Source of the DNA: Candidatus Blackburnbacteria bacterium
Lineage (GTDB): Bacteria > Patescibacteriota > Microgenomatia > UBA8517 > UBA10165
NCBI GenBank assembly: GCA_016183565.1
Contig: JACPEJ010000001.1
Location: 614,479 to 678,478, forward strand
Direction of reading: 5' to 3'
DNA: 64,000 bases
Numbering within the stretch: the first letter of the stretch is position 1; every line of letters starts with the position of its first letter. The notes under the pieces are model-generated. The model had not been told where the DNA came from. It did not search any database and saw only the letters and a program-made list of their open reading frames with translations. Positions 1 through 64,000 of the stretch are shown here, piece by piece. The position numbers were made by a program, and so were the translations under genes.

Positions 1-292
1 AAACTTTAAGCAACAAAACGAAAACACCTTTGTGGTGTTATTTGTAGTACCTCAAAGTTTTATTAAAGGCTTTCTGGCCTATTCAGATAAAATATTTGCT
101 GAGGTTAAGTTGAATGATCTTACCGAATGATTCTTTTGGTGAAGGTATCCTTCGGCAAGCTCAGGACTATAGCCTTACGAGGGAGCGAATGTTGGCGGAA
201 GATTTTCTGATCCATCTTAGCCACAAGGATCGAAACTTTATCCTCTCCAATTCACCTCAATCAGAAGATTCTCTTTCTGCTATATTGAGCAT

Positions 293-622
293 ATGGCTTG
301 GAAAGTTTTCTTCTTTCATACACCCAGAGGCGAGTATCCTGTCAAGGAGTTTATTGAAAAGCAGGATAGAAACACGGTTGCAAAAATTAACCTTTCGATA
401 AGATTGTTAATAGATTATGGTCCATTTTTAAAACCACCAGACATTAAAAAGTTACAAAATAAATTATATGAACTTCGCATTCAGGGTAAATCGTCAATAA
501 GAATTTTCTATACAATAGTTGCAGGAGAATATTATTTGCTCCATGTTTTTATGAAGAAAAGTCAGAAAACACCCCCCAAAGAATTAAAAGTGGCACTTGA
601 CAGAATGAAGAAAGTAATATAG
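293..622 (+). CDS. Type II toxin, RelE/ParE superfamily (phage Gp49-like / HigB-like), 109 aa
   Basis: Translation MAWKVFFFHTPRGEYPVKEFIEKQ...LYELRIQGKSSIRIFYTIVAGEYYLLHVFMKKSQKTPPKEL matches the Gp49-like toxin pattern (LYELRI...RIFY...LLH.F.KK.QKTP). It lies immediately upstream of an XRE-HTH gene. The overlapping ORF 114..401 is probably spurious or a remnant. Confidence 0.7.
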   Translation: MAWKVFFFHTPRGEYPVKEFIEKQDRNTVAKINLSIRLLIDYGPFLKPPDIKKLQNKLYELRIQGKSSIRIFYTIVAGEYYLLHVFMKKSQKTPPKELKVALDRMKKVI

Positions 623-658
623 CATATGTGCTATAAATATAAAATATAGGAGGGGTAT

Positions 659-940
659 ATGAAAAGACAACATTTAGATTTTGAAGTATGGGAAAAGGAG
701 GCTTTAAAAGATCCTAAACTGAGGGCAGAATATGACAAACTACAGCCACAGTTTGCTATTCTAACAGCAAGGATTGAAAAAAGATTAACTCAAAAAGAGT
801 TAGCCCAAAAGATTGGCACTAAACAATCGGTTATCTCGAGACTTGAGTCTGGCAGAGCTAATCCATCAATTGCTTTCCTTAAAAGATTAGCCCAAGCTTT
901 AAGCTCTCATTTAGAAATTAGATTTACTAATTTTAAATAA
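659..940 (+). CDS. XRE-family helix-turn-helix antitoxin (HigA-like), 93 aa
   Basis: Contains the motif RLTQKELAQKIGTKQSVISRLESG, typical of an XRE/Cro HTH. A strong RBS (aggagg) sits 7 nt upstream of the ATG. The gene lies 36 nt downstream of the toxin gene. Confidence 0.7.
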   Translation: MKRQHLDFEVWEKEALKDPKLRAEYDKLQPQFAILTARIEKRLTQKELAQKIGTKQSVISRLESGRANPSIAFLKRLAQALSSHLEIRFTNFK

Positions 941-1100
941 TTCTATTGTACTTTGCTATGCATCTTTTAAGCCAAAAAGATTGTAAGATATCATCCTGCT
1001 CACACTTCGTAAGGCTTGGTGTAAACTAAACCTGACTTGACTTTAGATGCGAATATTGGCATGATGAAAGTGGCGCAACGTAATATTCTCGGCCTGCCTA

Positions 1101-1733
1101 ATGGAAACTTTTTCCACTAAGTATCATATTTTTGGCTTTGGTCACAGGTTGGTTTATTTAATAACCTTCTTTCTCATAACCCCTATAACTCTTGCAACAA
1201 GCTTGTTTGCATTGACAATTGTTTCGCCTAAACCCCAAAAGCCACAACTCACACTTGAAACAAGTTCCCTTCGTTCGCCTAAGTATGGGTCGCGAGTATA
1301 TGCTGCAATTCCCAACCCAATAGGAGAGGTAAGGGGAGCTTTTACAACTGCAGATGCGCGATCCGAAATAATAAAGCAATATTTAGAGAAATATAACTCT
1401 CCTTTGCTACCTTATGCCCAGAATTTAGTTGTTACAGCTGAAAAGTATGGTCTTGATTTTCGCCTTCTTGTTGCTATAGCTCAACAAGAATCAAATCTGT
1501 GTAAAAAAATACCTGAGGATTCTTATAATTGTTGGGGGTGGGGAATACACAGTAAGGGAACCTTGCGCTTCCAAAGCTATCCGGAGGCGATCGAGGAAGT
1601 TGCCCAGGGGCTCAAGGAAGATTATTTTGATAAAGGATATACAACCCCTGAGGATATAATGAAAAAGTACACCCCCTTTTCCCCAGGTACCTGGGCAGCA
1701 GGTATTCAACAGTTCCTAGGAGAGATGGAGTAG
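1101..1733 (+). CDS. Membrane-anchored lytic transglycosylase-like (SLT/lysozyme-like) protein
   Basis: An N-terminal TM helix is followed by LLVAIAQQESNL, an SLT-type catalytic ES motif. Confidence 0.5.
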   Translation: METFSTKYHIFGFGHRLVYLITFFLITPITLATSLFALTIVSPKPQKPQLTLETSSLRSPKYGSRVYAAIPNPIGEVRGAFTTADARSEIIKQYLEKYNSPLLPYAQNLVVTAEKYGLDFRLLVAIAQQESNLCKKIPEDSYNCWGWGIHSKGTLRFQSYPEAIEEVAQGLKEDYFDKGYTTPEDIMKKYTPFSPGTWAAGIQQFLGEME

Positions 1734-1851
1734 CGTCATAGCTCTATAGCTTAACTGCTTAATAGTCTTCTAATTTAATCCACCTTATAGTTTTAGCCTA
1801 CCATACAGCAAGTGAGCGATGAAGCTATAAGGCTATAAAGCCCATAATTAC

Positions 1852-1880
1852 TTGACATTTCGTATTTTATATGGTAGAGT
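1852..1880 (+). promoter_or_regulatory. Sigma70-like promoter (TTGACA-17-TAGAGT)
   Basis: TTGACA at 1852-1857, a 17-nt spacer, then TAGAGT at 1875-1880. Confidence 0.45.
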
Positions 1881-1887
1881 ATGTTCA

Positions 1888-2035
1888 GATCCTGAGGTTT
1901 GTAGCGTAAAAACCTACGGACTTCGGGGTTTGGTCTCGCCAGTTCTAAAGACTAGGCGGACCACGGAGGCTAAGACGTAACCCGTCTGAGCCTCCACCAA
2001 GAAGCGCTCCAACATCTTTCGGAGCGCTTTTTTTG
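1888..2035 (+). ncRNA. Candidate small non-coding RNA (~150 nt), unknown family
   Basis: A promoter lies upstream and there is no ORF. A strong internal hairpin is present (GGAGGCUAAGACG-UAACC-CGUCUGAGCCUCC). The element ends in an intrinsic terminator. Confidence 0.35.
2002..2035 (+). terminator. Rho-independent terminator
   Basis: Stem AAGCGCTCC/GGAGCGCTT with a 10-nt loop, followed by a T7 run. Confidence 0.65.
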
Positions 2036-2080
2036 CTTATTTCGTACCTAACCAATTTTTGCTTGTTGTCTAACTAAGAT

Positions 2081-2134
2081 CTCCCGAGGTGCCAAGCTAT
2101 TCCACCTCCCAGGTGGAATACCAGGTGGAATACC
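2081..2134 (+). repeat. REP-like palindromic element, copy a (tandem GGTGGAATACC duplication at the 3' end)
   Basis: Sequence: TCCCGAGGTGCCAAGCTATTCCACCTCCCAGGTGGAATACCAGGTGGAATACC. Confidence 0.8.
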
Positions 2135-2169
2135 AACACTACCTTCTATCTATCGACTTATAGTACTAA

Positions 2170-2181
2170 ATATGGTATAAT
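2170..2181 (+). promoter_or_regulatory. Extended -10 promoter (TGgTATAAT)
   Basis: TGGTATAAT lies ~45 nt upstream of the GTG start at 2227. A GAGGAGAG RBS sits 8 nt before that start. Confidence 0.45.
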
Positions 2182-2226
2182 ACCTCAGCCAAAAATTGGC
2201 TAGCACTTTGAGAGGAGAGCGTGTAA

Positions 2227-2607
2227 GTGAAGCTTACCTGGGACGATCTGTTCAGGAGCGTCAATCTGATTGGTTGCGACATCGAAACTAGGGAAGGTGG
2301 TAGGTTCTACCGCGGCCCGATCAGCACCGTCGTACACACGGGCGGGCACGTACAAATCCAGACAGCTTGGCTTGCGAGCAGGCCAGTAAGAGATGGCTGC
2401 TGGGTCGAAGATCGTTCGCAGGCCGATATATTGTGTGGAGGAGCAACTGACTTCATTCAGGGCCCATTTCTCCAAGAACAGGAGGGCTACATCGGGTTTT
2501 CCCTTCCATACATCGGCTCGGCTAAGATCTACCTGCGTGGACCCAGACTGATCCGGCGGATGGTGCCAGTCTTCGCGCTGGAAACCCGCACAGCAGCTGC
2601 GGCCTGA
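2227..2607 (+). CDS. Hypothetical protein (126 aa, GTG start) in a ~57% GC islet
   Basis: A strong RBS plus promoter upstream and a terminator downstream favour the + strand. The antisense frame is also open (2200..2616), as expected at high GC. No family was recognised. Confidence 0.35.
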   Translation: MKLTWDDLFRSVNLIGCDIETREGGRFYRGPISTVVHTGGHVQIQTAWLASRPVRDGCWVEDRSQADILCGGATDFIQGPFLQEQEGYIGFSLPYIGSAKIYLRGPRLIRRMVPVFALETRTAAAA

Positions 2608-2646
2608 CCCAATCACATCTGAACATCTCTCAAATCCCTGTCCCTG

Positions 2647-2695
2647 AGCCCCAACGGCAACAACAAACCCGTCTGGGGCTCTTTTCTTTTTTTGC
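2647..2695 (+). terminator. Rho-independent terminator
   Basis: Stem AGCCCCA/TGGGGCT with an inner ACGG/CCGT pairing, then CTTTTCTTTTTTT. Confidence 0.55.
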
Positions 2696-2730
2696 TTTGA
2701 AAAACTGGTTCGTGTACAATCTTCTTCTAA

Positions 2731-3435
2731 ATGACAATAGAAAGGCCAAAGTACAAAGAACAGAGAAGCACATTAAATTGGCAACAGGTAGCTCTAATAC
2801 ATGGCCAAGGAATTATGGGGGCTTGTTTGGCAAGAGAACTTACAACCCTGCCTGCCTTAAAAGAGGAACTGTCTTACCTAATCCACAAAACCCCTCTTTC
2901 ATATGAAGAGATAGTTACGTATTACCTCTTTGGCAAAGGTCTTGACTTGCCAACGGTATTAAATAGCCCCTTTGTTCGTTGCTTTGAAACGACTCCCCAA
3001 TGCAAAGAAGACGAACAGCAATTTTTATCAAACCTAAGACATTCTGCAAACAACACTGCTTTGTGGCCAGAACTTACTAAAACTTTTCAAGAATGGGCAG
3101 AAAGAAGGATACCCTACCTTGCCAGAGGACTTAAGCGAAGTATTCTTAGTCATAGGGTTATAGAACCATTGACAGAAGAGGAAGGAAGATGGAAAACAAA
3201 TGAGGGATATAGGTTATGGAGAAAAAATAACCCAGATCAAGTAAGCAAAATACAAAAAGCAGCTTCCCAAAAAGCCGCCGAAGTCGCAAGTGCGCGCGTC
3301 TTTACTCCCCAAGTACGAGATCAAATACAAAAGTGGTTTGATAGAGGGTTAGATTACCAAACAGTAGTAGAACTTTTGAAGGGAATAGGAGTTTATACAA
3401 CTTGCAAAAGCCTCACATACGCTGCGCGAGAGTAA
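2731..3435 (+). CDS. Hypothetical protein (234 aa)
   Basis: Long ORF in a co-directional block. No recognisable motif. Confidence 0.45.
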   Translation: MTIERPKYKEQRSTLNWQQVALIHGQGIMGACLARELTTLPALKEELSYLIHKTPLSYEEIVTYYLFGKGLDLPTVLNSPFVRCFETTPQCKEDEQQFLSNLRHSANNTALWPELTKTFQEWAERRIPYLARGLKRSILSHRVIEPLTEEEGRWKTNEGYRLWRKNNPDQVSKIQKAASQKAAEVASARVFTPQVRDQIQKWFDRGLDYQTVVELLKGIGVYTTCKSLTYAARE

Positions 3436-3441
3436 CACGAC

Positions 3442-3825
3442 TTGCACTACACTCTTGAAGAAATCAGAGAAAAACAAAGAAGATACCTCAAAGAAGCAGT
3501 AAAAGAGATTTTTCAAATAAGCAGGTCCCGAAAAAAGACCACAGAAATTCTCGAAAAGCTGGGGATAAGCCGAGGAAAAATTCACGATGTTTTAAACCAG
3601 TTGGGATTAAGAGAAAGCGTGGATTGGACAGAGGTTATCGAAGTTGGTGGTATAGCAATAAAACTTGAAGATTTGGCTATCTTATTTATGGCTAGAAAGT
3701 ATTTAACCATTAAAGAAAAATATTTAGCATTCACAACCTACCTTAAAGACGAAGGTATAGATAAAACTATATTTTTCGGATCTTACGAGGGGGTTCGAAA
3801 GAAAATCCTAAAGTCACGATCGTGA
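3442..3825 (+). CDS. Hypothetical protein (127 aa), possible HTH segment
   Basis: The ORF follows the previous gene after 6 nt. The segment TTEILEKLGISRGKIHDVLNQLGL looks HTH-like. Confidence 0.4.
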   Translation: MHYTLEEIREKQRRYLKEAVKEIFQISRSRKKTTEILEKLGISRGKIHDVLNQLGLRESVDWTEVIEVGGIAIKLEDLAILFMARKYLTIKEKYLAFTTYLKDEGIDKTIFFGSYEGVRKKILKSRS

Positions 3826-3923
3826 TAAAATGGTATAATTAACTGGCAAACCCTATACAAACCTTTCCGTTCGCGAGGTCTATGCGTCCTTGCCTCACGA
3901 TAGCGGTTGTACGGGGTAGGCAC

Positions 3924-4010
3924 GCCAGAGTGCTGAAATTGGCAGACAGGCACGGTTTAGGACCGTGTGCTTTTATAAGCGTGTGGGTTCAACTCCCACC
4001 TCTGGCACCA
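3924..4010 (+). tRNA. tRNA-Leu (anticodon TAG), 87 nt with CCA
   Basis: Acceptor GCCAGAG/CTCTGGC, anticodon arm CACGG-TTTAGGA-CCGTG, a long variable arm, T-arm TGGGTTCAACTCCCA, and a 3' ACCA. Confidence 0.8.
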
Positions 4011-4039
4011 ATATCAAACTTTCCGATGTTTACCTGCGC

Positions 4040-4640
4040 TTACCCGCGAGCGTTTTTTAGGGTGCGAGTCCACCACAACAGTTGGTTGATCATGGCTTCC
4101 GCCTGCTTAGTGAGCGAAGCGAAAAGCTCTTTGACATCCATTTTGCCGAATAACATTGAGAAATATTGCTCGCCAGGAATGTGCACGGCGTTTCTGATCG
4201 GCGCCATTTGAAGCTCGATGGCGTTTAGGCGCAATTGCTCCACCGCGCGCTCCGCCAACACTGCCGTAGCTCACAAAAGCAAGCGGCTTGTTATTCCATT
4301 CTGGATATACCCAATCAAGCGCGTTTTTAAGCACCCCGGATGTTCCATGATTGTATTCGGGCGTGACCATAACAAAAGCGTCACCTTCCTCTATTTTCTT
4401 TGTAAAACGCGCGACCGCTTCGTTTTTATAAGGTTCTTGCTTGAATGAAGGGCTTACGGCTTCATTAAAAAATGGCATATCATAGTCGCGCAAGTCAAGC
4501 ACTTCAACAATTACCCCTCCCTGTTTCTTGATTTCCTCTGCGATCCACAGAGCAGCCTTGTCGCTAAAGCGTCCCTCGCGAGTGCTGCCGGCAATTACTT
4601 TGATATGAAGCTGTGTGTTGTTTGTCATAAAATTTGTCAT
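4040..4640 (-). pseudogene. NADPH-dependent FMN reductase (FMN_red family), frameshifted
   Basis: The N-terminal part (MTNNTQLHIKVIAGSTREGRFS...TPEYNHGTSGVLKNALDWV...SYGSVGGAR) is in ORF 4107..4859. The C-terminal part (AVEQLRLNAIELQMAPI...) is in ORF 4040..4261. The two frames switch at about 4245-4250, inside a CGCGCGC run. Confidence 0.6.
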
Positions 4641-5009
4641 ATGCCTTTGCCGAACTTTTTCATCGCTTCGTATAAATCTGTCATATAGAGATATCAGCAT
4701 ATCCTTATCTAGTAATACAAGGCCTATAATACGGAGGCGTTCGTCCTTTTCAGAAATTCTTGCTAAAATAGGTTCAAGCGTGGTTATATAAATACACCAG
4801 CTTTGGCATTTGACACAGGGTAGTGCACATTCTAAACTCAAAGGGATGCCTGAACACATTCACAAAAGTCCTCACAAACAAAGAAAACATTTTACTGTAC
4901 TTTTTCTTCTTGCTCCTGCACTAATTTTCGCATTGGTATTGACCTTTTTGATATCTTTAAGTAGAGAAGAAAGCGCACAGGCTCAGGCAACCAGTGTGAG
5001 GTAAGAACA

Positions 5010-5510
5010 ATGAAACAGTTGATAATACTTTTTGCAATTTTAATAGGAATGATGCTTTTTGTTTATTGGTCATCAAAGCCTGGTAACTTGGAAAATCTGG
5101 TTAGTCGAACAACAACCAGTATTCAAACGACCCAGGGACAAGAGAAAACTGTTAAGATAGGTGATAATAAAATAGTAGTTTCCGTTGCTAAAACGGACGA
5201 GGAACGGCGTGTGGGGCTTTCTGGTCGTGACAGTTTGATAGAAGGCAGCGGAATGCTTTTTGTTTTAGAGCCCAACATTAAACCTTCCTTTTGGATGAAG
5301 GGCGTGAAGTTTCCATTAGATATAATTTGGATTGATGATGGAAAAGTTGTCGAGGTCACGCCGGACATTCAACCTGTTGATGCATCGACCATGGCGATAC
5401 CTACTTATGCACCTACGAAACCTGCTGACTATGCTCTTGAGATTCCGGCAGGGGAAGCAAAGGAAAAGAACATTAAGGCCGGAGACAAGGTAGAACTGCC
5501 CGCCCTCTAA
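5010..5510 (+). CDS. DUF192 domain protein (secreted or membrane-anchored)
   Basis: Signal/TM N-terminus, then GMLFVL...MKGVKFPLDIIWIDDGKVV, the DUF192 (COG1430) pattern. Confidence 0.55.
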   Translation: MKQLIILFAILIGMMLFVYWSSKPGNLENLVSRTTTSIQTTQGQEKTVKIGDNKIVVSVAKTDEERRVGLSGRDSLIEGSGMLFVLEPNIKPSFWMKGVKFPLDIIWIDDGKVVEVTPDIQPVDASTMAIPTYAPTKPADYALEIPAGEAKEKNIKAGDKVELPAL

Positions 5511-5683
5511 TCTCAATATGGCACGCCTCAGAGCCCATTTCAAAACCTGCATTCTACTGCAAGTCAGTGGGATTCGGCTGCAAACTGTTTATCGCTCCTT
5601 GAAGTATGCTCTGATGCTACTTCGTCGCGATGCACAGTTTTCGCTCGAACCCACTGCCTTTCGTGAAGAAAGGAGGCTTTGAA

Positions 5684-6301
5684 ATGCGCTCTACCGCTTT
5701 TATTGCACTAAGTATACCTCTTGAGACAAAAGAGAAGATTGCAACATTGATAGAGCAACTGAGAAGGAAAAACTATCCTTGTGTTTGGACTGATCCTCAA
5801 CAAACCCATATCACCCTAATGTTTTTGGGTAGAATCTCTCAGGAAAGAGTAAATGATGCTATAAAAGCCATTGCAAAAACGGCTGAAGGTTTTGTGCCTT
5901 TTGAGCTTAAAACAGATTCTATAAATTATTTTCAGAGAGAAAAGAGAACTGGGTACCAGACTTTATTTATTGACGTATTGGACCCTGAACGGAAATTACG
6001 CGAGCTTTACAAAAGCCTTTTTGAAAACATAGCAGATGAAGAGTTCTTTCCTCCTGAGAGATTACATCCGCATATTACAATTGGTAGATTAAAAAAGCTA
6101 AAAAGTAAGCAGGAAGCCCAAAGCACGTTTTCTAGGATTATAGCTGAAGATCAAGAGATTTATAGTTCTTTTGTAGTTGATTCGATCAATATATACGAAA
6201 GTATTTATCAGGAACCCTCAGGTGTGACGAATATAAATCAATCAAAAACCAGATATCGTTTAATCAGGAGTATTCCTTTGGGGAAAAACCGTGAAATTTA
6301 G
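5684..6301 (+). CDS. thpR: RNA 2',3'-cyclic phosphodiesterase / 2'-5' RNA ligase family (ThpR/LigT)
   Basis: Two H-x-T-x motifs (HITLMFLG and HITIGRL). An AAAGGAGG RBS precedes the ATG at 5684. The ORF is open from 5630. Confidence 0.65.
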   Translation: MRSTAFIALSIPLETKEKIATLIEQLRRKNYPCVWTDPQQTHITLMFLGRISQERVNDAIKAIAKTAEGFVPFELKTDSINYFQREKRTGYQTLFIDVLDPERKLRELYKSLFENIADEEFFPPERLHPHITIGRLKKLKSKQEAQSTFSRIIAEDQEIYSSFVVDSINIYESIYQEPSGVTNINQSKTRYRLIRSIPLGKNREI

Positions 6302-6878
6302 ACTGAACACTAAGTATTTATTTGGTCCTTTAGTTATGGCCGTGGTAGTTAGTACGACTTTTGTTGGAGGGTATGTATTGGGCGTATGGGACACATCGCA
6401 GATTATGGCAACCAAAGAAAGGAGATTTGTAGAAGATGCTGAGGCTAATCTCTCTCGAAGTCCTACTTCCATCCCTACGATAGGCCGACCAGTGCAAAAG
6501 ACCCCTCAAACTGTTGGTTATTCAGGCCCTGAGCTTTGGGAAGCTGTAAACAGTAGCCGCACTAAACATGGTGTTAATACTCTTTCACAACGAGATATTC
6601 TTTGTACGATAGCTGCAATTCGGCTTTCCGAGATACGACAACTTGGGAAGCTTGATGGACATGATGGTTTTCAGGGAGTTTTTGATAAGTATAAAGGAGA
6701 TCTGGAAATGCCAAGCAATGTTTCAGAATTTTTAATCTCAGGCTATCCCACGCCGGATCAAGCGGTTGATGCTTGGCTTAATACCCTTGGTCACAGAAAG
6801 TTGGTTGCAGGAGGGGAATATGTCTGGGGTTGTATCTATGCTGCTGAGGGTTTCGGAGTTGCTATAACAGGATTCTAA
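6291..6878 (+). CDS. CAP-domain (YkwD-like) secreted protein
   Basis: TM/signal N-terminus. The C-terminal segment AVDAWLNTLGHRKLVAGGEYVWGC resembles the CAP/YkwD motif (xxAWMNSxGHRxNIL). Confidence 0.5.
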   Translation: MKFRLNTKYLFGPLVMAVVVSTTFVGGYVLGVWDTSQIMATKERRFVEDAEANLSRSPTSIPTIGRPVQKTPQTVGYSGPELWEAVNSSRTKHGVNTLSQRDILCTIAAIRLSEIRQLGKLDGHDGFQGVFDKYKGDLEMPSNVSEFLISGYPTPDQAVDAWLNTLGHRKLVAGGEYVWGCIYAAEGFGVAITGF

Positions 6879-6901
6879 GGTGATACAATTGATATGTTGA
6901 T

Positions 6902-7126
6902 ATGCTTCAAGATGCTGGGCGGGTGATAATAGTCGTAGGAATAGTTCTTATAATACTTGGTAGTCTTTTGTGGTTTTTTGGCAAAATGCCTTTCTTGGGT
7001 AAATTACCCGGGGATATATTTATAAAAAGAGATGGATTTTCTTTTTACGCTCCAATAACTACGACTATTATTATAAGTATATTGTTTTCAATAGTTCTTA
7101 CGATAATCGCTAATCTAAGAAAGTGA
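6902..7126 (+). CDS. DUF2905 small membrane protein
   Basis: LPGDIFIKRDGFSFYAPITTTIIISILFSIVLTII matches the DUF2905 pattern. Confidence 0.55.
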   Translation: MLQDAGRVIIVVGIVLIILGSLLWFFGKMPFLGKLPGDIFIKRDGFSFYAPITTTIIISILFSIVLTIIANLRK

Positions 7127-7890
7127 CCCGCCGCATACTCATTGTATTGCCATGGCTTTTACTTATTATTCTTGGCATTGCTTTTTTAAGCACTCGGCCT
7201 TTTGTAATTCCTAAAGTTCCTCAAACTCCCAATCTACTGTCTTCTGTGTCACAGACACCAACACCAGGAGAAGAAGATCATTTAGTATCGGTAACGCGGG
7301 TGATTGATGGGGATACTGTGGAAATTCAAGGTGGGGAGAGGGTGCGATATATCGGTGTCGACACACCAGAAAGAGATGAGTGTTTTGGACCAGAGGCAAC
7401 GCAGGCGAACAAGGGTCTTGTGGAGGGGAAAAAAGTTCGGCTAGAAAAAGATGTCCAAGAAAAGGATAAGTACGGAAGAATGCTGACGTATGTTTGGATA
7501 GAAGATGTTATGGTGAACGAAAGGTTAGTCCAAGAAGGATATGCGCAAGTTGCCACTTATCCGCCAAATGTGCGTTATCAAGAAAGGTTTGTTAAGGCAC
7601 AGGAGGAGGCAAGAAAGGGAAATAGAGGGTTGTGGGCACCCAACACTTGTTCAGCATCTTCAACGCCTGGAGAAGTTCGAGCGGCCACTCCCGAGGTGGG
7701 TGTTCAAGTAGAAGGAGTCCGAACAGAATGCGAGATTAAGGGTAATATTAACTCAACGGGCGAAAAGATATACCATATGCCTGGGCAGAGGTATTATGAC
7801 AAAACTCAGATTGAGGAAACTCGTGGCGAGCGCTGGTTTTGTTCGGAGGAGGAAGCAGTCCAAGCAGGTTGGAGGAAATCTAAAGTATAG
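7123..7890 (+). CDS. Thermonuclease (SNase-like) family protein with N-terminal TM anchor
   Basis: VIDGDTVEIQGGERVRYIGVDTPE...YGRMLTYVW...LVQEGYA are micrococcal-nuclease catalytic motifs. A C-terminal KGNIN...YH.PG..YYDKT....RWFCSEEEA..AGWR domain follows. Confidence 0.7.
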   Translation: MTRRILIVLPWLLLIILGIAFLSTRPFVIPKVPQTPNLLSSVSQTPTPGEEDHLVSVTRVIDGDTVEIQGGERVRYIGVDTPERDECFGPEATQANKGLVEGKKVRLEKDVQEKDKYGRMLTYVWIEDVMVNERLVQEGYAQVATYPPNVRYQERFVKAQEEARKGNRGLWAPNTCSASSTPGEVRAATPEVGVQVEGVRTECEIKGNINSTGEKIYHMPGQRYYDKTQIEETRGERWFCSEEEAVQAGWRKSKV

Positions 7891-7911
7891 TGTGTTAAAA
7901 TATCGCACTAG

Positions 7912-8976
7912 ATGGACCACAAAGCTTATTTTGCTCCATATGCCTCGAGGGTAAATACATTTCTTCATCAACACCTTGAGAAGAAGATAAACTATGATAA
8001 AGAGATTTCATCCATTTCTTCTGGTGTATGGGAGAAGATTGAAAGCTTTATAATTGGCGGAAAGAGAATAAGAGCTGGGCTGGTTAAGTTGGGGTACGAG
8101 TCTTGCAACAAAAGGGCAACAAATTCACTTCTTCCTGTATCTGCTGCAATTGAGATACTTCATGGGTCAATCCTAATTCATGATGATATTGCTGACCAAG
8201 ATGAGATACGGCATGGTAATCCTACTGTGCACAAGGTTTATGAGGCACATCATAAGAAGAATTATAAAAAGGGTGATTCTGCCCATTATGGCGAGAGTAT
8301 GAGCATTATTGTTGGAGATACCGGGCTTTACGAAGCTCCGTTTTTGATAAGTACCAGCAAATTCCCAGAGGGGTTAAAAATCAAAGCTCTTAATCATTTG
8401 TTTAAATATTTTATTGACACAGCTTACGGTGAGCTTTTGGATATTGATCTTGGATATAGAGCAAAGATTACTGAAAAGGAAATTATGTCAATTTATACGC
8501 TTAAAACAGCTTGGTATACGATTTGTGGTCCTTTGCAGGTTGGTGCAATATTGGCGGGCGCAAATAGCGCACATGTTAAGCGTTTTGAAAATTATGCAAT
8601 TCCTTTGGGTATTGCTTTTCAAATACAGGATGATATTTTAGGAATCTTTGGTGATGAGGGAAAAACCGGAAAATCTGCAGCTTCAGATATAAAAGAAGGG
8701 AAAAACACCTTGCTTTATACCCAAGCTATCAAAAAAGGAGCCCCAAAACAGCAAAGGCGCCTTCAATCTTTATGGGGGGATAGAAACTTGACTGCTTCAG
8801 AAATTGAGGAAGCAAGACAGATAGTAGTTAATTCGGGTTCTCTGAAATATTGCCAAAAAATGGCTGCAAAACTTGCAAAGAGATCCCAGGAGGGGGTGTT
8901 ATCCATCACAAAGAACAAAGAGCTGCAGGAAGTTTATGTTACTCTTGCAGATTTTGTAGTCAACCGCAAACACTAA
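7912..8976 (+). CDS. trans-Isoprenyl (polyprenyl) diphosphate synthase
   Basis: Two aspartate-rich motifs (HDDIADQD and QIQDDILG). Confidence 0.75.
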   Translation: MDHKAYFAPYASRVNTFLHQHLEKKINYDKEISSISSGVWEKIESFIIGGKRIRAGLVKLGYESCNKRATNSLLPVSAAIEILHGSILIHDDIADQDEIRHGNPTVHKVYEAHHKKNYKKGDSAHYGESMSIIVGDTGLYEAPFLISTSKFPEGLKIKALNHLFKYFIDTAYGELLDIDLGYRAKITEKEIMSIYTLKTAWYTICGPLQVGAILAGANSAHVKRFENYAIPLGIAFQIQDDILGIFGDEGKTGKSAASDIKEGKNTLLYTQAIKKGAPKQQRRLQSLWGDRNLTASEIEEARQIVVNSGSLKYCQKMAAKLAKRSQEGVLSITKNKELQEVYVTLADFVVNRKH

Positions 8977-9255
8977 GTGGCAAGAGCAGAAAGAGCGCCA
9001 CAACTGGCGCCATGTGCTGGAACCGTAATGCCCACAACCCCGGAGACTCAGCTTTGGTCGGTTTTAGAACGAGCACAAGAGCTTTGTGGTTTTCCTCATC
9101 TAGTGCAGGTAAATCCTGTTGTGGACGAAAGTGATATAAATTTTAGATTGCCTGAGGAATTACGGGTTTTATATGACCATTATATGGAGGAGAGACCAAA
9201 CTGGGAAACCGAGCTTTACGAGAGTGCAAGAACCAACTACCTCTCAACAACTTAA
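8977..9255 (+). CDS. Hypothetical small protein (92 aa, GTG start)
   Basis: ORF only. It is GC-richer than the flanks. Confidence 0.25.
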   Translation: MARAERAPQLAPCAGTVMPTTPETQLWSVLERAQELCGFPHLVQVNPVVDESDINFRLPEELRVLYDHYMEERPNWETELYESARTNYLSTT

Positions 9256-9338
9256 GCTTGCACAACAAATCTTCTCGCACTTTCGGAAAAACCATTTCTT
9301 CTAAACCTACTTCAATGGTACAATTTAGAAGTGAGAAT

Positions 9339-10670
9339 ATGGAAAACATCACCACGAGTGTAATTGCTCGTTACAAAAATGCAAAGCATTTTTTGCGATC
9401 GTTTTGGGAGGTCTTGAAAAATGGGTATCCTGCAAGAAAATTAACTGTTATCGGTGTGACCGGTACCGATGGCAAGACTACAACTTCTCATTTAATTTAT
9501 GAAATTCTAAAAGAAGCAGGCTATAAGGCTGGACTCGTTTCAACAGTGGGAGCTTGGGTGGGGGAAGAATACAGAAATACGGGGTTTCACATAACTACGC
9601 CAAACGCTAAGATGCTGCAACCTTTCCTAAAAAGGTTAGTAGAGGATGGGGTAACTCACTTGGTTTTGGAGACTACATCACATGCACTAGATCAGCATAG
9701 GGTATTGGGCTGCAATTTTAAAATTGGAGTTTTGACAAATGTTACCCACGAGCATTTAGATTATCATAAAACAATTGAGAGATATCAAAAGGCAAAGGCA
9801 AAGCTTTTTAAGGGAGTTAAAGTTGCAGTTTTGAACAATGACGATGGTGCTTTTGATTATTTTAAAGGTGTTACAAATCCAAGGGCAAAAATTATGTCAT
9901 ACAGTCTCCAGGGGCAAGCGAGTTTGCGCGCTCGGAACGCCAAAGCAGAAGGGGGAATCACAAGGTTTAGTGTGTTAGAGAGAGACAAAACACACAGTCT
10001 AACTACAACACTTTCCGGAGAATACAATATCTCCAATATTTTAGGGGCGGTCGGTGTAGCTCGAGCCATGAAAGTACGTTGGGCGGAAATTAAGTTAGCA
10101 ATTTCGGGTTTTGAGGGAGTTAGCGGACGAATGGAGGTTATTGCAGACAAGCCTTTTAAGCTAATTGTGGATTTTGCACATACGCCAAATGCTCTTGAGA
10201 GTTTGCTTTCTAGCCTTGCAAGGCCAGGCCTTGTGAGCCTGGGTAGGTTAGGTCGGTTGATTGTGGTTTTTGGGTGCGCTGGGGAGAGGGATATTGCCAA
10301 ACGTCCAATGATGGGAGAGATTTCCACCCGTCTTGCTGATATTTCGATTTTTACGGCCGAAGATCCTCGTTCTGAGGATGTAAATACAATTATTGGACAA
10401 ATAGCGAAGGGTGCTAGAGCAGCAGGAGCTGTTGAGACAGAATCCCGACGTGCAAAGCTATTCCACCTCCCAGGTGGAATAAATAGGTTTATTCGTGAGC
10501 CAGACAGGAGGCAGGCGATAAGATTGGCAGTGAAACTTGCCAAACCGCATGATATTGTTGTTATTTGCGGAAAGGGCCACGAAAAAAGTATGGCGTATGG
10601 AAAAATCGAAAAGCCGTGGTCAGATCAAAAAGAAGCTCGAGAAGCTTTGAATGCAAGGAAACTTAACTAG
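9339..10670 (+). CDS. Mur ligase family protein (MurE-like UDP-MurNAc-tripeptide ligase); ORF open from 9258
   Basis: GVTGTDGKTTTSHL P-loop, a central Mur ligase domain, and a C-terminal GKGHE motif. An in-frame REP-like element lies at 10444-10478. Confidence 0.7.
   Translation: MENITTSVIARYKNAKHFLRSFWEVLKNGYPARKLTVIGVTGTDGKTTTSHLIYEILKEAGYKAGLVSTVGAWVGEEYRNTGFHITTPNAKMLQPFLKRLVEDGVTHLVLETTSHALDQHRVLGCNFKIGVLTNVTHEHLDYHKTIERYQKAKAKLFKGVKVAVLNNDDGAFDYFKGVTNPRAKIMSYSLQGQASLRARNAKAEGGITRFSVLERDKTHSLTTTLSGEYNISNILGAVGVARAMKVRWAEIKLAISGFEGVSGRMEVIADKPFKLIVDFAHTPNALESLLSSLARPGLVSLGRLGRLIVVFGCAGERDIAKRPMMGEISTRLADISIFTAEDPRSEDVNTIIGQIAKGARAAGAVETESRRAKLFHLPGGINRFIREPDRRQAIRLAVKLAKPHDIVVICGKGHEKSMAYGKIEKPWSDQKEAREALNARKLN
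10444..10478 (+). repeat. REP-like palindromic element, copy b (inside the murE-like CDS, in frame)
   Basis: CCCGACGTGCAAAGCTATTCCACCTCCCAGGTGGAAT, translated as SRRAKLFHLPGGI. Confidence 0.8.
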
Positions 10671-10703
10671 CACCTATCTTCGGAGTATGCTAAAATACCG
10701 CCT

Positions 10704-11594
10704 ATGGCAGTAAAAAAAGTAGTGGCTCACAAATCGGTCCTTGCACGAGAGTCGGATGGAACTCTCCAGCTTACCCTCACTATTCCACTAAATGACGTTG
10801 CAAAACAGAGAGAAGAGGCAGTTAAAACCCTTACAGCAAAGGTTGAAGTTCCTGGTTTTCGCAAGGGCAAGGTGCCGCGTGACGTAGCTTTAAAGCATAT
10901 TGAGAAGCAGGATCTTTACAACCAGCTTCTTGGGCGCTTGCTTCCAGAAGCTTATACAAAGGCTGTAGAGGAACATGGGTTAAAGCCAATTTTAGCCCCC
11001 CGCTTTGAGTTGGTTTCTTTAGATGATAGCAAAGATTGGGTGGTGCGTGCAGTAACTTGTGAGCTTCCAACTGTTGAAGTAGGGGATTACAAAAAAACAG
11101 TGAAAGGCAATGCTGCTTCTACAAAAATTTGGGTTCCGGGCAAGGATGGGGACAAAGACGATGAAAATAAAGAGGTTACACGAGAAGAGAAGGAGCAGCA
11201 AGCATTAAAGGCACTAATCGAGAGTGCCCAAGTTCAAATTCCTCGTCTGTTTATCGAGGAGGAAGTAAATCATAAGCTTTCAAGGCTTCTTGAGCAAACC
11301 CAACAGCTCGGTTTGACTATCGAGCAGTATCTTGCCTCAACAGGAAAGACAGTGCAAGATATAAAAGGGGAGTTTGCTCAAACCGCAGCTGAAGCTGTTA
11401 AATTAGAGTTAGTATTAAACAAGATTGCAGAGGAAGAAAAAATAACTGTCGAGGAAGCCGAGATTGATGCAATAATTGAAAGTACAGGCAACGAAGATAC
11501 GAAAAAGGCTCTTTCAACACCTCAACAAAGACAAATGATTAATTCGGTTCTTAGGCGTCGTAAGGCGCTTGATAGGTTAGTAAACCTAATCTAG
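10704..11594 (+). CDS. tig: Trigger factor (short form lacking the PPIase domain)
   Basis: N-terminal ribosome-binding signature PGFRKGKVPR. At 296 aa it is shorter than the canonical ~430 aa. Confidence 0.6.
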   Translation: MAVKKVVAHKSVLARESDGTLQLTLTIPLNDVAKQREEAVKTLTAKVEVPGFRKGKVPRDVALKHIEKQDLYNQLLGRLLPEAYTKAVEEHGLKPILAPRFELVSLDDSKDWVVRAVTCELPTVEVGDYKKTVKGNAASTKIWVPGKDGDKDDENKEVTREEKEQQALKALIESAQVQIPRLFIEEEVNHKLSRLLEQTQQLGLTIEQYLASTGKTVQDIKGEFAQTAAEAVKLELVLNKIAEEEKITVEEAEIDAIIESTGNEDTKKALSTPQQRQMINSVLRRRKALDRLVNLI

Positions 11595-11617
11595 AATTTC
11601 TCAAAACCTTAAAAGTT

Positions 11618-12295
11618 ATGTCTTTAAATCGGCAGTTTACCAAACCTGTAAGCAAAGTCCAGTCACGTAGAGGATTGAAAGGCAAATTTCCGCCGTCTTC
11701 AGATGGGCTTGTCGAATCCATCAGAGATATTGGGAAAGGGACATTTGATTCTTTTAAAAACGATCTGGTCAAAGAAACTTCTAAAGACTTCTTGAGGCAA
11801 ATGCTTGGATTTGAAAGACCGCGGGTTCAAGCATCAGGGGAACTTGTGATGGGGCAGACGATTGAGATTGACCAAATAATTGAGTCACAAAACGAAGAGA
11901 AACAGATACTCCAGGCTCGCTTGTTGCGGGAAAAACAACTTCGTGAGGAAGATCACGTAGTTTCAGAACAAAAAAACCAGGAGCTTAAGGTGCAATTACA
12001 TGCTGTGATTCAAGAAGTTTCGCAGCTTGCTACGGCAACGGTAAGTTTATCCGAAAAAGTTAAAATTGCTGCGGTTCAAGCACCGGCAAACCCTGGTGTT
12101 TACCATCTAGTGTTTTTTGAGAAGCTCTTAAGTTTTATGAGATCTTTTCGCAAGAAGATTCAAAATGCTTCAGTTTGGATTCACTCAAGCAATAAGCGTG
12201 CCAGAAGACAAAGAACTTTTTGGGGACAGGTTGGATCGTATGGTGCAAAAAGGCTTCTTTCTTCTGAAGACTCCATGACCAGATCGGCGGGATAG
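11618..12295 (+). CDS. Hypothetical coiled-coil protein
   Basis: ORF with a Q/E/K-rich helical region. No family was recognised. Confidence 0.35.
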   Translation: MSLNRQFTKPVSKVQSRRGLKGKFPPSSDGLVESIRDIGKGTFDSFKNDLVKETSKDFLRQMLGFERPRVQASGELVMGQTIEIDQIIESQNEEKQILQARLLREKQLREEDHVVSEQKNQELKVQLHAVIQEVSQLATATVSLSEKVKIAAVQAPANPGVYHLVFFEKLLSFMRSFRKKIQNASVWIHSSNKRARRQRTFWGQVGSYGAKRLLSSEDSMTRSAG

Positions 12296-12364
12296 TGTGG
12301 GTGGTGTTTGTTGGAAAAAGTCAGAACTCATTTTGAACAAAATCCCGATTGATTGCCGCACCGC

Positions 12365-13342
12365 TTATTTATCAAATTTCAGAAAATACTCTTTCGGTCT
12401 GGATTCTCGTTCTATTATACCATTCCAGCTTGACTCAACATACGAAACTCTTTTGACTTTTCCATTATGCCAGCAAAGAGGATTTACTATCCGCGATTTG
12501 CAAAAAACTTTTCTAGTATAATCATTTGGATTATTTCTGAAACCGATTTTATTGTTCATTCTATCAAACAGCAAACTCAATGTTGAATCAGTTTTGATAT
12601 GAGGTTCTATTTTTCCCAAAACGATTTTATCGGTAGTGTATAGATCAATTTCAGAAATATACTTTTTTGAAAGTGCATAACGGAGATAATCCCCGACTGT
12701 CCTAAACATAACTGCCGAGGGCAAACCGGCATAATAATCAGTATTTAGCTTTAAAAATAATTTTGCGTATTTTTCCGCACTTTCAAAATCTTTAAAAATC
12801 CATTGTCCATTTTCCGCCAAAAGATTATCAATAAAATATTTTCCGTTTTCAATTTCCTTAAAAACAATGGCAGTTCTTAACGAGTAATCAATTCTGTCCG
12901 TACATAAATCTGGTAAATCTTTTTCTTTTAGCGGAAAATTTTTGTCGTCTAAAATATACTCTATATTTAAACCGTATTTTCTCAATATTTCGGGAATTTC
13001 TGACTTCCTGACAAACTCATCGAAAACGTTATCTTGATAATTATGTTCTTTTTCCGAGCCAGCGTCTAAAACATAATCAATACAATGCGAAAAAGCGGAA
13101 TGGGAAACATCGTGTATAAGTCCGGCGATTTGTTCTTCAATCGACGCGCCATACATTTTTAAGAGCAAATAAACACCGACTGAATGTTCAAAGCGAGAGT
13201 GTGCTGTCTCTGAAAAATGAGGTTCAAAATATCCTGCTTGGTCTATATCTTTTAATCGTTGAATGGTTTTGGAATTTATCAATTCTAAAATAACCGGTTC
13301 ATCGATTTCAAAATTTCCATATACTCGGTCTATGTATTTCAT
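12365..13342 (-). CDS. HD-domain metal-dependent phosphohydrolase (dGTPase-like)
   Basis: RFEHSVGVY...LIHDVSHSAFSH...CTDRIDYSLRT gives the H...HD...D motifs. Confidence 0.6.
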   Translation of the reverse strand: MKYIDRVYGNFEIDEPVILELINSKTIQRLKDIDQAGYFEPHFSETAHSRFEHSVGVYLLLKMYGASIEEQIAGLIHDVSHSAFSHCIDYVLDAGSEKEHNYQDNVFDEFVRKSEIPEILRKYGLNIEYILDDKNFPLKEKDLPDLCTDRIDYSLRTAIVFKEIENGKYFIDNLLAENGQWIFKDFESAEKYAKLFLKLNTDYYAGLPSAVMFRTVGDYLRYALSKKYISEIDLYTTDKIVLGKIEPHIKTDSTLSLLFDRMNNKIGFRNNPNDYTRKVFCKSRIVNPLCWHNGKVKRVSYVESSWNGIIERESRPKEYFLKFDK

Positions 13343-13345
13343 AGT

Positions 13346-13513
13346 TTATTTTAACCCCTTAACAAGTTCCTCTGGCGAGGAAATTATTTCTCTAAATAAG
13401 ACGTGGCGACATAGTTCTTCGTCGCTTGTTAATGCATAAATTGAACCAATTTCCAAAGTTGTGCTATTTCTAACATAACCGTCTTTGTTAAAGACAAAAA
13501 CCACATCGGCCAT
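13346..13513 (-). CDS. Hypothetical small protein (start uncertain; ORF open to 13630)
   Basis: ORF between tRNA-Val and the HD gene. Confidence 0.2.
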   Translation of the reverse strand: MADVVFVFNKDGYVRNSTTLEIGSIYALTSDEELCRHVLFREIISSPEELVKGLK

Positions 13514-13638
13514 TTGTATTTTGTAAAAATGATCGTGGGTTAAACCAAACCAATTTCTTTTAGTTTTTTGCCAAATTCTCGCATTTCCGGGCTGTATGCG
13601 GGGTAAACTCCGCCCCGAGCGAGGCGACAAATCGTCTT

Positions 13639-13716
13639 TGGTGGACGGTAGAGGACTCGAACCTCTGAAACCTTCCGCACGTCAAGCGGACGCTCTACCA
13701 ACTGAGCTAACCGTCC
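13639..13716 (-). tRNA. tRNA-Val (anticodon GAC), 78 nt with CCA
   Basis: Reverse complement GGACGGT-TA-GCTCAGTTGGTAGAGC-G-TCCGC-TTGACGT-GCGGA-AGGTT-AGAGGTTCGAGTCCTCT-ACCGTCC-ACCA. Confidence 0.8.
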
Positions 13717-13806
13717 CAGTTATCCCATTATATCAAAAAAGGCCTCCACTAGAGAAACCCGCACAGAAACACGAGTTTCGCAGTTTTGATGAAATCACTT
13801 TCATGT

Positions 13807-13848
13807 CATTCCCGCGAAAGCCAAGTCTGACTTGGCGAAAGCGGGAAT
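13807..13848. repeat. Composite hairpin (outer TTCCCGC/GCGGGAA, GAAA internal loops, inner GCCAAGTC/GACTTGGC)
   Basis: Seen directly. The inner core CAAGTCTGACTTG recurs inside REP copy c at 15601-15617. Confidence 0.5.
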
Positions 13849-13995
13849 CTATATCAATAATTATTTGTATGGATTCCGTATCAAGTACGGAGTGACAAAG
13901 TGCGAAACTAGTAAGAAACTAATCTCTTTCGCTTTAATACTTTAAAGTGTAAAAGATTTTCTCCAAAACTCTCTTCAACTACGTATTTAAGGCTA

Positions 13996-14027
13996 ATACT
14001 ACACTCCTACGTAGGAGTGTAGTATTC
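13996..14027. repeat. Perfect 32-bp palindrome AATACTACACTCCTAC|GTAGGAGTGTAGTATT
   Basis: The two halves are exact reverse complements with no spacer. Confidence 0.7.
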
Positions 14028-14039
14028 TATCTCTGGGAA

Positions 14040-14445
14040 GTAAAATAGGTTTGCAATGAACGGTATACGGTGGCGAAAGAGTCCTCCTGTTTGTGCAGGG
14101 GTACGGATCCAAAGTGGGTACACTTGTCGCAGACGTCAGGGGCGTCTACTGGTGTAGGGATGGTTACCCTCGTGTTGACTTGATGGGGTTGTCGCAAGCT
14201 TCCTGAATCGCCTGCACTATATGCCATTCCCGAACCTCTGGGGAGGTTTCATTCTCGCAATAGCGCGGGTTCCGAGCGAGACTGATCTGGTTGCACATTT
14301 GGATGCAAACTCCCGCAGGTTCGCTCGAATGGTACGCACTCTCTGTGCTTCCCAATCGTGACCACTTCGATTCAGGTCTCGGGGCACTCTCTAACGCAGC
14401 GGCCCGGTGTTTGGGTTCACCCTGGCATCGGGCCTTTTCTTTTTG
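14040..14445 (+). ncRNA. Candidate large structured RNA (~400 nt, GC-rich island, no ORF), family unresolved
   Basis: GC is about 55% against a ~40% background. No ORF of 100 aa or more on either strand across 13720-14495. The region ends in a clear intrinsic terminator on the + strand. Confidence 0.35.
14401..14444 (+). terminator. Rho-independent terminator
   Basis: GGCCCG-N22-CGGGCC followed by TTTTCTTTTT. Confidence 0.6.
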
Positions 14446-14494
14446 AGACAAGCATTTGACAGGGGTGTAAAAATAGTGTTAACCTAAATATGGA

Positions 14495-15214
14495 ATGCCT
14501 GCTGTCCGTAAAAAAACCAGTGCAACAGTTAGTCCTCCGACAGAGACTACTGAACAAAATGTTGCAGTGAAAGAAATGTCCGCTGGTCAAGTAGCAACAG
14601 TGGCGGTGGATACTCAGGAGACGACCATGGTCAGCACTGCAACAGAAAACCAGAAGACGGAACCAACACAAAAAGAACCGGCAATATCTTTTCCAACAGC
14701 AGATTTTTCTGGATCCAAAAAATCCGGCAAGGGCAGGGTTGTAGCAACAATTGTAGTAATATTAATAGCTTTAGGAGCGATAGTTGGAGGAAGCTTTTTC
14801 TACTATACCCAAAAAACCCAGAATGCTAATGGAGGACCCACAGAGGAAGCGGGGAATACAACTCCTTCGCCAGTAGAAGCTACTCCAACTCCAGAGGAAA
14901 CGGGAAATATAGACTTTTCAGAGTACAGTGCTCAGGTCCTTAATGGCTCTGGAATAGGAGGAGAAGCCGGAAAGGTTGAAGCGCTTTTGGAAAAAGCTGG
15001 AATGGAAGATATAAAAACAGGGAATGCAAAGACTTATGATTTTACGGATACTGAGGTACAGGTTGCGGCAGATAGTCCTACAGGGCTTTATGAAGCAGTG
15101 CAAAAAGCATTAGTCGGATATTCAGTTAAAAAGGGTGTGGATCTTTCTGAGGATTCTGAGTTTGATATGATTATCACAGTTGGTTCCAAAAAATCTTCTA
15201 CAACTGAAGAATAA
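14495..15214 (+). CDS. LytR_C domain membrane protein
   Basis: Low-complexity N-terminus, a TM helix, then C-terminal VLNGSGIGGEAGKVEALLEKAG...ITVG, typical of the LytR C-terminal domain. Confidence 0.55.
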   Translation: MPAVRKKTSATVSPPTETTEQNVAVKEMSAGQVATVAVDTQETTMVSTATENQKTEPTQKEPAISFPTADFSGSKKSGKGRVVATIVVILIALGAIVGGSFFYYTQKTQNANGGPTEEAGNTTPSPVEATPTPEETGNIDFSEYSAQVLNGSGIGGEAGKVEALLEKAGMEDIKTGNAKTYDFTDTEVQVAADSPTGLYEAVQKALVGYSVKKGVDLSEDSEFDMIITVGSKKSSTTEE

Positions 15215-15250
15215 ATCCTGATCTACTTGTACTACCTGTACTACTTGTGC
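15215..15250 (+). repeat. 9-bp tandem repeat (CTACTTGTA-CTACCTGTA-CTACTTGTG-CTAC) directly after a stop codon
   Basis: The same repeat family, in the same orientation relative to the upstream gene, recurs at 63121-63165. Confidence 0.6.
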
Positions 15251-15263
15251 TACTTTAAAGTGT

Positions 15264-15542
15264 ATGGAGCCAGTAGATAGGGTGCATAGACCATTGGGAA
15301 AGATGCTTCTGCATAATTTCTTGGGGGGTATTGCTTGGGCTTTAGGAGTTACTGTTGGTTTGTCAATTGTTTTGGGAATTTTGGGATACTTGGTTTCTAA
15401 GGTAGATTTTGTTCCAGTAATTGGCGATTTTGTTAAGAAAATTACAGAATCTGTCATTGAGCAACCTAAGCCTGAGATCCGGATACCATCTAAAGCTGCC
15501 GCACCAACTCTAATCCCTACTCAACAAATTCCTGAAGAGTAG
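15264..15542 (+). CDS. Hypothetical small membrane protein
   Basis: ORF with one or two TM helices. Confidence 0.35.
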   Translation: MEPVDRVHRPLGKMLLHNFLGGIAWALGVTVGLSIVLGILGYLVSKVDFVPVIGDFVKKITESVIEQPKPEIRIPSKAAAPTLIPTQQIPEE

Positions 15543-15560
15543 CCAGCGCCAACACATTAA

Positions 15561-15633
15561 CCCCGACGTGCAAACGTGTTCCACCGAGTCAAACTCGGTA
15601 GGCAAGTCTGACTTGCCACTTCCCAGGTGGAAT
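15561..15633 (+). repeat. REP-like element, copy c, with a 33-nt insertion carrying two extra hairpins
   Basis: CCCCGACGTGCAAACGTGTTCCACC[GAGTCAAACTCGGTAGGCAAGTCTGACTTGCCA]CTTCCCAGGTGGAA. Confidence 0.7.
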
Positions 15634-15680
15634 TGACAGAATGTAGCCTGAAGTCTGGTATTTTTGTATAATGTACAAAG

Positions 15681-17444
15681 ATGAATAAACAGAACGATCA
15701 ATTAGAAGCCATGCGACACTCTTGTGAACACGTCTTAACTATGGCGATGATCAAACTTTATCCGGGTTTACTACCTGCAATGGGACCGGCAATTGAGGAT
15801 GGCTTTTATTTCGACTTTGATTACTCCGGAAAAATCTCGGAAGCGGATTTTATAAAGATCGAGGCGGAGATGAAGAGAATTATTAACCAGGACTTGGCAA
15901 TTGTCCACAGTGAACTGTCGGTCGAAGAAGCAAGAGAAGTCTTTGCCCACAATCCTTACAAGTTGGAATGGGCAGAAGAAGCGGACAAAAGAGGAGAGAG
16001 GGTAAGTATTTATACCATCCAGGAAGAGAGCCAAGCCGACTCTTTTGTCGACGTCTGTAAAGGTCCACACGTTGAGTCAACGGGAAAGATTGGACCGTTT
16101 AAATTATTGAGTATTGCAGGAGCCTATTGGCATGGGGACTCTAAGAATAAGATGCTTACCAGGATCTATGGAACCTGTTTCCCAACTAAAGAAGATCTAG
16201 ATCAATACTTATGGCGGCTTGAAGAAGCCGAAAAAAGAAACCACAGAAGGATCGGGCAAGAGATGGAGCTGTTTGCAATCTTTCCTGAGATTGGCCAAGG
16301 GTTGCCTGTTTGGCTGCCAAACGGTTTCACTATTAGAAGGGTTCTCGAGGATTATATGCTTGAAGCCGAAAGAAAACTCGGCTATGAGCACGTGATAACA
16401 CCAGTTATCTCAAGAGCTGAACTTTTTAAAACTTCCGGGCATTTAGGCTTCTATGACGAGTCCATGTATCCACCAATTGAGGTAGATAATGAAAAATTGT
16501 ATCTAAAACCAATGAGTTGTCCTGGAGCAATGTTTATATATAAATACAAGACCAGAAGTTACCGCGATTTACCTATAAAACTAGGTGAATTCGGACTCGT
16601 TTACAGATACGAAAAGTCTGGTGAGCTACACGGTTTGCAAAGAGTCCGCGGTTTTACTCAAAACGATGCGCACATCTTTTGCCGCGAAGACCAAATAGCA
16701 GCTGAGTTAACAGAGGTCATAAATCTCTTAAAGCAATTTTATAAAGATCTGGGTTTTGACAAGTATTGGATTAGGCTCTCTTTATCTGACCCAAAAGACA
16801 AGAAATACGCAATCGCCTCGCGGGAAGAATGGGAGAGAGCAGAAAAAGCACTTAAAAAAGTTCTTGATGATAATAAATTGGAATATGAAGAAGCACCAGG
16901 TGAAGCAGTTTTCTATGGCCCAAAAATTGACATCCAAGCCGTAAATGTTTTCGGCAAAGAAGACACAATCTCTACAATTCAGTTCGATTTTAACCTGCCA
17001 AGAAAATTCGACCTTTTCTATATCGATACATCAGGTGAAAAAGCTCGTCCGTACGTAATACACAGAGCACTCATTGGTTCATTTGAGCGTTTCTTAGCTT
17101 TCCTTATCGAATATTATGCCGGAGCTTTTCCTGTGTGGCTTTCTCCGGTGCAGGCATTGGTTGTGCCAATAACCGAGCGGAATATTGAGTATGCACGAAG
17201 AGTTGGGCGACAGCTTAGGGAGAATGGGGTTCGAGTTCAGGTTGATGACCGATCAGAGACTTTGCAGGCAAAGATAAGGGACGCACAAATCCAAAAAATT
17301 CCATATATGCTTGTGGTGGGGGATAAGGAGCAAGAGTCAGAGACTGTTTCAGTACGGCTTCGAAGTGGCGAAAATACGGGACAAGTTAGCATCAAGGAAT
17401 TTGTTGCCAGTATTAAAAAGGTCATTTCAGAGAAAGAGGCTTAA
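15681..17444 (+). CDS. thrS: Threonine--tRNA ligase (no N-terminal TGS domain)
   Basis: Class II aaRS motifs: YLKPMSCPGAMFIY, FGLVYRYEKSGELHGLQRVRGFTQNDAHIF. The protein begins at the editing/SAD domain (HSCEH). Confidence 0.9.
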   Translation: MNKQNDQLEAMRHSCEHVLTMAMIKLYPGLLPAMGPAIEDGFYFDFDYSGKISEADFIKIEAEMKRIINQDLAIVHSELSVEEAREVFAHNPYKLEWAEEADKRGERVSIYTIQEESQADSFVDVCKGPHVESTGKIGPFKLLSIAGAYWHGDSKNKMLTRIYGTCFPTKEDLDQYLWRLEEAEKRNHRRIGQEMELFAIFPEIGQGLPVWLPNGFTIRRVLEDYMLEAERKLGYEHVITPVISRAELFKTSGHLGFYDESMYPPIEVDNEKLYLKPMSCPGAMFIYKYKTRSYRDLPIKLGEFGLVYRYEKSGELHGLQRVRGFTQNDAHIFCREDQIAAELTEVINLLKQFYKDLGFDKYWIRLSLSDPKDKKYAIASREEWERAEKALKKVLDDNKLEYEEAPGEAVFYGPKIDIQAVNVFGKEDTISTIQFDFNLPRKFDLFYIDTSGEKARPYVIHRALIGSFERFLAFLIEYYAGAFPVWLSPVQALVVPITERNIEYARRVGRQLRENGVRVQVDDRSETLQAKIRDAQIQKIPYMLVVGDKEQESETVSVRLRSGENTGQVSIKEFVASIKKVISEKEA

Positions 17445-17493
17445 TTTGAACAAAATATCTTCTGTGTGGTAAAATACTTTTAAGACATTTGCT

Positions 17494-18057
17494 TTGGTAG
17501 GACAAAAATATACAAAACAAAGGAAGCCGTTCTGGAGAATTAACCAGGCTATTCATGCTCGGGAGTTGAGAGTGATTGGACCGGAGGGTAAACAGCTTGG
17601 TATTTTTACGAGCGAGGAGGCTTTGAGTAAAGCAGAAGAACTCGGATTGGATTTGGTGGAGATTGCCCCACAAGCTACACCTCCTGTTGTTAAGATTATA
17701 GATTTTGCAAAGTTCAGGTACCAAGAAGAAAAGAGGGAAAAAGAAGCACGTAAAAAAGAAAAGCGTGGATCAGAGCAAAAAGAAGTCTGGTTTACTCCTT
17801 TTATGGGAGAAAATGACTATGAAGTACGGCTTTTAAAGGTAAAAGATTTTCTGACAGAAGGACACAAAGTAAGAATTGTGGTTAAATTTACGGGTAGTCA
17901 AATGGCCCATCGGGAATTCGGGTATCAAATGACGACTAGGGTGACAAATGATACAAAAGAGATGGCTGGTATTGATCAGATACCAAAGTTTTTAGGGAAG
18001 CAACTTATTATGACGTTGACGCCAGTAAAGAAGAAGATTGTCAATGAAAAAAACTAA
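17494..18057 (+). CDS. infC: Translation initiation factor IF-3 (true start possibly a non-ATG codon)
   Basis: INQAIHARELRVIGPEGKQLGI...LDLVEIAPQATPPVVKIIDF...KVVKFTG. Confidence 0.85.
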   Translation: MVGQKYTKQRKPFWRINQAIHARELRVIGPEGKQLGIFTSEEALSKAEELGLDLVEIAPQATPPVVKIIDFAKFRYQEEKREKEARKKEKRGSEQKEVWFTPFMGENDYEVRLLKVKDFLTEGHKVRIVVKFTGSQMAHREFGYQMTTRVTNDTKEMAGIDQIPKFLGKQLIMTLTPVKKKIVNEKN

Positions 18058-18247
18058 ATTTAAGCCAAAGAAAGCACTAGTCCGAAGGTTTAAGGTGACA
18101 GGCCGAGGTAAGCTGGTGCGTGATAAAAGTTTTGGTAACCATCTTAGGGCTGGTAAAAGAAAGAGCAGGATCAGAAGATTAAATCAGTCAGCTACTGTAA
18201 CAGGTAAATTCGAGAGGAAGGTAAAACAGATTTTAGGAATAGCGTAA
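18044..18247 (+). CDS. rpmI: 50S ribosomal protein L35
   Basis: MKKTKFKPKKALVRRFKVTGRGKLVR....HLRAGK. Confidence 0.8.
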   Translation: MKKTKFKPKKALVRRFKVTGRGKLVRDKSFGNHLRAGKRKSRIRRLNQSATVTGKFERKVKQILGIA

Positions 18248-18275
18248 AGGGTAAAGCTCAAAGGGAAAAAGTAAT

Positions 18276-18626
18276 ATGGCACGGGCAAAAACTGGAACAA
18301 CTAGACACCAAAGACACAAAAAGATTTTAAAGGCTGCGAAAGGTTTTAGGCAGTCTAGACGAACGCATCACAAAGCTGCAAAGGAAGCGGTTCTTCATGC
18401 GGGTCAGTATGCTTATGCCGGGAGAAAACTTCGAAAAAGAGCGTTTCGTTCTCTCTGGATACAAAGATTAAATATTGCCGCGAGAGAGCATGACCTTTCA
18501 TATAGTAATTTCATTGCTGGTCTCAAGAAAGTTAATATTAGTCTGGACCGCAAAATTCTTGCCGACATTGCTGTCCGCGACCATCGGGTCTTTGAACAAA
18601 TCATAGAGAAAGTGAAGTCTACTTAG
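18276..18626 (+). CDS. rplT: 50S ribosomal protein L20
   Basis: [29 protein letters not shown]... Confidence 0.9.
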
Positions 18627-18722
18627 AGATTATCCTTCAATTGAAATCTTCGTTTATTGCGTCAATTCAAATTCATCATTAAAATAAGAAGGTAGATAAA
18701 AGTAGATGAAGGCGAACTGCAT

Positions 18723-19751
18723 ATGGAAGAGCAAATACAAAACCTAAAAAACCAGGCATTAGCACAGATAATATCATCCGAAACTCCGGAAGATTTGGAG
18801 AGTTTGCGTGTTACATATCTTGGGAGAAATGGACACATAAATAAAATTGTTGAAAAAATACCTACCTTAGAACTTCAACAGCGAGCTGCGATTGGGAGAA
18901 TGGTAAACGATGTAAGGGTTGCTGTAGAAGAGGCTTTGCGTTCGCAATACATTGATTTGACTACTCAGCAAAAAACAGAATGGTTTGATCCAACTGTTCC
19001 TGGTATTATCCCTAAGATAGGTCACTTACATCTTATTACACAGGCAATTGAGGAAATTTCAGAAATTTTTCAAAGAATAGGTTTTGTACGGGTTCGCTAT
19101 CCAGAGGTTGAGTGGGATTGGTTTGCGTTTGAAGCTTTAAATATGCCGAAAAATCATCCTGCTCGTGATGAATGGGAAACGTTTTTTGTTGATACTCCTT
19201 CTCACCTTAGGTATGGTCAAATGGTTTTAACCCCTCATACATCTTCAGGCCAACCACGAGAGATGCAAAGAGTTAAGGTGCCACCTATAAGGATGATAAA
19301 CATTGCGAAGACTTATAGACGACAGTTTGACCAAACACATGCACCGATGTTTCATCAGTTTGAAGGGCTAGTGATTGACAAAGGAATAAATATTACTCAC
19401 CTCAAAGGAACAATTGATCACTTTGCTCGTCAGTTTTATGGTCCGGGTGCAGTATCAAGAATTCGTCCGTTTCATTTTCGCTTCACTGAACCATCTTTTG
19501 AAGTTGATTTTAGTTGTGTACATTGTATGGGTAAAGGGTGTAAGTTTTGCAAAAGTGGTTGGCACGAGGTAGGAGGCGCCGGAATGGTTCATCCTAATGT
19601 ACTTAGAGCAGGAGGAATAGATCCTAAAAAATATACTGGTTTTGCATTTGGGTGGGGAGTGGAAAGAACCCTGCTGTTGAAACCTGGGGTAAATATCAAT
19701 GACATCAGAACGTTATATGGTACTGATTTGAGATATTTGAAACAGTTTTAA
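18723..19751 (+). CDS. pheS: Phenylalanine--tRNA ligase alpha subunit
   Basis: FEALNMPKNHPARDEWETFF ... FGWGVERT. Confidence 0.9.
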   Translation: MEEQIQNLKNQALAQIISSETPEDLESLRVTYLGRNGHINKIVEKIPTLELQQRAAIGRMVNDVRVAVEEALRSQYIDLTTQQKTEWFDPTVPGIIPKIGHLHLITQAIEEISEIFQRIGFVRVRYPEVEWDWFAFEALNMPKNHPARDEWETFFVDTPSHLRYGQMVLTPHTSSGQPREMQRVKVPPIRMINIAKTYRRQFDQTHAPMFHQFEGLVIDKGINITHLKGTIDHFARQFYGPGAVSRIRPFHFRFTEPSFEVDFSCVHCMGKGCKFCKSGWHEVGGAGMVHPNVLRAGGIDPKKYTGFAFGWGVERTLLLKPGVNINDIRTLYGTDLRYLKQF

Positions 19752-21719
19752 ATGGATATTTTAATTCCTGACAATTGGTTGAGAGATTTCTTAAAGACTA
19801 AGGCAACACCTGAGAAGATTGCCAAGTGCCTCTCGTTGGCCGGACCTTCTGTGGAGAAAATTGAAAAATCCGAAAGCATCCTAGTTTATTTGATTGAAGT
19901 GACTACAAATCGCATTGATAGTGCTAGTGTCTATGGCATTGCTCGGGAAGCAGCAGCAATACTTCCTCGTTTTAAGATTCCGGCAGCTCTTCAACCAGTT
20001 AAAGTCGCTAGTAGTCAAAAGTTGGCAGGAACCGTCGATTATTTGAGCGTTAAGGTGGACCCTGTTCTTTGTAAAAGATTTACTGCGATTTTAATACATG
20101 ACGTTAAAGTTGGTCCTTCTCCGAAACATATCCAAGAAAGATTAAGTGCTGTTGGTATAAGACCGATTAATAATATTGTTGATATTTCCAATTATCTTAT
20201 GCAGGAACTTGGGCAACCAACTCACACTTTTGATTATGACAAGATCAAAGGAGCAAGGATGGTGCTTCGAGCCTCTAAACCTGGAGAAAAAATAACAACT
20301 TTGGACGGGAAAACTCATGAGTTATCTGGGGATGATATTGTAATAGAAGATGGCGGAGGAAGACTGGTTGATCTTGCTGGGATAATGGGCGGGGGGAATT
20401 CAGCTATCGATCCTCACACTCGCAATGTTCTTTTGTTTGTACAGCATTATAACCCTATTAATATAAGACGAACTTCGATGCGTCTTTCTCACAGAACACA
20501 AGCTGCGGCGCTTTTTGAAAAGGGACTTGATCCAGAAAACATTGAGCTAACTGTCCGCCGAGGCATTGACCTTTTTGTGGAGTTAGCCGGAGGCAAACCT
20601 GCAAAGACGATTTTTGATATTTATCCGAAGGCGTACAAACCAAAAGTCATTTCAACAAGGGTTGGTTTTATTGAAGAGAGATTGGGTACCAAAATTCTTA
20701 AAAAAGATATAACAAGGTATCTTCTTGCCTTAGGGTTTGGTGTTCGTACAATGGGCAACGCTATTACGGTTTCAGTGCCATCGTTTCGAGCCGAGGATAT
20801 AAATTTACCCGAAGACATAGTTGAAGAAGTTGCTAGAATTTATGGTTATCATAATTTACCGAGTGCACTTATGATGGGTGCGTTGCCTGAGAAATTGCAT
20901 AATTCTCCTTTTGATTTTGAAAAAAGAATAAAAGATCTAGAGAAGACACTGGGGGCAATAGAAGTTTACACTTCATCTTTGGTTTCCAAAGAACTTGTGA
21001 GCCTGCAAGACGTTTCACCGCGTGCATTAAAGCTTAAAAATCCACTTGGTAAAGAGTCCGAATATTTAAGATCGTCTCTTGCTCCTTCTTTAGTTCAAGT
21101 TGCAAAGAGGGTTGGTGAAAAAGAACCATTCCATATTTTTGAAATTGCTAATGTTTACCTTTCACCAGGAAAACAGAGTTTGCCAGATGAGAAGATGACT
21201 TTGGGAGGAGTTTTTTTCAATTACAGTTGGCGGGAAGCTCGTGGAATCGTAGAAACAATTTTGCGAAATTTTTCTATACAGGCAGAATTTGAACCTGAGA
21301 ATTCAATGGGGTTTTTACTGAATCATAGGCTTACTATAAATGTAGGCAAAGATAATATCGGCGAGTTTGGGACTCTTGAAGGCAGGGGCTTGGTTTACTA
21401 TGAATTTGATGTTGAATCTTTGAGAACTTTTGCTAAGTTAATCCCCGGTTATCAACCGGAACCAAAATATCCGCCACAAATTGAGGACATAACTTTGTTG
21501 CTGCCATCAAAAATCTATATCGGGCCTGTGATAGAAAATATCAGGAAAACAAACAATATTGCATCGGTTGAATTAGTTGATAATTATCAAAATACCGTAA
21601 CTTTAAGGGTTACTTACCAAGACTCTAATAAGACAATGACTGATAAGGAAGTACAAACTATACGAGAAAAAATACTTCAAGTTTTAGATAAAAAGTTTGG
21701 AATTAATATAAAGGATTAA
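19752..21719 (+). CDS. pheT: Phenylalanine--tRNA ligase beta subunit (short form)
   Basis: The gene immediately follows pheS. It has B3/4 and B5 domain patterns. At 655 aa it is shorter than the canonical ~800 aa. Confidence 0.85.
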   Translation: MDILIPDNWLRDFLKTKATPEKIAKCLSLAGPSVEKIEKSESILVYLIEVTTNRIDSASVYGIAREAAAILPRFKIPAALQPVKVASSQKLAGTVDYLSVKVDPVLCKRFTAILIHDVKVGPSPKHIQERLSAVGIRPINNIVDISNYLMQELGQPTHTFDYDKIKGARMVLRASKPGEKITTLDGKTHELSGDDIVIEDGGGRLVDLAGIMGGGNSAIDPHTRNVLLFVQHYNPINIRRTSMRLSHRTQAAALFEKGLDPENIELTVRRGIDLFVELAGGKPAKTIFDIYPKAYKPKVISTRVGFIEERLGTKILKKDITRYLLALGFGVRTMGNAITVSVPSFRAEDINLPEDIVEEVARIYGYHNLPSALMMGALPEKLHNSPFDFEKRIKDLEKTLGAIEVYTSSLVSKELVSLQDVSPRALKLKNPLGKESEYLRSSLAPSLVQVAKRVGEKEPFHIFEIANVYLSPGKQSLPDEKMTLGGVFFNYSWREARGIVETILRNFSIQAEFEPENSMGFLLNHRLTINVGKDNIGEFGTLEGRGLVYYEFDVESLRTFAKLIPGYQPEPKYPPQIEDITLLLPSKIYIGPVIENIRKTNNIASVELVDNYQNTVTLRVTYQDSNKTMTDKEVQTIREKILQVLDKKFGINIKD

Positions 21720-24296
21720 TCAGGGTGTAGGAGTAGGGGTGGGGGTAGTTGAATAGTTCCAGGGCACACTTACTCCGATTGTAATTTTTCGATCAGATTG
21801 ATTTCCTTTCTCGTCTCTTGCTCGCGCTACTAAATTGTAGACTCCAGTTTTAACATTCCTAAATTCCTGTTTCCAGGGTTTCGAGGTTAACAAATATCTT
21901 TGTCCGTCAAATTCTAATTCTACTTGAGTTACGTTAGATGTGGACTTTGCGTCAACCCGTACTTCAAAGTTATTTGAATTTACTTGCTCATGATCTTTTG
22001 GTGTAACAAATTCTACATTAACCGGATTGGCAGAACCACAGTATTCGCTTGGTGATCTGTATAGCTCATCGGTTTGTGTATTCATCCAATCCAAAATTCC
22101 CTTTTGCCAACGGTTTTCCTCGCTAGACTTTGCAAAGGGATCTTCTTCTTTGAAAACGAAGTATTCTTTTTCTTCGTAGTCTCCTGCTGCGACTTGAGAA
22201 GGAGTTGCTAATTTTCCTTCGCCTTTGCATAATTTTAATCTTGTATGCACAGGGTCTTCGCCGGTTGGTTCTGTTCCTTTTATAAAGTACTCCATACGAG
22301 AAGGATATCCATCATGTGATTTATATCCTGAAATTTTGTCTACCTCTCCTGTAATAACGTTTTCCGGCATTGTAAAGTTTGTATTTGGCTTACCAGAAAG
22401 TGCTTCAGTTGTAATTCTTCGCCAAATAGGGGAAGCTCCTGTAATACCTGATGCAACTTTTTTCATTTGGCTGTTGTCGTTATTACCAACCCAAACACCA
22501 ACAACAACTTGCGGTGTCCATCCCATTGTCCAGTTATCCCGCTGGTCATTTGTAGTTCCAGTTTTTACAGCAACAGTATGTCCAGGAATAACCAGGGCAG
22601 ATCGGGTTCCAAATACGTCTGCACGGGCTTCGTTGTCTGACAAAATATTAGATATAATAAAAGCTTCTCCTTCCCCAAGAACTCTTCGTCCCTTTTCTTC
22701 TTTGTACTCTTCAAGTACCTTTCCTTTTTGATCCTCTACCTTAAGAATCGAAACAGGTTCAAATCTTAAACCCCCGTTTGCGAACGCTCCGTAAGCAGAA
22801 GTCATGTCAAGTAAACGAATTTCTCCACCTCCTAGGGTTACTGACAATCCAAAACGATTCATGTTCTCTTTTGTTGGCTCCAGAGTTTTAAATCCTAGAT
22901 CATAGGCAGTTGATAACATATCTTTGACTCCCACTAGAGCTAACATTTTAACAGCAGGAATATTTAGAGAATTCCCCAATGCGAAACGCACTTGAACTGG
23001 GCCTCTGTGTTTGTCGTCGTAGTTGACCGGCTCATAATCTGGTTGGCCTTCGCCCCCAGGAAATGTTGTGGGAGCATCCATAAGGAGTGTTGCGGCGGTA
23101 TATCCCTTTTTTAGGGCAGTAGCATACGTAACAGGTTTAATGGCGGAACCAGGTTGACGCAGAGAAAGTGTGACATTTACCTGTCCGTCGTAATCTTCTG
23201 CTGTAAAATCCTTGGAGCCAACCATTGCTAGTATTTCACCTGTTTGAGGATTAACTACAACAGAGGCGCCGTTTGTGATGTGGAGTGATTCAACTTTGGC
23301 TATCTCCTCAGCTATAATTTGTTGTGCTTTTTCTTGGAGTGTCCAGTCTAAAGTTGTGATTATTTTTAACCCTCCTTGTTCAACAGTTGCTTGGCCATAT
23401 CTCTCCTCAAGAAGGCCTTGTACATAGGTAACAAAATGTGGGGCTTTTAGGGAGGCTCCTCGCCCAACAAATTTAACATTATTGAGTTCTCTTTTGGCTT
23501 CCTCTTCTTGTTCTTTGGTTATATATCCATCCTCTCTCATTCGGCGCAAAACATGTTCCGATCTGCCCACGTAGGCTTGTTGATCTGTACCGTAGGGAGA
23601 ATATTTACTAGGCCTTTGTGGCAAACCTGCAAGGATTGCAGCTTCTACAAGAGTTAAATCTTTAACGTTTTTCCCAAAATAAACTTCGGAGGCTGCTTGA
23701 ACACCCCAAGCTGTACCTCCATAGGGCGCTTCGTTCAAATACATATTCAAAATCTCATCTTTTTTGTATTTGCGCTCTATTTGAATAGATAGAATAAATT
23801 CTTTGATTTTCCGAGGTAGTGTGCGTTCTGAGGTAAGAAGTACATTTTTGACTAGTTGTTGTGTTAGAGTTGATCCTCCTTGAAGTTTTCTGTAGATAAT
23901 GATATTCCAGATAGCACGAACCATTCCCGTGGGGTCGAATCCTCCATGCTTGTAGAAATTTTTGTCTTCAACTGCAATTGTTGCTTGTTTTAGATACTGC
24001 GGTACGTCTTCAAGTTTTACAGGTGTCCTACGCTGAGTTAAGTAAAGATCATAAAGCAGGACTTCGTTTCGGTCATATATTTTTGTTGAGAAACCTTCCC
24101 GTCGAACAACTTTGTCGGGTGAGGGGAGACCGAAAGCAAAAAGGGGGAAGATTATAAGTGAAAATACAAAAAGGCCAATTACGCCTACAAAAAAGAGAAC
24201 GGCGATTCTATGTAGAAGATGAGCTCTTCCGCGTACTGGTCGTCTACTGTGAGCGAAATCGTGTCTTCTGTGTTTGAGGGAAGATCTCCAGGCCAT
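21720..24296 (-). CDS. Class A penicillin-binding protein (bifunctional glycosyltransferase/transpeptidase, PBP1A)
   Basis: GT51 motifs (EDKNFYKHGGFD, QGGSTLTQQLVKN), transpeptidase SxxK (GSAIKP), and a C-terminal extension ending in PTPTPTP. Confidence 0.85.
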   Translation of the reverse strand: MAWRSSLKHRRHDFAHSRRPVRGRAHLLHRIAVLFFVGVIGLFVFSLIIFPLFAFGLPSPDKVVRREGFSTKIYDRNEVLLYDLYLTQRRTPVKLEDVPQYLKQATIAVEDKNFYKHGGFDPTGMVRAIWNIIIYRKLQGGSTLTQQLVKNVLLTSERTLPRKIKEFILSIQIERKYKKDEILNMYLNEAPYGGTAWGVQAASEVYFGKNVKDLTLVEAAILAGLPQRPSKYSPYGTDQQAYVGRSEHVLRRMREDGYITKEQEEEAKRELNNVKFVGRGASLKAPHFVTYVQGLLEERYGQATVEQGGLKIITTLDWTLQEKAQQIIAEEIAKVESLHITNGASVVVNPQTGEILAMVGSKDFTAEDYDGQVNVTLSLRQPGSAIKPVTYATALKKGYTAATLLMDAPTTFPGGEGQPDYEPVNYDDKHRGPVQVRFALGNSLNIPAVKMLALVGVKDMLSTAYDLGFKTLEPTKENMNRFGLSVTLGGGEIRLLDMTSAYGAFANGGLRFEPVSILKVEDQKGKVLEEYKEEKGRRVLGEGEAFIISNILSDNEARADVFGTRSALVIPGHTVAVKTGTTNDQRDNWTMGWTPQVVVGVWVGNNDNSQMKKVASGITGASPIWRRITTEALSGKPNTNFTMPENVITGEVDKISGYKSHDGYPSRMEYFIKGTEPTGEDPVHTRLKLCKGEGKLATPSQVAAGDYEEKEYFVFKEEDPFAKSSEENRWQKGILDWMNTQTDELYRSPSEYCGSANPVNVEFVTPKDHEQVNSNNFEVRVDAKSTSNVTQVELEFDGQRYLLTSKPWKQEFRNVKTGVYNLVARARDEKGNQSDRKITIGVSVPWNYSTTPTPTPTP

Positions 24297-24405
24297 CTAA
24301 GGAAAAAGTATATCAAAGATACAGATAAAGATATAGAGTAGGAAGTATGAAGAAGATATGGGTGCAAACCGGAGTCAAATAGTTATATAATTAGATCAAC
24401 AGACT

Positions 24406-25590
24406 ATGGATATCAACAACTTGCTTTCTCGAAACATAGCAGAAATTCTACCAACTAAGGAAGAGTTTCGAAAAAGACTTGATGCTGGCCCCATCAAAAT
24501 TTATTTAGGGATTGATCCTTCGGCAAATCAAATACACATTGGCAATGCAGTTGTTTTGTGGAAACTACGAGATTTTCAAGATGCGGGCCACAAGGTAATT
24601 CTTTTGATCGGAGACTTCACTGGAATGATTGGAGACCCTACGGACAAATCTGCTACTCGAAAAAAGTTAACCCGAGAAGATGTATTGGAAAATGCAAAAA
24701 CATACAAGGAGCAGGTTTCAAAAATTTTAAGTTTTGAGGGAGAAAATCCAGCAGAGTTTACTTTTAACAGTGAATGGTTGGCGAAGTTAAGTTTTTCAGA
24801 TGTTGTTGAGTTGGCTTCATTTGTTACAGTTCAACAGATGTTGGAACGGGACTTTTTCCAGGTGAGAATTAAAGAAAATAAACCGATTCATTTGCATGAA
24901 TTTTTATATCCATTGATGCAAGGTTATGATTCAGTCGCAATGGGTGTTGATGCAGAAATCGGTGGTACTGACCAGACATTTAATATGTTGGTTGGAAGGA
25001 CTTTAATTAAAGCGATTAAGAACAAAGATAAGTTTGTGGTTACAGTTCCACTTCTTGAGGGGTTGGATGGAAGAAAAATGAGTAAGTCTTTTGGGAACTA
25101 CATTGGTCTAACAGATACACCTGAAGATATGTTTGGTAAAGTAATGAGTCTGTGTGATGATCTTCTTTCTAAATATTTTGAGTTGGCAACAAGATTGACT
25201 GACGAGGAAGTACAGAAGACAAAGGACGCGCTTCAATCAAATGAATTGCATCCAATGGAGGCTAAGAAGCGATTGGCTTGGGAGATTGTTGCTCTTTATC
25301 ATAGTAAAGAAGAAGCAGATGGGGCACAAAAGGAATTTGAGGAAGTTTTCCAAAAAGGTGGGGTTCCGGAAGATGTAAGAGCATACAATGCAAAGGATAA
25401 AATGATTGATCTTGTAGAAGTTCTTGTCGAGACACAACTGGTAACCAGCAAATCTGAGGCACGTCGACTTGTTGAACAAGGTGGTCTGGAGTGGAATGGA
25501 GAAAAAGTAACCAGTCCTCAGATTGCAGTAGAAACAGACGGAATGCTCAGAGTAGGCAAACACCGTTTTCTTAAAATTGAAGCAACATAG
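24406..25590 (+). CDS. tyrS: Tyrosine--tRNA ligase
   Basis: HIGN (HIGH) motif, KMSKS motif, and a C-terminal S4 domain. Confidence 0.9.
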   Translation: MDINNLLSRNIAEILPTKEEFRKRLDAGPIKIYLGIDPSANQIHIGNAVVLWKLRDFQDAGHKVILLIGDFTGMIGDPTDKSATRKKLTREDVLENAKTYKEQVSKILSFEGENPAEFTFNSEWLAKLSFSDVVELASFVTVQQMLERDFFQVRIKENKPIHLHEFLYPLMQGYDSVAMGVDAEIGGTDQTFNMLVGRTLIKAIKNKDKFVVTVPLLEGLDGRKMSKSFGNYIGLTDTPEDMFGKVMSLCDDLLSKYFELATRLTDEEVQKTKDALQSNELHPMEAKKRLAWEIVALYHSKEEADGAQKEFEEVFQKGGVPEDVRAYNAKDKMIDLVEVLVETQLVTSKSEARRLVEQGGLEWNGEKVTSPQIAVETDGMLRVGKHRFLKIEAT

Positions 25591-25600
25591 TAACCTTAGA

Positions 25601-25638
25601 CCCGATGTGCAAAGCTATTCCACTCCCGATGTGGAATG
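25601..25638 (+). repeat. REP-like element, copy d
   Basis: CCCGATGTGCAAAGCTATTCCACTCCCGATGTGGAATGG. Confidence 0.8.
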
Positions 25639-25798
25639 GAAAGTAACTGATGAATTTGACACGAAAGCAAAAATTAATTCTTAAGATTCTTGCCCTTATT
25701 GCAGGGCTGGCATTGGTTCTCAGCTCTCTTCTTTATCCTCTTTTGTATATTCGTTAATTATACCTTGGATCACACCTAGATGTTATACTTTCCTTGCC

Positions 25799-27865
25799 AT
25801 GAAGCTTGCTGATCCGGTGGATACTATCCCTTTTGTTGGGCCAGGTTATGCATGGAGATTGAAAAAGCTTGGTGTAAATACTGTTAAGGATCTTTTGTAT
25901 CATATTCCAAATCGCTATCAAGATTTCTCTTTGCTTTCAAATATAAGTACGCTTCAGCCCGGAGAGGAAGTTACAATCCAGGGACAAATACTTTCAATTG
26001 AGAACATTTATACAAGGAAAAGAATAGTTATACAGCGGGCGCAAGTTTCGGATGGAGAAGGAGTTATTGAAGCAACATGGTTTAACCAACCTTTTTTGGT
26101 TAAAAATTTACCTCCTGGGACAATGGTTTCTTTGTCGGGGAAGGTTAAGGCTTCTGGTTCTCGTAGATCTCTTGTTTCGCCGGAGTATGAGAAACTACGA
26201 ACTACTAACTACGCCTTTCCGAAGGAAACATCTTTACTACGAACTGGTGACACTGTTCATACGGGTCGTTTGGTACCTATCTATCCTGAGACTGAGGGTC
26301 TTTCATCAAAGTGGTTGCGCTCAAAAATATCACATACTCTGCCTAGGGTCATTGAGGAAATATCTGAATATCTTCCGGAGGAACTTTTGGCAAGGTTTAA
26401 ACTAATTAGTCTTCAGGATGCTATTAAGAAAGTCCATTACCCAAAGAGTTTAGAAGAAGCTTTGGAGGGAAGGAGAAGATTGGCATTTGACGAGCTTTTG
26501 GAATACCAGTTAAAAAGTTTGATTCGTAAAAACGAATGGAAAGAAAAAAAGCTTTCGCATAAACTTTTGGTAAATCAAGAAAAAATGCTCCAGTTTATAA
26601 ACAGTTTGCCTTTTAATTTAACAGATTCACAGAGAAGATCTGGCCGAGAAATTTTAAGGGATTTAAAAAAGAGCCAACCTATGAACAGGTTATTGGAAGG
26701 AGATGTGGGTTCTGGAAAAACTGTTGTTGCAGCACTTGCTTGTTACATGGCGGTTCAAAACGGATTTCAGGCAACGTTTATGGCTCCAACACAGATTCTT
26801 GCTTCGCAGCATTACGTCACGTTGAATAGTATACTTGGACCTCTTGGTGTGAGTGTAGGGTTGGTTACTGGAGGGAGGCGAAAAGCGAAAAGCGAAAAGC
26901 GAAAAAAAATTGACGTGTTAGTCGGAACTCATGCTCTCGTCCAGAAAAGTGTCACGTTTGAAAACCTCGGATTAGTCGTAATTGACGAGCAACACAGATT
27001 TGGGGTAGCCCAACGAGCCATCCTCACACAAAAGGGCAGTGGTGGATTTTCTCCTCATGTTCTTACAATGACCGCAACCCCAATTCCCAGAACTGTTGCT
27101 TTAACTATTTATGGCGACCTTGATCTTTCAACTCTTGATGAGCTGCCAAAAGGCAGATTAAACATAAAAACGTGGGTTGTTCCACCTCAAAAAAGAGAAG
27201 GTGCTTACGATTGGATCAGAAAGCACGTTAAAGACACTGATGAACAGGCTTTTATAGTTTGTCCACTTATTGAAGAGTCAGAAAAGGAAACCATGAAGGC
27301 AGTTAGGGCAGCAACTGCTGAGTTTGAAATGTTATCTAGGAAAGTTTTTCCGGACCTGCGTTTGGGTCTCCTTCACGGCAAGGTGGGACTTTCGGAAAAG
27401 GATGAGATTATGAGAAAGATGCAAGGGGGAGAGATAGATATTCTTGTTGCAACACCGGTTGTGGAGGTTGGAATTGATATTTCAAATGCGACTATTATGA
27501 TGATTGAGGCAGCAGAAAGGTTTGGTCTTGCACAACTTCATCAATTGCGAGGGAGGGTGGGTCGTGGTGCAAAACAATCTTATTGCCTTCTTTTTTCCGG
27601 ATCATCTTCACCTCAAGTTGTGATGCGTCTTAAGTCACTTGAAAAAACTATGTCAGGACGAGAACTGGCGGAGATTGACTTGAAGATGCGGGGGATGGGG
27701 GAACTTTATGGGACTTTACAGCATGGTTTTCCGGAGTTGAAAATTGCATCTTTTATGGATACTGAACTTATAAAGGCTACTCGTTTCGCTGCCGAGTGGC
27801 TCGTTGAACAGAAGGCAGACCTTTCAAGATTCCTTTCAGGCTCTGAGATCGTGGTGCCCAATTAG
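25799..27865 (+). CDS. recG: ATP-dependent DNA helicase RecG
   Basis: Wedge domain; helicase motifs GDVGSGKT and DEQHRFGV; C-terminal QLRGRVGRG. Contains a (GCGAAAA)4 repeat at 26881-26908. Confidence 0.9.
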   Translation: MKLADPVDTIPFVGPGYAWRLKKLGVNTVKDLLYHIPNRYQDFSLLSNISTLQPGEEVTIQGQILSIENIYTRKRIVIQRAQVSDGEGVIEATWFNQPFLVKNLPPGTMVSLSGKVKASGSRRSLVSPEYEKLRTTNYAFPKETSLLRTGDTVHTGRLVPIYPETEGLSSKWLRSKISHTLPRVIEEISEYLPEELLARFKLISLQDAIKKVHYPKSLEEALEGRRRLAFDELLEYQLKSLIRKNEWKEKKLSHKLLVNQEKMLQFINSLPFNLTDSQRRSGREILRDLKKSQPMNRLLEGDVGSGKTVVAALACYMAVQNGFQATFMAPTQILASQHYVTLNSILGPLGVSVGLVTGGRRKAKSEKRKKIDVLVGTHALVQKSVTFENLGLVVIDEQHRFGVAQRAILTQKGSGGFSPHVLTMTATPIPRTVALTIYGDLDLSTLDELPKGRLNIKTWVVPPQKREGAYDWIRKHVKDTDEQAFIVCPLIEESEKETMKAVRAATAEFEMLSRKVFPDLRLGLLHGKVGLSEKDEIMRKMQGGEIDILVATPVVEVGIDISNATIMMIEAAERFGLAQLHQLRGRVGRGAKQSYCLLFSGSSSPQVVMRLKSLEKTMSGRELAEIDLKMRGMGELYGTLQHGFPELKIASFMDTELIKATRFAAEWLVEQKADLSRFLSGSEIVVPN
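26881..26908. repeat. Heptanucleotide tandem repeat (GCGAAAA) x4 inside the recG CDS
   Basis: gcgaaaagcgaaaagcgaaaagcgaaaa encodes RKAKSEKRK. Confidence 0.85.
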
Positions 27866-27915
27866 TGGAATTACTGAGGTACAAACCTAACTTCGCAGAA
27901 GTCAATGTTCTGGCG

Positions 27916-27948
27916 AAGCCAGGTTCTTATTCCACCTCCCGAGTGGAA
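27916..27948 (+). repeat. REP-like element, copy e (divergent 5' half)
   Basis: GAAGCCAGGTTCTTATTCCACCTCCCGAGTGGAA. Confidence 0.65.
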
Positions 27949-28002
27949 ACATATATCTTCTCAAATTTGACTTCTGTGTTTTTACTATATAGAATACTGC
28001 AA

Positions 28003-28803
28003 ATGGCTGGTCTACAAGAAAGACTACGCCGATGTTTTCTCGGTGAACCACAGCAGCCGCCCATAAAAAGACTTCGCCCTCCGTCTGGCCTTCCCGGCGG
28101 ATCTTCTCTAGCTGATCAAGTACGACTTGCAGTTGAAGCGGCTCTAGCCCAACAAGAAGAATCGCGTAGACAAACAATCGCCGAACAGCAAAGAGTTGTT
28201 GCAGAACAAGAAAGAATCGAGAGAGAAAAAAAAGAGCAAATACATCGTCACGAAGAGGAAATAAAAATTGCCTTGCAAAATGGATTCTGTACTCTGGGTG
28301 TATCAGAAACACTCCGAGATGTACAACAAAATATCTGGAAAGCCGGAGAAGTGACTAGCCAACAACTTTGTCGGATTTCTGTTGATTCGGGAGATATTTG
28401 GGTAGATCTAGTCTTTGAATATCCTACTGCTACAACAGGTGCGTATACAGTACATACCGGTCTTTATTCTAGTGATACTAGATATAGTCCCTCTATTTAC
28501 ATGATGTCGACATTCTTTAGAATTGCACTTAACGCAAAGAGAGAAGATGACCAAATTATCTTAAGATATGGTGAAACAATAGTTACTCCAGACGAAGATG
28601 GGAAAACATTGTTCCAACAGCTGTTACAACAAGATATAGTAGAGGACACTAGGCAGAGATTCCTCAACGGAGAACTACCTTTGTCCAAATTGGTAGCAAA
28701 AGGTCAAATGCAAATATCTGAAGCGGTGTACATTGCAAGAAAGCATCACGAACCGATAGAAGATAAGACTAACACAGGAAATATAGTAAAAAAGTGGGGT
28801 TAA
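28003..28803 (+). CDS. Hypothetical protein (266 aa; ORF open from 27865), coiled-coil N-terminus
   Basis: ORF at about 46% GC. Contains AEQQRVVAEQERIEREKKEQI. No family was recognised. Confidence 0.4.
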   Translation: MAGLQERLRRCFLGEPQQPPIKRLRPPSGLPGGSSLADQVRLAVEAALAQQEESRRQTIAEQQRVVAEQERIEREKKEQIHRHEEEIKIALQNGFCTLGVSETLRDVQQNIWKAGEVTSQQLCRISVDSGDIWVDLVFEYPTATTGAYTVHTGLYSSDTRYSPSIYMMSTFFRIALNAKREDDQIILRYGETIVTPDEDGKTLFQQLLQQDIVEDTRQRFLNGELPLSKLVAKGQMQISEAVYIARKHHEPIEDKTNTGNIVKKWG

Positions 28804-28823
28804 ATTGATTAAATCCTATACGT

Positions 28824-29441
28824 ATGGTCTCATGGGTTGAAGCAGCCAGAAGTGTAATTCGAAGAAGGCGAAAGGAAATACTGCTCTTCCATAACACTCG
28901 TTTTAATAGAAAAGAAAGACACTTTTTGATAACACTTCTTAGACGTGTCGATGATACCAAAAATAACACATTCCCCCACATAGAGTTTTTGGCTCTTCTT
29001 GTTGGTGGCACTGTCACAGGCATTCACAAGAAACCTCCAGAAGAAAGAGATTTAGATATTGTTATTAATTTTTCTGCTGAAACAGGGAGTAGAGAAAGGC
29101 TTTCTTTGATTTGCGAAATAGAACAATGCATCACTCAAGTGCTTTGCGCAGCAGGTTTAGCTTATGTTCAACACTCAGGTACCTTAGGACCAGTATCAAA
29201 CGGATTTGAGAATTATAAAGGATGGGCTTTGATCGAATTGGAGTTCGAAGGTAAAAAACACCCTGTCATGTCATTACTGGACGGCGTGCCAGAACTAAGG
29301 TTTGTTACAACCAAACCCCGGGGGGCAAGACCATTTGACATTATTATCCCAGGTCTCGATTACCTTGATATGGATACTCAATTAGAATTACTTGTCAACG
29401 AAGGCAAAGCCTTTGAAATCCTTTACGACTCCAGAAAGTAA
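28824..29441 (+). CDS. Putative nucleotidyltransferase-fold protein (Pol-beta superfamily signature)
   Basis: LVGG-x13-DLDIVI fits the hG[GS]-x9-13-Dh[DE]h NTase motif. Acidic residues lie downstream. Otherwise unrecognised. Confidence 0.4.
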   Translation: MVSWVEAARSVIRRRRKEILLFHNTRFNRKERHFLITLLRRVDDTKNNTFPHIEFLALLVGGTVTGIHKKPPEERDLDIVINFSAETGSRERLSLICEIEQCITQVLCAAGLAYVQHSGTLGPVSNGFENYKGWALIELEFEGKKHPVMSLLDGVPELRFVTTKPRGARPFDIIIPGLDYLDMDTQLELLVNEGKAFEILYDSRK

Positions 29442-29509
29442 AGGTGAAGCCTTCAACTGCCCTCTCTACTTGTCCCATATACCTTATTTATGCTAAACTT
29501 CAATTTGCA

Positions 29510-29680
29510 ATGGCACCATTACCGAAGAGAAGACATACTAAATCAAGAACGGGCAAAAGACGAGCAAATAAGAAGCTCTTGTTGCCTAATTTATCCGCTT
29601 GTCCTTCATGTAAGAAGCTAAAAAGGCCGCATATGATTTGCCCACATTGTGGTTATTATGGTAAAGGCAATAGGCAATAG
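29510..29680 (+). CDS. rpmF: 50S ribosomal protein L32
   Basis: MAPLPKRRHTKSRTGKRRANKKL...CPSC...CPHCGYYG. Confidence 0.8.
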   Translation: MAPLPKRRHTKSRTGKRRANKKLLLPNLSACPSCKKLKRPHMICPHCGYYGKGNRQ

Positions 29681-29695
29681 GAGCCTATTATTTCC

Positions 29696-30079
29696 ATGAA
29701 GGCAGCTAATGATCCCCGACACCAAAGACGCAGAAATGCTGTACGAGAACTCTTTGCAGTTTCCTTCAATAAAAACCAGACAGTAAGTGATTTGGCTCGG
29801 GAAATTACCAGACAAGAAGATCAACTTGATGGATTGATCTCAATAAATGCTCCAGAATGGCCTCTTGATAAATTGAACAGGGTGGACTTGGCAATTTTAC
29901 AGTTAGCGGTTTACGAGTTGACTATTGAGAAGAAAGAGCCGGTGAAGGTGGTTATTGATGAAGCGGTTGAATTGGCAAAAGAAATGGGTAGTGAGAATTC
30001 TCCTGGTTTTGTAAACGGAGTATTGGGTAGTATTGTTAAGGGGCAGTCTAGTGAGGGGAGTGAGAAACAAAATGGATAG
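29696..30079 (+). CDS. nusB: Transcription antitermination factor NusB
   Basis: RRRNAVRELFAV...LDKLNRVDLAILQLAVYEL...VIDEAVELAKE. Confidence 0.8.
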   Translation: MKAANDPRHQRRRNAVRELFAVSFNKNQTVSDLAREITRQEDQLDGLISINAPEWPLDKLNRVDLAILQLAVYELTIEKKEPVKVVIDEAVELAKEMGSENSPGFVNGVLGSIVKGQSSEGSEKQNG

Positions 30080-30770
30080 CCCAAATGAACAACCATCAGT
30101 TGAACAAAGACTAGGTATTACCTTTAAGGACAAAGGTCTTCTTCATCGTGCTTTTGTGCATCGCTCGTACCTTAACGAAAATAAAAATGAAACAGAATCA
30201 AACGAGAGGTTGGAATTTTTAGGGGATGCTGTTTTAGAGTTTGTTGTGTCCGAGCATCTTTTTGTGAAATTCCCGAATCAAGATGAGGGGCATTTGACAG
30301 CTTTGAGATCAAGATTGGTGAACACAACTTCTCTTGCTGAAACTGCAAGGGAACTGGGCGCAGGGGAGGCTCTTTTCCTTTCGCGCGGTGAGGAACAAAG
30401 CGGAGGTCGTACAAATCGAACGCTTCTTGCAAACACATTAGAGGCAATCATTGGGGCCATTTTTATAGACCAGGGTGTAGGGAGTGCTCGTGATTTTATA
30501 GATCGGTTTATAATCAAAAAGATTCCTGAGACGATGAAGACTTCTCTTAAGGATCCAAAGAGTTTGTTACAAGAGTTTGTACAAGCAAATAGTTATCCGG
30601 CTCCAATTTACAGGGTTCTTTCGGAAGAAGGTCCAGATCATGCTAAAGAATTCACCGTTGAGGTTTGGATTGACAAGAAACCCTATGCTATTGGACGCGG
30701 ATCGAGTAAAAAAACAGCAACACAGAGCGCTGCCGAGGAAGCTTTGAAGATTTGGAACCACGGGAAGTAA
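30072..30770 (+). CDS. rnc: Ribonuclease III
   Basis: ERLEFLGDAVLEFVVSEHLF signature plus a C-terminal dsRBD. The ORF is open from 30033. Confidence 0.9.
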   Translation: MDSPNEQPSVEQRLGITFKDKGLLHRAFVHRSYLNENKNETESNERLEFLGDAVLEFVVSEHLFVKFPNQDEGHLTALRSRLVNTTSLAETARELGAGEALFLSRGEEQSGGRTNRTLLANTLEAIIGAIFIDQGVGSARDFIDRFIIKKIPETMKTSLKDPKSLLQEFVQANSYPAPIYRVLSEEGPDHAKEFTVEVWIDKKPYAIGRGSSKKTATQSAAEEALKIWNHGK

Positions 30771-30811
30771 ACTTTTGCCTCCTGTAATTACTTTGTGGTA
30801 AAATACTTACC

Positions 30812-31036
30812 ATGTTAGCTATACGACTAATGCAGACGGGGAAAAAGCACGATCGACACTACAGAATTGTAGTTGCTGAGAAGCGTTCAAAGCGCGATGG
30901 TAAGATGGTTGCACAGGTTGGTTATTGGAGTCCGCGTGAGAAAAAATTATCTGTAGATCAAAAGAAGTATCAACTTTGGATAACTAAAGGAGCTCAGCCA
31001 ACTCAGACTGTGAGAAAACTCATCAGGTTAATTTGA
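30812..31036 (+). CDS. rpsP: 30S ribosomal protein S16
   Basis: MLAIRLMQTGKKHDRHYRIVVAEKRSKRDGK. Confidence 0.85.
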   Translation: MLAIRLMQTGKKHDRHYRIVVAEKRSKRDGKMVAQVGYWSPREKKLSVDQKKYQLWITKGAQPTQTVRKLIRLI

Positions 31037-31272
31037 CCATGGAAGAACTTCTAAAATATATAACAACTCAGATAACTGGAAATGAGGACATTGCCATTGA
31101 TGAGTCGGAGTCAGATGGAATTAGAATTTATACGATTAAAGCTCCTAAAGAGGTGATGGGTTTATTGATAGGCAAAGAAGGTCGTACTATCCGCGCCATA
31201 CGGCTTCTTGCCCGGGCACGTGCTATTAAAGAAAAAACAAATATTCGGGTTGAACTTCAAGAGCGAGACTAA
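31033..31272 (+). CDS. KH-domain RNA-binding protein (YlqC-like)
   Basis: LLIGKEGRTIRAIRLLARA. The gene follows rpsP, as is typical. Confidence 0.75.
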   Translation: MTMEELLKYITTQITGNEDIAIDESESDGIRIYTIKAPKEVMGLLIGKEGRTIRAIRLLARARAIKEKTNIRVELQERD

Positions 31273-31316
31273 GAGATACAGACACAGATATAGATACAGA
31301 AAGCACAGATTGGGAT

Positions 31317-32003
31317 CTACTGTGTGAAGGGGTTTTCCCTACCTTCTGGACTGAGAGGAGTAAGAGCTTCGGAGGACTTTTTCTCAAGCTGGCTTAGTTG
31401 TTTTAATACCTCTTTTTCAGCGTTGGTTATATTTTCAAAAGACTGGTCCGCGGGGGGGAGTTTATCTGGCAATTTGCTCCAAAAAGCCGAGAGGCCAAGT
31501 TTTAGACTGACATTGTCGTTTGAGCCATCCATTCTGATATCTGAAATTTGGATTAGCGGTGCAGATTTTTGAAGACGTCTTAAAAACGACAAAATATTAG
31601 GTAATGGTCCTTGTAGATCAAAAGTTAGACTAACTGTTTTTAGTTTAGATTGATTTGTATTGCCACTTGCGGATTCCAGTTCTTTGACTTGAATATTTTC
31701 TTTTAATGCAAGATCGCGGATGCTGGAACTTCCGAAAAGTGTAGGATCTTCGTCGGGAATCGCAAGGACTGAGGCATTAACATTTGAGACGAGTTCGTTT
31801 TGTTTTAGAGAAGAAAGCACTTCTTTTTTATTTTTAAGCATAATGTTTTTTTCGTTGGCTTCGTTAATAGCAGTCCTTGCGTCAAGAAGTTTGGTAACCA
31901 TACTACGCGTGAGAGTTGTGGACAAAATTACTACAACCAGAAGAACTATGAGAGGCAGCACAAGAGGTTTATGTTCAGCTGGAATCGAAAAATCAAGTTT
32001 CAT
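31317..32003 (-). CDS. Type IV pilus assembly protein, PilO-like
   Basis: TM helix plus a coiled coil, downstream of pilN in the same operon. Confidence 0.45.
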   Translation of the reverse strand: MKLDFSIPAEHKPLVLPLIVLLVVVILSTTLTRSMVTKLLDARTAINEANEKNIMLKNKKEVLSSLKQNELVSNVNASVLAIPDEDPTLFGSSSIRDLALKENIQVKELESASGNTNQSKLKTVSLTFDLQGPLPNILSFLRRLQKSAPLIQISDIRMDGSNDNVSLKLGLSAFWSKLPDKLPPADQSFENITNAEKEVLKQLSQLEKKSSEALTPLSPEGRENPFTQ

Positions 32004-32005
32004 GT

Positions 32006-32545
32006 TTATTTAATTCTTAATGAAATGTTGTAGTTTCCACTAGTTCCCAAAGATATGCTTTCTAAATCAACTGTCGCAAATTGTTTGCTCTTTAAGACTT
32101 CAATAAGTTTGGTTACTGCCTCGGAATCTTGTGCTTTTAAGCTTAGCTTAATTCCTCCACCTTCTGTGTCAGCGCTTGTTGCTGAGACTGAGGATGGTAG
32201 GGAAGTAACAACATCGTCCAATAGTTTTCCCGGGGAGGAGGGTGAATCAGAAATAATTGTTTTTGCCAACCCTGCCCGGTTTTTTGCAGCTTGAACTAAA
32301 CCTTCGATTTTTCCTAACTTACTAATATCTTGCACCAGGGCTTGTTGAGTGGAGTCAACTTCGGCTTTTTTTCTACCAACAAAAATTTGCAGACCTGCGA
32401 GAACTAGTATAAGAAAAACATACACAAATAAAACTGCCAAGCTTGTACGAGTTACTTTGTTTATAATCTTCTTTTGCTTTGACTCACCTTGGTTTGTAAG
32501 AAGATTAATTTTGTCGGTAGCAGTTTTAGTTGTTCCTGGTGCCAT
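32006..32545 (-). CDS. pilN: Type IV pilus assembly protein PilN
   Basis: INLL motif near the N-terminus and a single TM helix. Positioned between pilM and pilO. Confidence 0.6.
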   Translation of the reverse strand: MAPGTTKTATDKINLLTNQGESKQKKIINKVTRTSLAVLFVYVFLILVLAGLQIFVGRKKAEVDSTQQALVQDISKLGKIEGLVQAAKNRAGLAKTIISDSPSSPGKLLDDVVTSLPSSVSATSADTEGGGIKLSLKAQDSEAVTKLIEVLKSKQFATVDLESISLGTSGNYNISLRIK

Positions 32546-32552
32546 GGCAGCT

Positions 32553-33572
32553 TTATTCTTGCGCTAATCCTATCGCTACGCCATAAAGTGGCGCAAAGGC
32601 AGCAAAGGTTTTCTCTATTCTCCCATCTTTTGCTATTTTGGAGAAAGGATCTCCGATTACAACTTCCATACCTAGGATATTAGCCAAAAATGGTACTACT
32701 TCCGGCATTCCAGCTGTACCGCCAGTTAATATTAGGGAGCTTATTGAATTGTTATCGCCGGCTTCGGTTTTGTAATACTGAATTGCTTTTTTAACCTCGT
32801 CTGCTATAACCCGTAAGACTGGGCTAAGTGCTTCGGCAACTTTGCCTTCTGCGGTACCAGTGTTTAGACCATAGGCTTTTTTATATTCTTCAGCTTGCTG
32901 TATGTTCATGCCAAGGGAAGATGCAACAGCTCTTGTTAAAGCTTCGCCTCCAGTTGGAACGGAATGACTTATTACAAGTTGACCATCTCTGACAATTGCA
33001 ACAGAGCTTGAAGTTGCGCCAAAATCCGCAACTACGACTGTTTGGCCTTTTGGAGCAATAGCGCGTACAAGTGCCAGGAGTTCTGTCTCAACCATGGTAA
33101 CTGTTAGACCAGCAAGAGTTGCAACTTTGGCATATTTTTGAACTAGAGTTTTAGGGGCAGCTACCAAAAGTACTTCCACACCGCCAGGTTTGTTACCTTG
33201 GGGTTCTGTTCTGCCTATGACTTGGTAGTCAATACTGGCTTCAGCAACAGGAATTGGGATATAAGGTTCAGCTTGCCAAGAAATTGCTGAATCAATTTCT
33301 TTATCGGTAAGATAGGGGAGTTTGATAAATGGAGTAAATACCTTGTTTTCCGGTAATGCTACGTTAACGTTTCGTACGGTGGCTTTAATTTCTGTAAAAA
33401 GTTTTTTGACAGCTTCAGCTACTAGCCCCAGGTCTTGTTCGGTAGCTGATGGCACATCGGCAACGGGGGAAGATGTAATACCTGCTGCCAGAAGAGAATA
33501 TTTGTCACCAGCTTTTTCAAGCTGGACTAGTTTGATTGATTTGGAACCTATATCAAGTCCTAGGATGGGCAT
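32553..33572 (-). CDS. pilM: Type IV pilus assembly protein PilM (actin-like ATPase fold)
   Basis: MPILGLDIGSKSIKLV... and conserved PilM/FtsA-like blocks. Confidence 0.8.
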   Translation of the reverse strand: MPILGLDIGSKSIKLVQLEKAGDKYSLLAAGITSSPVADVPSATEQDLGLVAEAVKKLFTEIKATVRNVNVALPENKVFTPFIKLPYLTDKEIDSAISWQAEPYIPIPVAEASIDYQVIGRTEPQGNKPGGVEVLLVAAPKTLVQKYAKVATLAGLTVTMVETELLALVRAIAPKGQTVVVADFGATSSSVAIVRDGQLVISHSVPTGGEALTRAVASSLGMNIQQAEEYKKAYGLNTGTAEGKVAEALSPVLRVIADEVKKAIQYYKTEAGDNNSISSLILTGGTAGMPEVVPFLANILGMEVVIGDPFSKIAKDGRIEKTFAAFAPLYGVAIGLAQE

Positions 33573-33582
33573 GGCAGGGAAC

Positions 33583-34491
33583 TTACTTTGTTATTGATCC
33601 TGAGCCGGAAAAGATACTAAAGTCAAAAACTGGTGGGAGATCGGCATATAATCTGTTAACAATTATTTTTCTATTAGCATCTCCGGCAGTACCAACTGAC
33701 TCTATTTTAGTACCTTGTTGGGGTAAAACGCTACCATTGTTTTGGGAGAAGTTGACTGAAACTCCGAAGGGGTGATCCCCACCAATGTTATAGAGCATGC
33801 GCAAGCGTATTTGATATGGACCTGTTGTGGAATTTGCACTTGGCCTTGCAGTAACACCCAGGGAACTTAGATCAATTTCTTTGCTAAAGGCAAATTGTTT
33901 TCCGTCGAGCGAGCAGGCTCCATCAGCAGCAGTAAATCTGTTGTCGTTAGTGCGAGAACTGTTTGGGTCAAAGGCAAGACGCGCAATTTTTGCCGTTGCA
34001 AAATTTCCTCCGGAGCTGAGATAGAACACGCTTGTTTCCAAGGCTGGGGTTGTAGGGTCTGAGGCAGAAGTATTAGGATCGCCCCAACAAACTTTTATGC
34101 GGGTACCTGTAAAACAATGATTTGAGCCATCACAAATAATGTTGTTACTTGAGTCGTGGGCTACTAACCACACTGCTCCGGATTCGCCAGAATCTAAGCG
34201 AAGTGGGACTGCAAAGTCTAACGCCCCTTGCGCAAGGCCTGTTGGTTGAGCTTGGTACGTAGCTCCGGTTGACGCAAGTGACCCGGATATAATTCCACCA
34301 GTCCCAGAAATTAATGCTTTTTCAATGCCGGCCTCTGCTGCTGAGAAGGCCCTTAATGCCTCTTCTTCTTTTCTTGAGACTGTGATGTCAGTTATGGAGC
34401 GAGAAACAACTGACAAGGCAATTGTCAGAACAACCGACATTATGAGAAGGACTACAATTAAAGCTTGGCCAGATTCTTTTCTTTTGTGCAC
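33583..34491 (-). CDS. PilX N-terminal domain-containing minor pilin/assembly protein
   Basis: SGQALIVVLLIMSVVLTIALSVVSRS...ALRAFSAAEAGIEKA matches the PilX_N pattern. Confidence 0.5.
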   Translation of the reverse strand: MHKRKESGQALIVVLLIMSVVLTIALSVVSRSITDITVSRKEEEALRAFSAAEAGIEKALISGTGGIISGSLASTGATYQAQPTGLAQGALDFAVPLRLDSGESGAVWLVAHDSSNNIICDGSNHCFTGTRIKVCWGDPNTSASDPTTPALETSVFYLSSGGNFATAKIARLAFDPNSSRTNDNRFTAADGACSLDGKQFAFSKEIDLSSLGVTARPSANSTTGPYQIRLRMLYNIGGDHPFGVSVNFSQNNGSVLPQQGTKIESVGTAGDANRKIIVNRLYADLPPVFDFSIFSGSGSITK

Positions 34492-34626
34492 TGCACTTCA
34501 AATGTAACAGCAAGACTCGAGTAATGTCAATGCAATTGAAAATTTTGTTAGAAAACTTCGTTAGCGATTGACTTTTTTGCGGCAAATTATTAATATCTTA
34601 AACAAACAATTTTAAATTCCAAAACT

Positions 34627-35280
34627 ATGGGGAGTCGCTTTGAGATCGAACAAAAATTAGGTACTCCATTAGGAGAAAGAGGTAGTGACCGGAAAAGTGT
34701 AGCTCAAGCATTTCGGAAAAAAGGCTTGGCAGGTTTAAATCCTACTTCAATATCAAGATTGAAAGCAGGTATGATATCAGGAGAGAGAACTAATTGGAGA
34801 TTAGATGCTTCAAGAGTTCTAGAAGAAGATAATGCTGGCTTAAAAAATCTATTTTATGAGCAGATTGCTCAGGTAGGAGTTTCTGAAAGAAGATTTAATA
34901 CATCTCCCCAAAGAGCCCATATGTTAAAATCGGATCATTTCGTAGAAGATGTAGCAAGGGCTCTTGAACAAGATCCACAAGTTGTCAGGCGCTCTATTAG
35001 AGGTATGAGAGTGGACATGGTATTGGCTCAAGCTAGTTCTCCAAATACTACCCTACTCAGACAGTTTTTCGAGATAGCAGAGCGCCTTATTGACCATAAT
35101 TATAGACTCCCACCGAGTATGCGTTCACCAAGCGTGAATATATTAGATCAAGTTTGGGATCATGCAACGAGTGAGATAGTTGGATCAACAGGCATCGAGA
35201 TAGATGAAGGAGTTATAGAACAACACCGAAATATTCTTGTATATGGTCGTCCAGCCTATCACTCAAGCAGTAGGCAATGA
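34627..35280 (+). CDS. Hypothetical protein (217 aa), opposite strand inside the pilus cluster
   Basis: ORF with its own promoter-like TTGACT-17-TAATAT at 34579-34607. No family was recognised. Confidence 0.35.
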   Translation: MGSRFEIEQKLGTPLGERGSDRKSVAQAFRKKGLAGLNPTSISRLKAGMISGERTNWRLDASRVLEEDNAGLKNLFYEQIAQVGVSERRFNTSPQRAHMLKSDHFVEDVARALEQDPQVVRRSIRGMRVDMVLAQASSPNTTLLRQFFEIAERLIDHNYRLPPSMRSPSVNILDQVWDHATSEIVGSTGIEIDEGVIEQHRNILVYGRPAYHSSSRQ

Positions 35281-35492
35281 TTATTAAACAGGGGTGTCCA
35301 GCTACTCACGCAACGCAACACTTGATACTATGATTCGAATCATGGAAAAGGAGGAAAGAGGAAATCTTTTCTCAACTGATTTGTCTACTTCTACAACGCA
35401 CCAGATTATCTGAAACACTGATATACCGATACACCGATTTGCCGATCCACTAACACTCCGGCACACCGAGTTCTCTGACCCCCTAAGTAACT

Positions 35493-35984
35493 TCAATTCC
35501 TCAACAACACCCTCGTCCTTAAATTTAAGGACGATCGTTCCTCGACCCGGAGAGAAGAACCGGTTTTTTCTGAGAGTGTCATATTTATAAGAACTGCCTT
35601 GGGGTCATTTGAGGGATCACATGTTATGGAGCAGGAGGAAACCAAAACATCACTTGATGTTAACGTATCGCTTCCTGAAGTCACCCGACCATTATTGGTT
35701 CCAATGTCTATACAAGAGAAGGTGGTTGTGGTACCGAGAGGGTTTTTGTAGGTAACAATCTTTTCTGTAGCTTCACAGGAAATAGAGCGAGCATTGTGTA
35801 GTTGTCTCTCCATTGTTGAGATAACGTTTTCTCCATCTCTTTTTACTTTTGCAGTAACTTCACTTTTAGAGGCGCCCTTAAGAGCCGAGAACAGCATTTG
35901 GTTTGCAACCACTAGCACAATACCAAAGATTGTGATTACGACAAGGATTTCTATGAGGGTGAAGCCGTACTTTTTCGTTATCAT
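35493..35984 (-). CDS. Type IV pilin / pseudopilin (prepilin-type N-terminal cleavage/methylation domain)
   Basis: KKYGFTLIEILVVITIFGIV. Confidence 0.7.
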   Translation of the reverse strand: MITKKYGFTLIEILVVITIFGIVLVVANQMLFSALKGASKSEVTAKVKRDGENVISTMERQLHNARSISCEATEKIVTYKNPLGTTTTFSCIDIGTNNGRVTSGSDTLTSSDVLVSSCSITCDPSNDPKAVLINMTLSEKTGSSLRVEERSSLNLRTRVLLRN

Positions 35985-36409
35985 TTTTTCCAGTTAGTTA
36001 AGATCGTAGAAGTTCTTGATTCGTGTGTTCCGCGGCTGTCAGTCCACCCTACTTTTACATCAATCTGCACAGTATCATTGTCAATCCTGGTAAGGGTTGC
36101 TTCGCGTATAAAGGTATCTGCAATTTTGGAGGATTGGGGACAGTTGCCGCTAATGTTTAGAGTTAGAGTTTGCATGCATCGTACCGAACCATCTGCTTTT
36201 GAATAAATATTGTCCCAACCGCCATCTCTTTGCTGCCTGATCCATTCAACTGCTTCTTGACTGTACTTGTTTGCTTGGGCTTCACTTTGCGAAAAGCTAC
36301 TATTGCGGACAGAGAACGTTACGATGCTTACAATTCCTGTTATCAAAAGAGCAAGAACTCCTATGACAACTACCATTTCAATCAAAGTTTGACCGTGCTC
36401 TTTCTTCAT
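35981..36409 (-). CDS. Type IV pilin-like protein
   Basis: HGQTLIEMVVVIGVLALL prepilin N-terminus. Confidence 0.65.
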   Translation of the reverse strand: MKKEHGQTLIEMVVVIGVLALLITGIVSIVTFSVRNSSFSQSEAQANKYSQEAVEWIRQQRDGGWDNIYSKADGSVRCMQTLTLNISGNCPQSSKIADTFIREATLTRIDNDTVQIDVKVGWTDSRGTHESRTSTILTNWKK

Positions 36410-36879
36410 TGTCTTTCTAAAACTCCTTCCTTGCTTAAGGTAGCACTTATGGATCGACCAGAAGATGGCTGGTTAAGTTGAATAGTTAGGTTGCCGGAGA
36501 GATCAGTCCCTTGGGCTAAAACTTTAAAGAGAACCGTGGTTGGAGATGCAGAAAGAGTAATTCCTCCCGGTAAGGTAAATGTTCTGTTTGCAGACTGGAC
36601 AGTTCCCTGACAAACTGCGGCAACTGATAAATTGCCTGAATTCAGAGTAACCCTGTACCCATCAAGTGTATTTGTTCCACAACTTGTTGGCTTTTCGCCA
36701 GAAAGTGCAAATTGGCGGGCAAGGTTTAAATTTGAACGGAGTTCTTTGTATGAATTTTCCAAGGTTTGTCGTCTTGAAAACTCACGATAGCTTGCATAGC
36801 CACCAAAAAATAGAATGGTGGCGATCATAATGGCGATGAGGACCTCGATTAGGGTAAACCCCCTGTGTTTCCATTTCAT
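36406..36879 (-). CDS. Type IV pilin-like protein (ORF open to 36918)
   Basis: HRGFTLIEVLIAIMIA. Confidence 0.7.
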   Translation of the reverse strand: MKWKHRGFTLIEVLIAIMIATILFFGGYASYREFSRRQTLENSYKELRSNLNLARQFALSGEKPTSCGTNTLDGYRVTLNSGNLSVAAVCQGTVQSANRTFTLPGGITLSASPTTVLFKVLAQGTDLSGNLTIQLNQPSSGRSISATLSKEGVLERQ

Positions 36880-37334
36880 GGATTCGTTACTTTGTAGTTG
36901 CAGGTGGAAGTACCGCAATTTTCATTACTCCCATTGCAGTTAACAGTGCCAGATCCTTTTTCCAAATAAGCACAAAGATTGTAGGTTTTTTGGTCACCTG
37001 AGGCGTAGTATTGATATTGATACGAACCACCAGTTAATGGGTCAGCAGGAATAGATGAGAGATAGGTATTTGAGCTTGAACATGTAGATGGTGAACCATC
37101 CCCTACCAGTGGTTGCCCTGCTACAACGGCGCTTCTTGCTGGATAATCTCCGCAGTCGGTTCTGTAGATTTCTAACGCCGAGCGAATTTGTTCTAGGTCT
37201 CCTCTTCTTCTTGCATCTCGCCCCGATTTCCTAACAGAGCTATAAGCAACAGCAGAAAGCCCTATCAAGATACCTATAATAGTGATAACTACAAGAATTT
37301 CGATGAAGGTGAAACCACTTTTTTTCTTTATCAT
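36876..37334 (-). CDS. Type IV pilin (GspG/PilE-like)
   Basis: KKSGFTFIEILVVITIIGIL, then RDARRRGDLEQIRSALEIYRTDCGDYP. Confidence 0.75.
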   Translation of the reverse strand: MIKKKSGFTFIEILVVITIIGILIGLSAVAYSSVRKSGRDARRRGDLEQIRSALEIYRTDCGDYPARSAVVAGQPLVGDGSPSTCSSSNTYLSSIPADPLTGGSYQYQYYASGDQKTYNLCAYLEKGSGTVNCNGSNENCGTSTCNYKVTNP

Positions 37335-37795
37335 ATTGGGCAGCTCCCTCCTGAGACCGAAAAGCCTGTTTGCGATTTTTCACCAGATTTGCCATTAGAA
37401 CACATGACCCAGTAATTAGTCTTTGACTGGAGTTTTGCCCACAGAACCCAGCTTAAACCATTAGCATCCGATTGGTAGCTGTATTGATATGTATTGTCCT
37501 CAGTATATTTTTTATCCTCTAAGCACCCTGACATGTAAGACTCGAGTGGCCCACTGCCACTACACAGAGTATATGCTTTCACTGTTGTCGCTCTGACAGG
37601 GTAGAGTGAGCTGTTCTCTGCTGAATAATTCTCAAGTGCTACTTGATATTGCTTGATATCATTTTTGCGATTTGTGTCATTGCCTTTTTTAATTTGGGCA
37701 ACCGGATCAAATACAGAAATAAGCGTTGCTACTAGAATGCCAATAATTGTTATAACGATTAGGATTTCTACTAGGGTAAAGCCACGTTTATTCAT
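37331..37795 (-). CDS. Type IV pilin-like protein
   Basis: NKRGFTLVEILIVITIIGIL. Confidence 0.7.
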   Translation of the reverse strand: MNKRGFTLVEILIVITIIGILVATLISVFDPVAQIKKGNDTNRKNDIKQYQVALENYSAENSSLYPVRATTVKAYTLCSGSGPLESYMSGCLEDKKYTEDNTYQYSYQSDANGLSWVLWAKLQSKTNYWVMCSNGKSGEKSQTGFSVSGGSCPI

Positions 37796-38198
37796 CCAGC
37801 TTTCCTCCTACTTCCAGATTAGCACTTGTTAAGCCGTAATTACAAGCTACGCCACAATCGCTATCTAGGCCTAAAACAACTTCGGGGTCTTTCTTGTTCT
37901 CAAGTTTTGCGAAAAGTTGATATTTTGAACCATCTTTTGAAGAGCGGTAAGAATACTTGAGTTGGTGGACGGGGTCACTGGGCATTTTTTCTATCACCCC
38001 GGGATATTTGCCATGGGTAGAATGATAGATTTCAAGTTCTTTTTGAATTTGCGAGAGGTCACTCTTGCGTTTTTCGTCTCGGGTTTTGGCTTGGAGCTCT
38101 CGAATATAACTGAGAGCAAAAAAACTAACAATTCCCATCACAAGAAGTACGAGAAGTATTGGTGGATTTGAGTTTGCACCCTGGGATACCTTTTTCAT
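37788..38198 (-). CDS. Pilin-like protein (atypical N-terminus)
   Basis: A hydrophobic N-terminus followed by a GspG-like K/R...DL..I...LE.Y segment. Confidence 0.45.
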   Translation of the reverse strand: MKKVSQGANSNPPILLVLLVMGIVSFFALSYIRELQAKTRDEKRKSDLSQIQKELEIYHSTHGKYPGVIEKMPSDPVHQLKYSYRSSKDGSKYQLFAKLENKKDPEVVLGLDSDCGVACNYGLTSANLEVGGKLDE

Positions 38199-38785
38199 TT
38201 TGCACTATTTGCACTATCGGTGGATTCAGACGCTTGGGTTTTGCGCATAAGGACGACATCTTTTTCGATTGCCTCAAGTTCTTTCTCGACAGGAGTGTCG
38301 CCACTAGCCACACCAAAGTTGCATATTTGAGAACCGCAAGCAAGTTTTCGGCGTGCTACTCCTTCTTTATACTCATCGTCTTTTGAATTTTCCAGATGAG
38401 CAAAAAGTTGAAAGTTTTTCCCATCAGTAACATATAGATAGGAATACTTCTTTCCAGGTGCCAACGGGTCCTCGGGTATTCTATCTATATAAGGAGGATA
38501 GCTTGAATCAGTAATATCTCTTATTCCATCCTTTCCCCACTCGCACGGGCTTGGTTTTTCTATCTCCCCGCAAGCAAAAATTTTTCCATCGCGTGCTGGA
38601 GGATATGAGGCAAAATCATTTAAATACATATTTAAGGCAGTGGCTATATGTTTAAGGTCGTTTTTGCGTTGTACGTCCCGCGCTCGGACTAACGAGGTGC
38701 GGAAATTAAAAAGTGCCAAGCCCCAGATTATTGTGAGGATTAGACCAACCATGAGGATTTCGTTTTTGGTAAAACCCTGTTGCAT
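38195..38785 (-). CDS. Type IV pilin-like protein
   Basis: QQGFTKNEILMVGLILTII, then RARDVQRKNDLKHIATALNMY. Confidence 0.6.
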   Translation of the reverse strand: MQQGFTKNEILMVGLILTIIWGLALFNFRTSLVRARDVQRKNDLKHIATALNMYLNDFASYPPARDGKIFACGEIEKPSPCEWGKDGIRDITDSSYPPYIDRIPEDPLAPGKKYSYLYVTDGKNFQLFAHLENSKDDEYKEGVARRKLACGSQICNFGVASGDTPVEKELEAIEKDVVLMRKTQASESTDSANSAK

Positions 38786-38941
38786 GAGTTTAAAAAATTT
38801 TCAATTTTCAATTCTTAATTTTTATTCAATTTTTAATGACTAAATGTTTACTAATTAGGTTTTAATCTAATTGAGTATGTTAAATTTAAAATTAGATTAT
38901 TTGGATTTGATTAAAAATTTAAAATTTAAAATTCATTTCCT

Positions 38942-39733
38942 TCAGAGGAAATGGTTATACCACCCTACTATCCTATCACTAAAAAATAAACTAATCCAAG
39001 CGCCAAGCAGTAGGAATGGGCCAAAGGCGATGTGTTTTTTCCAAGAGGCTTTGTTTGCTGCTATTAAAAAAAGTCCAACAACTGCTCCTATGGAAAAAGA
39101 AAGCAGAAACCAAATCAGGACTCTCGGGTATCCTAGGAGAGAACCTAAAACGAATGAAAGTTTGACATCACCAAATCCCATCCCACGACCTCTTGTTAAT
39201 ACAAAAATACCCAGGAAGAAACTAAAAGAAATAAGACCCCAAGATATGTGATTGATAAGAGTGGGGGGGGGAGCAAGAAATAAAAACAAAAGTACTGTAA
39301 GACCTAATACTAGAACTAAAATATCAGGCAAAATTTCAAATTCAAAGTCTATTACTATTAGACTTATAAAGATTGCAATAATCATTAGTAAGGCAGGGAG
39401 TGCCGCAAAACCAAGTGTGGTTTTAAAAAGGCTTAAGGATGAATTATTCGTTGAGAAGAATAGGAAGGTTGAGATAACAAATGCTATGCTTGTCAAAGTT
39501 TCGATTACAGGATAACGCAAGCCAATTTTTTTTCCACAGGAAGCGCATTTCCCTCGGAGCAAGATAAAAGAAACAACCGGTATGTTATTAAACCAGCGGA
39601 TTTTTTTGTGACAGTGGTCGCAGACTGACCTTCCGAATATGGAGATTCCACGAGGGATACGGTGGGTGAGCATCCCGATGAAGGAGCCGAGGGCTAGTCC
39701 AAGAAGAGCGAGAATGAGATAGAAAAATGGCAT
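38942..39733 (-). CDS. pilD: Prepilin peptidase (A24 family)
   Basis: An N-terminal Cys-rich zinc-binding segment (CDHC...CASCGKKI), then polytopic TM helices with a GFGDVKL catalytic region. Confidence 0.85.
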   Translation of the reverse strand: MPFFYLILALLGLALGSFIGMLTHRIPRGISIFGRSVCDHCHKKIRWFNNIPVVSFILLRGKCASCGKKIGLRYPVIETLTSIAFVISTFLFFSTNNSSLSLFKTTLGFAALPALLMIIAIFISLIVIDFEFEILPDILVLVLGLTVLLFLFLAPPPTLINHISWGLISFSFFLGIFVLTRGRGMGFGDVKLSFVLGSLLGYPRVLIWFLLSFSIGAVVGLFLIAANKASWKKHIAFGPFLLLGAWISLFFSDRIVGWYNHFL

Positions 39734-39758
39734 GTTGAGAGTAATTTCAAATTAAAAA

Positions 39759-40355
39759 TTACTTTGCTACACAAACATAGCATACATCTTCATCTTCCCA
39801 GGTAACAGTTGATGGACAGCTCTCGAGGGCTCCGGTTAATGGAAAGTTTGTATTTATGTTAATTTTGTAAAGTTCTCCTGTTTTTTTCCTTTCTGTTTCA
39901 GAAGTTGGCACAAAGCAAGCGTAGACAGGCGACTGGCTACCTTGTCCTTTTCCTAGGTATATTGCATCGCTTTTGTCAGCACTGATGTGTTGAGAGGGTA
40001 GTCCAGACGGAATGAGCCCCTCAGTAACCAAAATTCCGGGTTTCGAGCAATCTTCGTTTTCACAAATACCAACCTCAACGTTTGTTGTTTTATGCCAAGA
40101 AAAAGGATTGGCATTGTCTCTGCTGTTGAGATTAGACGACCAGGGAAGTTTACCGCGAGCTATATAGAAATTATTAATCCCCTCGACAATTGTTTCGGCA
40201 TCTTTGGAAAGATTACTATCCCGCTTGAGGCGAACTCCCTCGAAGGGGTCGGTAACGAAAAGTGCCATGGAAACAAGAATAGCAAGAAAGCCAATTGCAA
40301 TAACAAGTTCGATAATAGTAAAACCGTTTCTCAAAAAAGTTGTGAGGCGAAGCAT
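39759..40355 (-). CDS. Type IV pilin-like protein
   Basis: RNGFTIIELVIAIGFLAIL. Confidence 0.7.
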   Translation of the reverse strand: MLRLTTFLRNGFTIIELVIAIGFLAILVSMALFVTDPFEGVRLKRDSNLSKDAETIVEGINNFYIARGKLPWSSNLNSRDNANPFSWHKTTNVEVGICENEDCSKPGILVTEGLIPSGLPSQHISADKSDAIYLGKGQGSQSPVYACFVPTSETERKKTGELYKININTNFPLTGALESCPSTVTWEDEDVCYVCVAK

Positions 40356-40409
40356 ACTCTTAAATAGCTTAAAGAAGAAACCTTATAAAAAGCAAGTAGG
40401 AGAATGTTG

Positions 40410-40901
40410 TTATTCAGGAAGGCAAATAAAACATCCCGCGGAGAGATCTGCCTTTGGGCAACCAGCAGTAGAGCTACCTGTGTTATTCGCATATTTTGCA
40501 TTAGCCCTAAAGGTTTTGGAGATTGGTGCAAAACAAACTGTGGTCAGACCGGAAGTACTATTCTCCGTTACAATAAGACTTGTTAGATTGGTCCTGCTCT
40601 GAAATTGAGTTTTAAGTTCATTTTTGCTTACCAGTTCGGTAATGCCAGCATCAGAGCTTGACATGGCTGTGCCATTAGGCAGAGTCGCCCACGGGCCTTT
40701 TTGAAACGTTGTATAATACCTCTCTACTGCATTCAAAAGTTCGGCAGCATCAGATTTGAGGCCTGTATCCGTACCCTTCCTGATCTGTTCAATTGGGTTA
40801 ATAGCGGAAAGAACGGCAGTTGCCAAAATTCCAATAACTGCAATAACGATAAGAAGCTCAATAAGGGTAAAACCACGAAGTTTTGCGGCAGGTTTATTCA
40901 T
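40410..40901 (-). CDS. Type IV pilin (candidate major pilin)
   Basis: LRGFTLIELLIVIAVIGILA and a C-terminal Cys pair. It is the first pilin gene downstream of pilC. Confidence 0.7.
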   Translation of the reverse strand: MNKPAAKLRGFTLIELLIVIAVIGILATAVLSAINPIEQIRKGTDTGLKSDAAELLNAVERYYTTFQKGPWATLPNGTAMSSSDAGITELVSKNELKTQFQSRTNLTSLIVTENSTSGLTTVCFAPISKTFRANAKYANNTGSSTAGCPKADLSAGCFICLPE

Positions 40902-40948
40902 TACTGTTATTAGTTAGACATAACAAAAAGAGCTTGTCAAGGGACAAA

Positions 40949-42154
40949 TCAAAACTGTCCTGTGAGATTGTAGATTGGCAGGATTACTGCGATAACCAGA
41001 AAACCAACACCAATTCCTAAAATTATCATTACCAAAGGCTCGACTGCTGCTGTTAAACCTTTTACTAAATGCTCAGATTCCTGCTCGAATACATGGGAGA
41101 CTTTTATTAAGGACTCGTCTAGTTTCCCTGTTTCTTCGCCTACTGCTAGCATTTGGTAAAGCATTGGCGGGAAAACCTCTGCTTCTTGAGAAAAGGCATA
41201 GGCAAGAGAGAATCCTTGTTCAACCTGCGTTGAGGAACGAGTAATTGCAGCGTTGACAACAGTATTTCCAACAACTCCTGAAACTATCCGTAACCCCTCA
41301 AGAAGAGAGACACCCGCGCCAACTAAAAGTCCTAGAGTTCGGGTTAGTTCAGTTAAAATAACTTGTCTTTGCAAGGGGCCAAGAATAGGTAGTTTTAATT
41401 TTAATTCGTCAACTTTTTGTCGGCCTTTGGGTGTCTTTGCAAGAAGCATTAATACCCACACTATTCCTCCTATTACTCCTCCCACAATCCACCAGTATTT
41501 TTCCGAGAATGACGAGATAGCCATTAGAGCTTTGGTTGGCATTGGCAATTCGGCGTTAAAATCAGCAAACAAAGAAAGCATTTTGGGTATAACAAAGACC
41601 ATCATTACTACTGCAACGGCTATCATGCCAACAACAACAATTACAGGATAAATAAGAGCTCCTTTTACTTTTGATTGAAACTCGCGCTGGGCTTCAAGGT
41701 TATCCGCAAGTCTTGCTAGAATGTTGTCCAGAACACCTCCGCCTTCGCCAGCTTTAACAAGTGCGATATAAACAGGGGAAAAAATTTTAGGGTGTTTTTC
41801 TAAGGCAGCCGAGAGAGAGGAACCTCCTTCGATATCTGAGAGTAGACTATCTACTATCGGACGCAGAGCTGGACGAGATTGTGTCTTTATGATAAGAAGT
41901 GCGTCGGTAATTGGCAAACCTGCTGTAATCATTATGGAGAACTGTCTTGTAAAAAGTGCGATGTCGTAAAGAGTTACTCTTTGACCAACGCGGCGCCACA
42001 AATCCAGAAGAGAGGCATGTTTGGGAGAGAGTGAGATAACTACGTACCCTTGCTCTCGCAATAATTTTGCTGCTTCGCGGATATCTTGGGCTTCAACTTG
42101 ACCTTTAACAAGTTTTCCACTTTTGTCTCGGGCCTTGTAGACAAAACGGTTCAT
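40949..42154 (-). CDS. pilC: Type IV pilus platform protein PilC (GspF family)
   Basis: Two GspF-type repeats and 3 TM helices. Confidence 0.85.
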   Translation of the reverse strand: MNRFVYKARDKSGKLVKGQVEAQDIREAAKLLREQGYVVISLSPKHASLLDLWRRVGQRVTLYDIALFTRQFSIMITAGLPITDALLIIKTQSRPALRPIVDSLLSDIEGGSSLSAALEKHPKIFSPVYIALVKAGEGGGVLDNILARLADNLEAQREFQSKVKGALIYPVIVVVGMIAVAVVMMVFVIPKMLSLFADFNAELPMPTKALMAISSFSEKYWWIVGGVIGGIVWVLMLLAKTPKGRQKVDELKLKLPILGPLQRQVILTELTRTLGLLVGAGVSLLEGLRIVSGVVGNTVVNAAITRSSTQVEQGFSLAYAFSQEAEVFPPMLYQMLAVGEETGKLDESLIKVSHVFEQESEHLVKGLTAAVEPLVMIILGIGVGFLVIAVILPIYNLTGQF

Positions 42155-43212
42155 ATGCTTCCTTGTACAAGCCTTGTTAACTCCTCAGGTCGCATAGCGA
42201 AGCTTTTGGCAGTTTCCAAGGTAATTAGGCCTTGTTTAACATAGGAGGCTAAAATCTTTTCGATATTATTCATACCAAACTCGGCGGAAGTTTGAATGAT
42301 GTTATCAATTTGATGGGTTTTGCCCTCGCGGATAGCTGTGCGGACTGCCGAAGTACCAGTTAAGATTTCGTACGCTGCGGTTCTGCCCCCACCTATTAAC
42401 GGGACAAGGCGCTGTGAAAAGACAGCTTCTAGAACATTAGAGAGCTGCAGGCGTACTTGGCCTTGTTGTTCCTCAGGAAAAACGTCCACAATTCTGTCGA
42501 TTGTTTGGGCGGCAGAATTTGTATGTAATGTAGCAAAGACTAAATGCCCGGTTTCTGCAACAGTTAGGGCAGCAGCAATTGTTTCGTGGTCACGCATTTC
42601 TCCGACGAGCACCACATCAGGATCTTCACGAAGGGCGGATCTTAGTGCAATTTCCCAAGAATGTGTGTCTTCTCGCATCTCTCTTTGAGATACCAAGGCC
42701 ATCTGCGACTGGAATACAAACTCAATAGGATCTTCTATGGTTAATATGTGGACAGGTCGAGTTTGGTTGATTTCATTAAGAATGGCAGCCAAAGTTGTGG
42801 ATTTACCATGTCCAGTTGGACCAGTAACTAAGATAAATCCTTGACGCAGTTTGGTAAAGTTGTGGCAAATTGGGGGTAGTTTCAGTTCGTCGATTGTTGG
42901 AATTTTTAGGGGAACTCTTCGGAATGTTGCTGCAATTGTTCCTTTTTGGTAATAAACATTCGCTCTGAAACGTGCGTTTTGGGAAAAAGCAATTGAAAAA
43001 TCAATTTCTTTATTAACAGTAACCCTTTCCAATTGCTCAGCGCTTAAGGAGGGGTTAATAAGCCTTTGAGTGCTTTCCGGGGCTAAAACACTTTCGTTGG
43101 GGACTTTCAAAAGTTCGCCGTCAACCCGAATAGTCGGTGGAGCACCAACAACAAGATGAAGATCTGATGCTTTTTTGTCTATGGATAGTTGTAGTAGTTG
43201 TTGTAGTTCCAT
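42151..43212 (-). CDS. pilT: Twitching motility ATPase PilT
   Basis: 353 aa. Walker A GPTGHGKSTT, plus Asp box and His box. Confidence 0.85.
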   Translation of the reverse strand: MELQQLLQLSIDKKASDLHLVVGAPPTIRVDGELLKVPNESVLAPESTQRLINPSLSAEQLERVTVNKEIDFSIAFSQNARFRANVYYQKGTIAATFRRVPLKIPTIDELKLPPICHNFTKLRQGFILVTGPTGHGKSTTLAAILNEINQTRPVHILTIEDPIEFVFQSQMALVSQREMREDTHSWEIALRSALREDPDVVLVGEMRDHETIAAALTVAETGHLVFATLHTNSAAQTIDRIVDVFPEEQQGQVRLQLSNVLEAVFSQRLVPLIGGGRTAAYEILTGTSAVRTAIREGKTHQIDNIIQTSAEFGMNNIEKILASYVKQGLITLETAKSFAMRPEELTRLVQGSI

Positions 43213-43213
43213 A

Positions 43214-45013
43214 TTATTCCTGTGCTACTCTTAACACCTCTTCTATGGTAGTAATTCCTTCCAAGGCTTTCAAGTATCCATCTTGTTTCATCGTAATCAT
43301 TCCTTCTTCTTTTGCTTGTTTTTCTATGTCGCCAGATGAAGCATGCTCAAGAACAAGTCTTCCTATCTTTTCTGTGATAGGCATTACCTCGTAAATTCCA
43401 ACTCTTCCCATGTATCCAGTATTACCACACTCTGTGTCTCCTTTGCCATGGTAAAGTTTTGTCCCACCTTGTGGATTGTTGGGCCAAAGACTTCCCAGGT
43501 TGCTTTTCATATCTTCTAAGATTTTAGGATCTGGTTCATAGGCCTCTTTGCAGTCTTCGTGGATTTTTCTAACGATTCTTTGGGCAACAATGCATGTAAT
43601 TGTCGACCCAAGGAGAAATGGTTCGGCACCCATATCTAAAAGGCGTGGGAGAACACCCGAGGCGTTTGTTGTATGTAATGTCGAGAAAACTAAATGGCCT
43701 GTTAGCGCAGCTTGGATTGCAAGTCCAGCGGTTTCAGCGTCACGAATTTCACCAACCATGATGATGTTTGGGTCTTGCCTGAGGAATGCGCGCAGCCCCG
43801 TTGCAAAAGTTAGACCCGCTTGTGGGTTAACTTGAACTTGGTTGACTCCGGCTATTTGGTACTCAACGGGATCTTCAAGGGTTACTACGTTTACCCTGGG
43901 TGTGCTAACTTTTGATAAGACGGAGTAGAGGGTTGTGGTTTTACCAGATCCGGTCGGACCACAGACGATGATAATTCCATGTGGTCTTAAAATTGCGTCT
44001 TCTAGATTTTTCAAGGCTCGGCCTCTGAGTCCTAATTCCGGAAGTTTTGGTACTCCGCCTGTTTTTTTAAGAAGACGCATAACGATTTTTTCTCCATGTG
44101 CTGTAGGCAGAGAGGATACGCGCAAGTCCACCTCTTCGCCGCCGGATTTAAAATTAAACCTCCCGTCTTGGGGTACTCTTTTTTCGTCAATTTTCATACC
44201 AGATAGAATTTTTATTCTTGAGATTAGGGAATCATGAAGTTGTTTGGTCATAATAAACTTCTCTTGTAAAATCCCGTCAATGCGGTATCTAACGCGAGTT
44301 GATTTTTCTTCAGGTTCTACATGAATATCTGAAGCGCGCGATTTAACGGCAAAGGTTAAAAGTTCTTTTACAATTTTGGCGATTGGTGCTTCTCTTATGA
44401 CTTGATCTAAGCGAGATAAATCAACAGTGTTGACCCCGCCTTCTGTGGGTTCTGCTTCTTTAATTGCTTCTGTTACACCTCGGCTTAAACCAACTGAATA
44501 TTGTTCTCCGATGACTCTTTCAATCTTTGAAGGAACAGCGGAAACAGGGCGAACGCGCATACCTGTTTTTTGTCTTACAAACTCGACAGCGGTGATATCC
44601 AGAGGATCAGCCATTGCCAGAGTAATTTGTTGAGCGTCTTTGTCAATTGAAATGGGGATAACGTTAAACCTTGAGGCAACTGATTGGGTGAGAGCAGAAA
44701 GTGCTTCGGGAGAAATAGGAGTTTGGTCTAAGTCTATAAAGGGAACGTTGTAAAAAACAGCGCGCGCTTTTGCCATTTGCTCTTCTTTAACCATCCCTAG
44801 CTCTTTTAGTATTTCTTCTTGAGTGCGTCCTGTTTGGAGTTCTTCTAACTTGATCTTTTCTGCGCCTTCTGGCCCTAAGACTCCTTGGGAAACAAGTATA
44901 TCTACAACAGAGGAGGCATCATTGTTGTGGGGAACATCAGGGGTTAAAGTAGCACTGGTTGCAGTTTCGGTCTTACTACTCTTATTTTTACTCGCGGGGG
45001 CAGGCTGGGGCAT
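43214..45013 (-). CDS. pilB: Type IV pilus assembly ATPase PilB (GspE family)
   Basis: 599 aa. An N-terminal GSPII-like domain and Walker A GPTGSGKTTT. Confidence 0.9.
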   Translation of the reverse strand: MPQPAPASKNKSSKTETATSATLTPDVPHNNDASSVVDILVSQGVLGPEGAEKIKLEELQTGRTQEEILKELGMVKEEQMAKARAVFYNVPFIDLDQTPISPEALSALTQSVASRFNVIPISIDKDAQQITLAMADPLDITAVEFVRQKTGMRVRPVSAVPSKIERVIGEQYSVGLSRGVTEAIKEAEPTEGGVNTVDLSRLDQVIREAPIAKIVKELLTFAVKSRASDIHVEPEEKSTRVRYRIDGILQEKFIMTKQLHDSLISRIKILSGMKIDEKRVPQDGRFNFKSGGEEVDLRVSSLPTAHGEKIVMRLLKKTGGVPKLPELGLRGRALKNLEDAILRPHGIIIVCGPTGSGKTTTLYSVLSKVSTPRVNVVTLEDPVEYQIAGVNQVQVNPQAGLTFATGLRAFLRQDPNIIMVGEIRDAETAGLAIQAALTGHLVFSTLHTTNASGVLPRLLDMGAEPFLLGSTITCIVAQRIVRKIHEDCKEAYEPDPKILEDMKSNLGSLWPNNPQGGTKLYHGKGDTECGNTGYMGRVGIYEVMPITEKIGRLVLEHASSGDIEKQAKEEGMITMKQDGYLKALEGITTIEEVLRVAQE

Positions 45014-45118
45014 ACATCCATATTGATATAATTTTTGGTAAAATGCAAGGAAAGCAAGTAACGTCAGACTTTGTTGCTGATGTCACTCTGGGTTACTGGT
45101 GTTACTGATATTACTCCT

Positions 45119-45796
45119 ATGCATGCTTTTTTGATTGTTGGCAAAACAGAAAAAGAACGACAGGGTGCGGTTGTGGAAATTCTTAAACAGAATAAGGTGG
45201 GGGAGACTTTGAGTCTAACTTCTGACAAAGAGGTATATTCTATCTCGAGTGTTCGTAATTTAAATAAAACCCTGCGGCTAAAGACTTTGGACGAAACCAC
45301 AAGAGCGGTTGTTGTGAAAAATGCTCATAGATTGACAACTGAGGCAGCTAATGCTTTTCTTAAAACTTTAGAAGAGCCTACAGCTCATACAATTCTTATT
45401 TTAACCGCACCTAATCAAGATTCTCTACTTCCTACAATAGTCTCACGTTGTCAGGTGGAAAATTTAGGCAATAGTGCTCCCACTTCGGGCAAGAAGGAGG
45501 AGTTGGAAAAACTTGTGAATTCTTCTATCGGAGAAAGACTTATTGTGGCTGAAAAATTTGATGATCGGGAGATGGCTTTAGAGTTTGTAGTAGAACAAAC
45601 GTTTGCTGCACGAGATGTGATGATAAGTTCGGTAAAAACAGATGGGGCTTCAGCTAACACGGCTTCCTGTCTAAAACTACTTAAAGATCTAAAACAGGCT
45701 AAGGATGATTTAGAATCCAATGTTAATGTAAAGTTGGTTCTTGTGAATCTGCTTCTCCAATATCCTATATTCCATTCCACTCCCGATGTGGAATAG
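45119..45796 (+). CDS. holB: DNA polymerase III delta' subunit (short)
   Basis: NAHRLTTEAANAFLKTLEEPTAHTILILTAPNQDSLLPTIVSRCQ. The C-terminal 8 codons are encoded by REP copy f. Confidence 0.65.
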   Translation: MHAFLIVGKTEKERQGAVVEILKQNKVGETLSLTSDKEVYSISSVRNLNKTLRLKTLDETTRAVVVKNAHRLTTEAANAFLKTLEEPTAHTILILTAPNQDSLLPTIVSRCQVENLGNSAPTSGKKEELEKLVNSSIGERLIVAEKFDDREMALEFVVEQTFAARDVMISSVKTDGASANTASCLKLLKDLKQAKDDLESNVNVKLVLVNLLLQYPIFHSTPDVE

Positions 45797-45810
45797 GTTG
45801 ACACGTCGGG
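45768..45810 (-). repeat. REP-like element, copy f (inverted orientation), 5' of the RAYT gene
   Basis: The reverse complement reads CCCGACGTGTCAACCTATTCCACATCGGGAGTGGAATGG. Confidence 0.75.
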
Positions 45811-45837
45811 AGGATTGTTGTAGTGTAATGTTAGTAC

Positions 45838-46512
45838 ATGCCTACTCGGATAATACCTCTCGTAAACGGTGAGTTTTACCATCTTTTTAATCGAGGTGTG
45901 GCGCATCAACCAATTTTTTCTACTAACAGGGATTACCAAAAGTTTTTACTCCCTCTACAATACTATCAGTTACAAACACCACCTGTTAAGCTGTCTCGAT
46001 TTATGCAATTACAAAAGGATGAAAAGGAATACTTACTCAAAGAACTCGAGACGAAGGGAAAGAAATTAGTAAATCTTATCTGCTTTGTTCTAATGCCAAA
46101 TCACTTCCATGCTCTTGCACAACAATCAGTTAACAATGGTATTTCTACTTTTATAAAGAGAGCTACTGATAGCTATGCCCGTTATTTCAACACCAAACAT
46201 GAACGTGTTGGTCCTTTGTTTCAGGGAGCATTTAAGGCGGTAAGAATTACAACGGTTGAGCAATTACTTCATGTGTCAAGATATATACACCTGAATCCAC
46301 TGGTTTCTTTTGTTGTGCGTCAAGAAAACTTCATCCAATATCAGTGGTCATCGCTCCAATACTTCTTACAAGAAAACATTTCTCAGAATATAGTTGACCC
46401 TACTCCTATACTCCAAAATTTCAGTTCTAAGGAAGAATATAAGAAGTTTATATTAGACCACGCTGAATACGCAAAGGAGTTGGAGAAAATTAAGCACATG
46501 GTGATTGATTAA
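45838..46512 (+). mobile_element. REP-associated tyrosine transposase (RAYT; IS200/IS605-like Y1 HUH transposase)
   Basis: YHLFNRGV ... LMPNHFHAL (HUH motif) ... SRYIHLNPL (catalytic Tyr). The gene is flanked on both sides by REP-like elements in opposite orientation. Confidence 0.75.
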
Positions 46513-46513
46513 T

Positions 46514-46549
46514 ACCGATGTGCAAAGCTATTCCACTCCCGATGTGGAA
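46514..46549 (+). repeat. REP-like element, copy g, immediately 3' of the RAYT stop
   Basis: ACCGATGTGCAAAGCTATTCCACTCCCGATGTGGAA. Confidence 0.8.
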
Positions 46550-46676
46550 AGTTTGTGGAAAGTTGCTTTGGGGGCCAGGTTTTTAACCTTCGCTAAGTTT
46601 GCAAAGACTCGCATATCAAGCTATAATTATAGTTAGGAAATGGGGTTTTAAAAGCCCTATTTTTCGTGTTTAGACA

Positions 46677-48581
46677 ATGGCTTCACTTTCCGCAAAAACT
46701 ACCAGTTACACTGCAAAAGACATACAAGTTCTTGAGGGTTTAGAGCCAGTTCGCAAACGTCCTGGAATGTTTATCGGCTCAACTGATTCCCGAGGACTTC
46801 ATCACCTCATCACAGAAATAATTGACAACTCAGTCGATGAAGCTCTAGCAGACCACGCAACTGAAATTTGGGTAAGTCTTAACCCCGATGGGTCAGCAAC
46901 TGTTGAAGACAATGGGCGTGGTATACCTGTTGATAAACACAAGTCAGGAGTTTCAGCTTTAGAGCTTACTATGACAAAGCTCCACGCCGGGGGTAAGTTT
47001 GGAGACTCGGCTTACAAAGTCTCAGGAGGCTTACATGGAGTTGGAGCATCTGTCGTTAATGCACTTTCAGAGTGGCTTGAGGTAGAGGTGCATAGAGATG
47101 GATTCGCCTGGGTACAACGATACAAAAAGGGCGTTCCAGAAAGTGCACCGAAAAAAGGAGAGGCATTAAAGGACACGGGCACTAAGACAACCTTCTTGCC
47201 TGATAAGGCAGTTTTTACTACGACAGATTGGAACAAAAAGATAATCGAGGATTCTATTCGGAATCGTGCTTATCTTATTGCTGGGCTGAAGTTTCATCTT
47301 ACAGATAAGGAGGGTCCTAAAACATTTTACTTTGAAGGAGGTATAAAAAGCCTTGTTGCACACCTGAATAGTGATAGAACCACTCTTTCAAATATAGTTT
47401 ACGTTTCCCGTGAGGGGAATGATATTTCGGCTGAGGTTGCTATTCAATACAACGATGGGATGGGGGAGATGGTTGATTCTTTTGTAAATGTTATAAAGAC
47501 TCCCGATGGTGGGACTCATTTAACTGGTTTCAGGATCGGACTTACGCGCGCAGTTAATGATTATGCGAAAAAGATTGGTGTTACGAAGGAAATAATTGAG
47601 TCAATAAGCGGAGAGGATACACGCGAGGGTTTGACTGCAGTATTATTTGTCAAGATTCCAACCAATAGTATTCAATTTGAATCGCAAACAAAAACAAAAC
47701 TTAATAATCCCGAGGCTCAAGGTTTTGTTGCTCAACTTGTCAAAGAGGGTTTGGACACTTATTTTGAGGAGAACCCAAGCGAGGCGAGACGAATTCTTGA
47801 GAAAATTACATTGGCCACTAAGGCCCGGCTTGCTGCGCGAGCTGCTAAAGATGCGGTTTTGCGCAAAGGCGCGCTCGAGGGGTCAGGTCTTCCTGGGAAA
47901 CTTGCTGATTGTCAAGAGAAAAATCCGGTTTTTAGTGAGTTATTTATCATAGAAGGGGATTCTGCTGCTGGTACGGCAAAAGGCGGAAGGGACCGAAAGT
48001 TTCAGGCAATATTGCCAATTGGGGGGAAAATTCTTAACACGGAACGTGCGCATCTTGACAAAATTGTCAAATTCGAAGAGCTTAAAGATCTTATTATTGC
48101 GTTGGGAGCGGGGATAGGGGACATGGTTAACCTTGATAAACTGCGCTACCACCGAATCATTATTATGACTGATGCGGATGTGGACGGGTCTCACATCGCA
48201 ACTCTTTTGATGACATTTTTTTATCGACATTTCCCCGAAATAGTTCAAAAAGGGTACCTCTATCTTGCTCTTCCGCCACTTTATAAGGTTCAGCTTGGAA
48301 AAGAGATCTTTTATGCCTACAATGAAGAGGAAAAGCAAGAAATACTTACAAGCCATGGCAACGGCAAAGCCACAATCCAGCGCTATAAAGGACTTGGGGA
48401 AATGAACGCAGATCAGCTTAGGGATACGACTATGGATCCTGAGAAGAGGACACTTAAGCAAATTACCATAGAGGATGTTGAACAGACAGATAGAATATTT
48501 AGCACTCTTATGGGAGAGGATGTGCCACAGAGGAAAAAGTTTATACAGACATATGCGAAATTTGCGCAGTTGGATATATAA
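46677..48581 (+). CDS. gyrB: DNA gyrase subunit B
   Basis: GHKL ATPase motifs ([22 protein letters not shown]), Toprim domain (EGDSAGG), and a GyrB tail. Confidence 0.95.
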
Positions 48582-48583
48582 AT

Positions 48584-50590
48584 ATGGATCCGATATTACT
48601 AATATCAATAGCTGCATCTTTGGTTACACTTATCTATAGTGCTTTCCTGGTAGTGCGCATCTTAAGACTTCCTGCGGGAGATGAGAAAGTACAAGAGATC
48701 GCAAAAGCAATAGCAGAGGGTGCGGCGGCATACCTGGCTCGTCAAAATAAGACCGTTGCAGTTGTTGCCATAGTTCTTACTGCTGTGCTTTGGGCAACAT
48801 TGGGAGTTTATGCGGCAGGTGGATTTTTAATCGGGGCTCTTGCTAGTGTTCTGGCTGGATACAGCGGGATGATGGTGGCTGTAAGAAGCAATTCTCGTAC
48901 AACCGAGGCTGCAAAAAAGGGACTTCCTGAAGCTTTATATGTTGCTTTTCAAGGAGGATCTGTAACCGGACTTATTGTAGGCGGACTTGCACTTTTGTCG
49001 ATTTCGATCGTTATTTTTTTATCTACAGTATTAGGCTTTGAACCAAATATGGCTCTGGTTGCCCTTGGGTTTGGGGGTTCTTTAATTTCAGTATTTGCAA
49101 GATTGGGCGGGGGAATTTACACCAAAGGCGCTGATGTAGGAACAGATATTGTAGGAAAAATCGAGAAGGGAATACCTGAGGATGATCCAAGAAATCCCGG
49201 CGTTGTAGCCGATCTTGTGGGAGACAATGTTGGAGATGATGCGGGAATGGCTGCCGATCTTTTTGAGACTTATGTTGTGACCGCAGTTTCGGCAATTCTT
49301 TTGGGTTCGCTTCTTTTTGGGGGTGGGGCAAATGTCTTGTTTCCACTTTTGGTTTCGGCAATTTCTTTGATCGCTTGCTTAGTTGGTACTTTCTTTGTTC
49401 GTTTATCCAACAGCAAAAGAATTATGCCTGCGCTTTATAAAGGGGTTGGAGCAACGGCTATTTTTGCAACTATTGGAGTAGTGCTGGCACTGAGAATATT
49501 GCCTCCGAACATACCGCAACTTAGTGATTCAAGTATTCTTGGAATTTTTCTAGTTGGGGTAGCCATAACGACTGGAATGATAGTAACTACTGAGTTTTTC
49601 ACTGGTAAAAATTCGGGTCCGGTTCGCAAGGTTGCAGAGGCGGGTGCTTCTGGACATGCGACTAATATAATCGCCGGGCTTGCGCTTTCTATGAAAGCAA
49701 CTCTTTTCCCAATACTGCTTATTGCCGTGGGAATTTTGGCATCATACATACTTGGTGGTCTTTTTGGTATAGCACTGGGAGCGGTAAGTATGCTTTCTCT
49801 AACCGCTATAGTTGTTGCAATTGATGCTTTCGGTCCTATAACGGACAATGCAGGTGGAATAGCTGAAATGTCAGGGCAGAGTGAGTCGGTAAGAAAAGTT
49901 ACGGACTCACTAGATGCTGTGGGTAATACTACTAAGGCAGTTACTAAAGCATACGCTATCGCTTCGGCTGGCCTTGCAAGTCTAGTGCTTTTTGCTGCCT
50001 ACACGGAGGAGTTGGCTAGGCGAGGAATGACAGAATCTTTCTCGCTTTCTGACCCTTATGTTCTTGTTGGTCTTTTCCTTGGCGCTTCTCTGCCATATCT
50101 CTTTGCAGGATTTGCAATGGAAGCTGTGGGGCGGGCAAGCCAAGCTATTGTTGCTGAAATTAGGCGCCAGTTTAAAGAAATAAAGGGAATACTTGCAGGT
50201 ACGGCTCGACCGGAATATGCAAAGTGTGTGGATATTGTTACAAAAGCGGCTTTAAGAGAGATGATAATTCCTGCACTTATTCCAGTTATTACGCCGATTG
50301 CGGTCGGGTTGTTGTTAGGAAGCCGAGCACTTGGTGGACTTTTGATGGGCATTATTATAACCGGTTTGTTTGTTGCAATTTCTATGACAACTGGTGGGGC
50401 TGCGTGGGATAATGCCAAAAAGTATATAGAGGATGGAAATTTGGGAGGTAAAGGTAGTGTTGCCCACCAGTCTGCTGTTACGGGAGATACTGTAGGAGAT
50501 CCTTACAAAGACACGGCAGGGCCCGCGATTAATCCAATGATAAAAGTGGCTAATGTAGTGGCATTATTGCTAGCGCCATTCTTGGTGTAA
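48584..50590 (+). CDS. hppA: Membrane-bound H+/Na+-translocating pyrophosphatase
   Basis: [28 protein letters not shown], and about 15 TM helices. Confidence 0.9.
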
Positions 50591-50673
50591 AACGAAAAAC
50601 GGGAAACGTTATACGAAGAACGAAGAAGTATTTAACGTCTGCCGTTTTACGTTTAACATATTACCTTCTACTC

Positions 50674-53600
50674 ATGAAAATCGGCAAAGTAATACCAGCT
50701 GAGATAACTCAAGAAATGCATAGAAGCTATCTTGATTATGCGATGTCTGTTATTGTCGCGCGTGCTCTTCCTGATGTTCGGGATGGTTTAAAACCTGTAC
50801 ACCGAAGAATTCTTTTTGCAATGAATGATCTGGGTTTAGCTCCTAGCTCAGCTTACACAAAGTCAGCAAAGGTTGTTGGAGAAACGATGGGTAAATACCA
50901 TCCTCATGGTGATGGACCAATCTATGATGCTCTTGTCCGCATGGCCCAAGACTTCTCGTTGCGCTACCCGCTGGTTGATGGCCAGGGAAACTTCGGCTGT
51001 TTTACTAAAGATACAAAAATTAAACTAACAGATGGTCGCGATATAACCTTCCAGGATCTCATAGTAGAGTACAAGAAAGGTAAAAAGAATTATACCTATA
51101 CCATAAACTCCCAGGGACTGATTAACATTGCAGAAATAAAGCATCCCAGGCTGACAATTAAAAAAACTCAGATCGTAAAAATTACTTTAGACAACGGCAA
51201 GAAAATAAAATGTACACCGAACCACTTATTTATGTTGAAAGACAGAAGCTATAAGGAGGCAGCCAATCTAACGAAAAAAGACTCTCTCATGCCTTTTTAC
51301 CAAAGGCTATCTCAAAACACGGATCGCCTCAATAGGGAAGGCTATGTTCTAATCTTCCAAAATTCAACTGACACGTGGGTGCCCACACATCATCTAGCCG
51401 ACAACTACAACTTAACTCACGGCACATACACAAAAAGCGCAGGAAGAGTGCGACATCACCAAGATTTTAACAAGCTTAATAACAATCCAGACAATGTAAT
51501 CAGAATGGCATGGGAAAACCACTGGAAGATCCATTATGAAAATGCAAAATTGAAACACAAAGACCCTGAATACCGCGAGAAGATAGCAAAAGGCCGGACA
51601 GAATACTGGTCAAATCCTGCCGCACGCGAGAAGCAAGCACTTCGTACGTCAACCATGAACTTCAAGAACTGGCAAAATCCCAAGTATAGGGAAAAAATGA
51701 AAAAATTGTTAAGTGAAGTTAATATTCAATACATTGCTGCACACCCTGAAAAAAGGAAAGAGTTCAGCGAAAGAGCGCACAGAACGCTCAAGAGACTATG
51801 GCAAGATCCAAACTACCGTGCCGCAATGCATGAAAAGATTATTAAAGGCAACAAAAACCACACAATCAACAAGACTGATAGGGTCAAGTTTATAAATATT
51901 TGCAAGGAGGTAACTAAACAGTTTCAATCTCTAGATGAACATAATTACAATCAAGCACGAAGTACCGTTTACCCTTACGGTTCATCTCCCTTTTGGCGAA
52001 CGGGATTGAAAAACTACTTTAATAATGACCCAGATCTCGTAAGACTTGAGATAAACAAGAATCACAAAATCGTGAGTGTAGAAACTCTTGTTAAAAGAGA
52101 GGATGTCTATGATTTAACAATTGACTCAACACATAACTTTGCACTAGCAGCAGGAGTTTTTGTCCACAACTCAGTAGATGGCGACCCCCCGGCAGCTATG
52201 AGATATAGTGAGGTGCGTCCCTCGAAAATTTCTCAGGAATTATTAAAAGATATTGATAAAGGCACCGTAGAATTTGATGATAACTTTGACGGATCTTTGA
52301 AAGAACCAAGATATTTGCCTGCACTCTTGCCTAATCTTCTTTTAATGGGCGCAGAGGGCATTGCTGTGGGTATGGCGACAAAGATTCCGCCTCATAATTT
52401 AACAGAAGTTACAGATGCAATTATTGAAACTATTAAAAAAGGAAAGGTTGTAAGAGAGGGGAATGGAGGAACCCCTAGACCCCCCTTCGACTACGCTCAG
52501 GGTCGCTCAGGACAAGTCCATTCGGCTAGCTCAGGACAAGCGGATGATTTCTTTATAAAAAGGATTGACCTTGCGGTTTCTCAAAATAAGACCAAGGTTA
52601 CAGATACAATAAAAGAGCAAAGCTCTCTTCAACTGCGTATAGAAGCACCAAAAGTCGATTTTGCCTCTGATATAACAATTGAAGAAATAATGGGCTATAT
52701 CAAAGGCCCTGATTTCCCAACCGGAGCTGTAATTTATGGCGGGAAATTGCTTCCGGAGGTTTATAGTTCGGGGCGAGGCAGAATTGTTATCAGAGGTGTT
52801 GCAAAGATTGAAGAAACTGTCCGCGGCAAGACTCGCATTGTTATAACAGAACTGCCATACCAGGTAAACAAGGCGGTACTTGTTGCAAAGGTCGCAGAAC
52901 TTGTTCGCGATAAAAGGATTGTTGGAATCTCGGATCTTCGGGATGAGTCTGACCGACGCGGAATGTCGGTTGTTATAGAGCTTAAAAAAGATGCCCGCCC
53001 CAAATCGGTTCTAAATAACCTCTACAAACACACAGATTTACAAACAACATTCCCAGCAAACTTTGTTGCTCTTGTTGATGGAGTGCCTAGAACTCTAAAT
53101 ATTAAGCAGATTTTGGTCGAATACATAAGACACAGGCAACAAGTAGTAACCAGACGATCGATATTTGAGCTTACAGAAGCAAAGCGACGGGCTCATATCC
53201 TTGAGGGATTGAAGATTGCCCTTGACAATCTGGATGCAGTTATAAAAACAATTCGCGAGAGCAGGGATGGGGAAACTGCGAAAAACAACTTGATAAAGAG
53301 GTTTGGCTTAACCCAAGTTCAGGCAGTTGCCATTCTTGATATGCAACTCAGGCGTCTTTCAGCTTTGGAGCGGGAAAAGATTGAAGAAGAATATAAGAAA
53401 GTTCAAGAGATCATAGATTATTTGACAGATCTCCTACTTCACCCCGAGAAAATTTTGAAAGTCATAGAGGATGAGCTTGGTGCTCTTAAGGAAAAATACG
53501 GAGATGTAAGACAGACCCGAGTTGTGGCGTCTCCAATAGGGGAGATGTCGGAAGAAGATTTGGTTGCAAAAGAAGATGTTGTAATTACTATTACCAAGAC

Positions 53601-54591
53601 AGGATATATAAAACGGGTTCCACCAAACACATATCGGCAACAGAGGCGAGGAGGGAAGGGAGTAGTGGGTATGACAACAAAAGAGGAAGATGAGATAGCT
53701 TCTCTTCTTTCCGCTTCTACGCATGATAGTCTTATGTTTTTTACTAACAAAGGTCGTGTCTTTGGTTTGCGGGTTTGGGAAATTCCTGAAAGCTCCCGAC
53801 AGTCCAAGGGACAAGCAGTTGTTAACCTTATTAACATCGATCAGGGGGAAAGGGTAGAATCGGTTTTATCTTTGGAGAAAGAGAGTGGTGTTAAGTATTT
53901 AATTCTTGCAACCCGAGACGGTGTAATTAAAAGAACATCTATTGAGCAGTTCAAGAACTTGCGTTCCGGAGGCTTAATTGCGATTAGACTTGACAAGAAT
54001 GACTCTTTGGCTTGGGTAAGACCAACGGATGGCAAGAGTCATGCGATTCTTGTAACTAAGAAGGGTAAGTGCATTCGTTTTGCGGAAAGTGATGTTCGGC
54101 CAATGGGAAGACCAACGCGGGGAGTGCGAGGGATTCAGCTACATGACGGAGATCAGGTTGTTGGCATGGAAGTTGTTCCGGAAAAACCAGAGACAACAAC
54201 AGACAAGAGACGGAAATTGTTTAGGAATATACTTGTTGTTATGGAAAAGGGTCTCGGGAAAAGAACTCCGATCCAATATTTCCCCTTGCAGAAACGAAGC
54301 GGGATGGGGGTTAAAGTTGCTGAGTTGACGGACAAAACAGGAGATGTGGCAGCAGCGCTTTTGGTAACACAGGAGATTCCTGAGGTTTTGATTACGAGTA
54401 AAACCGGGCAGGTGATTAAACTTCCTTTGAAGAATATTCCGCAATTGGGCAGAGCTACTCAGGGGGTAATTCTAATGCGCTTTAGTGATAAGGCCGATCA
54501 GGTTGCGGCAGTTGCGACACTTGAGAAAGACGGGGGAGAGGAAGAAACACCTGTGACAGAGACTTCAGAAGAAGCTCCTGAGGTAAACTAG
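50674..54591 (+). CDS. gyrA: DNA gyrase subunit A, interrupted by an in-frame intein
   Basis: The extein reads ...[12 protein letters not shown]|[16 protein letters not shown]... An intein lies between the two halves. GyrA beta-pinwheel repeats follow. Confidence 0.9.
50998..52170 (+). mobile_element. GyrA intein (391 aa) with a putative HNH-type homing endonuclease domain
   Basis: Starts at Cys ([13 protein letters not shown], block A). Block B is CTPNHLFML. Ends ...[12 protein letters not shown], followed by a Ser +1 nucleophile. The middle part carries THH...N...NHWKIH and no LAGLIDADG motif. Confidence 0.8.
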
Positions 54592-54600
54592 TGCCACATA

Positions 54601-54671
54601 TCCCGAGGTGCCAACCCCAGTAGTACAACATTGTTGACTACGGGGCAGGCGTATTCCACCTCCCAGGTGGA
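54601..54671 (+). repeat. REP-like element, copy h, with a 35-nt inserted hairpin
   Basis: TCCCGAGGTGCCAA[CCCCAGTAGTACAACATTGTTGACTACGGGGCAGGC]GTATTCCACCTCCCAGGTGGAAT. Confidence 0.7.
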
Positions 54672-54758
54672 ATTTAGTGCATCTTACTATTCGGAGTAGT
54701 TTGATTAGAATGAGTGCCTTGGGTTAGCGTTCGCTCAACCATATACGCAGCAGGAGTA

Positions 54759-55460
54759 TTAGAAAGTCTGGACTTTGGTGTTTTGTTTTAATTCCTGGAA
54801 TTTTTGGTAGAAGATTTGTGAGAGCTTCTGTTGTTTGAGAAGTTTTTCTGCTTCTTCTCGTTGAGCAGTAGGATCTGTTGCTTGAAGTTGAGATTTATTT
54901 TCCTTAACAAACTTATCGATTTCTTCCGCTGATACTGTTGCTTCTTCTGAATAAAGTTTTTCCATAGCAAGTTGCAGTTTAATTTGGTCTCTGACACCAT
55001 CTTTTGATTGACCTTGTTCCTTAAGAAGTTTTGCAAAAGAATCTCCGCCACCGAATTTCCCTTCAAGCTCTGCTACTTTTGCGTCAATCTCTTGAGAAGT
55101 TGGGAGAGCGTTTTTCTTTTTGGCTTCATCAAGGACAATCTTTTCGTTGATTATTTGCTCTAATGTTTGTTGCCTGTAGTCCTTGTTCATTCTTTCTAAT
55201 AGCTCAATTCCTGTAACAGGGGAGCCGTTAACTATTGCGGGAACAAACCAGCCCTTTTTGTAATATGCTAGGCCAAAAATTGCTAGGGCTATTAAAGATA
55301 TAGCAAGAATTTTTCTAGTAGATAGTTTTCGGTTGGTTAGGGAGAAAGAAGACTCAAAGCTCTCAACTTCAGGAGAAACAATGGTTCTTTTGGAAGTCTT
55401 TCGGTTACTAGCAGGCTTATTTGTTTTTGTTGTCTTTGCTGTCAATTTCTTTGCTGGCAT
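54759..55460 (-). CDS. SurA N-terminal-like chaperone domain protein (no PPIase domain)
   Basis: TM anchor followed by a SurA_N-like helical domain. Confidence 0.45.
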   Translation of the reverse strand: MPAKKLTAKTTKTNKPASNRKTSKRTIVSPEVESFESSFSLTNRKLSTRKILAISLIALAIFGLAYYKKGWFVPAIVNGSPVTGIELLERMNKDYRQQTLEQIINEKIVLDEAKKKNALPTSQEIDAKVAELEGKFGGGDSFAKLLKEQGQSKDGVRDQIKLQLAMEKLYSEEATVSAEEIDKFVKENKSQLQATDPTAQREEAEKLLKQQKLSQIFYQKFQELKQNTKVQTF

Positions 55461-55668
55461 GTGCTGATGGTATCAGAATATATAAGATTTGGCAATTATC
55501 CCTTGACAACAAGGCTGGAAGCTATTAAGAGATTAAGATTTCTTGATCTATGGGAGTCACATACAAAACAGCTTGGAGGATATTTAAGCAAATCAGAATG
55601 CTTATGACCCAAACTCCATCCTTTTTGGATGGAATTTAGGATTTAATTCTCCTTATAGATTATGCCCA

Positions 55669-56628
55669 TTAACCTCGGCCGCCCTTGCCATGAAATGCGT
55701 CGTGGACTTCTTTTAGTTGTTTATTGGTTATGTGAGTGTAGATCTGGGTAGTTGAGACATTCTTGTGCCCAAGCATCTCCTGCACACTTCTTAAATCTGC
55801 TCCGGCCATTAATAAATCTGTGGCAAACGAATGGCGAATTGAATGGACAGTAGCATCAACAGGAAGTTTTATTTTCCTAACGTATTTTTTTACCATCCGT
55901 TGTATAGATCGGGGAGTAAGCCTCATTTCTTCATTAGATACTTGAGGATCAATTTTTCCTTTGTGGCGAATAAAAAGTGGTTTATAATTATCGTTCCGTG
56001 CAGTCAAATACGTCCTAATCATATCTCCGGCACGAGACGAAAGGAAAACAACCCGTGGCCTTCTACCCTTCCCCACAATCCCAAATTCCCTTCTGTCTAA
56101 ATCTACCGTGTCTCTATCCAAACTAACAAGCTCGGATACTCGAAGACCAGTAGAGAATAAAGTCTCAAGGATTGCCTTATCTCTCTTGTCAATTACAGAA
56201 GATAAAGAAGGAGCATTAAGAAGTCTATCCATCTGCTCTCCGTTTAAAAACTTTAAAGAGTGACTTTCTCCTTTAGGTAGGTCAATTTTATCGGGAGCTA
56301 AGACTTGTCGGTCGGTTTTAACAAGATAGCGCAAAAAAGACCGAAGGGCAATTGCATGATAGCCTTGGGTTTTTCTTGAGAGCGAAGAGCCTTTTCTGTT
56401 AGTTAATCGAGATAGATACAAGCGGTAGTTCTGCACAATATCCTGATTGATATCAGCAAGCCTGTCTTTATTTTGGGATTTCAAAAAAGTAGAAAGCCTA
56501 TGAAGATAATGCGAGTAGTTGCGGACTGTAAGAGGGGAGACCGAGCGTTCAACTTCAAGATATTCAAGAAATTCTTGGATTGCCTTCTCGAGTTCTGTTT
56601 TTGTTTTTTGCGGTTCGGCAGGATCCAT
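55669..56628 (-). CDS. Tyrosine site-specific recombinase (XerC/XerD family)
   Basis: HSIRHSFATDLLMAGADLRSVQEMLGHKNVSTTQIYTH gives the R-H-R-Y catalytic pattern. Confidence 0.8.
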   Translation of the reverse strand: MDPAEPQKTKTELEKAIQEFLEYLEVERSVSPLTVRNYSHYLHRLSTFLKSQNKDRLADINQDIVQNYRLYLSRLTNRKGSSLSRKTQGYHAIALRSFLRYLVKTDRQVLAPDKIDLPKGESHSLKFLNGEQMDRLLNAPSLSSVIDKRDKAILETLFSTGLRVSELVSLDRDTVDLDRREFGIVGKGRRPRVVFLSSRAGDMIRTYLTARNDNYKPLFIRHKGKIDPQVSNEEMRLTPRSIQRMVKKYVRKIKLPVDATVHSIRHSFATDLLMAGADLRSVQEMLGHKNVSTTQIYTHITNKQLKEVHDAFHGKGGRG

Positions 56629-57037
56629 AAATAAATTTTTAATTTGAAATTTTTAATTTTTAAAATGAATTGTGTTAATACACTTTACATCAAGAAGAGC
56701 GGAGAGTCAATATTGTGCGACTGTGGAGAGCTGGCATCTCGTGATATAATGATGAATTTTTTCGGTTGTTTAAGTAGTCAACAATCGTCACTTCACCAAA
56801 TGCCCTAGGACGCGTTTTTTTAGGAAAGCTGACTAGATACCCGTCTTATACCCAAAATACTTTTAATAGGGGATAGTGTTTGGGTATTGTTTGGAGAGGC
56901 AAAAAGTTGGACATTCGGGCTAGTCGGAATAACATAAAAGAATACAAGGCTTTGCAAAAAATAAATCAATACATTAAGAATCAAAACTGTGGTGGTTTGT
57001 CGCCTCTTCTCTAGGGAAATTCAGAAGCGTCGCAAAA

Positions 57038-57066
57038 GGTATATTGTACGACACTGTACAATCTGC
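57038..57066. promoter_or_regulatory. Candidate dif-like Xer recombination site
   Basis: GGTATATTGTAC-GACACT-GTACAATCTGC has an 11-6-11 architecture with inner palindromic arms (TTGTAC / GTACAA). It lies about 410 bp upstream of the Xer-family recombinase gene. Confidence 0.3.
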
Positions 57067-57419
57067 TTCTCCCTGCGGGAGTATATTACTCATCAAACAT
57101 CAGGGCCTGTCCAGTATATAAACCTAAGATCATTATATACAGAAGCGAGTACCCACACAACCTCCTTTGTTATCTATCTGCTGAACTTATCCACAAACCC
57201 CTTCTCCCAGAGCAGAAACTTACTATCAAACTATATCATTTAAGGCTACTTTCGGGTTTTCTTTTCTATGCTCATTAGCAGTCTACGTCGCTTTTTGCGT
57301 GAAAATTATGGGCTAATGTTGTGAAAACCTGCCTTTAAATTATAGGTTATTATGGACTATAGGTCTCCCTCTCCCCTGCTCCGAACGCTGTGGGTAAAAA
57401 AATATACACCAAGGCAATT

Positions 57420-57725
57420 TTAGATTGTTTCTTTAAACATCTGGCGCAGTATTCCTTCAGTCATTAATGATTTCTTTATTCTGGTCCGATGTGCAAAACT
57501 CAAAATCTGTATCTTCTTATAATTTAGTGGAACACGTATTTCTTTGAAGTTCGCTTTCATCCAAGCGTCACATAATCGAATTCCTTCCGCTAGTGCTCTT
57601 GCAACATCCGCTTCTGAAAGTCTTGGGAGGTTGTCTATTGGGTGGAAAGCACCGTTTAACCTGCCATTTTGAGGTATAGTTTGGGCATCTTGGATAACTC
57701 TTGTCTCAATTTCTACTGTCATCAC
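57420..57725 (-). CDS. Hypothetical protein (101 aa)
   Basis: ORF only. Confidence 0.3.
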   Translation of the reverse strand: MMTVEIETRVIQDAQTIPQNGRLNGAFHPIDNLPRLSEADVARALAEGIRLCDAWMKANFKEIRVPLNYKKIQILSFAHRTRIKKSLMTEGILRQMFKETI

Positions 57726-57726
57726 A

Positions 57727-58497
57727 CTACCCTCCCCACCTTGCTGTTAAGAACATTGTTACAAAAACAATTGCTCCAACAAGAAAATATTCTTTGATTG
57801 TTTTTGGAAAAAGCCTTTGCTGAAGTTTAGCTTGGCCTAATCCAAGTCCCATATACATTACCGTTGTTAGCGCGAGTGATCCCACTGCAACTGTCACAGG
57901 CCAGAATGAAAGCACGGTTGCGATCTCACCGGTAACTAGAGCAAAAACAGCACCTAATAATAAAACCTCGCGCCCAAGCTTTCGTTCAAGGTCGATTGAC
58001 CAAAAGCCTTGCAGTAAAAGCGGGAAAGAAACTAGAGATGCTGCTACTCCATTAGCCCAAAAATAGGATCTTAAGGAAAAGAGTGTGTCAAACAAAAGAA
58101 AGCTTGTTAAAAGAGTGAGCAGGAATCCTACTGCATGAGCAGCGCGCAAAAGAGCAATTGTACGAGCTGCAGCAACTGTATAAATATTCGATGTTAGAAG
58201 AAGTGCATAGATTCCCAAAGAGTAAAGCATTAAAACCGGGATAGCTATAAACAAGGTGGGAGGTAATAAGAAATAGAAAAAGCCAACTCCGGCTGTGAAA
58301 AGGGTGGGGAGAATAAGGACTAAGAGTGTTGAATTTCGTCCCAAACCTTCTTTTAGGGACCAAAGAGTAAGGAGAGTAGATAGCAGTGTTAAACCTCCTA
58401 TTGCCTGGTATCTAAAGCTTGTATCAAGAAACTGAAGTGATATAAATCCTGAGGTAAGGATAAGAGAACTTATTACGAATTTTTGTCGTTTGGTCAT
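57727..58497 (-). CDS. Hypothetical polytopic membrane protein
   Basis: About 8 predicted TM helices. No motif recognised. Confidence 0.4.
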   Translation of the reverse strand: MTKRQKFVISSLILTSGFISLQFLDTSFRYQAIGGLTLLSTLLTLWSLKEGLGRNSTLLVLILPTLFTAGVGFFYFLLPPTLFIAIPVLMLYSLGIYALLLTSNIYTVAAARTIALLRAAHAVGFLLTLLTSFLLFDTLFSLRSYFWANGVAASLVSFPLLLQGFWSIDLERKLGREVLLLGAVFALVTGEIATVLSFWPVTVAVGSLALTTVMYMGLGLGQAKLQQRLFPKTIKEYFLVGAIVFVTMFLTARWGG

Positions 58498-58503
58498 TTC
58501 CTA

Positions 58504-59214
58504 TTAGCCCATATTCGCGTATACCCGCTGTACATCGTCGTGTTCGTCTAGGTTTTCGAGAAGTCGAAGAGCTTGTTGGCCGCTTGTGGAATCAGAAGTT
58601 GGGACAAGAATTTTTGGTTTAAAAACTAGCTCTGCGCTTTTTATTGCCATGCCGGCTTGTTCTATTTTTTCTTTTGTTTTGAAAAGATCATCAGGTTTGG
58701 TGTGTACCTCAATCCCGTCTTCAACAATTTCTACATCTTCTACTCCAAGGTCAATGATTTCCAGGGCTTGTTCTTCGGGGTTTTTTTTCTTTTCGACGAA
58801 AATTTGGCCAGCGTGCTGGAATTGAAAACTAACAGAGCCGGGGGTACCCAAGGACCCCCCTCCCCTTTCGAAAATATTTTTAACTTCCTGAGCAGTTCTG
58901 TTTTTGTTGTCAGTTACAGCTTCAACTATAATTGCTACTCCGCCAGGGCCATATCCTTCGTAGACAACGTTTTCTATTGTTTTTCCACCTGCCCCATCAG
59001 CTCGACTTATCGCGCGCCCTATATTGTCTTTAGGCATGTTGTATTGCCTAGCTTTTTCGACAAGAGCACGGAGTTGGAGGTTGGTATCGGGATTGGGGCC
59101 AGTTCGTGCAGCCAATGTTATTGCGCGGGCAATTTTAGAAAACATTTGTCCTCTTTTGGAGTCATTAGCTTCTTTTTGTCTTTTAATGGTTGACCATTTG
59201 GAATGTCCGGACAT
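58504..59214 (-). CDS. YebC/PmpR family DNA-binding transcriptional regulator
   Basis: MSGHSKWSTIKRQKEANDSKRGQMFSKIARAI. Confidence 0.85.
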   Translation of the reverse strand: MSGHSKWSTIKRQKEANDSKRGQMFSKIARAITLAARTGPNPDTNLQLRALVEKARQYNMPKDNIGRAISRADGAGGKTIENVVYEGYGPGGVAIIVEAVTDNKNRTAQEVKNIFERGGGSLGTPGSVSFQFQHAGQIFVEKKKNPEEQALEIIDLGVEDVEIVEDGIEVHTKPDDLFKTKEKIEQAGMAIKSAELVFKPKILVPTSDSTSGQQALRLLENLDEHDDVQRVYANMG

Positions 59215-59618
59215 GGTAGGAAGGTAGTACGGGTATTATACCACCCTTGAGGCTCAAGGCGCTGAGGTGAATGGATAGTCACTCTTGACCCTGTTTGAGC
59301 TTAGCATTCGCCTTTACAGTATTATCCATACACGACTCATGCTGCGCTCTTAACGGGGTCTGCGCCCCGCTGGTGCAAGCACCATAGCGGGGCTTGACAA
59401 AATTTATTACAGACATATACTCAACTTACCCGAATTTGCAATTTTCTGAAGTTGAGTAGAACCCAATATAGCTATTTGTAGCATGTAAATTAATGTATGT
59501 TAGGTATAATACTCAATTGAACAACCACGTAAAATGAGAAACGTTTAACGGCAAACGGGAAATGGCAAACCCTTAATGCTTTACGTATCACGTTTTGCGT
59601 TTTCCGTATCACGAGTTT

Positions 59619-60344
59619 ATGAATCAACTTGCCCAAAGAGCTGTCCAGGCTGCAATACGAGGCAACTGGCAAGAAGCAGCACAAATAAACGAGGATGTTT
59701 TAAGAGAATCACCAAATGATAAGGATGCTCTTAATCGGCTTGCCCACGCGTACGTTGAGCTTGGTAAACGCCAGCAGGCACTTCTAACTTACAAAAAAGT
59801 AATTAAACTCGATCCTTATAATACAATTGCTAAAAAGGCTGTTGATAGATTGCAAAAACTAAAGGGTAGCGCTTCGCGTGGCCGACCAAGACTTCGACCT
59901 TTACCCAATGGTCAGTCGGCCGTAAAATCAGCGACAGTATTTCTTGAAGAACCCGGTAAGACAAGGACTGTTTCTTTAATCCATCTTGGAAGTAGCACTG
60001 CTCTTTCCAGTTTGGATATTGCGTATGAAGTTAAACTTGTCCCTCATGCTCATCGTGTGTCTGTTGAAATAGGAAGTGGACAGTATATAGGAAGATTGCC
60101 GGACGATATCTCCCGAAGAATAATCAAGTTTTCAAGAGAAGGTAATGAGTATGAGGCCTTTGTCCGTTCTGTTAACCAAGATAGTGTGCGTATATTTATT
60201 AGGGAGACTAAGCGAGGTGTGAGTATAGCGGATATTCCCTCTTTTCCTTTGACTGAAAAACCAAATTACGTTGCTTTTACACCACCTGATCTTATTCACG
60301 ACGAACGACCTGAAGTAGAGAGCCTGGAAGAGGAATCTGAGTGA
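59619..60344 (+). CDS. TPR-repeat protein (ORF open from 59595)
   Basis: TPR-like helical repeats (ALNRLAHAYVELGKRQQALLTYKKVIKLDPYN). Confidence 0.5.
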   Translation: MNQLAQRAVQAAIRGNWQEAAQINEDVLRESPNDKDALNRLAHAYVELGKRQQALLTYKKVIKLDPYNTIAKKAVDRLQKLKGSASRGRPRLRPLPNGQSAVKSATVFLEEPGKTRTVSLIHLGSSTALSSLDIAYEVKLVPHAHRVSVEIGSGQYIGRLPDDISRRIIKFSREGNEYEAFVRSVNQDSVRIFIRETKRGVSIADIPSFPLTEKPNYVAFTPPDLIHDERPEVESLEEESE

Positions 60345-60346
60345 GT

Positions 60347-61345
60347 TTAGAAGTATTTCACAAAATCTTCACCTAATATAATTTCTAAGCTCGCGGGGCC
60401 GGCAGGATCCTTTGAATCAGAGGTGCATCCAAAAAGGCCGATGATCTGTTTGGCTGCCCGAGATTTGAGTGTTTTTCCCCTTTCTCGGACTACGCAAACT
60501 TCTTTAAGATTTTCTTGGCCTGTATCAATAGCGACAACTCTAATTCCTAGGATTGAAACCGTGCGGGAGACCTCTGCCCCTACTCCGCTTTTGCCTGTGG
60601 CGTTGGTAATTTTTATTGTTTTTGCTTCTTCGAAAACTTTATCATCGCGCAGGGCGTCTAGAACCAGAACGGTCTTTTCTGGAATGACCAGAAAACCCTT
60701 CTCGCCGTCTGCGAGAAATGACTCTTTAATCGCGCCAGAGGACACAAGATTTATCTCGCGACGATTTAGAGTGCTTACCCGACCAACGGCGACTGCCAGG
60801 TTGAGCCGATCAAAAAAAGTAAGATTTGTTCCGAGTTTGGCGTTAGGTAGTGCCTTAATCATCGAAGGTAAAAACGAGAAACTGCTGTTTTGGAAAAATC
60901 CTTTGCCTTGCCTATTCATCCAACCGTCAATTGGCATTCCTAGGGATTTTTGCACGGAAGATGCAAAAAGTCTTCCTCCTTTTTTCTCTTGGTCGTCAAG
61001 GGCCCAAAGGCTACCTGCCATCCATTCTCCATATCCCATCGCAGAGGTAAGCTGTGTTTCTTTGGGGATTGGGAATGTGATTAGGGTTTGGCTTCGCGGG
61101 TTGTAAGAATAAACAGTTGGGTCAGGGGTTGCTACAACAACAGTTATGCGGCTATTGCCATCCCAAAGTCTGTTTTGCCATGCTAAATATACTTTAAATA
61201 CTACAAATACTAGAACCAAGCTTAGGACAGCTAGAATGAAACGAATTACATAAACTTTGTAAATATCAGTCTTTTTGCGACTTGATGATTTACGACGCGA
61301 TATAGTTTTTCGGGCGCGGGATTGACTTTTGGGTTTTCCGGGCAC
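60347..61345 (-). CDS. LCP (LytR-CpsA-Psr) family protein with C-terminal LytR_C domain
   Basis: TM anchor, an LCP core, and a C-terminal IKITNATGKSGVGAEVSRTVSILGIRVV. Confidence 0.55.
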   Translation of the reverse strand: MPGKPKSQSRARKTISRRKSSSRKKTDIYKVYVIRFILAVLSLVLVFVVFKVYLAWQNRLWDGNSRITVVVATPDPTVYSYNPRSQTLITFPIPKETQLTSAMGYGEWMAGSLWALDDQEKKGGRLFASSVQKSLGMPIDGWMNRQGKGFFQNSSFSFLPSMIKALPNAKLGTNLTFFDRLNLAVAVGRVSTLNRREINLVSSGAIKESFLADGEKGFLVIPEKTVLVLDALRDDKVFEEAKTIKITNATGKSGVGAEVSRTVSILGIRVVAIDTGQENLKEVCVVRERGKTLKSRAAKQIIGLFGCTSDSKDPAGPASLEIILGEDFVKYF

Positions 61346-61401
61346 TGTATTAAAAGTAACACAGAGAGAACAAGGAAAACAAATTTGTCTTCAACTGATG
61401 A

Positions 61402-63117
61402 TCATTCAATGGCGAAGCGGTTGCGGAAGAGCTTGTTGAGTTCGAGTTGGCTTCGGCCTCTGAAGAAGCCTAGATCGGTCCAGTGATTTCTTAAAGCTTC
61501 CATTACAAATTCTCCTGAGACGACTTCGGGCACAATAACATAGTCAGATCCTGCCTCGTACAAAGTTTTTGCGTCTGAAACAGACGAAGCACGGGTTAAT
61601 ATTGGTGCACGGGCTTTCCTTCTTTTGGCTTCATTAAGAAGAATTAAATTATCGTCTAGGGAAGGAGCTGTTGAGATAATAATCCTTGCTTTTTCAAGGT
61701 TCAAAAATTCTAATGTTTCAGGGTCTCCCAAGTCTCCATACATTGCGGTTATGTGTTCGTTAGTTAAGTTTTGTATTACTCGTGGATTAAAGTCCAAAAC
61801 AACCAATGCTACTCGTTCTCGCCTAAGAAACCTTATAATTTCCCCACCCATGCGGTGCGCTCCTATTAAGACAACATGATCCTTCGATAAAGCTCCGTCT
61901 TTTTTCATCTCAATTTGGTGAATAAATTTGCCTCGCTCAAAAATACTTATAAAAGAAGCGAACTTTTTGTAGAGATTGCGGGATGAGGTAATCATCACAG
62001 AAGAAACCATTATTGAAATGACTGCTGCAAGTGCAATTGCGGTAACCGCTTCTTGCGAGACAACTCCGAGCTTAAGACCAATAACCATGATGATAAGAGA
62101 AAATTCTGAGATTTGTGAGAGATTGAGAGATGTTTGGAAAATAGTGTGCTTGCGGAAACCGAAGGCGCCTAGAATAAACGAGAATATTAACGGCTTAATA
62201 AGAATAGCGTAGAGCGTAAAAATTATAATAAGTGGCAAGGCCAACGCAATATCTTGGAATACTACCTGGGAACCGAGGTAAACAAAGAACAACATAACAA
62301 AAAAGTCGCGCAGGGGTTTAACTTTGCCCTGGATTTCCCAATAGAATGGAGAGTTTGCAAGGGCAAGACCAGCGAGGAATGCGCCGATAACGACAGAAAA
62401 ACCTAACAATACTGAGATTGATACGAATATAAAACACCAAGCCAGGGAGACTAAGAACAGAAGCTCGGGTGAATCCGCAACTACTTTAAATATACGCTTT
62501 AATACATATTTGGATAAGAAAAGAGCAGTTGCTAAAAGTCCTGTGCTCTTAAGAAAGATAGCTAAGACGGGAAACGCTTGAGTTAGCCCGCTATTCAAAA
62601 CAGAATTACCAACAGTCAAAACCATTAAGATTATTATTGCTGCTAAATCCTCAAGAAGAAGGATGCCTATAGAAAGTTTGCCATAAAGCGAGCTTAGGTC
62701 TTTTTTCTCTAATAAAAGTTTTACAACAACGATTGTTGAAGAAAATGCTAAGCCAAATCCCAAAAACAAACTCTCAGCTTGGGTAAATCCAAGTAATGAT
62801 GCTACTCCAAAACCAGTTATACTGGAAAGCAAAATTTGCACAAGGGCACTGACAATTATGGGTTTCCCTAGGTTTTTTATCTCTTTCCAGTCCATCTCCA
62901 TTCCAATCAAAAACAAGACAAAAGCAATCCCGATTTCCGGGAAAACCATGAGGGAGGAGCTAGAAAGATCAAAGACTCGCCAAACGGAGAATAGAACACC
63001 AGTAAGAAGATAGGCTACTATAAGAGGCAGTCTAAGAGTTTTAACTGCGTATCCAATAACTGCAGCTACTCCTAAGACTGCAGCAAGTTCTAAAAACAAT
63101 GAACTGGCATCACCCAC
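61402..63117 (-). CDS. Cation:proton antiporter (CPA2/Kef-type) with C-terminal RCK/TrkA-N domain
   Basis: About 12 TM helices, then VVLIGAHRMGGEIIRFL...VVLDFNP (Rossmann RCK). Confidence 0.75.
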   Translation of the reverse strand: MGDASSLFLELAAVLGVAAVIGYAVKTLRLPLIVAYLLTGVLFSVWRVFDLSSSSLMVFPEIGIAFVLFLIGMEMDWKEIKNLGKPIIVSALVQILLSSITGFGVASLLGFTQAESLFLGFGLAFSSTIVVVKLLLEKKDLSSLYGKLSIGILLLEDLAAIIILMVLTVGNSVLNSGLTQAFPVLAIFLKSTGLLATALFLSKYVLKRIFKVVADSPELLFLVSLAWCFIFVSISVLLGFSVVIGAFLAGLALANSPFYWEIQGKVKPLRDFFVMLFFVYLGSQVVFQDIALALPLIIIFTLYAILIKPLIFSFILGAFGFRKHTIFQTSLNLSQISEFSLIIMVIGLKLGVVSQEAVTAIALAAVISIMVSSVMITSSRNLYKKFASFISIFERGKFIHQIEMKKDGALSKDHVVLIGAHRMGGEIIRFLRRERVALVVLDFNPRVIQNLTNEHITAMYGDLGDPETLEFLNLEKARIIISTAPSLDDNLILLNEAKRRKARAPILTRASSVSDAKTLYEAGSDYVIVPEVVSGEFVMEALRNHWTDLGFFRGRSQLELNKLFRNRFAIE

Positions 63118-63120
63118 AGT

Positions 63121-63165
63121 TCAAAGGTAGCACAGGTAGTACAGGTAGTACAAGTAGTATAGGGG
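63121..63165 (-). repeat. 9-bp tandem repeat (GGTAGCACA-GGTAGTACA-GGTAGTACA-AGTAGTATA), second copy of the family seen at 15215-15250
   Basis: On the minus strand it reads CTACTTGTACTACCTGTACTACCTGTGCTAC, directly downstream of the rluA stop. Confidence 0.6.
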
Positions 63166-63220
63166 AGGCGTGAGAGGCGTTTAGCCTTGCAAGGAAGACC
63201 TTGCGAGGTTACCTTAACTG

Positions 63221-63973
63221 CTAGAGCAGTAAGACATCCTCTAGTTCTTTGGGTAATGGTGCTTCTATGGTTATGTGTTTTTCAGTTACCGGGTGGGTGA
63301 ACGTAAGGCTTTTGGCGTGCAGGAAGAGCCTTGGGCACCATTCTCTGTCTCGTCTTGCGGTTTTTCTCCCTGCATAAAGTATATCTCCTACCACAGGATG
63401 ACCAATGTGTTTTAGGTGAACTCTGATCTGGTGAGTTCGGCCGGTTTTTGGATAGAGCTCAAGCAGGGAAAGCGAGGTTGTAGGTTGTAGGTTGTAGGTT
63501 GTAGGTTGTAGGTTGTAGGTTGTAGAAATTTGGCTTGCCAGTTGATTGATCAACGACTTGACTATGTACAGTGTTTTTGCCTCTCGCCCGTCTTTCAATA
63601 CACCAAATCTTGTTCTTTTCCAAGGAAGCCGACCGACAGGCGCGTTGATTGTCCCTTCAGTTGGTTCTACTCTGCCATGAACTAACGCTACATAGCCCTT
63701 CTCTACTCCCCGTTCTTTAAACTGCTTTTGCAAATTTTCAAAAACCTCCGGAGTTTTAGCAATAAGCAATACGCCGCTTGTTTCTTTGTCTAATCTGTGG
63801 ACTAGCCCGTTTCGCATTTCAAAGTCATGTGCTAGTGGAAAATTGAAATTCGTATCAATCCAATCCTGAAGGGTTTCATCCTCTGTCGCAAAACCTCGGT
63901 TTACAACCATTCCGGAGGGCTTGTTAATAGCAAGTAGATAGTCGTCTTCAAACAATATATGTGGTTGAATCAT
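63221..63973 (-). CDS. RluA-family pseudouridine synthase carrying an in-frame heptanucleotide-repeat insertion
   Basis: ETSGVLLIAKT, HQIRVHLKHIGHPVVGD. The inserted peptide TTYNLQPTTYNLQPTT is encoded by (GGTTGTA)8 at 63475-63530. Confidence 0.75.
   Translation of the reverse strand: MIQPHILFEDDYLLAINKPSGMVVNRGFATEDETLQDWIDTNFNFPLAHDFEMRNGLVHRLDKETSGVLLIAKTPEVFENLQKQFKERGVEKGYVALVHGRVEPTEGTINAPVGRLPWKRTRFGVLKDGREAKTLYIVKSLINQLASQISTTYNLQPTTYNLQPTTSLSLLELYPKTGRTHQIRVHLKHIGHPVVGDILYAGRKTARRDREWCPRLFLHAKSLTFTHPVTEKHITIEAPLPKELEDVLLL
63475..63530. repeat. Heptanucleotide tandem repeat (GGTTGTA) x8 inside the rluA CDS
   Basis: Seen directly: ggttgtaggttgtaggttgtagg... Confidence 0.9.
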
Positions 63974-64000
63974 AAACGGAATCTGAAGAATGTGTGGAAA

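Follow-up and report, generated by a model that had tools for sequence, protein, structure and literature searches.

A probable REPtron-type locus with a GTAG-less palindromic repeat in a Patescibacteria genome

REP/RAYT systems are the best-studied instance of a transposase kept long-term by bacteria together with a tiny repeat family; they have been described chiefly in Proteobacteria and Cyanobacteria, and the repeats of such REPtrons typically number more than 100 dispersed copies per genome. For the largest group of these enzymes, RAYT Group 1 or TnpAY1 subclass 2.1, we know of no convincing repeat partner so far. The two names correspond to each other (subclass 2.1 in Quentin et al. 2018, PMC6006769; Group 1 in Bertels et al. 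2017, PMC5581495) and largely also to the TIRYT enzymes of TIRtrons (Di Nocera et al. 2013, PMC3733652). Class 2 TnpAY1 enzymes in general carry Y---NP and occur in few copies per genome, with little identity between these copies (PMC6006769). Members of subclass 2.1 share the motifs NH[YF]H, FQ and Y[IV]HLNP and have a conserved SS in the tail, at a median length of 238 aa (PMC6006769, Table 1), and were reported without REP-like sequences nearby (PMC6006769). Subgroup 2.1.2 carries HTH-like C-terminal domains (Bac_DnaA_C, HTH_23 or HTH_28) (PMC6006769), and neither Patescibacteria nor CPR is mentioned in Quentin et al. 2018 (PMC6006769). The other systems relevant here are the E. coli REPtron (TnpA-REP/YafM, RAYT Group 2, subclass 2.2; PDB 4ER8; Ton-Hoang 2012; Messing 2012), the IS200/IS605 elements (IS608, ISDra2) and the Pseudomonas REPIN-RAYT system (Group 3; Bertels and Rainey 2011), in which solitary REPs are regarded as remnants that no longer move (PMC3337134).

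The locus described here lies in a window of 64,000 nt, the whole stretch of DNA that was analysed, from a genome of Candidatus Blackburnbacteria. Its enzyme gene (45838..46512, + strand, ATG start and TAA stop) has holB (upstream) and gyrB as neighbours and encodes a RAYT-like Y1/HUH protein of 224 aa. NCBI's call of this gene is truncated. All three motifs that a preliminary description of this DNA had named as RAYT-type hallmarks are present, at aa 13-20 (FYHLFNRG), aa 87-93 (PNHFHAL) and aa 149-155 (YIHLNPL), with H89/H91 as the HUH pair, Y149 as the catalytic tyrosine and N153-P154 completing Y---NP; a WSS motif follows in the tail (aa 170-172). Residues Y14, H15, N18, G20, N88, H89, H91, Y149, N153 and P154 are invariant in a family alignment of 30 sequences. 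The same description had named failure to hit Y1 transposase models as a possible refutation, and Pfam PF01797 (Y1_Tnp) was found at 32.6 bits (cutoff 23), as it was above the Pfam cutoff in 30/30 relatives. The top NCBIfam match is the equivalog NF047646 REP_Tyr_transpos, at 46.8 bits (E 2.6e-12), which is below its cutoff of 80. A C-terminal HTH-like domain gave no Pfam match at E <= 1 in any of 30/30 members, and the AlphaFold model (pLDDT 88.6) has a helical C-terminal tail. A single-sequence search of PDB sequences returned no match and a profile search marginal matches only, so we relied on fold comparison, in which the enzyme matches the fold of solved Y1/HUH members and is nearer to TnpA-REP than to IS608 TnpA; the profile alignment to 4er8 sets PNHFH on PEHMH, FQ on WQ and YIHLNP on YIYINP. 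With its catalytic motifs intact, the protein is a REP-associated-type Y1/HUH tyrosine enzyme. Judged from its motifs, Y---NP would place it in class 2 TnpAY1, that is, among RAYTs in the broad sense, and the signature as a whole fits subclass 2.1, Group 1 and TIRYT.

The enzyme occurs once in the window (one tblastn match), and the 64 kb contain neither tnpB nor transposase fragments. Its family is large: 6332 homologs were found among sequences clustered at 90% identity, and 297 clusters at 50% identity have E <= 1e-30. With thousands of homologs, this family is no rarity among CPR bacteria. Relatives that are 53-61% identical have a uniform length (221-225 aa) and invariant catalytic residues, the best matches from other genomes reach ~60% identity with no near-identical copies, and no relatives were found among the viral contigs of IMG/VR.

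The repeat that accompanies the gene is ~38 nt in total and has three parts: a free arm formed by the 10-nt box TCCCGRNGTG, a spacer, and a hairpin with a stem of 6-7 bp and a loop of 7 nt. The box occurs twice per repeat, first as the arm and again ~24 nt further on as the loop and 3' stem of the CAC...GTG hairpin. An exact 19-mer (TTCCACTCCCGATGTGGAA) is present three times in the window, compared with 0 expected (100 shuffles). Trained on 49 elements, 5 of them from the window and 44 from other genomes, a covariance model run unfiltered on the window returned exactly eight sites, a to h, and nothing else convincing; five of these are full-length matches (E 1e-11 to 1e-14). The hairpins fold as ssDNA (z -2 to -4). 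The unpaired GT[AG]G tag that canonical REPs carry 5' at the hairpin foot is absent from the repeat, and GTAG was found in none of the eight window copies; one strand has AGCT or a variable tetranucleotide directly 5' of the stem, the other CTGG, TTCC or the like. No T-run comes after the repeat hairpins, a terminator scan found 0 sites around the enzyme gene, and an Rfam scan found only a tRNA, with no match to the repeats, which are thus neither a known RNA family nor classic terminators. Arm and loop co-vary modestly among elements, relatedness not being corrected for, and the outer half-stem is tandemly duplicated in 17/66 elements.

Two of the copies frame the gene. Copy f (45774-45811, - strand, 46.4 bits) lies upstream, with its hairpin ATTCCAC-TCCCGAT-GTGGAAT at 45774-45794 and the gene-proximal arm CACGTCGGGA at 45802-45811, ending 26 nt before the enzyme ATG; it overlaps the stop of the holB-like ORF (TAG 45794-45796), carries an additional half-stem TTCCA at 45770-45774 and folds as ssDNA at -10.6 kcal/mol (z -3.0). 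Copy g (46513-46550, + strand, 48.1 bits) has its first base right after the TAA stop of the enzyme gene, in line with the earlier placement of this copy within 2 nt of the stop, and comprises the arm TACCGATGTG, the spacer CAAAGCT and the hairpin ATTCCAC-TCCCGAT-GTGGAAA, with its 3' half-stem duplicated (GTGGAAAGTTT GTGGAAAGTTG) up to 46564. The gene is therefore flanked by inverted copies, as had been proposed, f on the - strand and g on the + strand; the inversion of copy f holds for its arm but not for its loop, which has the same + strand reading as in g.

The remaining six copies, all on the + strand, are dispersed through the window away from the gene. Copy a (2082-2119, 57.4 bits) is complete and intergenic, with its 3' half CCAGGTGGAATA in a tandem duplicate up to ~2132, and the element is also present in the same-species Logan contigs L115 and L116. 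Copy b (10443-10480, 54.2 bits) is likewise complete and lies in frame within a Mur ligase gene (9258-10670), where it encodes aa 396-408 (SRRAKLFHLPGGI), a loop of the C-terminal domain that is different in the ortholog of locus L106. Copy c (15561-15633), a composite 48 nt upstream of thrS whose halves score 17.5 and 8.7 bits, has the arm CCCCGACGTGCAAAC and the first half-stem, then ~30 nt with two small GC hairpins, then the terminal hairpin. Copy d (25600-25637, 50.3 bits) is complete and lies between tyrS and recG, 10 nt past the stop of the former and 161 nt before the latter, and copy e (27928-27949, 23.3 bits), 63 nt past the recG stop, is a hairpin only (TTCCAC-CTCCCGA-GTGGAA) without an arm. 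Copy h (54601-54673), also composite (26.9 and 13.6 bits), lies 9 nt past the gyrA stop between convergent genes; its arm TCCCGAGGTGCCAA is separated by a 31-nt hairpin insert (CCCCAGTAGTACAACATTGTTGACTACGGGG) from the terminal hairpin ATTCCACC-TCC-CAGGTGGAAT. Of the earlier account of eight copies of one ~38-bp element at gene ends, all eight sites are thus recovered by the covariance model, but copy b is inside a gene, and copies c and h depart from a single element in having extra hairpins between arm and terminal hairpin. These inserts were considered as a second repeat family and rejected, the h insert being unique in the window; the c insert has one compensated relative (13820-13836). 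An anti-Shine-Dalgarno-like role for the loop CACCTCC of copies a, b and h was also dropped, as CACCTCC is absent from d, f and g. The six solo copies all lack a second arm, and no inverted partner lies near any of them; f and g around the gene form the sole pair, so that the arrangement as inverted pairs (BIMEs) raised in the preliminary description does not hold for the window. Nor is the density very high, as had been claimed: one copy per 8 kb is ordinary, and E. coli REPs stand at about the same figure. GC skew is positive in 16/16 window bins, and the strand that reads arm, then hairpin is the + strand in 7/8 copies, that is, the strand exposed as lagging-strand template, a bias that is confounded with gene orientation and alone not significant.

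The upstream repeat also overlaps a promoter-like site of the RAYT gene (45798..45826, + strand), formed by a -35 TTGACA (45798-45803) in the spacer/arm junction of copy f and a -10 TAGTGT (45821-45826), with a 17-nt spacer between them; TAGTGT ends 11 nt before the ATG. The -10 is weak, with 3/6 matches, which is why the site went unlisted in a simple promoter scan. No Shine-Dalgarno sequence lies between the -10 and the RAYT ATG, which points to a near-leaderless mRNA. An exact TTGACA with TAnnnT 16-17 nt downstream recurs in 9/13 homolog loci and a weaker TTGACA variant (5/6 or less) in 3 more of the 13, with none near the start in locus L048. In most loci the upstream arm supplies a predicted TTGACA -35 box to the enzyme gene.

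Homologs with the same elements beside the start and/or stop were found at 16 further distinct loci in other genomes, a recurrence which argues that the link between gene and repeat is not local chance. Scanning genome contigs with the hairpin pattern returned at least 105 stretches; among the matches listed, 11 loci encode a homolog, with the element mostly <=60 nt from its start or stop. A metagenome scan with the arm and hairpin pattern yielded 5 loci, all from other organisms, and in one of them (L111) a homolog ends ~10 nt from the element. Five loci were found by protein alone (L106, L109, L118, L119 and L120): inverted CAC...GTG hairpins flank the gene in 5/5, and in 4/5 the arm on the upstream side stops 18-30 nt short of the ATG. 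Inverted flanking by the repeats holds in L021, L026, L061, L082, L103, L105, L106 and L109, the exception being L048, with two flanking units in direct orientation. Stems vary by lineage (TTCCAC/GTGGAA, ACACTC/GAGTGT, CACCC/GGGTG, CACCT/AGGTG) with complementarity kept, two-armed full palindromes occur in L003, L044, L062, L097, L100 and L109, and in L008 two paralogs each have their own repeat type. Dispersal, evident in the source window with its 6 copies away from the gene in 64 kb, is also seen in several other Microgenomates (4 elements in 8 kb in L051; 3 each in L033, L068 and L072). Recurrence of the repeat is established over the 64 kb of the source genome covered and in other genomes. 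Three relatives have just two flanking copies and none further within 10 kb of the gene; dispersal is therefore not constant in the family. L106 and the window share a Mur ligase / trigger factor / DUF5660 block (window 9258-12295), which the L106 RAYT adjoins, whereas the window RAYT sits between holB and gyrB, and its position is thus not syntenic.

Set beside the described systems, the locus combines features of several. Compared by signature only, the protein resembles subclass 2.1 in its NHFH, FQ (within GPLFQG), YIHLNP and WSS motifs and in its length of 224 aa. By contrast, the flanking elements here bear hairpins and are dispersed, with 6 solo copies per 64 kb in the window and 3-4 per 8 kb in some Microgenomates, and the HTH-like domains of subgroup 2.1.2 were undetected by Pfam in 30 members. 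As in TIRtrons, the gene is flanked by inverted non-GTAG elements, and the relatives with only two flanking copies locally add to the likeness; unlike in the main TIRYT group, the published TIR motif GGGGWSAS (GGGG[AT][CG]A[CG]) is absent from both flanks, where the arms read CACGTCGGGA and TACCGATGTG. Similarity to the E. coli REPtron is marginal (profile E 0.017): FQ replaces WQ in the region of 4ER8 that contacts GTAG, there are ~60 extra C-terminal residues, the protein scores below the NCBIfam equivalog cutoff, and the repeat has neither the GTAG nor the bulged long stem of E. coli REPs and BIMEs. A single-copy enzyme gene (in the window) with a cognate repeat family recalls the Pseudomonas REPIN-RAYT system, as do the paralogous enzymes of L008 with a repeat type each, but the mobile unit of that system is an inverted REP doublet, and the window has no doublets except the pair around the gene. 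IS200/IS605 transposases have Y---Q and 130-150 aa instead of the Y---NP and 224 aa seen here; those elements are usually multi-copy and often carry tnpB, as opposed to one copy without tnpB in the window, and both of their end hairpins are on the same strand, while the ends here are inverted, except in L048. The canonical REP/RAYT architecture that had been assigned to the locus must accordingly be withdrawn, given a score of 46.8 rather than 80 bits, the missing GT[AG]G tag and a subclass 2.1 / Group 1 signature. The core of the preliminary reading stands: a REP-associated Y1/HUH enzyme between inverted copies of a palindrome that is also dispersed in the window, in a CPR genome. What we describe is a known repeat/enzyme partnership in a real but non-textbook form, and the locus is very probably REPtron-type, pairing a (semi-)domesticated Y1/HUH ssDNA transposase with its cognate short palindromic repeat. 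Points that weigh against this explanation are the sub-cutoff NCBIfam score, the missing tag, the lack of inverted doublets among the window copies, the relatives that show no dispersal near the gene, and the weak -10 in the window.

An alternative that we consider unlikely is that the ~780-bp unit of repeat, gene and repeat is a mobile, autonomous IS200/IS605-like insertion sequence with an undomesticated enzyme, the solo repeats being its MITE-like derivatives or footprints. The bounding of the gene by terminal elements in every locus examined would suit such a unit, all the more in L048, where the units are direct as in the ends of IS608, but the enzyme has the class 2, RAYT-like Y---NP in place of the Y---Q of IS200 transposases, and its fold is nearer to TnpA-REP than to IS608 TnpA. 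Similarly, the non-syntenic RAYT positions in L106 and the window speak for movement, whereas matches from other genomes that are only ~60% identical, with no near-identical copies, do not indicate recent spread, and no relatives were found on viral contigs (IMG/VR). Group 1 RAYTs are the second most IS-like after Group 6 (Bertels et al., PMC5581495), with 6.3% near-identical duplicates and some plasmid-borne copies (PMC5581495); in the window, by contrast, there is one copy in 64 kb without tnpB and without fragments, and solo repeats outnumber the gene 6:1.

It is quite improbable, in our assessment, that the repeats are primarily host regulatory elements, either RNA 3'-end hairpins or protein-binding sites, with proximity to the Y1 gene being secondary. 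Short stems of 6-7 bp, the lack of a T-run after the hairpins, 0 terminator sites around the gene and no Rfam match are all at odds with it, even though 5/8 copies lie 0-63 nt past, or across, a + strand stop codon in sense orientation and REPs elsewhere are reported to function in mRNA stabilisation and termination (PMC3733652). The arm does bear a -35-like TTGACA on its reverse strand; conversely, one copy is intragenic and two are split by inserts, which insertion events fit better, and without the enzyme it is difficult to account for elements that flank the Y1 gene so closely, and in a specific orientation, at 17 distinct loci. A host regulatory role is compatible with the REPtron explanation as a secondary, co-opted function. 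As for the repeats being chance or low-complexity similarity and the ORF a decayed transposase remnant, nothing was found in favour, though copies c, e and h are partial; the shuffles (3 exact 19-mers, 0 expected), the covariance model (5 full-length matches, E 1e-11 to 1e-14) and the family alignment, in which a full-length ORF has all the invariant residues of a family with several thousand members, refute this reading, to which we give practically no credence.

Under the preferred REPtron-type explanation, a working mechanism can be envisioned, in which ssDNA binding, the chemistry and site of cleavage, present-day mobility and autoregulation are features that we infer. With E. coli TnpA-REP and IS608 TnpA as models, we would expect the enzyme to bind the repeat in its folded, single-stranded state, such as might arise on the lagging-strand template. 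Tyr149 would cut beside the repeat, with a metal held by His89/His91, and the DNA would then be rejoined, a cut-and-rejoin process that could copy or move the 38-nt units. Such units would survive where insertion is tolerated, namely just past stop codons, in spacers and, in one case, within a protein surface loop. The gene itself lies between two units with their arms inward next to it and their hairpins outside. As the -35 box of the gene is part of the upstream unit, an enzyme binding its own repeat would repress its own synthesis. The box TCCCGRNGTG, rather than a GTAG tetranucleotide, is likely the recognition or cleavage determinant.

We tentatively raise the further possibility that these loci represent an undescribed REP/RAYT lineage, widespread in Microgenomates and other Patescibacteria and present, by record title, in MAGs labelled Gammaproteobacteria as well. 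It would be distinguished by three features: two 10-nt boxes might stand in place of GTAG, the upstream arm might double as the enzyme promoter and so be self-limiting, and, perhaps, the repeat has stayed almost unchanged between enzymes that are only ~45% identical. Should this be the case, Group 1 / subclass 2.1 enzymes would turn out to drive repeat families despite being described as 'REP-less', and the tandem duplication of the outer half-stem (17/66 elements) would be a footprint of the cut-and-rejoin chemistry.

Practical consequences are modest, in that the repeats probably break short-read assemblies of such genomes. With its short conserved repeat and 224-aa enzyme, the system would lend itself to compact in vitro work on the choice of cleavage site by Y1 enzymes. 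Our results suggest that a repeat partner of Group 1 / subclass 2.1 enzymes does exist and follows another recognition logic, that of a duplicated 10-nt box with a short hairpin, in a system that thrives in some of the smallest and most streamlined bacterial genomes, where a purge of selfish or costly DNA would be expected.

The 224-aa product of the ORF at 45838–46512 on the + strand is a Y1/HUH enzyme: the hallmark motifs claimed for it in the preliminary description (FYHLFNRG, PNHFHAL and YIHLNPL) are all present, and the protein scores 32.6 bits against the Pfam Y1_Tnp profile (cutoff 23). Assignment to the REP-associated tyrosine transposases (RAYTs) holds more loosely, in that REP_Tyr_transpos is the top NCBIfam model but reaches only 46.8 bits, well under its cutoff of 80. 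The 90% cluster database contains 6,332 homologs, nearly all of 221–225 aa and the nearest only ~60% identical, and an exhaustive search of 50% representatives retrieved 297 clusters at E ≤ 1e-30. Across 30 relatives, N88, H89, H91, Q129, Y149, N153 and P154 are invariant, as are Y14, H15, N18 and G20 towards the N terminus, and no HTH tail is detectable with Pfam in the protein or these relatives. Profile alignment to the E. coli TnpA-REP structure (4er8) pairs PNHFH with PEHMH, FQ with WQ and YIHLNP with YIYINP, the WQ adjoining the GTAG contact region. The public record of the protein (P0001; 100% identical, annotated ‘transposase’) starts at Met56 and, at 169 aa, lacks the N-terminal strand (45838–46002), on which the invariant YHxxNRG lies; the full ORF has the same length as thousands of homologs, and the start may have been miscalled because no Shine–Dalgarno sequence precedes the RAYT start.

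The gene lies between a DNA polymerase III delta'-like gene (holB; 45071–45796) and gyrB (46677–48581). Its position varies among relatives: in L106, a locus from another genome, the homolog sits beside a block of Mur ligase, trigger factor and DUF5660 genes that is common to L106 and the window. Beyond gyrB follow an H+-pyrophosphatase gene (48584–50590) and a gyrA ORF (50674–54591) of 1305 aa with an intein (Pfam Intein_splicing, aa 119–499).

Eight sites in the window were grouped by a repeat finder as one family, and the 19-mer TTCCACTCCCGATGTGGAA has three exact occurrences, with none expected in shuffles. A covariance model trained on 49 arm-plus-hairpin elements, of which the window supplied 5 and other genomes 44, and run unfiltered recovered exactly the same eight sites, which confirms the claimed repeat; because its training elements were selected for a TTCCAC/GTGGAA stem, the model under-detects other stem types. 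Five copies are complete, namely a (2082–2119, +), b (10443–10480, +), d (25600–25637, +), f (45774–45811, −) and g (46513–46550, +), the last two flanking the RAYT gene upstream and downstream; c (15561–15633), e (27928–27949) and h (54601–54673) are partial or composite, c and h being split by extra GC-rich hairpins. One insert in copy c, the small perfect hairpin GGCAAGTCTGACTTGCC at 15601–15617, differs by a compensated pair swap from another at 13820–13836, GCCAAGTCTGACTTGGC. The sole further match, a 15-nt core at 7685–7699 inside ORF 7123–7890 (CCACTCCCGAGGTGG; 16.3 bits, E 0.005), agrees with the hairpin core including its canonical loop and could represent either chance or the remains of a copy within the gene.

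Five of the eight copies lie 0–63 nt past, or across, a + strand stop codon. The proposed location at gene ends does not hold for copy b, which is read in frame as SRRAKLFHLPGGI (aa 396–408) in the C-terminal domain of a Mur ligase gene (9258–10670); the L106 ortholog has at this site a loop with an unrelated segment of other length. The described inversion of copy f is partial: its arm is inverted relative to that of g, but both copies have the loop TCCCGAT in one and the same + strand reading. Compared with a full palindrome, f resembles the hairpin together with the right arm, and g the left arm together with the hairpin. The same species occurs in read sets SRR12113430 (L115), SRR12113420 (L116) and SRR12113384 (L117), as Logan contigs of 3–4 kb only, and both L115 and L116 contain an identical copy a.

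Other repeats in the window comprise a 55-nt sequence found four times on the − strand (35912, 37262, 37729 and 40820; span 35912–40874) where small ORFs of that strand begin, beside a T2SSE/PilB ATPase gene (43214–45013), and probably encoding conserved pilin N termini of a type IV pilus cluster; a run of the heptamer AGGTTGT at 63475–63525; and a 34-nt inverted match (94%) between 15223–15256 and 63124–63157.

Read arm first, a unit consists of the arm TCCCGRNGTG, 7–9 nt of spacer, (A)TTCCAC, a 7-nt loop and GTGGAA(T). The arm sequence recurs in the loop and the adjoining bases of the 3' stem (CCCGATGTG at both places in copy d), and the unit is therefore two direct 10-nt boxes ~24 nt apart, of which the second closes on itself through CAC...GTG. 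Arm/loop agreement over 50 elements from many genomes, with relatedness uncorrected, is 4.78 of 7 against 4.44 (s.d. 0.08) in shuffled pairings, a level reached by 1 of 10,000 shuffles, which suggests a modest signal. Folding of the units as single-stranded DNA gives z-scores of −2 to −4, and the GT[AG]G tag is absent from all eight window copies. Immediately past the hairpin, 17 of 66 elements have a tandem duplication of the outer half-stem, against 4 on the arm side, and the 17 include window copies a (2107–2132), d, f and g (46543–46564); the duplication recurs in L118 (9870–9950), L119 (1340–1400) and L120 (9918–9958), three loci retrieved through the protein. In L118 the outer hairpin half is multiplied up to five times, and in these loci and copies a and g the duplication invariably faces away from arm and gene.

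Scanning one genome per species with the hairpin pattern ATTCCACYYCCSRDGTGGAA matched at least 105 stretches, where we estimate ~50 by chance. About half of the listed matches have an arm, not part of the search pattern, at the right distance; by record title, these are mostly Microgenomates (Woese-, Gottesman-, Davies-, Roizman-, Levyi- and Chisholmbacteria) and other Patescibacteria, with several MAGs labelled Gammaproteobacteria. MAGs titled ‘uncultured Gammaproteobacteria’, among them those of L008 and L048/L065 (CAYIXE010000009.1), carry the same repeat as Patescibacteria, and their RAYTs are 45–47% identical. Eleven of the listed 8-kb loci encode a RAYT homolog (ten 44–53% identical, L059 28%), in most cases with an element ≤60 nt from its start or stop; in the metagenome locus L111 the element lies ~10 nt beyond the homolog end, and L008 (CAYHQC010000001.1) encodes, in a stretch of 8 kb, two paralogous RAYTs that are each accompanied by a different repeat type. 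As a hairpin-searched sample is biased, five loci were fetched via the protein alone (L106, L109, L118, L119 and L120). In each of the five, the gene is flanked on either side by inverted CAC...GTG hairpins, and four have a recognisable arm ending 18–30 nt before the ATG; the stems (ACACTC/GAGTGT, ACAC/GTGT, CACCT/AGGTG) are unlike those of the window, yet still complementary. The conserved layout is hairpin, spacer, arm, gene, arm, spacer, hairpin, with arms gene-side; the flanking units of L048 are direct, not inverted.

The upstream arm also carries a candidate promoter. At its junction with the spacer, 9 of 13 homolog loci have an exact TTGACA, with TAnnnT 16–17 nt downstream ending 6–12 nt ahead of the start codon. 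Another three loci match at 5 of 6 positions or more weakly, and no such variant lies close to the start in L048. In the window, TTGACA (45798–45803) is accompanied by a weak −10, TAGTGT (45821–45826), a pair that a simple promoter scan did not list, and copy f departs from a, b, d and g exactly where TTGACA arises (GTGTCAAC versus GTGCAAAG). A transcript from here would be near-leaderless.

The partnership of enzyme and repeat admits several readings. That the copies arose by chance is excluded, and a chiefly host RNA or regulatory function, although compatible as a secondary role, is very improbable as the main one. The 780-bp repeat–gene–repeat unit might still be an autonomous insertion sequence, as its terminal repeats and the non-syntenic position of the gene would suggest, but the motif class, its single copy in the 64-kb window and the failure to find near-identical copies anywhere make this unlikely. 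IS200/IS605 elements have Y---Q where the enzyme has Y---NP, differ in length and copy number, and often carry the tnpB that is missing here. A REPtron-type partnership, a RAYT with cognate REPs, is the best explanation and in our judgement a probable one.

The REP/RAYT reading was right in kind, but the system is not the canonical one. It resembles the E. coli REPtron in fold and in a gene placed between inverted repeats, and differs in scoring below the equivalog cutoff and in having neither GTAG tag nor long bulged stem. The protein exactly matches the motif signature of subclass 2.1 (NH[YF]H, FQ, Y[IV]HLNP, SS tail, median 238 aa; Quentin et al. 2018, PMC6006769). This subclass, reported to lack REP-like sequences near the gene, corresponds to RAYT Group 1 of Bertels et al. 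(PMC5581495), whose flanking 16-mers recur only to a modest extent (about 12 occurrences), and largely to the TIRYTs of Di Nocera et al. (PMC3733652), with long inverted repeats containing GGGGWSAS and only moderately abundant families. From these the window differs by its hairpin-containing dispersed repeat and the lack of GGGGWSAS and of a Pfam-detectable HTH tail. We found no description of REP/RAYT in CPR in the literature searched, itself incomplete. The locus combines a RAYT like those of subclass 2.1 with a repeat family that is genuine, lacks GTAG and occurs in CPR genomes.

Dispersal is variable among relatives of the gene: L106, L109 and L120, with two flanking copies alone within 10 kb either side, match the TIRtron, whereas L033, L068 and L072 have three elements each and L051 four in 8 kb. 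With six solo copies in 64 kb, this genome therefore groups with those in which multiplication of the flanking element has taken place. All 16 window bins have positive GC skew, giving the + strand leading-strand composition, and the arm-first strand is + in seven of eight units, a bias confounded with gene orientation and not significant alone. IS608-type elements use the lagging-strand template, and the orientation of the units would agree with such use. In the REPtron-type partnership that we favour, the RAYT gene would be expressed from the promoter within its own upstream repeat, with autoregulation possible through binding of the enzyme there; the enzyme would recognise the repeat folded as a single strand, together with the 10-nt box, and Tyr149 would cut the DNA, which would then be rejoined, thereby copying repeat units to new sites.

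Follow-up and report, generated by a model that had tools for sequence, protein, structure and literature searches.

Among the described systems closest to the locus analyzed here is the neuO gene of Escherichia coli K1, located on the CUS-3 prophage, which contains a translated 7-nt VNTR, (AAGACTC)n. The full-length product is encoded in one copy-number class modulo 3, and strand slippage changes the copy number; the array lies at the 5' end of the gene and spans 3-53 copies, and among 64 complete genomes, 65.6% carry the gene in the OFF state (PMC13001214). In Haemophilus influenzae, (AACAACC)8-13 in an HI1369-like TonB-dependent receptor gene and (AATTTTG)14 in hmw1A are likewise intragenic and frame-shifting. 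These tracts belong to surface and uptake genes of a pathogen, vary in copy number among strains, and have been seen in frameshifted alleles (PMC2651432). An SSR in a pseudouridine synthase gene is also on record, namely, the poly-C tract in truA (tRNA pseudouridine synthase A) of Neisseria meningitidis. This homopolymer lies in the gene of another family of synthases and carries the status "SSR present" only (PMC7371114).

Another relevant group comprises dispersed heptamer families: the cyanobacterial STRR; TAACTGA of Beggiatoaceae, Cyanobacteria, and Bacteroidetes; and GGGAATC of Xanthomonas and Nostoc. In these families, a given 7-nt unit is found in tandem at many loci, is occasionally translated if its orientation is stop-free, and forms insertions that are tolerated at protein peripheries, with four units preferred in Xanthomonas and Nostoc (PMC4679880, PMC4692102). 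As cited in the same two papers, Mrazek 2007 described an excess of long heptanucleotide SSRs in prokaryotes and found units that are multiples of three to be those favored inside genes.

We analyzed a 64-kb stretch of DNA from a "Candidatus Blackburnbacteria" MAG (hereafter, the window), in which a heptanucleotide array is located inside a gene encoding an RluA-family pseudouridine synthase (Table 1). On the plus strand, seven GGTTGTA units follow each other with zero mismatches at positions 63476-63524, and the uninterrupted period-7 run covers 51 nt, or 7.3 copies. An initial annotation of this DNA had reported eight perfect units at 63475-63530 within a pseudouridine synthase coding sequence; the perfect tandem heptamer and its location in the gene were confirmed, but the array consists of seven full units and ends at 63525. 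The coding-strand unit, TACAACC, is translated in frame as S-TTYNLQP-TTYNLQP-TT-S, in agreement with the peptide given earlier (TTYNLQPTTYNLQPTT). This peptide does come after the conserved YIVKS segment, as had been noted, but 10 residues, LINQLASQIS, intervene. In the reverse orientation, the unit contains TAG in all frames, so that TACAACC is the only translatable orientation. There are no other TACAACC arrays within the 64-kb window. Judged from the sequence, a role as a G-quadruplex or hairpin seems unlikely: with GG runs 5 nt apart, no more than two tetrads could form, and the unit is not self-complementary. An Rfam scan of positions 60000-64000 detected no RNA family over the heptamer array or over a nearby 9-mer repeat.

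Table 1. Features of the RluA-family gene in the window (positions in the window) and units of the loop arrays in orthologous genes
Feature	Position	Strand	Remarks
RluA-family pseudouridine synthase gene	63221..63973	-	250 aa, PF00849
Heptanucleotide array	63475..63525	-	(TACAACC)7 on the coding strand, (GGTTGTA)7 on the + strand; residues 150-166
Enlarged hairpin loop, residues 144-166	63476..63544	-	between strands 133-143 and 167-175
Motif II HRLDKETSG, H59-G67	63773..63799	-	catalytic Asp62; 5' of the array
Motif III GRTHQIR, G178-R184	63422..63442	-	3' of the array
Site A NFNFPLAHDF, residues 42-51	63821..63850	-	orthologues carry a second heptamer array here
L003 loop array			(TCTCAAA)4.4, perfect
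L042 loop array			TCTCAAA/TTTCAAA
L049 loop array			TTTYCAA
L011 and L020 loop arrays			TTCAGAA
L005 and L033 loop arrays			ATACAAN
L016 loop array			TATGTAT
L039 loop array			GTTAAAA
L001 loop array			14-nt CACAACT/CACTACC

The gene was rebuilt in silico with 1 to 12 units and translated. Full-length products of 236, 243, 250, and 257 aa resulted from 1, 4, 7, and 10 units, respectively; any other unit number in this simulation gave a product of 159-198 aa without GRTHQIR. Such frameshifted products would keep motif II and lose motif III. The statement that only 3-unit changes preserve the frame therefore holds. A unit that is not a multiple of three and lies inside a gene (here, codons 150-166) is what is expected of a contingency locus, and the dependence of the full-length product on one copy-number class modulo 3 is shared with neuO. 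The two arrays differ in that neuO is a surface-modifying accessory gene with the repeat at its 5' end, whereas the window contains seven copies in the middle of a gene for a core RNA-modification enzyme, the orthologues of which are never OFF. The H. influenzae unit AACAACC is one base apart from TACAACC; in contrast to the strain-variable H. influenzae tracts, the locus in the window is known from one strain.

The 250-aa protein matched the PseudoU_synth_2 profile with an E-value of 8.3e-30. The nearest PDB sequences are RluC, RluA, and RluD (E-values of 1e-29 to 1e-32), and a Foldseek search with the predicted fold retrieved RluD and RluA (E ~1e-22, TM 0.7-0.8). In an alignment of 70 sequences, H59, R60, D62, T65, S66, and G67 of motif II and all residues of motif III (G178-R184) are invariant. 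Judging from the profile, the fold, and the two intact motifs, the protein is a member of the RluA family with predicted activity. It lacks an S4 domain, and its sequence is identical to that of an NCBI entry located on a 686-kb contig of a "Candidatus Blackburnbacteria" MAG. Some JGI homologues are annotated as "23S rRNA pseudouridine1911/1915/1917 synthase," which is a label only.

The array encodes part of a loop between two strands (Table 1). In an AlphaFold model built with 70 homologues (mean pLDDT of 91.4, pTM of 0.87), this loop adopts a coil conformation with pLDDT of 50-70, suggesting that the repeat peptide forms the disordered tip of a beta-hairpin. The first part of the loop is the LINQLASQIS segment, which is either non-repetitive or a decayed repeat, and the array forms the second part. 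Among 120 aligned homologues, the region from GRxAxTxY to TGRTHQ is hypervariable and contains unrelated insertions of 0-50 aa. Going by the alignment and the model, this loop appears to be a general insertion-tolerant, disordered site.

Orthologous DNA was obtained from 80 related loci identified in one metagenome scan and from one locus identified by exact look-up, and 66 unique orthologous genes were compared. A heptamer array was called when a 28-nt segment showed at least 80% period-7 self-identity. The loop is enlarged (>17 aa) in 38 of these genes and minimal (17 aa) in 28. Heptamer arrays were observed in the loop of 13 of the 38 genes with an enlarged loop, and none was found anywhere in the 28 minimal-loop genes. 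The same analysis with the control periods 5, 6, 8, 9, and 10 yielded 0, 0, 1, 0, and 0 genes, and the array threshold was reached by none of 1,320 codon-shuffled genes. The orthologous arrays mostly have about four copies (4.3-4.9) and are often imperfect; the 7.3 copies in the window are the longest tract seen. The unit differs by lineage (Table 1), and every orthologous array is in frame; the copy numbers of 4.3-4.9 fit the frame-preserving series of 1, 4, and 7 units.

Six of the 38 enlarged-loop genes contain an array at a second site (denoted site A), which is located about 100 codons upstream, just before HRLD. One example, (ATTTTCA)4.3, encodes FSIFNFQFSN; the window gene has a similar peptide at site A but lacks an array. 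Site A arrays were identified in L019 (564-593), L028 (1354-1385), L034 (830-864), L016 (3126-3159), and L003 (780-809). The L019 and L028 genes are only 55% identical and have the same perfect (ATTTTCA)4 at this site. In P0018, an abundant Blackburnbacteria orthologue, the site A peptide is NFQFSIFNFQ, which at the peptide level is what (AATTTTC)n would encode. The window also contains two intergenic arrays, (AATTTTC)3.9 at 38796-38822 and (ATTTAAA)3.4 at 38910-38933; the AATTTTC unit is that of the perfect coding site A arrays of L019 and L028.

The nearest loop relatives of the window gene are L005 and L033, in which (ATACAAN)4 encodes IYNIQDTTYSL. The window peptide TTYNLQPTTSL is recognizably related to this sequence when the two are compared, and the 3' junctions of the arrays are also alike. 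A plain expansion from four to seven units was dismissed as a full account: the window loop is larger by 19 aa, not by 7, and such an expansion would leave the 10-aa non-repeat or decayed segment to be explained. The repeat units themselves change rapidly. L020, L037, and L019, which are 72-78% identical outside the loop, have the units TTCAGAA, TTAACAG, and CTAWACG, and L042, L039, and L045 (74-79% identity outside the loop) have TCTCAAA, GTTAAAA, and ATKRACA. Such different units among close relatives suggest that turnover is faster than protein divergence. Furthermore, within each array, a given base change is repeated in all units even though the units are read in different frames, a pattern that selection on the protein cannot generate and that calls for turnover at the DNA level, by repeated birth or slippage homogenization. 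In the rluA loop of L035 and L036, a 29-nt non-repeat sequence, TTCGATCCCGAGCTCAGGACCGAGGGGC, is located between AATTTCC units, as if inserted into the array.

These observations bear on the possibility that the loop extension is functional, for example, as an RNA or ribosome contact, and was selected at the protein level, with the DNA repeat being only its mode of origin. The enlargement of the loop in most Microgenomates-type orthologues is compatible with such a function, but the sequence is hypervariable, the pLDDT is low, and concerted changes in differently framed units are beyond the reach of protein-level selection, so we consider a selected extension very unlikely. The copy number could also be an artefact of assembly or sequencing, given that the sequence comes from a MAG. 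However, the 51-nt array is shorter than a read and perfectly in frame, and homologous arrays are present in many independent assemblies, making this the least credible of the explanations, with hardly any weight.

Species-representative genomes were scanned for (GGTTGTA)3, which identified at least 120 loci. In another Blackburnbacteria genome, a TACAACC array is located inside the peptide deformylase gene (def), where it encodes the same peptide as in the window, PYNLQPTT. This gene contains (TACAACC)3 in L177 (5523-5543) and (TACAACC)2 in L202 (def at 2001-2426), the latter being frameshifted before HEVDH. The alignment of the two assemblies, MHCB01000009 and ERZ27254763, covers 4,426 nt and shows no substitutions and a single 7-nt gap. 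This directly observed difference indicates that single-unit slippage of TACAACC occurs in nature even at three copies; by analogy, the seven perfect copies in the window should be less stable than the three in def. Thus, def, a normally essential gene, is present as a one-unit slip variant.

The foregoing brings us to the proposal of the initial annotation that the repeat has the architecture of a phase-variable contingency locus. The architecture itself stands: the unit is not a multiple of three, it lies in mid-gene and 5' of an essential motif, and a single slip truncates the enzyme. If this were a selected switch, slippage would toggle the synthase between ON (1, 4, 7, or 10 units) and OFF, and the resulting heterogeneity of ribosome or tRNA modification would be beneficial. 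In addition to the removal of motif III by a one-unit change, we count in favor of such a switch that E. coli can generally do without its rRNA pseudouridine synthases. The seven units also exceed the PhasomeIt cut-off for hexa- to nonanucleotide tracts, which is three units, and the meningococcal phasome list of the same study includes the truA SSR (PMC7371114). The three-unit tract of def slipped by one unit in the sister genome, and neuO provides a precedent for a translated heptanucleotide switch (PMC13001214).

The relatives that we searched argue against such a switch. In the comparison of orthologues suggested by the initial annotation, heptamer arrays recur at this loop in many genes, and all of the ~20 strong arrays in the 66 unique orthologous genes keep the frame. 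OFF alleles are thus absent from this set, compared with 65.6% OFF for neuO (PMC13001214). In the P0018 family (23 contigs), a protein search found no truncated near-identical alleles. None was found either in ten 90% orthologue clusters that were checked for array length polymorphism; the length differences within these clusters were rejected as array variants, since they reflected alternative start codons or fragments and had no connection with the arrays. For the window's species itself, the searched collections yielded a single strain. The window protein forms a singleton cluster and is missing from the index of encoding contigs, its next homologue being 61% identical and the best metagenome match 58% identical. 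The prevalence of about four, often imperfect, copies in orthologous arrays and the mid-gene position also speak against switching; in the account of Lin and Kussell given in PMC4692102, switch SSRs cluster at the 5' end of genes. The gene encodes an RluA-family enzyme and not a surface, restriction-modification, or uptake protein, and its class does not normally come under fluctuating selection. Finally, arrays are present as well in def, recG, and the gene of a LytR_C protein (see below), which points to a genome-wide mutational feature. Taken with the tolerant loop and the miscounted units, the in-frame orthologues and the arrays in other housekeeping genes leave the step from architecture to an actual contingency locus unsupported, and we regard a selected switch as unlikely.

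The abundance of heptamers in this part of the bacterial tree extends beyond rluA. In 425 kb of sequence (the window and related sequence), there are 13 perfect arrays of at least three copies at period 7, in contrast to 0-1 arrays at each of the periods 5, 6, and 8-12; shuffled sequence gave 0. The array in the window is therefore far from what chance would produce, and no tandem-repeat period is commoner in the sequence set than 7. About half of the arrays fall in rluA, which represents only ~16% of the set. Period 7 is thus the dominant non-3n period here, in line with the heptamer excess that PMC4679880 and PMC4692102 attribute to Mrazek 2007; in contrast to the preference for 3n units within genes reported by way of the same papers, 7-nt units are translated here and their copy number is constrained.

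Within the window, recG (25799-27865) contains two in-frame arrays, at 26193-26213 and 26878-26905, which are (AACTACG)3 and a perfect (GCGAAAA)4, respectively; the latter encodes RRKAKSEKRKK. Imperfect period-7 arrays with AAACGNN-like units are located at 50589-50627 and 59547-59570, just 5' of gyrA and of a TPR-protein gene. The gyrA gene (50674-54591, 1,305 aa) contains an intein (PF14890, residues ~119-499). A repeat of a different kind, the 33-nt element TACTTGTACTACCTGTACTACYTGTGCTACYTT, which consists of three 9-nt units, is present twice, at 15224-15256 (+) and 63124-63156 (-). Both copies are oriented with the adjacent gene and located 8-10 nt 5' of a start codon, that of a DUF5665 gene at 15264 and that of a Na/H-exchanger-TrkA gene at 63117. 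No copy of this element is expected in shuffles and it has no Rfam match; its position suggests a possible role in the 5' UTR or in translation initiation.

Several heptamer units recur at non-homologous sites. In L003, AAATCTC arrays are present in two adjacent genes, in the rluA loop (1069-1099, encoding ISNLKSQISK) and in the gene for the LytR_C protein (2110-2148, encoding KNLKSQISNVKCQ). AAAGTTA, together with a stop-avoiding AAAGTGA variant, is common to site A of L016 and a site denoted B in L039 (rluA), and AATTTCC is common to site A of L003 and site B of L049 and L035 (rluA). AACTACG is shared by the rluA loop of L044 and recG of the window, and TACAACC by rluA of the window and def of L177. 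In total, 8-9 coincident unit pairs were observed, whereas compositional or empirical 7-mer nulls predict ~0.17; one of the observed pairs (TACAACC) was ascertained by design. Identical units at non-homologous sites are not explained by simple local slippage.

Outside the window, the distribution of (GGTTGTA)n depends on its length. Among the matches listed from other genomes (134 arrays), 34 of the 110 arrays of 3-4 units are internal to long ORFs, whereas of the 14 arrays with six or more units, only one lies within an ORF of 150 aa or longer. Long (GGTTGTA)n is thus rarely found within ORFs, which makes the 7-unit array in the middle of a gene unusual. Cyanobacteria and many CPR genomes are also represented among the matches listed. 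In one Saprospiraceae MAG, DAINSQ01 (L083-L201), more than 20 contigs carry (GGTTGTA)n of up to 8 units, for the most part not within long ORFs, which resembles a heptamer family spread over the whole genome and sharing the unit of the window.

Such findings raise the possibility of a dispersed heptamer family resembling STRR or the Beggiatoa TAACTGA repeats, in which pre-formed arrays would spread and the rluA loop would be the place where in-frame landings survive. The excess of coincident pairs, involving AAAGTTA, AATTTCC, AAATCTC, AACTACG, and TACAACC, would be accounted for in this way, as would the occurrence of (GGTTGTA)n at dozens of loci in the Saprospiraceae MAG and its presence in cyanobacteria and many CPR genomes. 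However, TACAACC forms a single array in the 64-kb window, and the TACAACC pair was found through a search for TACAACC, an ascertainment bias that detracts from this explanation. The loop units also look like the ancestral sequence of the site itself (ISN from ATTTCAA, IQN from ATTCAGA), as predicted by local seeding, and a mobility mechanism is not known even for the classic heptamer families. These families are mainly intergenic, with one dominant unit each, whereas the CPR set comprises many units with a large coding share and is concentrated in one loop of one enzyme family. We consider spread of pre-formed arrays distinctly improbable. A more far-reaching version would combine spread with switching: translatable heptamer families of Microgenomates and CPR would have spread to, or been maintained in, surface loops of housekeeping proteins (rluA, def, recG, and LytR_C) as genome-wide stochastic ON/OFF switches, with the rluA loop serving as a long-lived, conserved switch site and the window array as the most active one. 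We view this scenario as quite doubtful.

We favor, with a probability of roughly 0.6, a hypermutable translated microsatellite that is tolerated in a disordered loop, with the frame held by purifying selection and OFF variants arising as by-products. In Microgenomates genomes, which are rich in heptanucleotide arrays in general, replication slippage would generate a 7-nt microsatellite that is translated as the beta-hairpin tip of an otherwise intact enzyme. Because the loop accepts nearly any insertion, arrays would be repeatedly born, homogenized, and replaced there, and selection on the enzyme would filter their lengths such that frame-preserving ones (1, 4, or 7 units) persist. The lineage of the window would have arrived in this way at an array of seven perfect units that is akin to the ATACAAN array found in its closest relatives. 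The window array is very likely hypermutable, so that 6- and 8-unit cells, in which the enzyme is truncated and inactive, would arise at an elevated rate; such OFF cells would be a by-product and not a selected switch, and we infer that adaptive switching is absent at this locus.

Some considerations go against the tolerated-microsatellite reading. Selection would be expected to interrupt or shorten an exceptional mid-gene liability of seven units. Identical units recur at non-homologous sites well above expectation, as described above. The long life of heptamer arrays at one loop could also be a sign of selection on the array as such.

Frame-shifting SSRs and families of heptanucleotide repeats are both of known kinds; what is unusual here is the gene and the lineage. 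Frame-shifting SSRs within genes are usually discussed for surface or restriction-modification genes of host-adapted pathogens, whereas here the gene encodes a core enzyme of RNA modification and the organism is an ultra-small bacterium of the groundwater type. If the array is merely a tolerated mutational by-product, it is a modest, clean example of the known heptamer bias. One-unit slips can make genes of this type look like pseudogenes in MAGs, which is a caution for annotation. In CPR populations, the array is a candidate cause of stochastic loss of pseudouridylation in rRNA or tRNA, as its counterpart in def is for deformylase. A single loop that hosts heptamer arrays across the clade provides a natural system for the study of microsatellite birth, homogenization, and frame filtering in essential-type genes.
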